DNA from: Macrostomum lignano | Lineage: Eukaryota | Assembly: GCA_002269645.1 (NCBI GenBank) | Contig: NIVC01002210.1 | Location: 124,001-188,000 of the forward strand | Direction: 5' to 3' | DNA length: 64,000 nt | Part shown: positions 1 to 64,000 of the stretch, in pieces | Layout: each line of letters opens with the position of its first letter | Position numbering within the stretch: position 1 is the stretch's first letter | Made by a program: the position numbers and the translations under genes | Notes under the pieces: generated by a model | What the model was told of the DNA's origin: nothing | The model's input: only the letters and a program-made list of their open reading frames with translations | The model's database searches: none

Positions 1-724
1 TCACTCCAGATCCGTTACTCCAGACCTCATCACTCCAGACCCGTCACTCCAGACCCGTCACTCTAGACCCGTCACTCCAGACACATCACTCCGGATCCGT
101 CACTCCAAACCCGTCACTCCAGACCTCATCACTCCAGATCCGTCACTCCAGACCGGCACTCCAGACCCGTCACTCCGGATCCGTCACTCCAGACCCGTCA
201 CTCCAGACCCGTCACTCCAGATCCGTCACTTTAGATTCGTCACTCCAGACCCGTCACTCCAGATCCGTCACTCCAGACCCGTCACTTCAGACCCGTCACT
301 CCAGATCCGTTACTCCAGATCCGTCACTCCAGATTCGTCACTCCAGATCCGTCACTCCAGACCCGTCACTCTAGACCCGTCACTCCAGACCCGTCACTCC
401 AGACCTCATCACTCCAGATCCGTCACTCCAGACCCGTCACTCCAGACCCGTCACTCCAGACCCGTCACTCCAGACCCGTCACTCTAGACCCGTCACTCCA
501 GACACATCACTCCAGACCCGTCACTCCAGACCCGTCACTCCAGACCTCATCACTCCAGATCCGTCACTCCAGACCGGCACTCCAGACCCGTCACTCCGGA
601 TCCGTCACTCTAGATTCGTCACACTCCAGACCCGTCACTCTAGATTCGTCACTCCATACCCGTCACTCTAGATTCGTCACACTCCAGACCCGTCACTCTA
701 GATTCGTCACTCCATACCCGTCAC
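1..724. repeat. Intronic minisatellite, 14-bp unit CGTCACTCCAGACC
   Basis: Direct tandem array ending ~35 nt before the acceptor at 759. Confidence 0.95.
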
Positions 725-759
725 TCGCACAGTCCACCACCCCGTAAACATCCCGACAG

Positions 760-3700
760 GACGCGGACGTGGCCATCGGGCCCATCTCGGTCACGGCCGA
801 GCGGCAGCGCTCCGTGGACTTCAGCATCCCCTACTACGACTACGCCGGCCTGCAGATCTTTATGCGTCGAAGTGACGGCGGCGCCGATACTTCAATGTTC
901 TTCTTTGTCAAGGTGTTCGATGGCTACGTCTGGCTGTGCCTCGGCTGCACCCTGCTGGTCACCGGCCTGTTCGTCACCCTGTTCGACCGTCTGAGTCCCT
1001 ACAGCTTCCAGAACCGGCCCGATGAGGAGCTCTCCGAAGGTGAACCGGAAGGCAAAGTGTTCAGCTTCAAGGAGAGCATGTGGTTCGTGCTCGGAGCCGT
1101 CACACAGGCTGGCGAGAGCTTCGATCCCAGGGCCACTTCTACTCGGTTCCTGGTGGCGGGATTCTGGATCTTCTCCTGCATCATCATGGCGCTGTACACC
1201 GCCAACCTGGCCGCGTTTCTCACCGTCTCCAAGCTGTCAGCCTCGATTTCGTCGGTTCGGGAGCTGGCGTCACAGACGGCCATCAAGGTGGGGCTATGAG
1301 CTGTGATGGAGATCGCTGGGAACCCTTATTGCTCATAGACTTATAGATAAATTGGTTATTGCGTTATAAACATTCCCTCATTGGTCATGGATCATAGCGA
1401 CCCTCTCATTGCTCATATGTCATAATTATTGCAATAGTTAATACTATATTGGTCATGCATTACTGATCGCTCACAGCATGACTGAAGACAACATTGGTCA
1501 TGCATCACTCATCGCTCATAGAATGATTATAGACAATATTGGTCATGCATCACTCATCGATCATAGAATGATTCAAGACAACATTGGTCATGCATCACTC
1601 ATCGCTCATAGAATGACTAAAGACAATATTGGTCATGCATCACTCATCGCTCACAGCATGACTGAAGACAACATTGGTCATGCATCACTCATCGATCATA
1701 GAATGACTGAAGACAACATTGCTCATGCATCACTCATCGATCACAGCATGACTGAAGACAACATTGGTCATGCATCACTCATCGATCACAGCATGACTGA
1801 AGACAACATTGGTCATGCATCACTCATCGATCACAGCATGACTGAAGACAACATTGGTCATGCATCACTCATCGCTCACAGCATGACTGAAGACAACATT
1901 GGTCATGCATCAGCATCGATCAATCTTACAATCTTACATCACAGGTATATTTCACTGAAATCTTGTTAAGCATCAGCAAGGTGCAGTTTTTGGCAACCGA
2001 TTGCAACCGCATGATTGTCCGGAATCAAACACCCCCCCGCAGTACTCAGTGCAGCGGGACACCATCGGCTACTCGTTCTTCGCCCAGATGCGCGACATTG
2101 AATCGAAATTTTACGATGTCTGGCGTGAGCTGACGGTGCAGCAGGAGATTGCCAGCGGTGAATAATTTCATTTTTTTGGGGGGCTCATTTACATAATGGA
2201 TATTTCCGGATTATATCAATCAATATTTGTAGGAGGGCTGCGTGCGGGGCACCCTGGCGCAACGCCTTCGGCGACATCGTCCCACAGTCAGCGTTGACGA
2301 CAAGTCTGCCCATTCCACTAAATCCTTTCATACCGCTCACACGGGGTGTACAGCGATCCTGACTTTCTAATCGTCAGGCATCTACACTTCACTGTGTCTT
2401 GCGGGTTGAGGCTATTTCCGCTGTCCATGTGCTACTGTTTAGTAGTGTAAAATCATGATAGCAAAACAATTAAATCACGAAATCTTCATGAGAAGGGGAG
2501 ATGAATTTGATCAGGCAAACAATGATTTTGAATTTATGTACACTCAGCCGCGAAGACAGAGGTCAACTGTTCTCAGATCTCAGCTCCAGGTGACGCAATT
2601 CACAGCACTCCTGCGTTTCTCGTCTCAACTGTGGGCGATGCAATTTGTACTTTTTGGCCCGTCACTTGTCAACACTGTCGTCAAGGATATCTGAAATTTA
2701 AAAGTACTAAAATTATTTGTCTTTTGTATTTTAAGTCGTTTATATTCATTTCGAGTGAATTTAACAGTGTTAGACTCGAGTGAGCTGTTAGAACAGGTGT
2801 TAGACTTGAGTCAGCTGTTAGAACAGGTGTTAGACTCGAGTGAGCTGTTGGAACAGGTGTTAGACTCGAGTGAGCTGTTGGAACAGGTGTTAGACTTGAG
2901 TGAGCTGTTAGAACAGGTGTTAGACTCGAGGCAGCTACTAGAACAGGTGTTAGACTCGAGGCAGCTACTAGAACAGGTTTTAGACTCGAGTCAGCTGTTA
3001 GAACAGGTGATAGACTCGAGGAAGCAACTAGAACAGGTGTTAGACTCGAGTGAGCTGTTGGAACAGGTGTTAGACTCGAGTGAGCTGTTGGAACAGGTGT
3101 TAGACTCGAGTGAGCTGTTAGAACAGGTGTTAGACTCGAGGCAGCTGTTAGAACAGGTGTTAGACTCGAGGCAGCTACTAGAACAGGTGTTAGACTCGAG
3201 GCAGCTACTAGAACAGGTTTTAGACTCGAGTGAGCTGTTCGAACAGGTGTTAGACTCGAGGCAGCTACTAGAACAGGTGTTAGACTCGAGTGAGCTGTTA
3301 GAGCAGGTGTTAGACTCGAGTGAGCTGTTAGAACAGGTGATAGACTCGAGGCAGCAACCAGAACAGGTGTTAGACTCGAGTGAGCTGTTGGAACAGGTGT
3401 TAGACTCGAGTGAGCTGTTGGAACAGGTGTTAGACTCGAGTGAGCTGTTGGAACAGGTGTTAGACTCGAGTGAGCTGTTGGAACAGGTGTTAGACTCGAG
3501 GCAGCTGTTAGAACAGGTTTTAGACTCGAGGCAGCTGTTAGAACAGGTGTTAGACTCGAGGCAGCTACTAGAACAGGTGTTAGACTCGAGGCAGCTACTA
3601 GAACAGGTGTTAGACTCGAGTGAGCTGTTCGAACAGGTGTTAGACTCGAGGCAGCTACTAGAACAGGTGTTAGACTCGAGTGAGCTGTTAGAGCAGGTGT

Positions 3701-6234
3701 TAGACTCGAGTGAGCTGTTAGAACAGGTGTTAGACTCGAGGCAGCTACTAGAACAGGTGTTAGACTCGAGTGAGCTGTTAGAACAGGTGTTAGACTCGAA
3801 CAATCGAGTAGACAATCAGTCGATATGGTTAAAGCTCCCTCACCAATGACCTCGGAGAGATTCCGTCTGTCAGCATCGCGGTCTTCAGGCAGGTGCTCCA
3901 GGGCCCACATGGCGTAGTTAATGGGTGTCCATTCCATCGTATCCGCGATGTTACGGCTAGCCCTGGCGCAAGTGCAGAGCCATCGCACGATGTCGCACAG
4001 GCCGTGCTGAGCAGCGTAGCTCAGTGCAGTTCTGTTGAAGATTCGATTTCGTGGGTAAGGGGAGGGGCGGACTGGCGGCTCATAGTCGCTAAGGCCTTTT
4101 CGGATCCTGCTACGGTCCAATACTCGAAAATTTTTATCGCAGTTGGGCACAGTCACTATGGACAAGATCTCAATAACACGGAGAAGTACTCAGACGCACT
4201 AAGAATGATCGAAGGAGTGACAAGACACATGGAAAAGACACGAGACATCTGTGGGACACAGGAGCTTCAAGAGTGTCCTTCAGGCTGTAGGGAATTCACC
4301 TGGAGAGACACAGGAGCTTCACACCTCGACGAGCGGTAAGACACCTGTAAGAGTGACAAGACACATTGCGGATTGCCAAGACACCTAGAGGAGTAAAAAG
4401 ACACTTGGGGGAGTGACAAGACGCATGGAAGAGTGAAAAGACACCTGTGGGAGTGACAAGACGCATGGAAGAGTGACAAGACGCATGAGAGAGTGACAAG
4501 ACGCATGGAAGAGTGACAAGACGCATGAGAGAGTGACAAGACGCATGAGAGAGTGACAAGACGCATGAGAGAGTGACAAGACGCATGAGAGAGTGACAAG
4601 ACGCATGAGAGAGTGACAAGACGCATAGGGGAGTGACAAGACCCACGCTTGAAATTCTCTTAAAAAGACGTTGAAAAAACCCTTGAAAAGCTCACCTGCC
4701 GTGAAGATCCGTCGCATTGACGTCCTCGCCATCGTCGGCGAAGGCTTTGACGAACTGCAACGAGGCGCCGGGCTGCACCGCCAGGATCAGGCTGGTCTCG
4801 CCCAGCTGGCAGCAGCCGCCGCCGCGCCTGCCCGGGCCGCGGATCAGCGCCTCGGCCGCGGCCAGGTGACCCAGCCGGATCGCCTCGGTGAGCAGGCGGC
4901 TCTGAAACTCCGCGTCACCGGTGGCCTCGGCGGCTCCGAGTTCCAGCAGTTGGTACACCACCGGCACCCAGTCCATCTGGACGGCTCGCTCCAGCGCCGC
5001 GCCCAACTGTTCGAATCCTTCGCTGGCGGGATGGCTCAGCCAACGCTGAACATCCAGGAAGTTTCCTCCAGCCACCGCGGCAAGCAGACTGTCGACTGCG
5101 TCTTCCGTCTGGTTGAGCTCCGGCTGGGCTTCGACTGAGTTGCTGGAGTCGGGGATCTCGTCCGCCTGAATGTCCGGGATGTCACCGTCTGATTCTTCGT
5201 CTGACTCGTCAGTCGCTTCTGAATGTTCTGACGACCTAGAAGCCGCTTCAAGTGTCCCGGGTCCTTCAGGCTGTAGCGAGTCCATCGGAAGAGACACGAG
5301 CGCTTCAGGTGTCCCGGGTCCTTCAGGCTGTAGCGAGTCCACCGGAAGAGACATGAGCGCTTCAGGTGTCCCGGATCCTTCAGGCTGTAGCGAATCCACC
5401 GAAAGGGACTCGGGCGCTTCAGGTGTCTCGGATCCTTCAGGCTGTAGCGAATCCACCGAAAGGGACTCGGGCGCTTCAGGTGTCCCGGGTCCTTCAGGCT
5501 GTTGCAAATCCAGCTGAGGAGACCCGGATACTTCAGGGTCAAGAGCATCGTGCAGTTCATTCTCATCTTTGATTTTGTTGAATTTGTCGCAGTTAAAACT
5601 CAGCTGTCCATTGTCCATCTGAAGACCCGTAGACTTAGGAAGTGGATCCATAATTGAGTCTGGGTATTTGATGTCGTGGCTAAAACAGGTTTTTCAAAGA
5701 AAATTTATTATGTCATACAAACGGAAGTTTCGCAGATACAACACTCTATAATAAAACTTTAGTACCTAGTTTCAGCACAGTAAATAATTTTAGCGCGCAC
5801 CAGCTGAGCAGCAGTGTACGTTTCTAAAAAAGATCCGAGAAACCAATGAGAATGCGCGAAGGCTTGGCTTGGAGAGAGTAGGGGGTGGGTTGCGCAGAGA
5901 GAATATGCGCCAGTTAGAATACCCACCCCCTCTGAACTGTACTTCGTACTTCAGCGTGTACAGATAGTGAATTAAATAACTCAGCGAATGTATTAGTGTC
6001 CAGGACGCATCTAGTTGTACATAGCGGATGTACAGATAAGTCCACTGTATCATACTCGTCGGTACAGCTGATCAGGCCTTTCTTAAGCCGCAAATATCAA
6101 TCAAATAAGTGAAGAAGCAACATAGCACTTTAGTCAGTAAATAATCTGTGATAGATTATTGGTCATTTTATCAATTAATCATTCAGTCAGTCAATCAGTC
6201 AATCAATCAATTTATTAAATCAATCAATCAAATC

Positions 6235-6280
<46 letters not shown>

Positions 6281-6309
6281 TAATTAATAAATCAATTAAT
6301 AAATAAATA

Positions 6310-6346
<37 letters not shown>

Positions 6347-6385
6347 ATCAATCAATCAATTAATTAATAAATCAATTAATTAATA

Positions 6386-6422
<37 letters not shown>

Positions 6423-6473
6423 GTCAATCAATCAATCAATTAATTAATAAATCAATTAATTAATAAATAAATA

Positions 6474-6520
<47 letters not shown>

Positions 6521-6545
6521 TAATTAATAAATCAATTAATTAATA

Positions 6546-6596
<51 letters not shown>

Positions 6597-6621
6597 TAAT
6601 TAATAAATCAATTAATTAATA

Positions 6622-6652
<31 letters not shown>

Positions 6653-6653
6653 T

Positions 6654-6692
<39 letters not shown>

Positions 6693-9179
6693 TAATTAAT
6701 AAATCAATTAATTATTAAATCAATCAATCAATCAATCAATAAATTAATCAATCAATCAATCAATCAGTCAATCGAGTGATCAAATAATCATTTCAAAGCT
6801 AGCAAAACTAATTTTAGTCGCCAAAACCGCCACCATTCCCAGCGGGCGGCTCGCTCTACACAGTGTGGGAGTACCCGATCGAAGAGCAGTATACCGATAT
6901 GTTTCGTCGAATGTCCGGCTGGGGATTCTTCAACACCACCGAGGAGGCCCTGAGCCTTGTCAGCACGGGCCAGTGGGCCATGTTCATGGAGACGCCGCTG
7001 ATCAAGTACTACATGGGCAAGGACTGCGACCTCACCAGCACTGGCGAGATCCTAAGTTCGAGACCCTACGGCATCGCTCTGCAGAAGAACTCTCCTCTGA
7101 CCAGCCTCTTTAATATGGCGTAAGGCTATATGCTTTAACTGGATTTTTCCAAACAATTTCACCAGTTTCTTCAGGAGCGTCAAGATGAGTGTGTCAGGGA
7201 GTGCCGAAATGAGTGTGTCAGGGAGTGAGAATGTGAGTGTGTCAGGGAGTGAGAATGTGAGTGTGTCAGGGAGAGCCGAAATGAGTGTGTCAGGGAGTGA
7301 GAATATGAGTGTGTCAGGGAGTGAGAATGTGAGTGTGTCAGGGAGTGCCAAAATGAGTGTGTCAGGGAGTGAGAATGTGAGTGTGTCAGGGAGTGAGAAT
7401 ATGAGTGTGTCAGGGAGTGAGAATATGAGTGTGTCAGGGAGTGAGAATATGAGTGTGTCAGGGAGTGAGAATATGAGTGTGTCAGGGAGTGAGAATATGA
7501 GTGTGTCAGGGAGTGCCGAAATGAGTGTCAGGGAGTGCCAGCATGAGTGTGTCAGGTAGTGCCAAGATGAGTGTGTCAGGTAGTGCCAAGATGAGTGTGT
7601 CAGAGAGTGCCAAGATGAGTGTGTCAGAGAGTGCCAAGATGAGTGCGTCAGGGAGTGCCAAGATGAGTGTGTCAGAGAGTGCCAAGATGAGTGTGTCAGA
7701 GAGTGCCAAGATGAGTGCGTCAGGGAGTGCCAAGATGAGTGTGTCAGAGAGTGCCAAGATGAGTGTGTCAGGGAGTGCCAAAATGAACGCTTTTGAATGC
7801 TGCTTGACATACAGCCGGGCACAATTCCTGACCGTCAATTTCAGCATACTCAACATGCAGAACGATCGGTCGCTGGAGTCCTACAAAGTTTACTGGTGGG
7901 AACGGGAGAAGGTGCAGTGCTCCACGGAGAAAGTTTCCTCTGGTGAGTGCAGCATTTAGTCTGGGCACACTCAACAGGCGGGATAGTGCTGACAGAAATT
8001 CCAGAATGAGGCTAAGGTATGGGAGAGGAAGAGAGATGGGAGAGGGAGAGAGGTGAGAAAGGGAGAGAGGTAAGATAGGTAGAGACGTGAGATAGAGAGA
8101 GAGCTGAGATAGGGAGAGAGGTGAGAGAGGGAAAGAGATGAGATAGGTGAGAGAGGTGAGAGAGGGAGAGAGGTGAGATAGGGAGAGAGATGAGATAGGG
8201 AGAGAGATGAGAGAGGGAGAGAGATGAGAGAGGGAGAGAGCTGGGAGAGGGAGAGAGGTGAGAGAGGGAGAGAGGTGAGAAAGGGAGAGAGCTGAGATAG
8301 GGAGAGAGGTGAGGTAGGGAGAGAGGTGAGAGAGGGAGAGATATGAGAGAGGGAGAGAGGTGAGAGAGGGAGAGATGGGAGAGAGAATTAAGAGGCAGGA
8401 ACCCAGTCCCATTGAGCAAAGCAGCCAGAGGCAGCCATCGCTCGCCAACCCGCCACTGCCGCATTCCACCAGGCGTGCAGCTGAAGACCCTCAGCGGAGT
8501 CTTCGTGCTGCTTGGCGCCGGCATTGGCGCCGGCTTCATTGTGCTGATCGTTGAGTTCGTGGTGGCCAAGGTTTGGGGCACGGAGCGGTTCAAACCGGTG
8601 AGCTAGGGCTGGACATTGGAGCGGTGTACATTAAAGCAGTGTACATTGAATCAGTGTACATTGTAGCAATTTACATCAGATCAGTGTACATAGGATAAGT
8701 GTACATTGTAGCAATGTACATTGGAGCAGTGTACATAGGATAAGTGTACATTGTAGCAATGTACATTGGAGCAGTGTACATTGGAGTGCACCAGACTGCA
8801 AATGAGCTCGAAATAAAAATCCGCCAATCCCCAGGACTCAATGATTGTGACTCACCTGGCGCCCAGACCGGCCTCACTCCGCCGAAGTCAGAGACGGGCC
8901 AGCCACTGCAGCAGTGCCCAAGGCGGCGGCCTCAACAATGGATGCGGCGATGAGCACCCGTCAGACCGTGTCGCCAGTGCAGGCAGCGGTTACAAGTCAC
9001 CGAACCGACTCAGCATCAACAACGGTGGTCACGAAGGTCACGGAGGTCACGGAGGTCACGGAGGTCAAGAAAACGACGGCTTCCGAATGGACGAACTGGC
9101 GGAGCCGGAGCAGGCTGCTGTCGCCGCCGCCGATGCGGCCGATCCTGAAGCTGGAGGAGGCGAGCACCGATTCCTTTGA
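760..9179 (+). CDS. IR25a: Ionotropic receptor / iGluR, IR25a-like co-receptor (5' exons lie upstream of the window); exons 760-1287, 2043-2157, 6843-7119, 7845-7942, 8473-8597, 8835-9179
   Basis: S1 motif DFSIPYYDYAGL, pore loop WFVLGAVTQAG, M3 LYTANLAAFLT, S2 insert KFYDVWRELT...VWEYPIEEQYTDMF (IR25a-type FYxIWK...VWDYP), YGIALQKNSPL and M4 LSGVFVLLGAG. All junctions are GT-AG with matching phases (0,1,2,1,0). Confidence 0.85.
1464..1915. repeat. Intronic minisatellite, 45-bp unit
   Basis: ATGACTGAAGACAACATTGGTCATGCATCACTCATCGCTCACAGC repeated ~10 times. Confidence 0.95.
2760..3800. repeat. Intronic minisatellite, 30-bp unit GAACAGGTGTTAGACTCGAGTGAGCTGTTA
   Basis: ~35 copies; produces spurious long ORFs on both strands. 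Confidence 0.95.
3844..5651 (-). CDS. Nested ankyrin-repeat gene with an acidic/Pro-rich repeat N-terminus; exons 5651-4696 and 4031-3844, probable terminal exon near 2628-2560
   Basis: ORF 4692-5651 ends VNATDLHGR at the donor AG|GTGAG. Acceptor CAACAG at 4033-4032 continues in phase 2 with TALSYAAQHGL...WTPINYA (ankyrin motifs). The last exon is uncertain. Confidence 0.75.
4400..4640. repeat. Intronic 20-bp minisatellite GAGTGACAAGACGCATGAGA
   Basis: Tandem array inside the nested gene's intron. Confidence 0.9.
6185..6775. repeat. (TCAA)n / AT-rich compound microsatellite
   Basis: Visible directly. Confidence 0.95.
7185..7785. repeat. Intronic 24-bp minisatellite, two variant blocks
   Basis: GAGTGTGTCAGGGAGTGAGAATAT switching to GAGTGTGTCAGAGAGTGCCAAGAT. 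Confidence 0.95.
8020..8390. repeat. GA-rich intronic low-complexity repeat
   Basis: Polypurine tract. Confidence 0.9.
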
Positions 9180-10035
9180 GTAGATTTAGATGAGGAAGAC
9201 TTGTGAGCAATGCAAAGAGTCAGTTTGGACATGGAAATGGACTGAGTACATTTGGACTGTATTTTTACATACTAATCTCTAAGGTTTAACAAGCAAAATG
9301 TATTACATGCACTGCATCTGCACTGAGCACAGAGGTTCAAAACATATAGACGAGTATTTACACTCATTAATAGTGAAATTGTGTACTATTATTTTACCAT
9401 TGTCTACCACACTATTTGATCATTGTTTGTGAATTAAAAATTAAGATAGTACTTTGTGTACTTTAGTTAAATTTTGAATTGTAAAGACTGCGTATCATCA
9501 GCTTAAAGCATAAAAATAAAATTCAGGTAAATAAAAGTACACAATGCAGAACCCCCGTGACACTTGGCCCTTAAGTTTTTTAGGCGCGCACATGTCTGCA
9601 GTATCCTATTATTAGTAGCGCACCTACATTTTGTGCTGATAAATTTTATTTTCAAACTGAAAGCTGCGCAGCAGATTTGAGTGCTATTTTTTACAGAATA
9701 CTTCTCGCCACATTCCCGTTTTGAAACTAATGCTGAGCATTCCTGAGTATACTGATTCCCACTGCACTACTGGACCGTATTCTTCGTGCATCAGCTGCTT
9801 ACCTATACGCTGTGAATCCTATTAATATGCATAATTACACTGCACAGACACTTGATGCATGTTGAGAAGTACTGAAAGTTAAACGGTTTTTGATGAATAA
9901 TTTTATGGCATGGACTGATCCGCGCATTGCACAGTTAATATTAATCAGTTTTTCTGAGTTGCTGTGGACACATTCTTTTATGTATGCTCTGGTGGGCAAA
10001 CTAAATTGACTGGAAGTATTACTAGGTACTTATAG

Positions 10036-10420
<385 letters not shown>

Positions 10421-10879
10421 GACTCGTGCAAATGCAGATCTAGAGAGAAATTGATTGACAGAAATCAGCTCCCGCCACAGAGTCGGACTCAAGCAGCTAT
10501 TGTTGGGAACAATGCTATTCGGCACAGTGATTTCTTTTGTCCCATTGTAATTGACAATCGAGACGCAAAGCCAATATTGGGCAATACAATTGGCATGTCT
10601 CTGTCTTGCCCAAGATAATTGCACAATGCTTTGCAGCAAAAAGCTGTGCTAACGTCGCTGACTTTCGAATGCTTTCAAAAAGCCTTAACCTCGGGACTCT
10701 GTTGAAGCGACTTCGGGGGAAAACAATGTAGATAACGACAATATTTCCGTGGGCCATTGTTCTTCATTGCTGCTGAAAAAATAGAGAACTTTGAAACAGA
10801 AAACAAGCGACAAATCTGCGACGCAGCTTTGTCTACTTAAACGCATCGGAAATCCGATGTGGCAACTGGGCCGGTCGCC

Positions 10880-11623
10880 ATGCCTTTCTGTCTGCTCACA
10901 GCTGCCGCCATCCTGCTGACGGGCGCTCTGGCCACCGAGTTTTTGGAAATCGACGCCCCATTCTGCATCAGGCCGGAGTTCGTGGACAACCGCGCCGATG
11001 CCACGTCGAAGATCGAATGCGCCGGCCTGTGCGACATCACGCCGGACTGCCAGGCTGCCAGCGTGGCTGACGGCACCTGCCAGCTGTTCGTGTTCAACAG
11101 GTGCAGCAAGTACGTGCGTGACTGCAACTGTACTCGCCGGGCCGCGGTGCTGATGAAGCGGCAGCCGGGCGTGCCGCCGGGAGCCCTGTGCCCGACTGGC
11201 TACGCTGACGACTACTGCGGAGCCAAGTACAAACTGTTTAAAGATGCCAAAGACTTCAACGTGGCCAAGACTTTGATCGACTCTGAGCCCGGCTTCACCA
11301 TCATGGCCGATGTCACCGACATGGACGAGATTATTCACCTGGAGAGAATTTTCACTAGGGACAACCTCATGAAGGTGCTGCTGGGCGGCACACAGCCGCC
11401 AGGCAGCGAGGAACCGGCTGGCGGGTGGATCTGGGACAGCTGCAGGCTCAGCATCAGCGCCGATCTGTGGATGGAGAATCAGCCGAATAACGCTGGTAAA
11501 ATAGAGAACGCCACAATCTCTGGTGCCGGAATTGTGGGCATTAACGATGGCCGGTCAGTGCAAAATTCTTTGGTGGTTGGCTACAACGGAACACTGGCCG
11601 AGTGCCTGTCGCCCTTCAACTGA
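10880..11623 (+). CDS. Secreted PAN/Apple + divergent C-type lectin domain protein (247 aa, intronless)
   Basis: Signal peptide MPFCLLTAAAILLTGALA; PAN cysteine pattern ECAGLC...DCQAAS...GTCQL; CTLD hallmarks CPTGY, LLGG, WIW, WMENQPNN, EN, IND. First ATG at 10880. Confidence 0.75.
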   Translation: MPFCLLTAAAILLTGALATEFLEIDAPFCIRPEFVDNRADATSKIECAGLCDITPDCQAASVADGTCQLFVFNRCSKYVRDCNCTRRAAVLMKRQPGVPPGALCPTGYADDYCGAKYKLFKDAKDFNVAKTLIDSEPGFTIMADVTDMDEIIHLERIFTRDNLMKVLLGGTQPPGSEEPAGGWIWDSCRLSISADLWMENQPNNAGKIENATISGAGIVGINDGRSVQNSLVVGYNGTLAECLSPFN

Positions 11624-11738
11624 TGGAACGCGACGTCGTCTAGAGAATGATGATTTCCCCTAAACTCATTGAAACTGTCATGATGTTTGAGAATTTTGAA
11701 TAAAAATTCAAGCACATTGGCCGCAAGGCTGTTTGAAA

Positions 11739-14700
11739 TCCAATCTAAATACGACGTATACTAAATCTCTAATCTATGTCTGTCTGTCTGTCCGTGTAAA
11801 ACGCTCCACAGACTGCAATTCTTAACCAATTTTGATCGCGTTTTCGCCAAAACATTTGTAATTAGCCAAGGATCGTATGGTTAAAATTTCTTTAATCTGC
11901 TTCAATTCTAAAGGTCTTAAATATTCAAAAAACTGTATTTTCCCTATCTAATTAGTGTATTTTTCTCGCAGTGAGAGCTCGAAAAATAATAATACGTCTA
12001 TGGCCATAGACTAAACTTTAATTTCTTGAGCTGATGCTACGAGCTATAAATAATTAAATATTCGAAATCTTCAGTATATGCACAAGGAACAAAAAAATAT
12101 ATTAAATTAATTTTCATTTATTTGTAGCTTGTGCCTGGACTAATCGCTAAAATGCAGACGATGCAAAATCTTAGTTGCATTGATGTGCAAAAGACTGCCA
12201 ATATCTATCGAAAAATTGATTATATATAGTGAGCCGTACAATGCTGAGTAAATTTCTAGATTGATAAAAGGATCATTTGCAGTTTGCTGAGGATACTGAG
12301 GGGCCAGCCGAGAGAATAACTGCAGACTGCTGAGGTTATAAATGAGAGTTATTGTAGACTGCAAATGGATTGACTGCAGACTTCTGAGGGGAACTGCAGA
12401 TTGTCAAAGAGATCGTTCATGCAGACCTTCCAGACTTAAGAGCGCATAGCTGCAAACTATTGAGTGGATAATTATTTACAGAGTTTTGAGTGGATTGTTG
12501 AGGGGATTCCTGCGGACTGCTAAGTGAATTATTGTAGTTTGCTGAGAAGACAATTCTGGGCCACTGAGTGGATAATTGTTTAATCTGCAGGCTGCTAAGA
12601 GTTTGACTGCAGTTTGTTTGCAGGATTACAAGGGATAGCTAATTTCAGGTTGTTGTGGGGATAACTGCCAATTTCTGGGGGAAGGGTTAACTTCAAACTG
12701 CTGAAGTTACTAAACTTCTTGAATAGTATAAGGCTTTTAGTAGAAGGTCGGCAGTTCGAGCAGCATTGCTAATCTGCTGTAAGTGTTAATTTGCAGAGGG
12801 TACATGTATTACTAATCTGGGAGAGCATTGCTAATCTGACGCATACAATAAAGTGATAAATATGTAAGACGATTGCAAATCAAATTTAAACTGCAAGTTG
12901 CAAACATTTCAAATGGTTTCGATTATTTAGAAGCATATGGCGATTAGTGGCCCTGATTGTGCAAAACAGTGCTGGTGAGCCATTGCTAAACTGCTGGTGA
13001 ACAAATTGCTAAACTGCTGGTGAAACATTGCTAAACTGCTAGTGAACCATTGCTAAACTGCTGGTGAAGCATTGCTAAACTGCTGGTGAACCATTGCTAA
13101 ACTGCTGGTAAACAAATTTCTAAAGTGGTGGTGAACCATTGTATTGTTAACGAAAGGCTACTTTTAAAGAGAAGTGCAAGTGCAAGTTAAGTGCAAGTTG
13201 TTGCGGGGATTACTGTGGACTGCTAAGTGAATTATTTTAGTTTGCTGAAGGGACAATTCTAGGCCGCTGAGGGTATAAATGCTAATTAATGAAAGTGGAT
13301 AAATGCCTACTGCTAAAAATGACTGCAGTCTGTTTTGCGGGATAATATAGAGGGATGATTTCAGGTTGTTTTAGGGATAGCTGCCGATTTCTGGGGGGTG
13401 TTAACTTCAAACTGCTGAAGTTACTAAACTTCTTGAATTGTAGAAGGTTTATTTCGACCAGCTGTCAATAGGCACAATGGGAGATTATACATACGGTACT
13501 AGAGGTAAACAATAAGCAAAATCACGAGTGGCGTAGCCACAAGTGATCTTTTCTTATTGTTTAACGATAGTACCGTATGTATAGACTTATTGTCACTATC
13601 GTTTAGCATACTCGACTAGAAGCATTGTTTAACACTGAAGCGTTGTTTAACGATGTCTCAGCGAATCAGAAACGTCCTAGACTGCGCAGGTTTTGGCCAT
13701 AGACATCGACAACGACATCGACACTGCCATAGGAAGCGCTATGGAGCGATTCCAGCTGTACCATAGACTATCGAGTGAATATTTTCAATCATCGTTAAAC
13801 AATCAATCTTTGACTGAAGCGTTGTTAGTATGGTAAACCATAGTAACAATAGCCGCAGTAAGCAGGCAGTAACAGGCATAGACTGAAGGTCGGCAGTTCG
13901 AGCCTGAATTGAAGCAGCGAATTTATTTCTGTGACCTGTGACAATATTTACTGTCTCCTATCTTTAAATTTAAAGATACTTTTGCTGGGGCTGCGTTAAT
14001 CTTCTAGAGCAGTGCTACTCTGATGTAAGTGCTAATTTGCAGGAGGTATTACTAATATGGGTGAGCAGCACTAATCGGGGAGAGCAGTGCTAATCTGACG
14101 TACAATAAACTAATAAATATGTAAGAGGATTGAAAATCAATTTCAAATGGAACCATTGCTAAACTGCTGGTGAAGCATTGCTAAACTGCTGGTAAACAAT
14201 TGCTAAAGTTATTAAATTTTTTAATAAAAACTTATTTTAAAGAGAAGAAAACTCAACGCAAGAAAAAGCGAAAAAGAATCACCATGTCAACTATAAGAGA
14301 AGCAGCCTGTCGAGCATAAAAAGGCTGGTATGGGAAATTGCTTCGATGTCAAGACTCATGGAAGAATTTCTGAGATGTCAAGACTTACTGAGGGAATTTC
14401 TGAGATGTCAAGGCTTATTGGGCTGGGAGAATTGAGCAGATGCCTAGGCTCGAGTTTAATTGCTGCGATGTCAAGGCTTACTGGGGGAATTGCTGAGATG
14501 TCAAGGCTTACTGGGGGAATTGCTGAGATGTCAAGGCTTACTGGGGGAATGGCTGAGATATCAAGGCTTACTGGGGGAATTGCTGAGATGTCAAGGCTTA
14601 CTGGGGGAATTGCTGAGATGTCAAGGCTAACTGGGGGAATTGCTGAGATGTCAAGGCTTACTGGGGGAATTGCTGAGATGTCAAGGCTTACTGGGGGGGA

Positions 14701-14947
14701 ATTGTGAGATTCAAGACTTACTGGGGGAATCACTGAGATGTCGAGACTTACTGATTCTAATAAAGAGGGGTCTAAGGCCGTCAGGGATTGGCATACTGAG
14801 CTCCTGCAGACCAGAATATAACTAGGCCAATGACAATACCTACTAAGAGTTGTTGCTTGAAAGGATAAACACTATTTGCTAATTGAGAAAGGGAAAGACA
14901 AGCGCTAAACTGCTAAAAAGCCACCCGGAGGGGGGCTAAATGGCTAG
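11739..14947 (+). mobile_element. Non-autonomous Helitron-like element 1
   Basis: Starts A|TCCAATC...TATACTAAATC followed by (GTCT)n. Ends with hairpin GCCACCC-GGA-GGGGGGC (14920-14936), 7 nt, then CTAG (14944-14947) followed by T. Shares a ~170-bp block (11937-12105) with element 2. The extent is inferred and may be composite. Confidence 0.55.
14385..14750. repeat. 30-bp minisatellite GAGATGTCAAGGCTTACTGGGGGAATTGCT
   Basis: Tandem array within Helitron-like element 1. Confidence 0.9.
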
Positions 14948-16148
14948 TCCAATATACTAAAAATCATCCAATATACTAAAAATGAGTGTGTGTGTGTGTG
15001 TGTGTGTGTGTGCGACACGTTTAAAAGCAAACCGTTTGACCAATTTTCTCCATTTTTTGACCAACTTGTAGGAAATTTATCAGAGATGGTATGATTATTT
15101 TTTGGTATGTTTTGATCAATGTTAAGTACCTGTAAAAGGTGAAAAACATGTGTTCTCCCTATCTAATTAGTGTATTTTTCTTGCAGTGAAAGCTCAATGT
15201 CTATGGCCATAGACTAAACTTCAATTCAAGTTCTTGAACTGATGCTACGAGCTATAAATAATTAAATATTCAAAAGTATATGCACAAGGAAGAGAAAAAT
15301 GCTCATTAAACCTCTTTAAAGCTCACTTTCAGGGAGGTTATTGACATAGATTTAATTTTGCGGGATTTAATCGATCACTTTCCCGGACAGCACACTGAAG
15401 CATCAGGGGGGGGGGGGGCAGCCACAAGTATTATTGTATGTATCTAAATAAGCAAGCTTCTCTCTTCTCTTCCTTCGTGACTAGAGAAATTTCTTATTGG
15501 GATTTTGTCTATGGTAAGAATGTGGGGGCTTCGCCCCCATATCCCCAGCAGGGGCTTCGCCCCCACACCCCCATCCCCAACTTCAACCATAGACATACCA
15601 AGTATGGCTCCGGGATTTATATGAATACATCCCGCAAAATTAAAGTAGTTTAAATAAGATATTCTATGGGTTTTTCGGTCGGTATTTCACTTAAATCCCT
15701 CGAGCCTTCGGCTACGTGTGTAATACATTAAGACCCTGGCTAACTGGTGGACTATATAGACAATTGCTATTTATAGATTTCATTCAATAGTGCATTGGCT
15801 CTGCCCACACACTGAGCGGCCTATCGCTGCTATGTATTTGACTGCAGTGCCAAAGCATATATGGCTGATGTTAAAAATGGTCTGTCTGTGTGTGCCCCGG
15901 GTCTTGGGTGCTTGCTGTCTGGGGGATGCTTGCTGTCTGGGGGATGCTTGCTGTCTGTGTGATGCTTGCTGTCTGTGTGATGCTTGCTGTCTGGTGGATG
16001 CTTGCTGTCTGGGGGATTGCTTGCTGTATGACGAATGCTTGTTGTCTGGGGAATTGCTTGCTATCTGGGGGATCACTTGCTACATTACATCATTATTAAA
16101 ATTATTACATTCTTTATTTGCTCCCCAACGGGGGGTGTAGATTGCTAG
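14948..16148 (+). mobile_element. Non-autonomous Helitron-like element 2, head-to-tail with element 1
   Basis: 5' TCCAATATACTAAAAAT (duplicated), (TG)n, shared block 15155-15300, 19-bp minisatellite, hairpin CCCC-AAC-GGGG, and CTAG|T at 16145-16149. Confidence 0.65.
15900..16075. repeat. 19-bp minisatellite TGCTTGCTGTCTGGGGGGA
   Basis: Reverse complement of the family at 26510-27465. Confidence 0.9.
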
Positions 16149-16797
16149 TGAATTACTAATTGGTTTTTTCCGAGGATGAAATTTAAGCAAACCAAACATT
16201 ATTGTCCTATAGAAATACTACTCATTCTATAGTAGGCTGCATGCGTGTTGCCAGATAAATTTGCCATAATTTGCTTCGCCTATTTTATGGTGAATCATCG
16301 TTGCAACCCTCCCATTTTGTCCCGGCGGGTGATGAGTCATCGTGTACAACCCTCCCATTCTGTCCCAGCGGGTGATGAGTCATCGTCATGTGAGTTAATT
16401 GATGAGTTATGAATGCAGTTCAATTGTCGCCTTGGCCCTACAAGCCAAACCAATTATGTACATCTGATTGCTATGAATGAAGTGGAACCGACACAGAACA
16501 AACTTAAAACAAGACGCAATGTTTTGCAAATCAAATTAATGTTTCAATATTTCCACCATTCCTGATTCTAATAATACCCTAGTGCTACACGCATACATCA
16601 GCCTGCGACTCAACACTTGGCTTAGAAACCAACGAGAATTGCCATAGACGAAGTATTCTTAGAGTACAGGGTGCATCAGAATCGTATAGAGCTATTATGG
16701 GTGAAAGATTCGCCCTGATCTACTTACAATAACACGGAGACTTGAATCAGTTAGCCGCAATCAAAAGTACACAAATTTAAGTAATACAATTATCACC

Positions 16798-19700
16798 ATG
16801 GAGCAGCAGTTGGAGCTGTCAGACCTCGACCAGGCCACGGTGACATCCAGCAGCAGTCAGCTGGAGACGGTACAGCCGTTCACCATCGAGGATTCGCCAC
16901 CGCTGGAGCCGGGCTCGACCTTGCTGCAGCCTGACAGCGGCACGATGATGTGCACCAGCCCGCGTCACCGCAGCCCGTCGGCCGTTGCTATCGCAAAGTT
17001 GCAGTCGTGAGTTGGAATTTTTATTTGCAACACTATTTTATGGAACTTCTGATCGAATCAACGTAATCTGTATTGCCGCTCTGATTCAGATCAAAGAAGA
17101 AGAGCGAGCGGCACAAAGCGAAAGGTTGGGCTGAAAGCAATCAGGTACGGTAGGTCGGCTAAAAAATGATTTCTGGTTGGATTTTCTGCTGAATCATGTG
17201 CTCAATGGTGTACTTAGTAGTGTGCTCAATAGTGTGCCCAATACTAAGTGTACTCAATAGTGTGCTCAGTGGTGTGCTCAATTTTGTGGTCAGTGTTGTG
17301 CTCAATAGGTTTCTAAGTGGTGTGCTCAGTTGGGTTCTCAATGGTGTGCTCATGGTGTGCTCATCGTGTGCTTATTGGTGTGCTCAATAATGTGCTCAAT
17401 GGTGTGCTCAATAGTGTGCTCAATACATGTAGTGTGCTCAATTATGTGCTCAGTAGTATGCTAAATAGTGTGCTTAATTTGCTGAACCCATGTACTCAAG
17501 TCAGTGCTGAGCTGAAAACTAAATTGGCAAGCTTAGCACCAGCCAATGCAAACAGCTACAGAACCCGTGCAACCCCGAACCAACCCAGCTGTCGCACAAC
17601 AGAGCCTCAGTCCGCGCCGCCGCCTCCTCAGACGATCGCGGCACTTACTCGTTTTCGTCCACCAGCTCGTCGACTTCTTCGTCAGCCTCGGCGATTGAGC
17701 AGGACAGCTTGTCGTCGGCCAGCGTCGATAGAAAGCCGGTGAGCAGCACCGAGGACGCGGCGGTGGCGGCGGTTTCGGCCAAAATCAACGAAGATTTCGC
17801 CACGAACCAGTCGGCCAAATCGCCGGCCACCTTTGCCAGCGGCGGCAGCAGCGGCGGCAGCGGCAGCGAAGACAGCAGCGACTGCACAGACAGTCACAAC
17901 AGCGGCAGCAGCGGCAGCGAAATCAGCGACGATCGGGTTGTTGTTCGAGGCGGCGGCGGTGGCGGCGGTGGCGGCGGTGGCGGCGGTGGCGGCGGTCTCT
18001 ACAGCAACTCGAACCTGGCCAGCGACGCTCTGGAACAGTCGGGTAGGGGCTGAGAGTCCAGCAGAGAGTCCGGCTGAGAGTCCAGCAGAGAGTCCGGTAG
18101 AGAGTCCTGTAGAGAGTCCGGTAGAGAGTCTGGTAGAGAGTCCGGTAGAGAGTCTGGTAGAGAGTCCGGTAGAGAGTCCATTAGAGAGTCCATTAGAGAG
18201 TCCATTAGAGAGTCCATTAGAGAGTCCATTAGGGAGTCCATTACAGAGTCCATTAGAGAGTCCATTACAGAGTCCATTAGAGAGTCCAATAGAGTCAAAT
18301 AAAGAGTCCAATAAAGAGTCCATTAGAGAGTCCATTAGAGAGTCCATTAGAGAGTTCAATAAAGAGTCCAATAAAGAGTCCATTAGAGAGTCTATTAGAG
18401 ATTCCGTTAAGGAGTCCATTAGAGAGTCCATTAGAGAGTCCATTAGGGAGTCCATTACAGAGTCCATTAGAGAGTCCATTACAGAGTCCATTAGAGAGTC
18501 TATTAGAGAGTCCAATAAAGAGTCCAATAAAGAGTCCAATAAAGAGTCCATTAGAGAGTCTATTAGAGATTCCGTTAAGGAGTCCATTAGAGAGTCCATT
18601 AGAGAGTCCAGCAGAGATTCTAGCAGAGAGTCCTGCTGAGAGTCCATTTGAGGGCTCAACAGAGAGTCCCACACCAGTTCCCCATCCGCCGGCTCCGCAG
18701 AAGCGGAAGAATCCCAGGAACCCGAAACCGAAGGCGTGGAAGAGGACTCGGCGCCGGCGATGCGGTCCACCGATGAAGAGAACGACACTTCGGCGACTGA
18801 GGGCCCCAGCACTGACGGTGGCATGGAAGGCGACTCCTCGGAGTTTGGCGTGGGCGAGCAGACTGACTCGGTGGTGAGGCCTGGCAATTGGGTATTGCAG
18901 ATCAGACTCTACAACCAGCGGGTATTGCAGATCAGACTCTTCAGCGGGTATTGCAGCCACAATCAGCGGGTATTTCAGGCTCTATCAGTAGGTATTGCAG
19001 CATCTATAGGTGGGTATTTCAGCCTCTATCAGTGGGTATTGCAGCCTCTATCAGTGGGTATTGCAGCCTCTATCAGTGGGTATTGCAGCCTCTATCAGCG
19101 GGTATTGCAGCCACAATCAGCAGGTATTGCAGCCTCTATCAGTGGGTATTGCAGCCTCTATCAGTGGGTATTGCAGCCACAATCAGCAGGTATTGCAGCC
19201 TCTATCAGTGGGTATTTCAGCCACAATCAGTGGGTATTGCAGCCACAATCAGCAGGTATTGCAGCCTCTATCAGTGGGTATTGCAGCCACAATCAGTGGG
19301 TATTTCAGCCACAATCAGCGGGTATTGCAGCCTCTATCAGTGGGTATTGCAGCCACAATCAGCGGGTATTGCAGCCACACCCACGGTCACCTTCAGTTTG
19401 CCAATCTCGGGGAGACTTCGGACGCGGAGGCGGCCTCCCTGACGGAGGGCAACGCCGAGAAGCCGGCGACTCAGCGCCAATCTCTGCGACTCAACAAAAA
19501 CGAGATCGCCAACCTCATCGAGAAGGCCATCCTGGATTTCTGCTCCTCGCGCACTGTTGAAACCATGCGCAGAATGTTTGCCGGCGTCACCAATGACTCC
19601 GACGCGTTGCTACGCGACGGTGGACGGCATGACGATAAATCGGCGTCGACGCCGCACCCGGTGACTGGCGAGCTGGTCAAGGAGGGCGTCATCATCGGCG

Positions 19701-20985
19701 ATGTGGACATCTTCGCGCCCAGAATGCAGCGGGAGTTTATCCTGCCGGTGAAGGACTCGCTAATTGAGGCTTTCCTGAAAGAGCCGGGCGTGTTCCGGGC
19801 CATCTGCTACCGGACCCGCTGCCAGGTGCGAAATTGTCTTTTTTTCCCCTATAGTTCCCCGCGGGTCCGGGTTTGGGAAGAAGGGAGGAGGAAGAGGAGT
19901 GAGGGCAGGGTGCAACAAGACATCCCGGGTTCGATTCGGTGTTGTATTTTATTCGTCCACTAGACCCCAGTAGTCCGGACGAAGCAATCCCAAATCGAAC
20001 GCAGGTTGAGGTGACCCGCCGCCTGCTGAACCGCAAGCTGTGCATCGGCGGCCGCTGGCACAAGTACATGATCATCAGGATTGTCGGGCCAACATTCAAG
20101 TGCATCGAGAACTGCGACACCCTGCTGCAGAAGGCGGTGCCCAGCTACAAGTGGCGCAAAACCTACCACACTGCCGCAGTCTGCCGGATGTACCTCCGCG
20201 AAGACGTGCCGGACAATGCTGAGCTGTACTTTGGCTACCAACGCACAGGGGGCAGCTCGCACAGGTTCGGCGCGCTCAAGCTCGAGTCGCCGTACAGACA
20301 GACGGCCACGCGAACTGTGGGTAACTCGCCGTGGAAGTTCGGCTTGTTCAAGGTGAGATTCTGCAGGAATTCTGAACGGAGACATGCTGATTACCCCACA
20401 CCGTACACCAAACCCGAACCCAACAACGCACACCCCAACACAACACACCAGAAACCCCACACCTCCCATTTGACACCCACAACTCACACCATACCACACC
20501 CCACGCCCACACCGCTACACCCCACACGCCCACGTCTCTACACTCCACGCCCACACCTCTACACTCCAAGCCCACACCTCTACACTCCACGCCTCTACAC
20601 CTCTACACCCACGCCTCTACACCTCTACACCCACGCCTCTACACTTCACACGCCTACACTCGCGATGCCCCAATTCCCCGCTCTCCTTACGAGCGTATGT
20701 TCGCAAGACCAAAGAGCCGCATATCAGCCTACTGTCCGAACCGTACACCAATGCACTTGGCAACCAACCCAGGTGGGCAAGTTGACCTTCTCGGCGCCGG
20801 CAGTGAAGCTGTGCATGAAGCACGTGTACCCCAGCCTGGGCTACCAGACCACCAGCAACCTGGAGCCGGAGTACCAGGGCGTGAACGCGGTGGAACGAAT
20901 CACAGCCCTGCACGACCAGTTCCAGATGGGCCGGCAGTCGGCTCTTGCGCTGAAACGGGCCCTCACTATACCCGTGTGCCGTTGA
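16798..20985 (+). CDS. Uncharacterised protein: Ser/Gly/acidic disordered N-half plus a ~330-aa globular C-terminal region; exons 16798-17006, 17090-17144, 17589-18042, 18701-18873, 19397-19825, 20005-20352, 20773-20985
   Basis: GT-AG junctions with consistent phases join GC-rich ORF segments; no family recognised. Confidence 0.7.
18050..18670. repeat. Intronic 12-bp minisatellite AGAGAGTCCATT
   Basis: Fills intron 18043-18700. Confidence 0.9.
18890..19380. repeat. Intronic 22-bp minisatellite GTGGGTATTGCAGCCTCTATCA
   Basis: Fills intron 18874-19396. Confidence 0.9.
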
Positions 20986-21419
20986 ATTGCCTTATCAGGC
21001 ACAACCGGACCGGCTGCCATCTGGAGACCAATATTTGTTTTCAGTTTCATAGAATCAGCTCACCGCAGATAGGAACATACCGTCACTTTTTTAAACAACT
21101 ATAATTTCTCAAATAGTTGCATTTTTACAACTGACTAAAACACTATTATTTCACCAAAAAGACAGCGCAATACTTGCGAAAACAGCCTTCTTGGTGCGCA
21201 TAGGCCCGCAGCTAACTAGCGCCTATACCGTACAGCATATACGGACCTGAGTTTCAGAGTATTGCAACAATAAAACTATAATTTCCATTTTTTGCATTTT
21301 CCTGCGGCTGAACTCGGAGGCAAATCAGCACCGTTGATTCATTTACCTGTGTATTACAAAAATCATATAGTATGCAGTCTTTGTCCTTGTTCTGCGTCTT
21401 TGTCATATACATGTAGAGT

Positions 21420-21900
21420 GTACTGCCTGCCTGCCTGTCTGTCTGTCTGTCTGTCTGTGTCAGTCACTCTGTCTGTCTGCATCTGGCTGCCTGTCTGTCT
21501 GTCTGTCTGTGTCAGTCACTCTGTCTGTCTGCATCTGGCTGCCTGTCTGTCTGTCTGTCTGTGTCAGTCACTCTGTCTGCATCTGGCTGCCTGTCTGTCT
21601 GTCTGTCTGTCTGTGTCAGTCACTCTGTCTGTCTGCATCTGGCTGCCTGTCTGTCTGTCTGTCTGTGTCAGTCACTCTGTCTGTCTGCATCTGGCTGCCT
21701 GTCTGTCTGTCTGTCTGTGTCAGTCACTCTGTCTGTCTGCATCTGGCTGCCTGTCTGTCTGTCTGTCTGTGTCAGTCACTCTGTCTGTCTGCATCTGGCT
21801 GCCTGTCTGTCTGTCTGTCTGTGTGAGTCACTCTGTCTGTCTGCATCTGGCTGCCTGTCTGTCTGCTTGTCTGTCTGTCAGGCAGTTCTGTCTGCCTACC
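21420..21900. repeat. ~52-bp higher-order repeat built on (GTCT)n
   Basis: GTCAGTCACTCTGTCTGTCTGCATCTGGCTGCC + (TGTC)n. Its 3' flank CAGCCAATAGAAAGTACAAA recurs after the microsatellite at 22970-23090. Confidence 0.9.
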
Positions 21901-22184
21901 TGTCAGTCCGCAGCCAATAGAAAGTACAAAAACATTGCACGCATTCACTGCATTTACCACAGAGCAGTTACTCCATGCATTTACTCCGACTGGCCTTGGG
22001 ATTTCCGCGTCTCAAAAAATGAATTTCCCTAGCCTATAGACCGTAGAATATATGAACAATTAGCAAAATTAATACGCTCGTATGATCAGAGTAAATGCAT
22101 GGAGTATATGCCCGTTGTAATAAGTGCTCGGAGTAAATGTTTGGAGGAATCAGCCTGACGTTTTAAAATTAGTATGGTTTTATT

Positions 22185-22440
22185 AATAGCAGTGTTGTTT
22201 TAATAGTAGTTTTGTTTTAATGCTAGTGTTGTTTTAATAGTAGTTTTGTTTTAATGCTAGTGTTGTTTTAATAGTAGTGTTGTTAATAGCAGTGTAGTTT
22301 CAATAGTAGCATTGTTTAATAGCAGTGTTGTATTAATAGCAGTGTTGTTTTAATAGCAGTGTTGTATTAATAGCAGTGTTGTATTAATAGCAGTGTTGTT
22401 TTAATAGCAGTGTTGTATTAATAGCAGTGTTGTATTAATA
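22185..22440. repeat. 18-bp AT-rich minisatellite TAATAGCAGTGTTGTTT
   Basis: Tandem array. Confidence 0.9.
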
Positions 22441-23266
22441 GTCCTGTCATTTGAGCATCAATTTGCCGGTCATCTAATTGATTATAATAATGTTTTAATA
22501 TTAATTAACTAGTCAGTCAACTCTAATCGTTTCAAGATTATAGTCAGTAGGTTAGATTAGGGTTAGGGCTAAGTTAGAGTTGGGTTAGGTTAGGGTTAGT
22601 GCTTATAGATGCAGATATGTATAGGTAGATAGGCAGGGATCGAGTTCATATCGAAAAGAAATGCTCAGTTGGGCATTAGAAATGATCAACAGACTAATGG
22701 ATATATGGATGTTTCCCTATGAACAAAATCGAACTCACCAGGCATCAAATACTGTTGCCAAGAGGATTCCCGACAAATCAGATGTACAGTAAATAACGGT
22801 TCAGCTGTATAAACTGGCGCTGACAGATGCAATCGAATTCAATTCAATAGAGATGCAAATCTTAGCAGATGCAAATATTCAAAGTTATTAGCGAAAGTTT
22901 TCCAAGTCAAACATTTTTGACACAGAATTCGCGCCCTTCTAGGCGTAAAAGACACCGTAAGAAAACAGTCTGTCTGTCTGCCTGTCTGCCTGCCTGTCTG
23001 TCTGCCTGTCTGCCTGCCTGTCTGTCTGTCTGTCTGCCTGTCTGTCTGCCTGTCTGTCTGCCTGCCAGTCCGGAGCCAACAGAAAGTACAAAGCACCGCA
23101 AGGAAACAGAAGCATTTAGTGCATAAGAGAATCAGCTAGATAATTATCCAATCAAATTTATTGAATTTCGCAACGTCACAGCATCAGCATTGTGCATAAG
23201 TTATGAATGTGAACAGAATACAAATCCAGTTTTGCATTCAGATCTGGATAACGCGAATAAGAAAAG

Positions 23267-26200
23267 CTACTCAGAAGCCGCTGCTGATGAAGCGCCTGCC
23301 GAATCCGCAGCCAGCTTCTCCCGAACAATGACAGTAGAATAATCCCCAGAACCCGGCTGACCGCGGCAGATTTTCAAATCAACTTTGCGCTGCTTGGCCG
23401 AGTCGGACACGATGAGCTCCACTCGATCGCCAGAGCTCAATAGGCCGAATTCGTCTGCCAATGCCAGCTGGCTCACCACCTGCCGGTCAACTTCGTATTT
23501 GATCGACCTGGCGCCGTAGTGATAGTCATACCCGTCGGACAGCGCCTCGACTGCTTCGCCGCTCCAGACCAGATCGATGCCGTGGCGGTCCTTGGCCACG
23601 GCTGCCCACTTGTTGAGCTGCCGGTTGACCAGCTGAGCCAGCTCGGCGGAGTTGAACGGCAGGAAGTAGACGATCTCATTGATTCGGCCAAGGAACTCGT
23701 CGCGGCGGAAGTGACGCTTGAGGATTGGGCGAACTACAGTGTCCTTGAAGTCGCGGCTCACCTGCCAGGTGCGGGAGTTGGGAGATTTTGCTGGTAACAG
23801 GTTATCTAACCGGTGTTTTTGACAGGGCTAATCACAGGTGATCTAACCGGTGTTTTTGACAAGGCTAATAACAGGTGATCTAACTGGTGCTTTTTGACAG
23901 GGCTAACAGGTAATTTAACCGGTTTTTTGACAGGGCTAATAACAGGTGATCTAACCGGTGCTTTTTGCTGAAGAAATAACAGGGATCCAAGCGGTGAATA
24001 AAAACCCGGTGACTCGTATACAACAGGGGATCCAACAGGTACTGAAACAGCAAAATCACCTCGGCCTCGACTTGCAGCTCCCTGCTGCCGGCACCGCCGC
24101 TGCGGCCAGCGCCCCCGGCCGCCTCGGCCTGCCTCAGGCGCTGCCCGTACTCGGCAATTTGATCCGATGCCAAATTCGATGTCATGATGAACACCGCGTC
24201 CTTACAGCTGACCGTGCGACCCTGGCCATCGGTTAGGCGACCTTCGTCGAACAATTGGAGCAGCGTGCTGAGCACGTCCGGATGGGCCTTGTCCACCTCG
24301 TCCAGCAGGACTATGGCCGACGGGCAGCGTTGCAGCGCCTGGGGGATTCAGGGTGATGTAGCGAAAGAATTTCCCAAAAAGGGGGAGGTCGTACGATTCA
24401 CACCGACGAGTGATACGGTTCATACAAACCGTACAACCCGTGTGAGTGTGTGTACATGTATAAGTGCCTGCCTGCGTACAGTATTAGCGCGCTTGTCTGT
24501 GCTTAAGAGTCAGGGGGATGGGTGGAATTGCCGTCAGCGCTGGTTTATGGGGCCCAACATTTTTGCCAATATTTATCTTTTTGAGAGTAGAGAAACGATA
24601 TGTCCTCTCTCCTCTCTTACATCCCCTCTCCCCCTTACACTCTCCTCCTTCCCCTTTCCCCTCTCCTCTTTACCCTCTCCTCCATCCCCTCTACCCTCTC
24701 CTCCTTCCCCTCTACCCTCTCCTCCATTCCCACTCCTCCTTCCCCTAGCTTCCATCCCTTCTCCCCTCTCCTTCCCGTCTCCCCTCACCTCCTTGCCCTC
24801 TACTGTCTCCTCCGTCTCTCCCCTCTCTCCTAATCTCTATAATTCTCTTACGCCTGAAAAATCTTGAAAACCTGAGTTGCTGTTCAATTTTCCTCTGCCA
24901 TCCCTCGCCCAGCATCCTCCCGCCCTGCCTCACCTGTGTCAGCTGGCCGCCGCTCTCGTAGCCAACGTAGCCAGGCGGAGCGCCGATCAACTTGGCGGCT
25001 TCGTGCTTCTCAGCGTATTCGGACATGTCAAGGCGGACGAAGCCGTACGAATTATTGCCGGATTTTTGCTGCTTTTGGAGAGGCGATTGCCGCTGTGACT
25101 GAGTCTGCTGCTGCTGCTGCGCCTGCTGGCTGTCTCGGTTCAGGTAGAGCGATACCTGCGAGGTGCATTGTGAATTACGCTCGTACAATCTCAAATGCTT
25201 AGAAAATCAGCACACCTACCTGAGAGTTCCCATGTCCTCTAAAATCTACGCTCGTACCTGAAATGAAAATCCTCTAGGCATACCCTGAACATTAGGGAAA
25301 ATCCCCAAAAAACCTACTTGAAAGTCACTAACAACCTACGTTAAAAACTCCCAAAGACCTACCTGACAACTCCCCAAAACCTACCTGACAACTCCCCAAA
25401 ACCTACCTGACAACTCCCCAAAACCTACCTGACAACTCCCCAAAACCTACCTGACAACTCCCCAAAACCTACCTGACAACTCCCCAAAACCTACCTGACA
25501 ACTCCCCAAAACCTACCTGACAACTCCCCAAAACCTACCTGACAACTCCCCAAAACCTACCTGACAACTCCCCAAAACCTACCTGACAACTCCCCAAAAC
25601 CTACCTGTCAACTCCCCAAAACCTACCCCAAAACCTACCTGACAACTCCCCAAAACCTACCTGACAACTCCCTAAAACCTACCTGACAACTCCCCAAAAC
25701 CTACCTGACAACTCCCCAAAACCTACCTGACAACTCCCCAAAACCTACCTGACAACTCCCCAAAACCTACCTGACAACTCCCCAAAACCTACCTGACAAC
25801 TCCCCAAAACCTACCTGACAACTCCCCAAAACCTACCCCAAAACCTACCTGACAACTCCCCAAAACCTACCCCAAAACCTACCTGACAACTCCCCAAAAA
25901 CCTACCTGACAACTCCCCCAAACCTACCTGAAACCCCCCAAACCTACCTGTTTAGCCAGCTCAGTCTTGCCCACGCCGGAGCTGCCCAGAAACAGAAACA
26001 CCAGCGGGTGGTCAGCGTCGCCCCAGCCGTTCTCTTTGCGACGGACAGCCGCGGCGACGCATCGAATGGCGGCCTCCTGGCCGACTAGCGACTGGCGCAG
26101 CCGCTGCTCAAGCGGGAACTGGCGACGTGCCCGACGGTCGGCTTCGAGTTCGGCCGACTGCAGCAGCCGGCGGACTTGGCTGGCCTCGGGAGCGTACACT

Positions 26201-29200
26201 GATGGCCGGTGGCCGTCAGCGTTCCGGCTGGATGGACGAGAGGGCGTGCGTGAGGCAGGACAATATTCTCAACAGATTAAGGAGGATTAGTATAGAAGAA
26301 TTGCTCGCTCTAGAGCGTTATGGACAAACATACAAACCTTAGAGATTTAGTATATTTAGACTAGCAATCTTCGCCCCCCGATGGGGGGCACCTAGATAGA
26401 ATCTCTGGCTCTCTACAAGTATCAAAAAGACGGCCAAATAAAGCCTTCACATAGACAATAGAAAAACTGCTCAAATGAAGTGCAATGCAAAAAGAAAACA
26501 TCCCAGGACAGCAAGCAACCCCCCAGATAGCAAGCACCCCCAGATAGCAAGCATCTCCAGATAGCAAGCACCTTCAGATAGCAGGCACTCCAGATAGCAA
26601 GCATCCACCTAATAGCAAGCACCCCAAGATAGCAAGCATCCACCTAATAGCAAGCACCCTTAGATAGCAAGCACCCCCAGATAGCAAGCACACCCAGATA
26701 GCAAGCACCCCCAGATAGCACGCATCTCCAGATAGCAAGCACTCCAAGATAGCAGGCACCCCAGATAGCAAGCATCCACCTAATAGCAAGCACCCCCAGA
26801 TAGCTAGAACCCCCAAGATAGCAAGCACCCCCAGATAGCACGCATCTCCAGATAGCAAGCACTCCAAGATAGCAGGCACCCCAGATAGCAAGCATCCACC
26901 TAATAGCAAGCACCCCAAGATAGCAAGCATCCACCTAATAGCAAGCACCCTTAGATAGCAAGCACCCCCAGATAGCAAGCACCCCCAGATAGCAAGCACC
27001 CCCAGATAGCACGCATCTCCAGATAGCAAGCACCCCCAGATAGCAAGCACCCCCAGATAGCAAGCACCCCCAGATAGCAAGCACCCCCAGATAGCACGCA
27101 TCTCCAGATAGCAAGCACTCCAAGATAGCAGGCACCCCAGATAGCAAGCATCCACCTAATAGCAAGCACCCTTAGATAGCAAGCACCCCCAGATAGCAAG
27201 CACCCCCAGATAGCAAGCACCCCCAGATAGCAAGCACCCCCAAGATAGCAAGCACCCCCAGATAGCACGCATCTCCAGATAGCAAGCACTCCAAGATAGC
27301 AGGCACCCCAGATAGCAAGCATCCACCTAATAGCAAGCACCCCCAGATAGCAAGCACCCCCAGATAGCAAGCAGCCCCAGATAGCAAGCACCCCCAGATA
27401 GCAAGCACCCCCAGATAGCACGCATCTCCAGATAGCAAGCACTCCAAGATAGTAGGCACCCCATTTATGTTTGAAATGGTGCCACTTTTGTTTGACAATG
27501 TGCTTCTTTTATGTTTAGCATTTTGTTTTTAAGATGTTTTAATAAAAAAATTATTTTGCACTACAAGATTCGAACCCAGGTCGCTGAATTAGCAGTCCAG
27601 TCTGTTCGCATCCAGGCTATCTCTTGTCGAGTGGCCCTTATAATTCAATACTTATAGCAAATCGGTTAGAGTAAAAAGTTATGACATAATCAATTTCTCA
27701 GTCAGCCAGTATCAGTCTCAATTTAAGTTAGCAATATGGTTACGCAATTTAAATCAAGTCGTGTGTGCATTTCTTTGGCACTGTTTTCAACTTGCTGTGA
27801 TGCAATCTTTATCAGAATTGAAATTCAGTCAGTCAGTGTTTTCTCTAGCATTCTTACAATGCATTTCAGGTCGAAAGAGCTGCTTGACCTTTGCAGAAAA
27901 TCATGTTTTTCGAATATTTAATCCCTTTAATATTGATCAATTTCTTAGCCAAGATGCATGCACCATCCCAGGAAAATTTCTGATCGAATGGTGCAAGTTT
28001 GAAGAGAATCGGTTGAGCCATTCTCGAAAAAATCAATTACACGCACGCACGCACGAATACAGCGCAAAATTAGTATATAGAAAAGAAAAGAAAAGATAGT
28101 AGATTAAATTAAATTAAATATAGGAAGTAAAAGAGATAAATATTGATTGGGAATTTGAGCAAATAGAGGATATATGGATTGCGGATTTGAGCAAATAGGG
28201 GATAAATATGGATTGGGAATTTGAGCAAATAGAGGATATATGGATTGGGAATTTGAGCAAATAGAGGATATATGGATTGCGGATTTGAGCAAATAGGGGA
28301 TAAATATGGATTGGGAATTTAAGCAAATAGAGGATATATGGATTGGGAATTTGAGCAAATAGGGGATAAATATGGATTGGGAATTTGAGCAAATAGGGGA
28401 TAAATATGGATTGGGAATTTGAGCAAATAGAGGATATATGGATTGCGGATTTGAGCAAATAGGGGATAAATATGGATTGCGGATTTGAGCAAATAGGGGA
28501 TAAATATGGATTGAGGATCTGAGCAAATAGGGGATAAATATGGATTGGGAATTTGAGCAAATAGGGGACAAATATGGATTGGGAATTTGAGCAAATAGGG
28601 GACAAATATGGATTGGGAATTTGAGCAAATAGAGGATAAATATGGATTGCGGATTTGAGCAAATAGGGGATAAATATGGATTGAGGATCTGAGCAAATAG
28701 GGGATAAATATGAATTGGGGATCTGAGCAAATAGGGGATAAATATGGATTGGGAATTTGAGCAAATAGGGGATAAATATGGATTGGGGATCTGAGCAAAT
28801 AGGGGATAAATATGGATTGGGGATCTGAGCAAATAGGGGATAAATATGGATTGGGGATCTGAGCAAATAGGGGATAAATATGGATTGGGGATCTGAGCAA
28901 ATAGGGGATAAATATGGATTGGGGATCTGAGCAAATAGGGGATAAATATGGATTGGGGATCTGAGCAAATAGGGGATAAATATGGATTGGGGATCTGAGC
29001 AAATAGGGGATAAATATGGATTGGGGATCTGAGCAAATAGGGGATAAATATGGATTGGGGATCTGAGCAAATAGGGAATAAATATGGATTGGGGATCTGA
29101 GCAAATAGGGGATAAATATGGATTGAGAATTTGAGCAAATAGGGGATAAATATGGATTGGGGATCTGAGCAAAAATGGATTTTGTGTCAGAGCAAATAAG

Positions 29201-30606
29201 GAATAAATTGGAATAAATATCGATTGGTATCAGGATGTTATAGACAATAAAACATGCATAGCAATTTATACTGCCAATAAAGCCTTACATAGTCGGATCG
29301 GCTTTAGCCTCCAGCAGCAGCTGCACCATAGCAACTGAGTCAATCAGGGCGGCATAGTGCAACGGAGTGCATCCAACAAAAGTAGCGCCGTGATTGAGCC
29401 GCTCGCTGAACTCTGCGCTCCGCAGGCTGCTCACTTCGGCCGAGTTAGCGCCCAGCCGGGCGGCCACCGAGAAGGCGCCCGAGAATGTGTCCGACGCGTT
29501 CGGATCCGCACCCATGCTTAGCAACAGCCTGGCAACCAGTGACGGGACAGATGGTTTGGAGATTAATCGGACAGGTGGATTAGATTCGGAAAGATGGATA
29601 AGAGATTCGGACAGATGGATTAGCTTTAGATAGATGAATGAATTAGAGATTTGGACAGGTGGATTAGAGATTCGGACAGGTGGATTAGAGATTTGGACAG
29701 GTGGATTAGAGATTCGGACAGGTGGATTAGAGATTCGGACAGGTGGATTAGAGATTCGGACAGGTGGATTAGAGATTTGGACAGGTGGATTAGAGATTTG
29801 GACAGGTGGATTAGAGATTTGGACAGGTGGATTAGAGATTCGGACAGGTGGATTAGAGATTCGGACAGGTGGGATTAGAGATTCGGACAGGTGGATTAGA
29901 GATTTGGACAGGTGGATTAGAGATTCGGACAGGTGGATTAGAGATTCGGACAGGTGGATTAGAGATTCGGACAGGTGGGATTAGAGATTTGGACAGGTGG
30001 ATTAGAGATTCGGACAGGTGGATTAGAGATTCGGACAGGTGGATTAGAGATTCGGACAGGTGGATTAGAGATTCGGACAGGTGGATTAGAGATTCGGACA
30101 GGGGAATAAAGGATTCGGACATCAAATAATTACCTGGCAACTTCCTCGTGCCCGTTGACAACAGCCGCAGCCAGGGCAGTCCAGCCCAGCCTGTGCCTCG
30201 CATTGGCCAATCGCCTCTCAGGATCCCCATCGCTATCCCGCGAGCCCAGCTGGTTTCGGCGCACCATCCGATGCCGCAGAATCAACTGCTGCACTTTGTT
30301 GGCGTCGCCAAGCCGACAGAATCTGAGCAGCTCGTCCTCATCGGCTTGCGAATTTTTGTCGCCATCATCGGCTCTGGCCACGGCGCTTCCGGCTGCTCCC
30401 CCGAGCAGGACGGCCATCGCGACCACCGGCCGGCGAGGCTGCTGACGATGCTCATAACGGTGTCGACGATGATCCCGGCTGGACTGACTAGCGTCGGTTT
30501 GAGTCGTCGGTTGAGCAGTCAGCAGCCGGCTGAGACGTCGGCACCAGGTGGCCGACACCAGTAGCTGAGACTGGGTAGCAGCAGATCTTGCCGTGCCAAT
30601 AATCAT
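23267..30606 (-). CDS. CLPB: Mitochondrial CLPB/Skd3 (ankyrin + AAA+ disaggregase); exons 30606(or 30624)-30134, 29528-29289, 26227-25948, 25155-24934, 24338-24060, 23761-23267
   Basis: RHRLGWTAL and GCTPLHYA ankyrin motifs; FPLEQRL; Walker A GSSGVGKT; RLDMSEY; pore loop PPGYVG; Walker B LLDEVDK; FDEGRLTDG; EFLGRINE; GARSI. Phases are consistent. Confidence 0.95.
23790..24050. repeat. Intronic ~38-bp minisatellite (CAGGTGATCTAACCGGTG core)
   Basis: Inside the last CLPB intron. Confidence 0.85.
25356..25947 (-). repeat. 22-bp intronic minisatellite, each unit carrying CAG|GTAGGT
   Basis: Plus-strand unit CTACCTGACAACTCCCCAAAAC, ~27 copies, starting at the CLPB donor. Confidence 0.95.
26510..27465. 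repeat. 17-19-bp minisatellite CCCCAGATAGCAAGCAC with higher-order variants
   Basis: Inside Helitron-like element 3. Confidence 0.95.
27557..27625 (-). pseudogene. tRNA-derived pseudogene or SINE head (anticodon loop CTGCTAA, GCT)
   Basis: Minus strand TAGCCTGG (A-box-like), CTGGA-CTGCTAA-TTCAG anticodon arm and GGTTCGAATC B-box; acceptor and T stems do not pair properly. Confidence 0.5.
28120..29175. repeat. 34-bp intronic minisatellite TATGGATTGGGGATCTGAGCAAATAGGGGATAAA
   Basis: ~30 copies. Confidence 0.95.
29640..30120. repeat. 21-bp intronic minisatellite GGATTAGAGATTCGGACAGGT
   Basis: CLPB first intron. Confidence 0.95.
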
Positions 30607-30644
30607 GCAGTTTATTAAGTGCATCTCTATTGAGCATTAGGGAG

Positions 30645-31240
30645 TGTGTACATTGGCAGTAGGGTTCAGGGTCAGGGAGTGTACATTGGCAGTGGGGGTT
30701 CAGGGTCAGGGAGTGTACATTAGCAGTGGGGGCTCAGGGGTCAGGGAGTGTACATTGGCAGTGGGGTTCAGGGTCAGGGAGTGTGTACATTGGCAGTGGG
30801 GTTCAGGGTCAGGGAGTGTACATTGGCAGTGGGGGCTCAGGGGTCAGGGAGTGTACATTGGCAGTGGGGTTCAGGGTCAGGGAGTGTGTACATTGGCAGT
30901 GGGGGTTCAGGGTCAGGGAGTGTACATTGGCAGTGGGGGTTCAGGGTCAGGGAGTGTACATTGGCAGTGGGGTTCAGGGTCAGGGAGTGTGTACATTGGC
31001 AGTGGGGGTTCAGGGTCAGGGAGTGTACATTGGCAGTGGGGTTCAGGGTCAGGGAGTGTACATTGGCAGTGGGGGCTCAGGGTCAGGGAGTGTGTACATT
31101 GGCAGTGGGGTTCAGGGGTCAGGGAGTGTACATTGGCAGTGGGGGTTCAGGGTCAGGGAGTGTGTACATTGGCAGTGGGGTTCAGGGTCAGGGAGCGTAC
31201 ATTGGCAGTGGGGTTCAGGGGTCAGGGAGTGTACATGTCA
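30645..31240. repeat. 30-33-bp G-rich minisatellite between NUFIP1 and CLPB
   Basis: CAGGGAGTGTACATTGGCAGTGGGGTTCAGGGT. Confidence 0.95.
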
Positions 31241-31544
31241 GTGGGAGCCTGTCGAGGTTAAACTGTGAGCCAAGTGATGGAATGACAGCAAAAATTAGTT
31301 AACAATAAGGACACAATTTAGTCATAAATGCAACCATTCACTAAGATTGAAAATAATGGAACAGTTGTATTTGTCAAACAAGTAAGCGAGGACAGACTTA
31401 GGCACAAATTTTCACGAAGTTGACGATTGATAGATAATACGGCACTAATGCAGAAATGGAGAGGGAAATGCATTGTGACAATAATAACAAGATTTTATTA
31501 TCAAGTGACAGTCGGACTTCTTTTTGACTTGCTAATTTTTTAAA

Positions 31545-34500
31545 TTAACTAGACGCTTCATCACATCCAGCTTCATCTCCATCTTCATCGGTAGCCATAT
31601 CAGCTTCCTCATCTGCAGCCTCCCATTCGACATCATCGCAATCGAATTCTGGGGCTGCATCATCCACTTTGGCGTCATCAGTTTCAGCTGCCGCCCCAGC
31701 ATCAGTGCGGTGGGCTGGGGCAGCTGACTTGTCAATAGTTGGCGCATCGCTATTCAAGAAATCCGTAGAGCAGACGTAGCGCACGCATTGGAACAGCAGA
31801 TTGCGTTCGTGGCGAATGTGCCGAGACAGCAGCATCTCTAGTAGGGCTGGCCGCCTCAGGCGCATTGCTGGCTCCTGCGTGTTATAAAATGCTTCTCCTT
31901 TTAGAAGTGGACGGGGGATAGAAAGAAATAGATCCTCATCTATGGGAATAGAGGGGATATGGGAGAATAGATAGGGATAAAGGAAAAAATGTGGATAGAG
32001 GCGATAGATGGGGACAGAGGGGGAAAGAGGGGAATAGAGGAAAAAATAGGGGGGATAAGAGGGAATAGAGGGATAAAGAATAGAGGAAAGAGAGGTTTTA
32101 GACGGAGATAGAGAGGGGTAGAGAGGAATAAAGGAGGGTACATAGGGATAGGGGGGATAGAGAGGGTTAGGAAGGATTAAAGGAAGATAGAGGGGTAGAG
32201 TGGGATAAAAAGGGGTAGAGGGGGATAGAGGGGGGTAAAAGAGGGATAGAGGGGGATATAGAAGGGGTAGCGGGGTAGAGGGGGGTAGAGGAGGGGTAGA
32301 GGGGGATAGAGGGGGTAAAAGAGGGATAAAGGGGGGTAGAGAAGGGGTAGAGGGGGATAGAGGGGAATAGAGGAGGGGTAGAGGAGGGTAGAGGGGGATA
32401 GAGGGGGTAAAAGAGGGATAGAGGGGGATAGAGAAGGGGTAGAGGGGGGTAGAGGGGAATAGAGGAGGGGTAGAGGAGGGGTAGAGGAGGGTCGAGGGGG
32501 ATAGAGGGGTAAAAGAGGGATAGAGGGGGATAAAGGAGGGGTAGAGAGGGGTAGAGGAGGGGTAGAGGGGGATAGAGGAGGGGTAGAGGGGGATAGAGGA
32601 GGGGTAGAGGGGGATAGAGGAGGGGTAGAGGGGGATAGAGGAGGGGTAGAGGGGGTAAGGGAGGATAGAGGGGAAAAGTGGGAGTGAGTCGCAAAAATCC
32701 CGGCAAACAGATGAAATAGTCACAGGCGCAGGAGGGGCACTGTACACGAGACGCAGACGCACCTGCATCAGCCGCTCCCGACGACGATGAAGCATCAGCG
32801 CGGCATCAACGTGCCGTCGCGACTGACCGCAGCTCAATGATTCGACGGGGCCGCCCTCTGGCCGCTGTTTGTCCTTCTCTTTCTCAATCGAGTCATCCAG
32901 ATCGGCCTCAGTGGAGTCGGCAGACATGGAAGCTGATGAAGCATAGTTGGCAGCCAGACTGCTCAGCACAGTTGGCGGAGCGTCGGCTTCGGGATCTTCG
33001 ACATCGCCGATGAGCATCTCAGTCTTGCCATCGGGATTGTCGACGCCAGCATTCCGGGTGCCAGCGTCGTCATCGTCAGATTCGGACTCGACCAGACAGG
33101 CCGACAGAGGGTCGCGATGTCGGGCATCGGCTTCGCCGTCGGCGGCGCCAAACTCGGCTGCATTGGCCGAGCTGAGGATCTGGGAAGATGGTGGCTGAGT
33201 ATGAGGATCTGGGAAGATGGTAGCTGAGTATGAGGATCTGGAAGATGGTGGCTCAGTATGAGGATCTGGGAAGATGGTAGCTGAGTATGAGGATCTGGAA
33301 GATGGTGGCTCAGTATGAGGATCTGGGAAGATGGTAGCTAGAGTGCCGGTACCTGCTGATGCGAACCTCTGCCGCCTCGATGCTGACCCCAGCCACGACC
33401 GCCGCCGGCCCCGCGTCCTCGCCAGCCGCCGCCGCCTCTGCCGCCCATCCGGCCAAACTGCCGCTGCTGCACAACTTCGCCGCGCGCCTCTCGCGCCGCC
33501 GCCTCGCGTCGTTTCGCTTCGGCCCGTTCGGCTGTTGGGAAATTTTTGCGCCTCTCCCGACGCCAAGTGTCGCAATCGGCCTGCAAAATCTGATTGGCCA
33601 AGCCGGTGCGGTGCTGGTGCACAAAGTGCAGCTCAATCAGCTCCTGGCTGGCTGTGAACGGGCAGTCGGCCACCCAGCACTTGGCGTGCTCCGATTTGTG
33701 CCGCTCCAGCTCCGACTCGCTGCGGAAGTCGCGGTTGCAGCAGTGCCAGGGCGACACCTCTGCGGCGCCTCCTCGATCTCCGCCCACGCCTCTGCCTCTG
33801 CCGCTGCCTCGGCCGCGACCGCGAGAGAAGGCGAAGCCACGGCCTCTGTCGTTGAAGCGGTGCTGCTGATGATGCTGATGCTGCTGCTGTTGGTGATGCT
33901 GCACGTGACTGGTTCCTATATAATTATTATAATACAATATTGTCTTTACGAAATCTGCTTTAAGACAATGCTATTTAATTGATTGGGAAATCAAAAGCAG
34001 TAGTAGCCCAGGAACTGAGGATCTCAGAGGCCGGACTATCAACTCGGGATCTTGGAGGCTGGCCCTGCAACTGAGGATATGGGAGGCTGGCCCAGCAACT
34101 GAGGATCTGGGAGGCTGGCCCAGCAGCTGAGGATCTGGGAGGCTGGCCCAGCAACTGGGGATCTGGGAGGCTGGCCCAGCAACTGGGGATCTGGGAGGCT
34201 GGCCCAGCAACTGGGGATCTGGGAGGCTGGCCCAGCAACTGACGATCTGGGAGGCTGGCCCAGCAACTGGGGATCTGGGAGGCTGGCCCAGCAACTGGGG
34301 ATCTGGGAGGCTGGCCCAGCAGCTGGGGATCTGGGAGGCTGGCCCAGCAACTGGGGATCTGGGAGGCTGACCCAGCAACTGGGGATCTGGGAGGCTGGCC
34401 CAGCAACTGACATTCTGGGAGGCTGGCCCAGCAACTGATACTCTCAGAGGCTAGCCCAGCAACTGACACTCTGGGAAGGTGGCAGACAGCTCAAGGGTCT

Positions 34501-34732
34501 GGGTGAGCAAGTTGTAAGTTAAAACCCCTGAGTTACCTGCAGCAAAATGTGGTCGACCAAAGCCGCCGCCAAGGAATGTGGATGGAGCAAAGCTGTTCTG
34601 CATGCCAGAGAAGCCGCCAGCTGCACTGGGAGGGCGAAATGGAGGAGTCGGCAGCAGTGGTGGCCTGGATGCGCCACCCCAAAGGGTGGCGGCTGAAGGC
34701 AGAGCTGATTGAGTATAATGAGATGATGGATG
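31545..34732 (-). CDS. NUFIP1: NUFIP1/Rsa1 box C/D snoRNP assembly factor; exons 34732-34537, 33915-33353, 33179-32763, 31874-31545 (start codon unresolved)
   Basis: Two C2H2-type fingers (CCNRDF...H...H; CWVADC...H...H) followed by WRRERRKNFPT; C-terminal RPALLEMLLSRHIRHERNLLFQCVRY. Phases are consistent. Confidence 0.9.
31910..32690. repeat. GA-rich (GAGGGGATA) low-complexity intron of NUFIP1
   Basis: Polypurine on + strand, polypyrimidine on the sense strand. Confidence 0.9.
33180..33340 (-). repeat. 28/29-bp intronic repeat containing the NUFIP1 acceptor motif
   Basis: Sense-strand CCATCTTCC(C)AG|ATCCTC repeated ~6 times; the last copy is the true acceptor. Confidence 0.85.
34010..34470. 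repeat. 28-bp intronic minisatellite GGGGATCTGGGAGGCTGGCCCAGCAACT
   Basis: NUFIP1 intron. Confidence 0.95.
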
Positions 34733-37426
34733 CTGAAATGAATAAAATTTTCAACTTTAAAAACACCTTTGCTAATTGCTCAAATTCAACTTGAAGTTAA
34801 ACCTGAAAAAAAACAAAATGACTAACAGACTAAAACATGAAAAGTACATTTGGGAAAATGAAAGTGGGAAAATGAAAATATTGTTGGAATTAAATTTAAG
34901 TTACATTTATATGAATTAAAGGAAGGAATTAAGTTAAATTTCAACAAAGGAATAGAGATTAGTGCCAAGTAAATTTCAGTTTATTTCAATTGGCCTAGCT
35001 AACTAGTCTTGTTAATACATATAAAGATTCTATTTACTTTGATATATTTATTTGGATAATTTTTTCAAATGTATATTTAACTTAAATTTGCTTTGTTGCA
35101 AACTATGATGGTTGCTAAAGCTAGTAAATCAATGCAAAGCATTAACTATTATACAAAATGAAATATATTAATAACTGCATCAATTTATATAGCTCCATGC
35201 CATAAGCAAATTCATTTTCTACATAGCTAAAGTCAGTAAATGTTGTTTCATCAATATCAATAACATATTCCTAAGGAAAACTTTAAAAAAAGATCATTAA
35301 TTTTCATTTTCATAAGTCATACTCATATAACTTTTTTAATTATAGGTAATAACGAATATTAATAAATGCTAAGAGACAATTTCTCTAGTATGATCATGGG
35401 CTACATACATGCACAACAGTCAGCCGAGTTGGCCGACCAATTTGGCGGCCAACCAAGGTTAAGTTGCAAAAATGCCCACCCCAAAGAATACAGGCATTTA
35501 GCCTTTATAAGACAGTCATAGTTACTCTTGCCGTTTACCCAAAATTGTGTTAATTTCGCTTTAGGGTTTCTTTCATAGGTAAGTTGCATTTTTGGCCAAA
35601 AAACTACGTCACATTTTTTGTTAAAACTAAGTCACATGGCTGACCAAATTTTGGAGGTTGTGCATGTATGATCGGGCTAGTTAATTCTTGAAGTTAAATG
35701 GCTTATATAAAGCATAAAACTTAATACTTATAAACCTAAAAACTAATGCCAGTGATCTTTATAAAATAAAACTTAATAAGCTTTAAAAGCAATAAGCAGA
35801 CTTAGGGCCAGGCTCTAGCAATCTCTCAGAAAGATAATGTTTCCTATTAATAAAAGAACTAAAAATTTTAGTTAGGCTTAACTAAAATGAATTGGGATAA
35901 TATAGAATATTGCCTTTTTAAAACAAGTATAAATCAATATTTATATTAATTCAATATATTTTAATGATCTAGTCAATATTTAAATATGTGGAATTATATA
36001 AGAATAGAGATTTTTCAATTGTGCTTTGTTGAATAATATAAATGTAGTAATTACTCATAAAAATTTCAATTTTAAAAATCTTATTCAATGACTTATTGTC
36101 ATTAAAGAAAGATATATTTCAATTTTTAAATCAATTAGTAAGTAATTGTTAATACTATTTGTAAAAATCTGGGCTTCCTACCACCTATGTTTTTGTGCTA
36201 TAAGTATTGATTATTATTATTATGTCTTTACTTTATTCTAGGCCTAGTTCTAGGCATAATAAACATTGTCATAATATAATGGCTCATTCTAGATAAGATG
36301 GACATATTTGGAAAATAGAAAAAAGTCAATATTTTTGCTTACCATTGCCTTATCAGCCAATTTTTTTGTGCCAAATGTTTTTAATGTATAATATATATAA
36401 TCTAAGAATAAATGAATAGTAAAATGTTGGATTAGTATGTTATAAATTGGCAAAAAGTCATTTTTGTAAAAATTTGGACATTTTTCTAACTAAGCAAAAA
36501 ACACCATTAACTTTGTGTACCTTTGTAAAAAATAGAAAGCTTTAAAAGGTTGAAACAAACTAGAAACTATAGCAGCCTAAAATTATACTACTTGCATAAT
36601 CAGATAAAAACACTAGGAACCATATAATTATACATTGGTACCTAAACATTTTTTGAATTGACAGAAAAAATATGTTACAACCATAATGTTACGACCATAA
36701 GGCTACTTTTTATTTTGTATCTTTGTTACCTTTATGAGTTTACATATTCTAATAAAAGAGTATGCTTTCTGAAGATGTTCTTAGTCAAATATTTAAAAAT
36801 GTATTGCAAAGTATTAAAAATGAAAAATGTTATAAGACTTTTACCTTTTAGTTTCTATATGTCAAAAATCCTGTTGTTACAACCATAAGTGCCATTCAAG
36901 GTATAATAGCATCTATACTAGTGATGATATCTATATGAAACTATATAAAAAGATTCTTGTCAAAATCAACTTTTACTGGAAATATTGGTTTAGTATTTGC
37001 TATTATTATATTTCAGTTGAGTTAATAAGTAAAAATAGCCTGTCATGTTACGACCATAAATATATGGAATGGGCCTTATAATTGTTTGACATGAATTATG
37101 CCTCAAAAACCCAGGTCACCACATCCTTAGATATGAAAGGCTATTTTTGAATAGAATAGAGAATCCATTTGAATGTTGAGTTTTTAGTGCCAGTGGGTGG
37201 GATTGTTTCAAAAGTCAAAACTATGTAATGAATGTCGAATGAATGGTCTAAATAAATTTAACATTCATTTTTCTGGGATGTACAATAGGAAGGAGGGCCA
37301 TGATGATTCCTGAAATGTGTATCTGATTTAATTTACTCTGGCAGAAAAAACAATTACGTAATACATATGAAAAATCAAATGTTGATACAAAGAATGACTT
37401 AAACAGCATATGCTACCGCTTTAACC

Positions 37427-37740
37427 GGGTGCTGACCAGTTCGGCGACAAACAAATTCACCACTCATTCACCACTCACATTTCTCAAGACGCGGGACGTC
37501 CAATTTAACAAAACAATTTTACTTTAACACGCTTATGCAGGCATTATTTCACATTTTTTTAACTTTCACGTGTATTGTAAGAAAGCCTTTTTACATGTAA
37601 TTTGCTTTAACTTGTCTTGCTAGCTATAAAAATACGTGTCGCCAAATTTGCCTAGATTGTTGCCGAATTCGCTTTCGCCGAATTAGTCCATTGTGAATCT
37701 CTGTCGCCGAATTTGTTTGTTGCCGAATTTGTGTGCATCC
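37427..37740. mobile_element. 314-bp MITE with 32-bp imperfect TIRs and CTTTAACC(G) TSD
   Basis: GGGTGCTGACCAGTTCGGCGACAAACAAATTC vs reverse complement GGATGCACACAAATTCGGCAACAAACAAATTC (26/32). CTTTAACC at 37419-37426 and 37741-37748. Confidence 0.8.
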
Positions 37741-37752
37741 CTTTAACCGTAA

Positions 37753-38969
37753 GGGTCTATGAAATTTGCTTGCGAGAAGTTTGCTTGCCGAAGTTTGCTT
37801 GCGGGACTTTTGCTTGCGGAAATTTGCTTGCCGAAGTCTGCTTGCCGAATTTTGCTTGTGGAATTTTGCTTGCCGAAGTCTGCTTGCCAAACTTTGCTTG
37901 CGGAATTTTGCTTGCCGAAGTCTGCTTGCCAAACTTTGCTTGCGGAATTTTGCCTGCCGAAGTTTGCTTGCCGAGCTTTGCTTGCCGAACTTTGCTTGCC
38001 AAATTTTGCTTGCAGGAAATTCGCTTGCTGCACATAAGCTTGCTGAAGTTTGCTTGCAGGAAATTTGCTTGCCGAACTTTGCTTGCAGGAAATTTTCTTG
38101 CGAGGTTTGCCAGCCAAAGTTATGCGGAACCTTAAAGAAACCTATTTTTGAGCTCTTGTATTTCTAATTTTCATTTTCTAAGATTCGTGGAAGTCGCCTA
38201 TAGGCTATAGTGTTATGATTTTGTATGAGGATATGGCGGATTATTAACTACATTTTATATACTAAAATTTTTAGTATATGCATTATTATAGATTAGCATC
38301 ACTGCAATTATCATACCTGCTCAATCGTGCTGAAATCAGGAACTACAAAGATTTATTCTGTTACTGATCCCTATCTACCGATACTAAATCTCTAAGCATT
38401 CTATATACTACATTCTTAGAATGAAACTCTATAAGCCTATTTTGAAAGCTTAGTGTCAAGTCAGTTTACGTCGACACTGATAAGAATCCACTTGCAAAGC
38501 ATCTGTAGTAAGTAATAATTGACTGACCAACTTTACAAGCAATCAAAACAAGCAAGCAAACAAGAAAATAATTCTGCAAGTTAAAACCTTGCGATTGTGT
38601 GATTGCAAATTTCTAGAAAGCAGACATCAAAATTTCGCAAGCAAAGCTCGGCAAGCAAACTTCGGCAGGCAAAGTTCCTGCAAGCAAATTTCCTGCAAGC
38701 AAGGTTCGGCAAGCAAAGTTCGGCAAGCAAAATTCCGCAAGCAAAGCTCGGCAAGCAAAGTTCGGCAAGCAAAGTTCGGCAGGCAAAATTCCGCAAGCAA
38801 ACTTCGGCAAGCAAACTTCGGCAAGCAAAGTTCGACAAGCAAAGTTCGGCAAGCAAAGTTCGGCAAGCAAAATTCCGCAAGCAAAGCTCGGCAAGCAAAG
38901 TTCGGCAAGCAAAATTCCTGCAAGCAAAGTTCGGCAAGCAAACTTCCCGCAAGCAAACGTCGTACTCCC
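37753..38969. mobile_element. 1.2-kb foldback-like non-autonomous TIR element with tandem-repeat arms, 8-bp TSD AACCGTAA
   Basis: Arms 37753-~38130 and ~38610-38969 are reverse-complementary arrays of a ~15-bp unit (TTTGCTTGCCGAAG). Both ends begin GGG. AACCGTAA at 37745-37752 and 38970-38977. Confidence 0.85.
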
Positions 38970-40328
38970 AACCGTAATGAATTACATTTCTTAGAACTTG
39001 TCAACACAATTTTAGTTCAAAAAATCAACACTTATAAACAAAGTATATTTTCAAAAGTTAGACTTTCGGACTTGGAACAAAAACAATAGTATCTTTTACG
39101 TAATAAGTCTATTTTTTACTGTATTAGTGGCAGTTATGCTTTGTAAAAAATGTACTTTTACCGTCTCTATTATGACATTTGCACGATTCAAGTTTGTTTT
39201 AAGGTCTTTTTAATTGTTAAGCCTTAGCCACTACTCAACACAACACAACACAACACAACACCACAACACGTTTTATAAATGGAACTACATTTAAGCACCT
39301 TGATAGTTTTCCTTTTCGTATTGGTCTATATTAAATTTGCATTTTGGTTCTCGACATCCGTCAACAGTGGTGTGCTTAAAATTGAAACTATCATAAAATG
39401 CGTTTTAGCTTTTCCTAGCTAAATGCGTTTGCACTCCAATAGACTTCGATTATTGTAGTTGTGTCTATTGTAAAATTATTAGGCATTTTTTAATATGGTA
39501 CTTTTTTAGCTAGCCTTCGCCTTCGTGTGTACATCTGAAGGCACAGCTAACACAGAATTTCCAGAAGGCACATATAGGCCCAAGCAAATAGTAAAGCAAA
39601 AATCAGAGAAATTTTCCCACTAGAGAAAATTTTCGACTCGTAGCTGATGGCTAATTGGGGTTTCCATGGGAGCTGACCGGCTGACTAGGTTCATTGGGTC
39701 CAACTCAGGCTTCCTGTCGTGAGCTCTGGTGCAAACTGAACTGGACACGATTCTGTTGAAGCTTGAACTGCCACCAGAATAATTTTTTTCTAATTGGTAG
39801 TCAAAGCATTCAGTTTTTTCGTTTTTTTATCCTAAAGTATTTTTAATGAGCTTTAATACTATATTTTCAATAATATATTATCAGTTTAAATAGCTGTTCT
39901 ATATTCTAACTTCAAATTTATTTTAATACGAAGAAGCAATATATACCTATTTGTAACTTCGATTATAAATTTTTATATTGCATCGATAGCCAGAAAGGTT
40001 TGCTAAAAATACTCACCTTGATTACACATTTTAACAGCTGTTTGATTGAGGATTGTTCAGCGATTTAGATGGTATAATTGAAATATTTGTTTCAATTGCA
40101 GGCAATTTTTAGATGTAGCCACATGTAATGATAAGCGCTATGAACACAAAGGAACAATATCTGTTTTCTACTTATTCTAGATTTACTGCTTAAGGAGTTA
40201 TCTGCAATCACCATATTAATTGAATTGCATGTATGCTCTTCACAGAGCTACAACCAGAGAGCGCCATTCACTGAGAGGTTAAAAATTTAAAGAGGTTAAA
40301 AACTTTCAAATAAAGTTTATTAGTCAGC

Positions 40329-42780
40329 ATGGCAGCACAGGCTGAGGTGGTGAACCTGTCAAAACTTGTGGACATGGCGGTCGGCTCGCCAGAGCAGGGA
40401 GCTGTGAACTTCAACCTGCTGCACGGCCTTTTGCACGCCATCGTGGAGAAGCTGAACGATCCCAGCGTCAGCACCGACCGACTAATGAGACCGCAATCGG
40501 AGGCTGCTGGTCAGCCGGCGCAAGTCGGCGGTCAGAAGTCGGCTAAAAGCCGGCGCGATCTCGACGGCACCGAGTCGGTTGTGACCACCGACAGCGGCCT
40601 ACCTCGCGACGGCACCTTCGGCAGTGGCGGTGCAGGTAAATCAGCTTATATACCACATGTTTTGTCTTTACAAGTATGTCGCAACTTTTCCTGAGCAAGC
40701 AGCTCAAAATACCGTTTCTGAAGCTCAACGTTTGTTTGAAGCTCCATGATTGCGGAATTTCAAAGTTTTTCAAAATCAACCCTTTCTAGCTCGTGTTTCT
40801 CAAACCTAAACTAAAGCAAAATCGATTCCACGAACTCCCTCGATCTCAACGTTGATCTCATTCTCAGGCGGAGGCCTGAACTCAGAGCAGCTGCTCGACC
40901 GTCTGTCCAACGTGGAGACGCAGCTGGACGCTTTGAACAGCCTGCCGAGCGGCAAGGACGTCTTTGACCAGGTGTTCGGCAGCAAAGGCAAGTCGGATGG
41001 CCGAGCCACCGCGGACATGTTTCAGATGGTGCAGATGAGGCGCCGCACGGACGCTAATGAAGAGGGCGTTGCCAGGCTCTCGTCGCTGGTTGACGAGTTG
41101 ATGAAGGAGATGGGCCGTCTGCGCAAAGAAAACGAGAACCTGCGCTCGGAGATGAAGGACCTGTCCTCGATGAAGTCGGTGTGGGAGCGGCTGGCTCAGC
41201 TTGAGTCGCAGCTCAGCGAACTCCGCGACAGCATGCAGAATCTGCCGACAAAGGAGATGTTCAAGGACTTCGTCACCTGGGAGTCGCTGGAGAAGGCGCT
41301 GCGCGGCATCCGTGAGGACATGGCTCGGATGGCCAACCCGCCAGAGCGAGTTGTTGTCAACATGTCCACCGACCCGATGTCGCGGCCTCAGAGCCCCGGG
41401 CCGAGCGAGGCGCTGCGCGAGATGCTCGAGAGCCTCGGCAAGCTCACCAATCGGCACGAGAGTCTGGAGGTTCGCGTCGACAAGCTCGAGCACGAGATGC
41501 CAAACAAGGCTGACAAGAAGGATCTGGAGAACCTGAAACTGCCCGACGACTTGCTCAAACAGCTGAACGATCTTCGCTCCTTGGTTGACAACATGCGCCA
41601 GAGCCGCGACCGCGACGTGGAGGCCCTCAACCGGATCCGAAAGGCGCTCAGCGACCAGCAGAAGGAGCTCGAGAGAATCAACACCGTCTTAGAGGCCCTG
41701 GCGCAGGGCGGCAAAGATGTCGGAGAGAAGCTGCAAGAGCTGTTCCGAATCACTGCTCACCTGGACGAAGTGAAAGCCGACAAGGACTACCTTGACCAGC
41801 AGTTGGAGTCCAAGGCGGACAAAATCCAGCTGGACACCAAGGTCAACTTCAGCCTGTTCGACGAGACAACTGGAAACTTGAACTCACAGATTGACGAACT
41901 GCTGCAGAAGCTGATGGCAACCGAGGACGATCTTCGCCGACTGTTGAAGCTGCTCGGCGCCGATCTGGACGGCAAACTCGACCGGTTGGAGATGGACGCG
42001 CTGAAGGACTGGCTGGAGAAGCGGCTGAAAGCCCTCGCCGCCAAGATCAAGAGCGGCGGCGGCGCCGGGGTCGCCGACATCAACGAGGACGACGCGGCCG
42101 GGCTCAGGCGGCAGCTGCTGCAGCATTTCCACTGCATCTCCTGCGACCGGCCGCTGGAGATGGGCGCCCACCCGCCAGCGCCGTCGCTGCCGGAGAAGCC
42201 AGCACTCAGCGTCACGAAGTCGATGCGGCCGTACACCACCTTCGAGCTGGACTCCATCAGGCAGCACGCCAAGAGCGTTAACGCTGGAGAGATGCTGGAT
42301 GCCTACTACACTCCGCGGGCTGCGGGTGGGTCTCATACCCTCACTTATCCCAGCAAGAGGGTCACCCGCACGGCCGCAGTGCCGGAGGAGGACTACCACA
42401 GCCCGACTAGAGGCGCAGCGGCGGCCGCAGCGCCTCCGAACCGCGAGGAGACGGAAATCCAGGGCATGGACGGCCACATCTACAAGGGACGGATCGATCG
42501 ATTCTTCACTGAGGTTCGAGCCTCCGACGAGCCGCCGACAAAGCTGCCGCCAGTGTCCGGGGCGAAGAGCTCCGCCAGCCGTGGCAGCGGCACCAGCGGC
42601 GACGCCAGCGGTCAGAGACCGTCGACTAGCGGGCAGCAGCAGCAGCAGCGGCCGCACTCGAGCCGCGCCAGGCCGGTTTCAGCCCGCAGCGGCTCAGAAC
42701 AGCGCGGAGGCGGTGGCGATCCGCTGGGCCCCGCTCCGACGCCGAGCGTTGTTGACGTACCCGGAGGTGACGTCGAGTAG
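40329..42780 (+). CDS. QRICH2: QRICH2/C16orf96-like coiled-coil protein (DUF4795); exons 40329-40635, 40868-42780
   Basis: N-terminal LVDMAVGSPEQGAVNFNLLHGLLHAI, long coiled coil, and DDAAGLRRQLLQHFHCISCDRPL motif. Phase-1 intron. No Gln-rich repeat region, so the symbol means -like. Confidence 0.75.
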
Positions 42781-43619
42781 ACTATCTAGATAGGGGAGGT
42801 AAGCCAGTTGTTTCTAAATGCGTAGAGCTCAGTGTAAATAAATCTGGCGACAGGATTAAAAGGACAATTAATTCAAGCTCACTGAGCACAGTGGCCATCT
42901 TAAAATTATTTATCAACGCCTCATAAACATTTTTTTAGAATTCTTCGCGCCAAATATGAGCAACATTTAACTATTGAATTTTCTGATAAACTAAACTTTT
43001 ATTGATTATGTGTGCTTCCTCTATTCTGTCTGTCAACGATTATAACAAACTAAATTTTCATTTTTTTCAAATGATAATTAATGGTGCTTTCAGGCAGTGA
43101 GATTGTGTCGTTATTTGGACCAAAAATATTCTATCGAATTAGAGTAATGTTTAGCCTATTGATTTATAATATTATTTACTGACTGGCTGCTCAACTATCA
43201 AGTTTTATTGTGTACTTTTATGGCACCTCTGCTAATTGCTACACTGATTTGAAATTCTGATATTTTTCTCTTTCCTGAAGTGATATTTAATCGAATATTT
43301 TTTAGAACTTTTTTGTTATAACAAATCGAAAGTCTTCCAAGCCCTAGAAGTTTTGTGTTTTAACTCTATCAACTATGGGCTCGCCAAAGTGAACAAAAAA
43401 CTGTATGTAAAATGTACTTTTATTTGAAATCTATGTTTAGACTGTTATAAAGCAACAAAAAGTTTTCTTTATTTATTAGTTTTTGCTTCCAAATTCAACT
43501 GCTATTTTTTTCTTTGATCGAATTTGCTGTTTTCAATTTGCTCGCTTACTGTAGAAATGTCTTTATATTTAAATTTTGCTCTCTAACTTGTACATGTACA
43601 TTGTACACACTAATTGACT

Positions 43620-44500
43620 ACGAAGCTACCTGTTACTCGCAGCCTCAATCAAACGATGAAGCTACCTGTTATTCCCAGCCTCCATTAGGCGATGGAGCTA
43701 CCTGTTGTTCCCAGCCTCCATTAGAAGATGAAGCTACCTGTTGTTCCCAGCCTCCATTAGACGATGAAGCTACCTGTTGTTCCCAGCCTCCATTAGGCGA
43801 TGGAGCTACCTGTTACTCCCTACTTGAATCAAGCGATGAAGCTACCTGTTATTCCCAGCCTCCATTAGACGATGAAGCTACCTGTTGTTCCCAGCCTCCA
43901 TTAGACGATGAAGCTACCTGTTGTTCGCGGCCTCCATTAGGCGATGGAGCTACCTGTTGTTCCCGGCCTCCATTAGGCGATGGAGCTACCTGTTGTTCCC
44001 AACCTCCATTAGGTGATAAAGCTACCTGTTACTCCCTACTTGAATCAAGCGATGAAGCTACCTGTTATTCCCAGCCTCCATTAGACGATGAAGCTACCTG
44101 TTGTTCCCAGCCTCCATTAGGCGATGGAGCTACCTGTTGTTCCCAGCCTCCATTAGACGATGAAGCTACCTGTTGTTCCCAGCCTCCATTAGGCGATGGA
44201 GCTACCTGTTGTTCCCAACCTCCATTAGGTGATAAAGCTACCTGTTACTCCCTACTTGAATCAAGCGATGAAGCTACCTGTTATTCCCAGCCTCCATTAG
44301 GCGATGGAGCTATCTGTTGTTCCCAGCCTCCATTAGACGATGAAGCTGCCTGTTGTTCCCAGCCTCCATTAGACGATGAAGCTACCTGTTGTTCCCAGCC
44401 TCCATTAGGCGATGGAGCTACCTGTTACTCCCTACTTGAATCAAGCGATGAAGCTACCTGTTACTCCCAGCATCCAATAGACGATGAAGCTACCTGTTGC
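43620..44500. repeat. 36-bp minisatellite with higher-order variant periodicity
   Basis: GATGAAGCTACCTGTTGTTCCCAGCCTCCATTAGAC; a variant unit (CTACTTGAATCAAGC) recurs every ~5-6 units. Confidence 0.95.
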
Positions 44501-44944
44501 TCTCAAACTCGATCTTTTATTTCCTGTTTAATCAATGTCACAGTCACGTCACGTTTTGTGGTGTTATATAAGAATCTGCTGTTATTCCTCACTCAAAAAA
44601 CACTTTAAGAAAGGCAGTTTTTCACATTCGGTTATTTTTCGTATAGAAGTGCCCATCCGCCTTACCAATCCGTCCAATAGTATGCAATTCTGTTACTTCA
44701 GTAATATTGGAGCTGCATAGCATTGGCCATCTGTGTGCTCTCCGACTATCAACAAGTTTTTTTTTGCTTCAGCCAGAATTGGAATTATTTATTTTCTTAG
44801 AATATATTAATAGCAAAGCTAGAAAGCTTTTTCGATTTTAATCTATTTTTATGATTGGCTAATTAAATGGAATGCATTCTAAGAAATAAACATTATTTTC
44901 TGTCAAATAAAGTGTTTTATTTGTTTCTTCATTTCTCATTTGGG

Positions 44945-45265
44945 GTTGGAGCAGGCTGGGTGTTGGGGCAGGCTAGGGGTTGGGGTAGGCTAGGGTGTTG
45001 GGGCAGGCTGGGGGTTGGGGCAGGCTAGGGTGTTGGGGCAGGCTGGGGGTTGGGGCAGGCTAGGGTGTTGGGGCAGGCTGGGGGGTTGGGGCAGGCTAGG
45101 GGTTGGGGTAGGCGAGGGGGTTGGGGCAGGCTAGGGGGTTGGGGTAGGCGAGGGGGTTGGGGTAGGCGAGGGGGTTGAGGCAGGCGAGGGGGTTGGGGCA
45201 GGCTAGGGGGTTGGGGCAGGCTAGGGGGTTGGGGCAGGCTAGGGGGTTGGGGCAGGCTAAGGGGT
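44945..45265. repeat. 18-bp G-rich minisatellite GGGGCAGGCTAGGGGGTT, G-quadruplex-prone
   Basis: Ends ~100 bp upstream of the ANKRD42 ATG. Confidence 0.9.
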
Positions 45266-45368
45266 TGGGGCAGGCACGTGTTAGATTAAGGTATTGGCTA
45301 GGGTGTTTACGATGCAAGGCCTGACCGCAGATGCTATAGGAGCTCCATTCGAATTCTCAATTTATTGC

Positions 45369-52414
<7,046 letters not shown>

Positions 52415-53130
52415 TTCTTTATTTTTGTTATAATTTACTGATTGAAATTATCTAAGCCGGAAAATTGGCGCACCCTTCACAAGCAAGGTTTTGCGTATTA
52501 AAAAAACTTTAAATGCTGATATTCGCTGCATTTTTATACCTGTCTGCAGTGTTCTTTTCTAATATGAAGCTAGATATTTCTGCGTATGTCGTATATATTG
52601 ATTTTAACTTTTTATTAGCCTTGTAGCGAATTATTAAACTTGCTTTAATTGTTGCTGTCTGAACAGTACAACTGACTTTTTGTTTGAGTACGTCTCGATT
52701 TCAAAATAAAGTTTATAAAAACTTCACTAGGCTACTCGTGTCAAGAAATATATTATGAATATTATTTCACCTGACGTTACTAATCTTACATAATCTTGAA
52801 AAAATCACATTTGCAGGCCAATGACTATCTTCGTTATGAATATTACTCTATACGCGCTCTTACTCTATTATTACTCTATTATGTGCTCTATACCTTAATT
52901 TGTTTTACTTGTAGAGTTACCTTCAACTGTTTAGTGTACTAGAATGTGCTTATCTGATGCATGACTCGAATTCAAATTCAAAAGTGCAAACGTGTAATGT
53001 ATACGTATAAGTAGTTGGGCATCAAAGTAAATGCAGATGAATGTCTGATGAATTTTCTCTTCCATTTTTCAGATTCGCGCAAGATTCTGCAAGGCCCTGT
53101 CTATCAATAAATGTAGGCATAAGCGTAAAA

Positions 53131-56100
53131 ATGGAAAAGCTACTACGCGATCTGCATCCAGAGCTGCAGGAAATGCTCACAAATGCGGAGGTTTCGCGAG
53201 ATTTTCGCCAACTCAAAAAGCACCTTAAAAGGCAACAAATGGAGTTGAAAAAAAACCTGAAGCAGCTGCAAAAGAAAGAAAAAGAAGAAAAAGAAACCAG
53301 CAGCGAGTCGTCCAGTAGTGAAAGTGATGAAGACGGCGATGACCAAATAGAGGCAGAATTGAAGGCCCTGTTTTTTTCCGTCCAAATGGGAGACGTTAGC
53401 TTGTGTAGCCATATTCTTCAAACGGGTGTCAGCGTGAATAGCCTTGGTCCAAAGAAGGCGACACCGCTACATTTGGCGGCGCACGAAGACAAAGCAGACA
53501 TTGCGAATTTGCTGCTGTCCAGGGGTGCCGATGTCAACGCAGTGGACCGTGACGGCGACACTCCGCTAATGCTTGCTGTAATGAAAAAGCATCGATTGCT
53601 CGTCCGCATTCTTGTTGAAAGGGGCACAGACCTGACAAATAAAAATAAAAAAAATCTGACTGCAGCTGATATAGCCTTAATGCTTGAGGACTTAGAGATT
53701 CTCGAGTTGCTAGAGGCAAAGCAGCAGGCCCTCCAGTATGATCCGAAAGTTCACGATGAAACCATTCTACGTCTCGTCTCGAAAGGAGAAAGGCAAATGA
53801 TTGACTATTGGCTGAAGAATTTCCCAAAGCAGGATAGCAAGCGTTCGGCCGATCAGCAGTACAAGGATGGTCGAACCATCGCATTCGCAGCGGCGCTCAG
53901 TGGCTCAATGGAAATTTTGGAACTCGTTGATAAATATGGAGCAAATCTGGATCTACCAGATAATTCAAATAGTTCTCCTTTGTTCTGCGCAGCACAGAAT
54001 GGATTCGAGAAGATTGTGAAGCTACTTTTGGAGAAAGGTTGTGACGTAAACCGTGTTAACAAAAACGGTAGAACCCCTTTGTTTTTTGCGATTCAGACAA
54101 GCAATTTGGGTATTTCAAAGCTTTTGATTGAGGCCGGAGCGGATGTGAACAAGAGAGATGCAAATGAAACTTGCCCTCTTGCTCACAGCATTCTGTCAGG
54201 AAGTCAAGAAATATTCGACTTGTTAATTGAAAAGAATGCAAACCCCAGAGTCTTCGACAAAGATGGACACGATCTGGTGATTCTTTCCACTTCATTCAAG
54301 CGATTCGAAATTCTTAAGAAGCTCCACAAGTTAGGCTTGCCTCTGGATCACGTGAACGAAAAAGACGGAGAGACACCTCTGCTGTCAGCTTGTCAAACAT
54401 CTTCACCGGAAGTTGTCAACTATCTACTTGACAACGGATGCAACGTTAAAGTGATGAATAAGAAAGGTATAACTCCAGTCCTAAGAGCAAGTGTGATGGG
54501 TGATCTAAAAACTGTGAAACGACTAAAGGAGCACGGAGCCCAGCTGGATGTTCCCGCGGTGTCTGGAGACACAGCCATTCTAGCTGCAGCTTTGCGGGGC
54601 AAGACCTCGCTAGTTGAATTCTTGTACAAAGAAGGCTGCAGCGTAACAACTTCAGATGATAATGGCAAGGGCTTGGCCCACCTCGCTGCCTCAAAAAGCG
54701 ACACTGAATTGCTTGATGTCATTCGTCGAGCATCAGCACCCCTTGACGAACAAAATAACAAAGGCAATACGCCTCTCATTATTGCAACAATTCAACCAGC
54801 AAATTTAGACCTGATAAAGCGGTTTATTGAACTCAAGTGCAACGTGGAGACAAAAAACAATAAAGGAAACACCGCTACAAGCATTGCAGTAGAGCAAGGC
54901 AGCGTGGAGGCCTTGAACTATCTGATCTCTGTCGGAGGTAACCTCGGGAATATTACAAAGACTGGTGAGACGACCACAATGCAAGCTGCAAAAGGCAATC
55001 ACCTTGAGGTTCTGAAGATTATAAGTACTTCAGCATCGCAGTCAAACGTCAATTCAACAGACATAAATGGGAAAACAGCGGTCCATTTTGCTGCTCTCTC
55101 TGGCCGGTTAGAGATAATTGAATTTCTGAAAAACGAGATGAAGGCGAACTGCGATTTGGCAGACAAGAATGGCAACACACCGTTCATGCTGGCTGCTGGC
55201 AAGGGACACAAGTCTGTGGCGGAGAAGCTGCTCGACTTTGGTGCTGACATTCATCTGAGAAATAAAAATGGTGAGAACTCCGCCCATCTCGCAGTGAAGG
55301 GAAATCACGCTGAAATGCTGAGGTACCTGAGCATGAAATCATTTAGACCAGGAAGACAAGGATGGCGTCACGCCCTTGATGCTGGCGTGCAAAGAGAAAA
55401 GCCTGGAAGCCGTTAATTTTCTTCTATCGAAAGGCTGCGCTAAAAACTCAGTGGCTAGAAACGGTCGCAAGCTGATCCACGCCGCCTGTGAAGGCGGCAG
55501 TTTGCCCGTGGTCAGGCGGATTGTCAACTTGGGCGAGCCGATCGACTCGAGAGATACGAGCGGTGTAACTCCACTAATGATCGCAGCCAGAGGCGGTTTC
55601 ATAAAGGTCGCCCAGTTTCTACTCAAAGAAAAGAAAGAGTTGTTATCAATGAGTGATGAGTCAGGGAAAACAGCCCTTGATCATGCAATTCTCTCTGACC
55701 ACGTGAAAGTAGTGCAATTACTAATTGAAAGTGGCAGTGACATTGAACATGTGATGGACGATGGCAGAACTCCGTTGCTACTTGCTCTCGAGAAGTCAGT
55801 CAAAGTGAAGCAGAAAGTGGCATCCTTACTGATCAATAGCGGATCCGATGTGTTTAAAAAAGCTGCAGATGGTCTTAGTTCAGCTCATGTAGCATGCAAA
55901 TTCAACAAGCTGCTCAGTCTGAAGAAGCTCATGGAAAAAGGAGTAGGTTTGGACACTCTCACGCAGAATGGTGATTCGTGTCTGACACTGGCAGTGCCGA
56001 AAGGTGACCCTGATCTCATCAATCTGCTACTTGAGTCCGAACTTGACAGAAGGCACACGAACTTGCAGGGACATTCCGCTGTGTCACTGGCGTGTCTGAG

Positions 56101-59100
56101 AGGAGATGAAAAAATATTTTCGATGATGTTTCCTTTGTCTTCCGATGAGACAACAAAACGATATTCAAATGACAATACGCTTTTGCACTTTGCCTGTGAG
56201 GGTGGGTCGAAAGAAGTGATACAAAAATTGATCACTGAACACCACATGGAAGTCGATGCAACAAACGACCGCTCGGAGACGCCACTGCACATCACCTGCC
56301 GCACTGGGAAGGACGACTTGGTTACTTTGCTGCTGCAGCAGCACCATGCGAATGTCAATGCTATTGATGACAAAGGAGAAACTCCAATTTTCCATGCTGT
56401 TGCCAAGGGCTCGATTGAAACGTGCTCCGCCCTGATCCGAAACGGCGCGGATCTGAATGCCGTTAATAAAGACGGAATCTCCGTTCTTTGCAAGGCGTAC
56501 TACGAAGGCAGGAGTGCAATCTTTCGGCTGCTCAAGTCTAAACACCCAACTATAAACGCCAATCTAAAGCAGTTGCCTGGAAATATCGGCATATTCTCGC
56601 AAAATATGAAAAATATGAATATAAAAGTTTTAAAGCGTTTGTTTGATGAAGGCCTCCCTGTTGACAGACGCGAAGGCAGCGCACACTTGCTGCACCATGC
56701 CATCGAGTTTTGCCGCAGCGATATTATCAACCTTCTTTTAGACAAGAATGCCGAATTGAGAGTAAAGGACGTTAACGGACGCACTCCTTTATTTCAATCA
56801 ATTATACATGGCAGAATCGATGTGGCAACCAAAATCCTATCGCAATGCCCTGAAGCCAAAGATGATGTTGACAACGATGGCAATACTATACTACACATAA
56901 TAGTTCTAAGCGGCAAACCGAGCACGCTACAGTGGATTCTCGGTAAATATACATTCGATAAGACCCAAGCCAACAAGAGTGGCAGGACGGCATTGCATGT
57001 TGCAGCTGCTGTCGGAAGCATGGAGATGTACGAGATGTTGCTCAAGAAAGGCTGGGATGCTACAAACAAAATAAAAGCTAGCGTGAATTCAAAGACAAAA
57101 GTTAGCGTTGGACATCTTGCCGTTCTCTCTGGCAACATGAGCTTTGTTCGACAGCTGCATGAAACTGGCGTCCTATCGAAGCACATCGGCAAGACCGGTC
57201 CCTCTATTCCTCAGCTACTTGCACAAGCGGGCCAGATGAAAACACTCGACTGGTTTTGTCGATCCACAGGAGTCAACTTTGAAGACTCTGGCTTCTTGTC
57301 TGTAAGAAATGCGGCGTTCGTCAGTGGCCACGAGCAGATGGCTGACTGGATTATCAAGAGGGGAGTGGATTTAGAGCAGAGAGACAGCACAAATGGCCAG
57401 CCAGGCTCCCTAGCTGCGGTGCTTGGTGGGAACTTTCATATTGTAAGAAAGATTTTTGAAGAACAACAATGCAGTACTTCCGCTCGCACTAAGCATTGCT
57501 CCAGCCTGCTGCACATGGCTGTCTGCTCAAGGAACGAACCGCTGCTGCGCTATGTCCTCCAAAAAGGATGCCCAAGAGAGGAAACTGACAACGATGGGGG
57601 CACACCGATATTAGAGGCTGTGTGGGCTTCAAATTGTAGGTTTGTGAAAATATTGCACTCGGAGTACCAGTGCAATCTTAAAAAAGAATGCAAGCTGCAA
57701 TTCAATGCCGCTCACTACGCTGCAATAACCGGAAACCTTGAAATATTTGAGTACATAAAGCAGCACCTGCCAGAAGCATACTTCGACGCATGTAACATAC
57801 ACGGAAACACACCGTTAATGCTGGCTGTTTTGTATTCAAAATCCGAGTCTGTCAAATACTTGTTGGAGAAATTTAGTCCGGAAATTGACAATAAAAATAA
57901 GACTAGTAGCACGGCTCTTCACTGGGCCGCGCTAAATGCGGACAAGAATATCACGGAATTGCTGCTGGACAGAAACCCAACTGTGGACATCCAGGACATG
58001 GATGGCGCTACACCTTTGATGCTGGCTGTTCAGTCGGATTCAGTCGATTGCGCTGACCTTCTGCTGAGAAAGGGTGCATCAGCTACGACGGAGAACACTT
58101 ATGGAGAGAGCGCATTGACTCTCATGCAGCACAGCAAGGATGAATCTATGCGGAAATTGAGTGAAGAGTTGCAGGAACAACTTCAGTTGGAGCGGCAAAG
58201 CGGGTAGGAATTTCTGAACCTACGCTATATTCAAAATCAACTTCTATTATTTCAAAATTCTTGCCAAAAAACTCCGCAACACTCTTCTAGGCCTGTATTT
58301 GGACACTCGCTGGGACACTGCTCCCTCAAAAGCATTCACTACAACGACCACTTTCCCGAGGAAGAACCCGCTGAGCAGCTGGACGAGTCAGACGTCGAAA
58401 TTGAAGACGAGGCGAACGAAGAGCCCGAAGCAGTTCAACAACAAGATGAGCCATATCAGGCTCAGAGCGAAGTACGAGCACCGTCAGTGATCAGCAGGCG
58501 CACAGCTGGCAGCGCTGTGACTAGGACATCAGTGCCACAGTCTGAACGACCATCGGAAGGGTTCGTGCATAAGTTTTTGAGCTTCATAATAAATTATAAT
58601 TCACTGTATGCAAACTAGGCTGTGAAGTGGGTTCGGTTGAAACCTTATTTAACGGAAGCTTGGGTTGGATAACCTATTTTGCCGTAGTAAATTAAATAAA
58701 TTGATATAAAAATTTATAAAATAAATAAAATAAAACAAATTTATAAAATTGATATTAAAATATAAAATTTAAATTGATATAAATTAAAACAATATTTTCA
58801 TTACCCCGTTTCCAGGCGACTCAGAGGGAATGTGATCAGCACTGAAGTCTATGAGGCTGGCAAATCGACTGTTTCTATCAAGATTGTCAACCCTACGGAA
58901 GCCAATATACAGCAAGCGATCAAATCTCTTGAAGAGCTAAGAAAACTTGTGAGCGAAAGGGACGTTGTAGAAAATCATCTTTGCCGTATGCAACCACCGA
59001 GCCTCTGTATTGAAGTGAAGACAGATCAGCCTGGTCGGCCACTGGAAGATCATTTAGAAGAGCTGCGAGACCGAGAGCATCGCTACCTCCCAGAAGGCAC

Positions 59101-59635
59101 TGGCCTTAAAACCGCCAAGTCAATTCTCTCCGGATTGAAATATCTTCATTCAAAAGGCATTGTACACGGGTGCCTTCGGCTGACGAACATACGAATTGTT
59201 GGCGAGGAAATTAGGCTGGGACAGTACGGCCAGCTGATGCGCATAAGCAGACTCAGCCAGCACTATCAACAGCCCGGCTACTGGCGCAGTGATCCGTTTA
59301 CCGCGCCTGAGGAGCGTCAACTGACTGGAACTGGCGCGATCGACCGATTATTTACGACATCAACAACAGCTGTGGACATGTGGGCGTTCGGCTGCACCTT
59401 GCACGAGGTTCTAATCGGAGCCCCGCCAGAACGGGGCGCGGAGAACCTTGGCAGCGACGCCGATTATGTGACTCGCACATTTGCTAGAGTTCAAAACCTG
59501 GACAATGTGCCCAGTACCATGCTACAGCAGCGTCGGATCTTTCCGGAAAATCTTCAGAATGCTTTTCTGAGAGTCTACGTGAAGCTGCCTGAGGATAGGC
59601 CTTCCGCTCCGACTCTTCTGAACGATCTTCAATGA
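53131..59635 (+). CDS. Giant ankyrin-repeat (~45 repeats by length) pseudokinase, ~2,050 aa; exons 53131-58203 (frame break at ~55340), 58291-58560, 58816-59635
   Basis: ORFs 53041-55416 and 55376-58207 are continuous ANK arrays. Phase-2 introns 58204-58290 and 58561-58815 join an acidic linker and a kinase-fold ORF (VSIK, HSKGIVHGC, LGQYG, TAPE, DMWAFG). Confidence 0.8.
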
Positions 59636-61499
59636 AGAGCAAGTTGTTTTTGAATTACGCTCGTAAATACTGTAATGAATTTTGGCGTTTTTGTTTCGAA
59701 CACTATAAAATTGAACACTCCAAGCATATGCTATCTTTTTGCACCCTTCTTCTTTTCTGCAGTTTCATGGGATGAAATTTTAAGTTAACTTCTCTTGTTT
59801 TAATCAAAGAGTACCCTTGAGGGTCACCGAGTCTCGGTCTCGAGTCGGTCTCGGTCTGAGGGTCTCGGTGAGGGTCACTGAGAATCCACGGACGTCTAAC
59901 CTCCTTTCACCAATGGTATACGTGTACGAGAAAATCATCCAAAACTTAGAAATCAGATATAGTCCGAACAATAGTTGAGGCCGAGGCATCGGGTGCCCTT
60001 TTGAAGTTACTTTAAATTTAATGTAACTCGTGCCTTGAATCAAGCTACATGTACACCTAGGTCGAGTCAGTTCTAGGTAGCTAAGGAGAAGACCGGTCCA
60101 TGGCCCTCTCCGATGCTTTGAAATTTTTCCTGCAGTGTTCTTCACCACTTCTATTCGAGTGTTGCCGTATATATGTAATCGAGCTGCATTAACCTTCCAA
60201 TGACCTGCATAAACCCCCTAGAATGAGAAGCCTGAGTGACCAGACGGCCGACTCTAACTACTCGCATTAACCTAAAATATGTTATTTAGCCGATAATGCA
60301 GTTGTTTTTATAATTTGTCGCTATATATTATCGACAAAACTTTATTCACATCTGCACATGCACAAAATATTCAGTTGAAATTATATATTTTGGACAATGA
60401 GTTGGTGCATATTGTGTAGTACGTCGTATTGGTGTATGTGCTACCATTCATACTCGTACATACATGAACATAAACATGATAACGAATTTCTTCCGTTTTT
60501 TAAACTTTTTATGTGCCCATGTGTATTACTTATACGCTCGTAGCTACAATCTCTCTGTGTATTTCTGCCATTATTTATTCTGCTTTGTGCTTTGAAGTAA
60601 TTTTTACTCGTGGCTATCTGGTGCGTTGATCGCTATGAAATTTTTATTTAGTGCCGTTTCTCTTCTCTCTAATATGTCTAACAGTCTAACAACTTTTACG
60701 CCAAATAGTAATCAATGGCTATTATGAAAATATACGCTAGTACGAATAATGTTTTAAAAATTACCTAAATTTACTCCTCAAATGCACGCACATGTACGCA
60801 GTTGCACTGCTTGTGCAGGTATACTATCAAAATTCTGAAGTACAAGTGTATATAGTACATTAGCTGGGGCAAGGTCCGGGGAACCGCGCTATGGTGCATT
60901 GCAGTTCCTTGCATGGGCGGTGGTGGCGTACATGTACATGATACATGTAGATAGGGTTTCTAATCATTTCCAGGGCGCCAGCTATCCATGCACATGTTTA
61001 AATGTATAAAGTGCAGTTTTTTTTTCTCGTGCGTTTATATGCACGCTCATATGCATGTAAATAGATTTACATGTACATGCCTGCACAATTACCTTGTACC
61101 GGAAGAATTCATGGAGAAGCAGTGCATGCATGGTTTCGGCCAAAACCTGCTTCCGCAAGCCACCCGGCAGGCTCGCGACTAGTAGGCTGCAAGCGGAGGC
61201 AGTGGAATGCGCGCGGCCGGAATGCGTCACGGAGGCAGGCACAGCTCGATCACGTGCTTGTGCGTCTTCTTGAGCGCCGCCGCGACGTCAACTGTCGTGC
61301 CATAACGCCGATATCGTCGTGATACCATCGGCTCCGCGTCTGCGATCTACGTCTATGGGATCCGCTCTACCGTCTGCTGAAGCGGCCACCGCGGTGCTAC
61401 TACATGTGCACCGAGACATGTCGCCATTTCGCCAGCGCCTTCGCCAGGGCGTGCCAGAGTACGAGGAGTAAGTCTAGGCTGTCTACCTGCAATAAAAAC

Positions 61500-61978
61500 A
61501 GGCAGCTGTTGATGACCACCGCCACCGCCGCTGAACCCGACGCCAAATTAGGGCCCGTGGCCTGGTCCGCCGTCAACGCTCTGACCGGGCGGAAGCCTCG
61601 CATCCCGCTTAACCTAGCTGGCGACACTCTAGATGAGTGCATAAATGTCGAGCTGCGCAATCGAGTGCTTCACCGCCATCGTCAACGCGCCGCGGCTTCA
61701 ATGTATAGCCCCAGTCAGCACAGCCGACTTGTTGTGATGCTCGTGCCCATGAAGCTCACTCTGGCGGCAAAGCGCTGGATCTGGACATGGTGCCCATCGA
61801 GGCGCTGCGACAATACTCTGCAGTGGCCAGCGAGGTAGCCATGCAGTGTGATGATGCGCTTTTTGGAGAGGCGGCACATCGACGCACATCGTCGGTTTTC
61901 CAAAGAAGCCCGGCACCTTAACGTTAAAGGAGCGCCGAGGCATCTGCCTGCAGTCCTGCGCCCCGAAGCTGTTCAACC
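61500..61978 (+). mobile_element. Degenerate non-LTR retrotransposon (RTE-type) fragment, N-terminal RT region
   Basis: Frameshifted motifs GGKALDLDMVPIEALR (GKAxGPDxIPxE type), FPKKPG and RGICLQSCAPKLFN (RGISLxSxxxKxFN type). Confidence 0.6.
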
Positions 61979-63411
61979 ATGTGAAATAGTGAGGGTTGTC
62001 TTGGGGTGGTCTGGTGGGTCTTTGAATCCCACCGCTGCCACCAGTAGAGTACAGAGCTTTAATTTCCTTCCTGATTTGCAGGCACTTAAGTTCTGCCTTA
62101 AGCCTCGAGCCTCTCAGCTCGGAAGTCTTCTTGTAGCTCTTAGTAGCGTAGGTAGTGCTGCCACCAGTTCCTTCAGGTCTCGGCCTTCAGTGAGGTGAGC
62201 TTCCCGTCCCAACGAAATAAACAAGTCAACGAACTCAGCACAGCGTGCAGATTTCAAGATTAACGAACAAGGCGTCTGGTCAGCAGATCCCACCGGGTTC
62301 AGTGGGTGGTGGGGAGGCCGTATTAGCCTCCTTTAGGCTTGGGCGTCTAAGTTTAGTCAGGCCAATAAAGGAAGAGTTGATTGGACAATAGAACTGTCAG
62401 AAAAACTTTCAGAAACTGAGAAACTATAGACACTAAGAACGGAGAAACTAAGAAATAGATTGGAAAACACAAACTTAAGAACTTCCTTGACTGAACCAAG
62501 GCTTAGGGGTCCGTATTTATGGCCTGGGATTCTCCACTGCCCCAATGCGCACAAGACCTCGTGACTTTGTTCTATTTTTAGAACTGACGTCACTTGGGTC
62601 CTCGGGCAGAGTGCACCAGGCTGTGACTCAATGTCTAATTTTAGAAACATGAGTCACTCCTTTCCTTAGGGAAGGGAAGGGCTTGGACAACGTGATTCCT
62701 CAGTAAACACGGACCAAACACGGACTTCGAGAAAACAAGACTGTCATGTGACTTGCTTACATAACAAAAACAGGCCACCAGCGTGACCTCAGGACAGGAA
62801 CGAAACGCAGAGCAGGCCACAGCAGAGAAGCTCGTGGCTACAAGCAAGAGCGCAGAGAAGAGGGGGCGGGCGACAGAGAACAGGCAGAAAGATTGGAGGA
62901 AGGCTGCCCAGCGGCAGACAGCAACCCAAGGGCGAGGGCGAGGGAAACTGCTGACAATACTGCGACGCCTGACACCAAACTAGCGGCTCACTACATGCAG
63001 ATACTGCTTATTGCGGTTGCAGTCCGTGCTGTGATCCGTATTTGCGGCCTGAGCAAAAACGCGGGTTCCAGCCCCATCACGGCAGAGTGATGCAGATTCT
63101 GGTTTTTTGCCGAATTATGCTGCCAGCGTGGGCGCCCCAAATACTTCCGGTGGTGCGGCTCAGGCGTTTGCGCTCAGGCTTCGAAACGAGCACTGTGACG
63201 TTCTCAGCTCTCTCATGGCTCGCGTGACATTAATTGTTTATTTACAACGTATTTTGTTGCTGTTAATTTTGGTACATGTAAATTGAGGAACTTTTCGCAT
63301 TCGAAAAGTAGAACTTAGCTACGAGTACTTACATGGTACAATCAGATAGCTAATATAAACATGTAGTTATTTACAACATACAGTATACAGTATTTACAAC
63401 AGTATTTACAA

Positions 63412-63856
63412 CGTCCAGAGGGCGGCGTTGTTCCAGGCGGTGATCGAGACCGTCCTGCTGTACAACGCCGAGACCTGGACGCTGACGGAGTCGCTCTAGC
63501 AAACAAATTGACGCGGCGCATGCTGGTCTGCTGCGCGGTCACCTTCAAGATCGGCTACGAGCGAGTGACCAACGCGGCTTTGTATCGCCGCGCCGGCCTG
63601 GTCCGTCCAAGCGATCTATTGCACCGTCGGCGACTCCAGCTGGCAGGCCACATCATCCGTGCTGAGTAACTGCCGAGAGAGCCGGTGCAGGAGGTGCTGC
63701 TAACCGCTGCAGGCACCCTATACTACCTACGGGGGCAGGCGCGCACTCAGCATTTCGTCGACTGCCTGCTGGCTGACGCCGGCGCCCCGGATTCGGCCGG
63801 CGGCGTGGCGTTCATTCGCGACCTGAAGGCGCGCCCTATGACGCTAACTGCGTATT

Positions 63857-63901
<45 letters not shown>

Positions 63902-63940
63902 CATGTTGTTGCTGTTGTTGTTGTTGTTGTTGTTGTTGTT
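63412..63940 (+). mobile_element. Degenerate RTE-type LINE 3' end with (GTT)n tail
   Basis: ALFQAVIETVLLYNAETWTLT, VTNAALY and RRRLQLAGHIIR with stops/frameshifts, followed by a (GTT)n tract at ~63858-63940. Confidence 0.75.
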
Positions 63941-64000
63941 AAACAGTATAGACAACAAGACTGCTGTACATTCATTATCAATGCAATCGAGTGTTTAGCT

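Follow-up and report, generated by a model that had tools for sequence, protein, structure and literature searches.

Introduction

Several described proteins place ANK repeats ahead of a kinase fold. In RNase L, 9 ANK repeats and the kinase fold are followed by a KEN ribonuclease domain at the C-terminus, ILK has 4–5 repeats and a domain of the TKL type, and TNNI3K consists of a coiled coil, 10 ANK repeats, an active TKL kinase and a Ser-rich tail. Replacement of the HRD motif by HGx is found in MLKL. Dead kinase folds can also pair with an active kinase, as in STRAD-alpha, KSR and JAK JH2; STRAD is a pseudokinase of the STE20 group.

Here, we analyze a gene of the flatworm Macrostomum lignano that was originally predicted, from its DNA alone, to encode a giant ANK-array pseudokinase of unusual architecture, possibly acting in immunity or cell death. 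It lies in a stretch of 64,000 nucleotides from contig NIVC01002210.1 (the window), and all coordinates below refer to the forward strand of that stretch.

Results

A three-exon gene joins the ANK array to a kinase fold

The gene occupies positions 53131–59635 and has three exons. If a frameshift described below is ignored, the model runs from an ATG at 53131 to a stop codon at 59633–59635 and yields a conceptual product of 2053 aa, which starts with a short helical segment and an acidic Ser-rich tract, continues with the ANK array and an acidic linker, and ends in a kinase fold. Exon 1 (53131–58203), defined by the ORF list, the gene model and Pfam, holds the start codon, the N-terminal segment and the entire ANK array, and is interrupted by the frameshift in the window copy. 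The acidic linker predicted ahead of the kinase fold is a separate exon 2 (58291–58560 in the gene model) with an HYNDHFP motif and the acidic run EEEPAEQLDESDVEIEDEANEEPE. Exon 3 (58816–59635), recognized by Pfam Pkinase and by PDB sequence matches to kinase domains, encodes the kinase-fold domain (pseudokinase) and ends with the stop codon. Intron 1 (58204–58290, 87 nt; frame translations and gene model) and the AT-rich intron 2 (58561–58815, 255 nt; gene model) are both of the GT..AG type and in phase 2, and one frame is held throughout without a stop upon translation. A polypyrimidine tract ending in AG, read from the sequence 58 nt upstream of the ATG (53053–53072), is a candidate 3´ splice or spliced-leader acceptor. 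No paralogs of the gene are found elsewhere in the window, where a gene at 46.2–48.8 kb shows generic ANK similarity only.

In M. lignano, precursors can be polycistronic, and approximately 7% of assembled transcripts encode at least two proteins (PMC5730564). This would be compatible with the ANK exon and the kinase exons being two separate genes, e.g. adjacent in a precursor that is resolved by trans-splicing, in which case the 2050-aa protein would be an annotation artefact. We consider such an arrangement highly improbable in view of the canonical phase-2 introns and the single frame without a stop. Moreover, the kinase exon has no Met ahead of the N-lobe, the paralog locus L005 has an identical three-exon layout, including an exon homologous to exon 2 (HYYDHFP and an acidic run), and RNA-derived contigs of short-form paralogs have ANK repeats and kinase within a single unbroken ORF. 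In the model of an intact sister copy, the gene (6507 nt) exceeds the CDS (6165 nt) by 342 nt of intron, the same total as the 87 and 255 nt in the window, and the annotation set behind that model was built from transcript assemblies (PMC5730564). The joining of the ANK and kinase exons, as originally predicted, is upheld.

The window copy carries a frameshift and has an intact sister copy

The original prediction placed the ANK array in one exon of ~5 kb and overlooked a break of the reading frame near 55340. DNA alignment with the intact sister copy (L001) reveals that the window copy lacks 5 nt (GTGTT) between 55340 and 55341. Together with the frame translations, this places the frameshift at 55339–55341, and according to the ORF list and the frame translations, the coding frame changes from 1 to 2 near 55340. 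In the literal frame, the ORF list and translation give a premature stop at 55414–55416. The predicted protein of ~2050 aa is thus retained as a conceptual product of 2053 aa, but the literal ORF ends after 761 aa, and because of the frameshift nothing more than an ANK fragment of this length may be made from the window copy. Rescue by a small intron was considered and rejected: the only frame-restoring GT..AG pair (55271–55346, 76 nt) would remove most of a well-formed ANK repeat and is unsupported, and a 24-nt GT..AG pair leaves the frame unchanged.

The intact version sits on scaffold NIVC01000411.1 and corresponds to PAA83693.1 (Mlig016864g1), a hypothetical protein of 2054 aa from M. lignano with two equivalent introns. 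The gene is, in other words, already public as its sister copy, and uncharacterized. An exact look-up of the literal 761-aa product in protein records returned no entry, and the protein collection contains the sister copy and not the window's protein.

One interpretation is that the window copy is a pseudogene, i.e. a recently inactivated duplicate without a function of its own, and that the original prediction described the still-readable remains of a functional sister gene. We regard this as possible, yet on balance doubtful. A 5-bp deletion in a non-homopolymer context that causes a premature stop fits well with it, as does the presence of the sister copy alone in the protein collection, in a species whose assembly has 180 Mb in duplicated blocks of ≥95% identity (PMC5730564). 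The dN/dS of window versus sister copy, 0.39, indicates only moderate constraint and is compatible with some relaxation. However, dN/dS is the same downstream (0.41) as upstream (0.39) of the frameshift, and the deletion is the sole lesion in 6.1 kb of coding sequence. Furthermore, virtually no difference from the intact copy is seen over ~7 kb, comprising the last 2.7 kb of the gene and everything beyond it to the end of the window. A small indel error in the assembly could also produce this picture; the public assembly that holds the sister copy is PacBio-based (PMC5730564). Accordingly, the window copy is either a very recently disabled duplicate in a duplication-rich genome, or the deletion is an assembly error.

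A short helical N-terminus precedes a very long ANK array

The N-terminal segment is K/E/Q-rich (aa 1–54; 53131–53292), varies in sequence and length across paralogs and has no Pfam match. AlphaFold2 models it with low to moderate confidence as two helices (aa 2–19 and 25–54, pLDDT 51–73). It is followed by an acidic Ser-rich tract, TSSESSSSESDEDGDD (aa 56–71; 53296–53343), which is predicted by AlphaFold2 to be disordered (pLDDT about 41–43 over aa 54–68), has a counterpart in the paralogs P0283 and P0084, and leads into a confident ANK stack (pLDDT >90). Of the helical or coiled-coil segment of ~70 aa first proposed, the part within aa 2–54 is borne out by the two helices at that level of confidence, but aa 54–68 appear disordered and acidic.

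The ANK array extends over aa ~75–1665 (53353–58126), as delineated by Pfam, an iterated HMM and colinearity with paralogs. Pfam Ank_2 matches in 22 stretches (E 8.7e-202), and an ANK HMM iterated on the protein detects 40 repeats within aa 77–1648. These leave space between them for about 6–8 degenerate ones, for a total of ~45–48, in agreement with the ~45 repeats counted originally. Recent internal duplication was rejected as the source of the long array; exon 1 has no significant DNA self-matches.

The kinase-fold domain is predicted to be catalytically dead

The C-terminal part of the protein matches Pkinase (PF00069) with E 3.4e-16 and 59.9 bits against a cut-off of 31.7, over positions 23–259 of the 263 in the profile. 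The assignment of a kinase fold is made from sequence profiles only, and AlphaFold2 with a 7-sequence alignment gave a pLDDT of 40 for this domain. The state of each motif was read by aligning the domain to the intact kinases of paralogs. A degenerate Gly-rich loop, RGNVIST (58823–58843), stands in place of GxGxxG and aligns to GEGNFG/GEGGFG in the paralogs. The β3 Lys is kept in VSIK (58871–58882). In the catalytic loop, HGCLRLTN (59165–59188) replaces HRDIKCSN, which removes the catalytic Asp but leaves the Asn, and QYG replaces DFG (59222–59230) with loss of the metal-binding Asp. APE is kept (59303–59311), and DMWAFGC of subdomain IX (59375–59395) conforms to a DxWAFGC pattern common to this domain and the intact kinases of the family. 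The motif pattern of the original prediction, as well as its forecast of a dead kinase, withstand this alignment. Because the catalytic Asp, the metal-binding Asp and the Gly-rich loop are all lost, no phosphotransfer is expected, and the domain should be catalytically dead.

Retention of the β3 Lys, of putative αC Glu residues (LEELRKL), of the catalytic-loop Asn and of APE could be taken to mean that the domain still binds nucleotide or performs an atypical catalysis, and that it acts as a nucleotide-dependent switch. This seems unlikely to us, considering that the three losses occur together and that the N-lobe of a second long form, including the VAIK region, is not conserved. We therefore continue to treat the domain as a predicted dead kinase.

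Apart from ANK and the kinase, a Pfam scan of the whole protein detected no domain, be it KEN (PF06479, Ribonuc_2-5A), death-fold, TIR, NACHT, ZU5, UPA or any other. The protein stops right behind the kinase fold and has no C-terminal tail, in line with the predicted absence of an RNase domain.

The gene belongs to a Macrostomum family of ANK and STE-like kinase proteins

Among 1.84 billion representative proteins scanned, the sister copy alone scored below E 1e-30 and the next match had E 1e-19, which supports the lineage-specific character proposed at the outset. A word-indexed search among proteins of up to ~1.75 times the query length, its apparent range, gave no match for the C-terminal 362 aa and, for the N-terminal profile, only generic ANK proteins at 23–35% identity. 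When the best 150 relatives of the kinase domain were screened with the ANK HMM, P0084 was the only one besides the sister copy to have an ANK array (6 repeats detected), and P0043 gave a single weak match.

P0084 (Mlig002250/PAA71750.1) is colinear with the N-terminus and first ~16 repeats of the window protein (36% identity over 564 aa, E 3e-112) and has two intact kinase domains in tandem after its ANK array. Further members of the family are Mlig024438, Mlig023526, Mlig004077 and Mlig023247. The short forms (863–1180 aa) have about 16 repeats plus either one or two STE-like kinases in which GxGxxG, HRD and DFG are intact. By phmmer, the window kinase domain matches those of P0084 (E 2.8e-15) and P0280 (E 1e-10), and the best PDB matches of the family's intact kinases are the STE-type MST3/MST4/STK25 and ASK1, as well as NEK7 (E about 1e-34 to 1e-32). 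The short forms Mlig002250, Mlig024438 and Mlig023526 resemble the window gene in the N-terminus, the ANK array over the first ~16 repeats, the kinase lineage and DxWAFGC. They differ in having ~16 rather than ~47 repeats and an intact rather than a dead kinase; the acidic linker exon is found only in the window gene in this comparison.

Mlig004077 is a second long form (UniRef P0283, PAA model P0284, locus L005), for which the public gene models are partial. It is colinear over the entire ANK array (45.5% identity over 1661 aligned aa) and has, like the window gene, a three-exon layout with an acidic linker exon. Its kinase exon encodes HGR, DYG, TAPE and DMWAFGCTLHE and is 38–39% identical to the window domain. 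The DFG Asp is kept (DYG), and the N-lobe has diverged strongly, with little conservation between the two long forms. The dead state is shared by the window gene and Mlig004077 and, judged by these motifs, it is therefore older than the split of the two long-form lineages and has been retained since. In a third long-form lineage the kinase is apparently absent, and the kinase domain may therefore be dispensable or decaying.

By these sequence comparisons, the window gene is a derived, long-form member of a flatworm-specific Macrostomum family built on an N-terminal helix, an ANK array and an STE-like kinase. Its architecture does not stand alone: short forms with intact kinases exist, as does a second dead long form, Mlig004077. 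Unrelated database proteins, too, combine ANK arrays of ~800–1300 aa with (pseudo)kinases. Literature and supplement searches with the gene identifiers, and for flatworm ANK pseudokinases and the Macrostomum kinome, returned nothing.

Discussion

A probable non-catalytic scaffold

The long-form protein with its dead kinase domain is, in our estimation, more probably a non-catalytic scaffold than anything else, a role that we infer from its architecture. The ANK solenoid of ~47 repeats would bind partner proteins, and an acidic, probably disordered linker would join it to the dead kinase domain, which could serve as a docking or allosteric module. One speculative possibility is that this domain pairs with the intact kinase domains of short-form paralogs. 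Pairing is plausible, and one short-form paralog already has two tandem kinase domains. An extension of this idea is that long-form pseudokinases and short-form kinases constitute a flatworm-specific signaling module, in which the ANK array would be a sensor or spring platform and the dead domain would switch the active paralogs in a manner analogous to STRAD/LKB1 or JAK JH2/JH1, having evolved independently of ILK and RNase L. We consider this a long shot.

On the model of RNase L or MLKL, the gene could instead encode a sensor of innate immunity or cell death, with the ANK array as ligand detector and the pseudokinase as switch. An ANK array with a pseudokinase is the plan of RNase L, HGx at the HRD position is also found in MLKL and in a JAK pseudokinase domain (VHGN in the PDB match 7t6f, a full-length JAK-family kinase), and a lineage-specific, multi-copy family is typical of immune genes. 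Nevertheless, none of the domains KEN/Ribonuc_2-5A, death fold, TIR and NACHT was detected by Pfam, nothing follows the kinase fold, and the N-terminus amounts to two low-confidence helices in 54 aa rather than a four-helix bundle. In addition, the kinases of the family are STE-like, and RNase L, MLKL and ILK are outside the best 60 PDB sequence matches. On these grounds the sensor is improbable, and the role in immunity or cell death raised in the original prediction is unsupported. We retain the scaffold as the preferred reading.

If the long forms are functional, an ANK-plus-pseudokinase scaffold would have arisen a third time, independently of ILK and RNase L; the components here are an STE-like kinase and an ANK array about double the length of the ankyrin one. 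The active, dead and kinase-less members of this one family form a natural series for the conversion of a kinase into a non-catalytic module. RNAi is feasible in M. lignano and, together with transgenesis, makes this question testable. Transgenesis is established in this species (PMC5730564). Otherwise the practical importance is modest, as lineage-specific expansions of ANK proteins and kinases are common in invertebrate genomes.

Comparison with known systems

ILK, RNase L, TNNI3K and MLKL were all missing from the 60 best PDB matches by sequence, for the domain as for the long-form profile, in accordance with the expectation that the kinase falls outside the known ANK-kinase families ILK, RNase L and TNNI3K. 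RNase L shares the order of N-terminal ANK repeats and an inactive kinase fold with the window protein, but has the KEN domain that Pfam does not find in the latter. RNase L-like giants of 1600–1860 aa with ANK, Pkinase and Ribonuc_2-5A are present in public assemblies (P0289, P0346), and their similarity to the window protein is of a generic ANK type only (about 25%). ILK likewise combines ANK repeats with a pseudokinase used as a scaffold; its domain is TKL-type, whereas the intact kinases of the Macrostomum family are STE-like. TNNI3K has a similar order of N-terminal helical segment, ANK repeats and kinase domain, with an active kinase and a tail where the window protein is dead and tail-less. 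MLKL begins with a four-helix bundle, in contrast to the two modeled helices of the window protein, which give way to the ANK array soon after.

Two further groups are comparable in a single respect. STRAD-alpha, KSR and JAK JH2 are without an ANK array and would resemble the window protein in the proposed mode only, i.e. the pairing of a dead kinase fold with an active kinase, and show no sign of orthology. The top PDB match of the long-form profile is the full-length JAK-family kinase 7t6f (E 3.8e-14), matched at both of its kinase-like domains, and the motif aligned in JAK is HGN. Ankyrin-1/2/3 (24 repeats) and ANKRD28/44/52, which are regulatory subunits of PP6, offer a parallel for a long ANK superhelix as a protein-binding platform, and proteins of both types are generic matches at 24–29% identity. 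The ankyrins have ZU5-UPA-death modules (Pfam lists) that are absent from the window protein, and neither group has its C-terminal kinase fold; the array of the window protein is roughly twice as long.

Results

The locus in the window, on eukaryotic DNA, presents three long forward-strand reading frames in the ORF listing, at 53041-55416 (frame 1), 55376-58207 (frame 2) and 58832-59635 (frame 2). Read from the sequence, the gene (+) comprises exons at 53131-58203, 58291-58560 and 58816-59635, separated by GT..AG introns of 87 nt (58204-58290) and 255 nt (58561-58815, AT-rich), both in phase 2 and with a single frame preserved across them. An imperfectly repeated AT-rich stretch (aaatttataaaat, aaattgatata) is found inside intron 2 at 58690-58790. 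With one base skipped near 55339, this three-exon model yields a product of 2053 aa. In the Pfam scan, residues 1-1691 match ANK families (Ank_2 in 22 stretches, E 8.7e-202) and the C-terminal 270 aa match Pkinase (E 3.4e-16; 59.9 bits, cut-off 31.7), with no other domain. After iteration on the protein, an ANK HMM finds 40 repeats at aa 77-1648, and the gaps between them fit 6-8 further degenerate repeats, giving a total of ~45-48. Exon 1 has no significant self-similarity when compared with itself at the DNA level; the array is therefore old and diverged rather than the result of recent tandem amplification.

The N-terminus was modelled with AlphaFold2 (first 280 aa, 6-sequence family alignment, mean pLDDT 82). 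Helices at aa 2-19 and 25-54 (pLDDT 51-73) are followed by a disordered, acidic, Ser-rich tract at aa 54-68 and, from near aa 68, by a confident ANK stack (pLDDT > 90). The pre-ANK segment differs in length and sequence among paralogs and is not a four-helix bundle. Within the stack, a family-specific stretch at ~aa 185-245 is conserved in all paralogs.

Among 1.84 billion representative proteins, the kinase exon has one match below E 1e-30, a 2054-aa protein that is 100% identical over this exon. This is PAA83693.1 (UniProt A0A267GCE0; "hypothetical protein BOX15_Mlig016864g1", Macrostomum lignano), the only member of its 90% cluster; the protein is thus already on public record, annotated as hypothetical and uncharacterised. 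Literature searches for the gene and protein found no paper. The sister gene lies on scaffold NIVC01000411.1 of the same assembly (GCA_002269645.1; locus L001) and spans 6507 nt with a 6165-nt CDS, leaving 342 nt of intron, equal to the 87 + 255 nt inferred for the window gene. The gene set of this assembly was obtained by TransDecoder ORF calling on transcript assemblies, both genome-guided and de novo (PMC5730564), and from the locus-tag naming we infer that a transcript joining the ANK and kinase exons underlies the 2054-aa model.

Sequence flanking the gene also aligns between the window and L001, and the two copies are therefore allelic or homeologous; in the assembly, duplicated blocks of >=95% identity total 180 Mb (PMC5730564). 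Between the proteins, 90 alignment positions differ, all in the first 1241 residues, while the last ~810 residues are identical. At the DNA level all 150 mismatches fall before 56957, beyond which the rest of the window has only two small indels. Comparison of window 52880-64000 with L001 9742-20874 reveals a mosaic, with ~4% divergence over 52880-56956 and then the two indels in the next 7 kb. This pattern suggests that homeologous copies recently underwent gene conversion or recombination, or that the assembly is chimeric. Immediately 5' of the gene, the sister locus carries an extra ~5.6 kb (L001 4093-9742) absent from window 52848-52880, and upstream of this difference the two are only 87-92% identical.

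The original prediction overlooked a frameshift in this copy. Frames 1 and 2 overlap at 55334-55416, where the frame-1 translation runs ...LRYLSMKSFRPGRQGWRH... to a stop and that of frame 2 begins after a stop with NHLDQEDKDGVTPLMLACKEK, and the ANK pattern carries on only with a +1 frame shift near 55340. Alignment to L001 shows that five bases (GTGTT) are absent from the window between 55340 and 55341, and that an in-frame 3-nt insertion is present at 56335-56337. Read literally, the frame stops at 55414-55416 after 761 aa. Rescue by a small intron was rejected, as the sole frame-restoring GT..AG pair (55271-55346, 76 nt) is without support and deletes most of a good ANK repeat. The copies show a dN/dS of 0.39, both overall and upstream of the frameshift, and of 0.41 downstream; the frameshift is accordingly either recent or an artefact of assembly.

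Alignment with intact paralogous kinase domains bears out the prediction of a dead kinase. The Gly-rich loop, GEGxFG in the intact paralogs, is RGNVIST in the window (58823-58843, +); the catalytic loop HRDIKCSN has become HGCLRLTN (59165-59188, +), losing the Asp and keeping the Asn; and DFG has become QYG (59222-59230, +), so that catalytic Asp, metal-binding Asp and Gly-rich loop are all gone. Retained on the same strand are the beta3 Lys (VAVK to VSIK, 58871-58882), APE (59303-59311), DMWAFGC (DxWAFGC in the intact paralogs; 59375-59395) and the subdomain XI Arg (PEDRP, 59588-59602). Kinase catalysis depends on the three lost elements, and because they were lost together, phosphotransfer is, judged from sequence, very unlikely. 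PDB sequence searches with the domain, or with a profile of two long-form domains, gave only weak, unspecific matches (a full-length JAK-family kinase, 7t6f, matched at both kinase-like domains; GCN2, PLK2/3, BRAF, ACK1, PDK1 and ASK1), and ILK, RNase L, TNNI3K, MLKL and STRAD were not among the best 60 for either query. The nearest non-self relatives of the domain (P0002, P0003, P0006 and P0004) have several tandem kinase-like domains; among them are a protein of 2911 aa from an ENA assembly, matched in 10 stretches, two proteins from tardigrades and a three-domain M. lignano protein of 788 aa.

An ANK HMM screen of the best 150 kinase-domain relatives picked out P0084 (PAA71750.1, Mlig002250g2, 1180 aa, M. 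lignano). Over the N-terminal segment and the first ~16 repeats, P0084 is colinear with the window protein (564 aa at 36% identity, E 3e-112). Its ANK array is followed by two complete kinase domains with GxGxxG, VAVK, HRD, DFG and APE, whose best PDB matches are STE-type kinases and NEK7 (MST3, MST4, STK25, NEK7, ASK1, SLK and TNIK, E 1e-34 to 1e-31). Searching with P0084 recovered further members. One intact kinase is present in Mlig024438 (P0280, 880 aa), Mlig023526 (P0282, 863 aa) and P0281 (877 aa; 79% identical to P0280, and encoded by a single unbroken ORF on contigs of ~3.2 kb in runs SRR28338163/4). Among long forms, Mlig004077 (P0283 and P0284; partial models of 1811 and 1468 aa) has a dead kinase, and P0283 is colinear with the window protein over the whole array (45.5% identity, 1661 aligned aa). 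No kinase was found in Mlig023247 (P0286 and P0290, 1764 and 1430 aa), nor kinase-like sequence in the 8 kb downstream of its locus, nor a kinase in P0285 (1824 aa), carried on 5.8-6.0 kb contigs that are apparently complete mRNAs; P0285 and P0286 are colinear with the window protein at 27-28% identity. The family therefore holds active, dead and kinase-less forms.

The dead kinase of Mlig004077 was located by tblastn and translation at its locus (L005), where an acidic linker exon (HYYDHFP...) and a full kinase-like exon (...LSGLAYLHSNSITHGRLTLASI...LSDYG...DPWTAPE...DMWAFGCTLHEALIGCPPE...RIFP...) lie downstream of the models. This exon is 38-39% identical to the window domain, with a well-conserved C-lobe and a poorly conserved N-lobe. 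Loss of the catalytic Asp (HGx) is common to two lineages only 45% identical, and the dead domain has therefore long been retained. The public models of this locus are incomplete: N-terminal coding sequence, linker exon and kinase exon (L005 7498-8006 and 12386-13905) lie outside the annotated 1468-aa model, and there is an apparent frame change in the N-terminal part near L005 7880.

The surroundings are rich in repeats. A minisatellite of period ~34 nt at 49940-51016 produces serial BLAST matches to L001 810-1552, each shifted by ~34 nt, and further tandem minisatellites occur at 1478-1969, 2681-4165, 7052-8593, 17682-19963, 26574-27442, 28104-29172, 30644-31302, 43514-44608 and 46500-48400. 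In several frames of both strands they produce long, repetitive ORFs, which we rejected as genes, being mechanical products of tandem repeats; simple and tandem repeats make up 15% of the genome (PMC5730564). A dispersed ~0.8-kb repeat, probably a transposable element, lies in an AT-rich part (36278-37070; GC 0.32-0.36 at 36-40 kb) and recurs beyond the 3' side of the sister locus as two copies in opposite orientation (L001 21856-22642 and 22900-23683). Neighbouring gene fragments, at 769-1296 (+), 23270-30624 (-), 33341-33937 (-), 40852-42777 (+) and 46241-49022 (+), include an ionotropic glutamate receptor (Lig_chan), a ClpB D2-small domain, a NUFIP1-like zinc-finger protein, a DUF4795 coiled-coil protein and an unrelated small ANK-repeat gene. 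The ORF at 30133-30624, a candidate N-terminal part of the ClpB-like gene, has no Pfam match.

Discussion

Building on the observed gene model, domains, dead catalytic site, family relations and dead state kept in two lineages, we propose that the long form most likely acts as a non-catalytic scaffold, in which the ANK solenoid would bind partners and the dead kinase fold would serve as a docking or allosteric module. Pseudokinases commonly regulate active relatives, with STRAD, KSR and JAK JH2 as examples. One speculative possibility, by analogy with this precedent and because tandem kinases are already present in the family (P0084 has two), is that the dead module forms pairs with intact kinases of the short forms. 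A strong functional claim is weakened by the moderate constraint, the poorly conserved N-lobe, the frameshift of the window copy and one lineage's apparent loss of the domain. The role in immunity or cell death originally put forward finds no support in the sequence.

ANK repeats joined to a pseudokinase are a known plan, seen in ILK and RNase L. In scale the architecture is not unique, since unrelated proteins of 1600-1925 aa in public assemblies join ANK arrays of ~700-1300 residues to kinase domains. P0289 and P0346 each combine ANK, Pkinase and Ribonuc_2-5A, and P0288 combines ANK, a pseudokinase and a TKL-like kinase; all three share only generic ANK similarity (~25%) with the window protein. 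Ankyrins have 24 repeats, and the solenoid described here is about twice as long. Compared with ILK and RNase L, the gene differs in a kinase lineage that is STE-like rather than TKL or RNase L-like, in an array of ~47 repeats, and in having a partner family of active paralogs.
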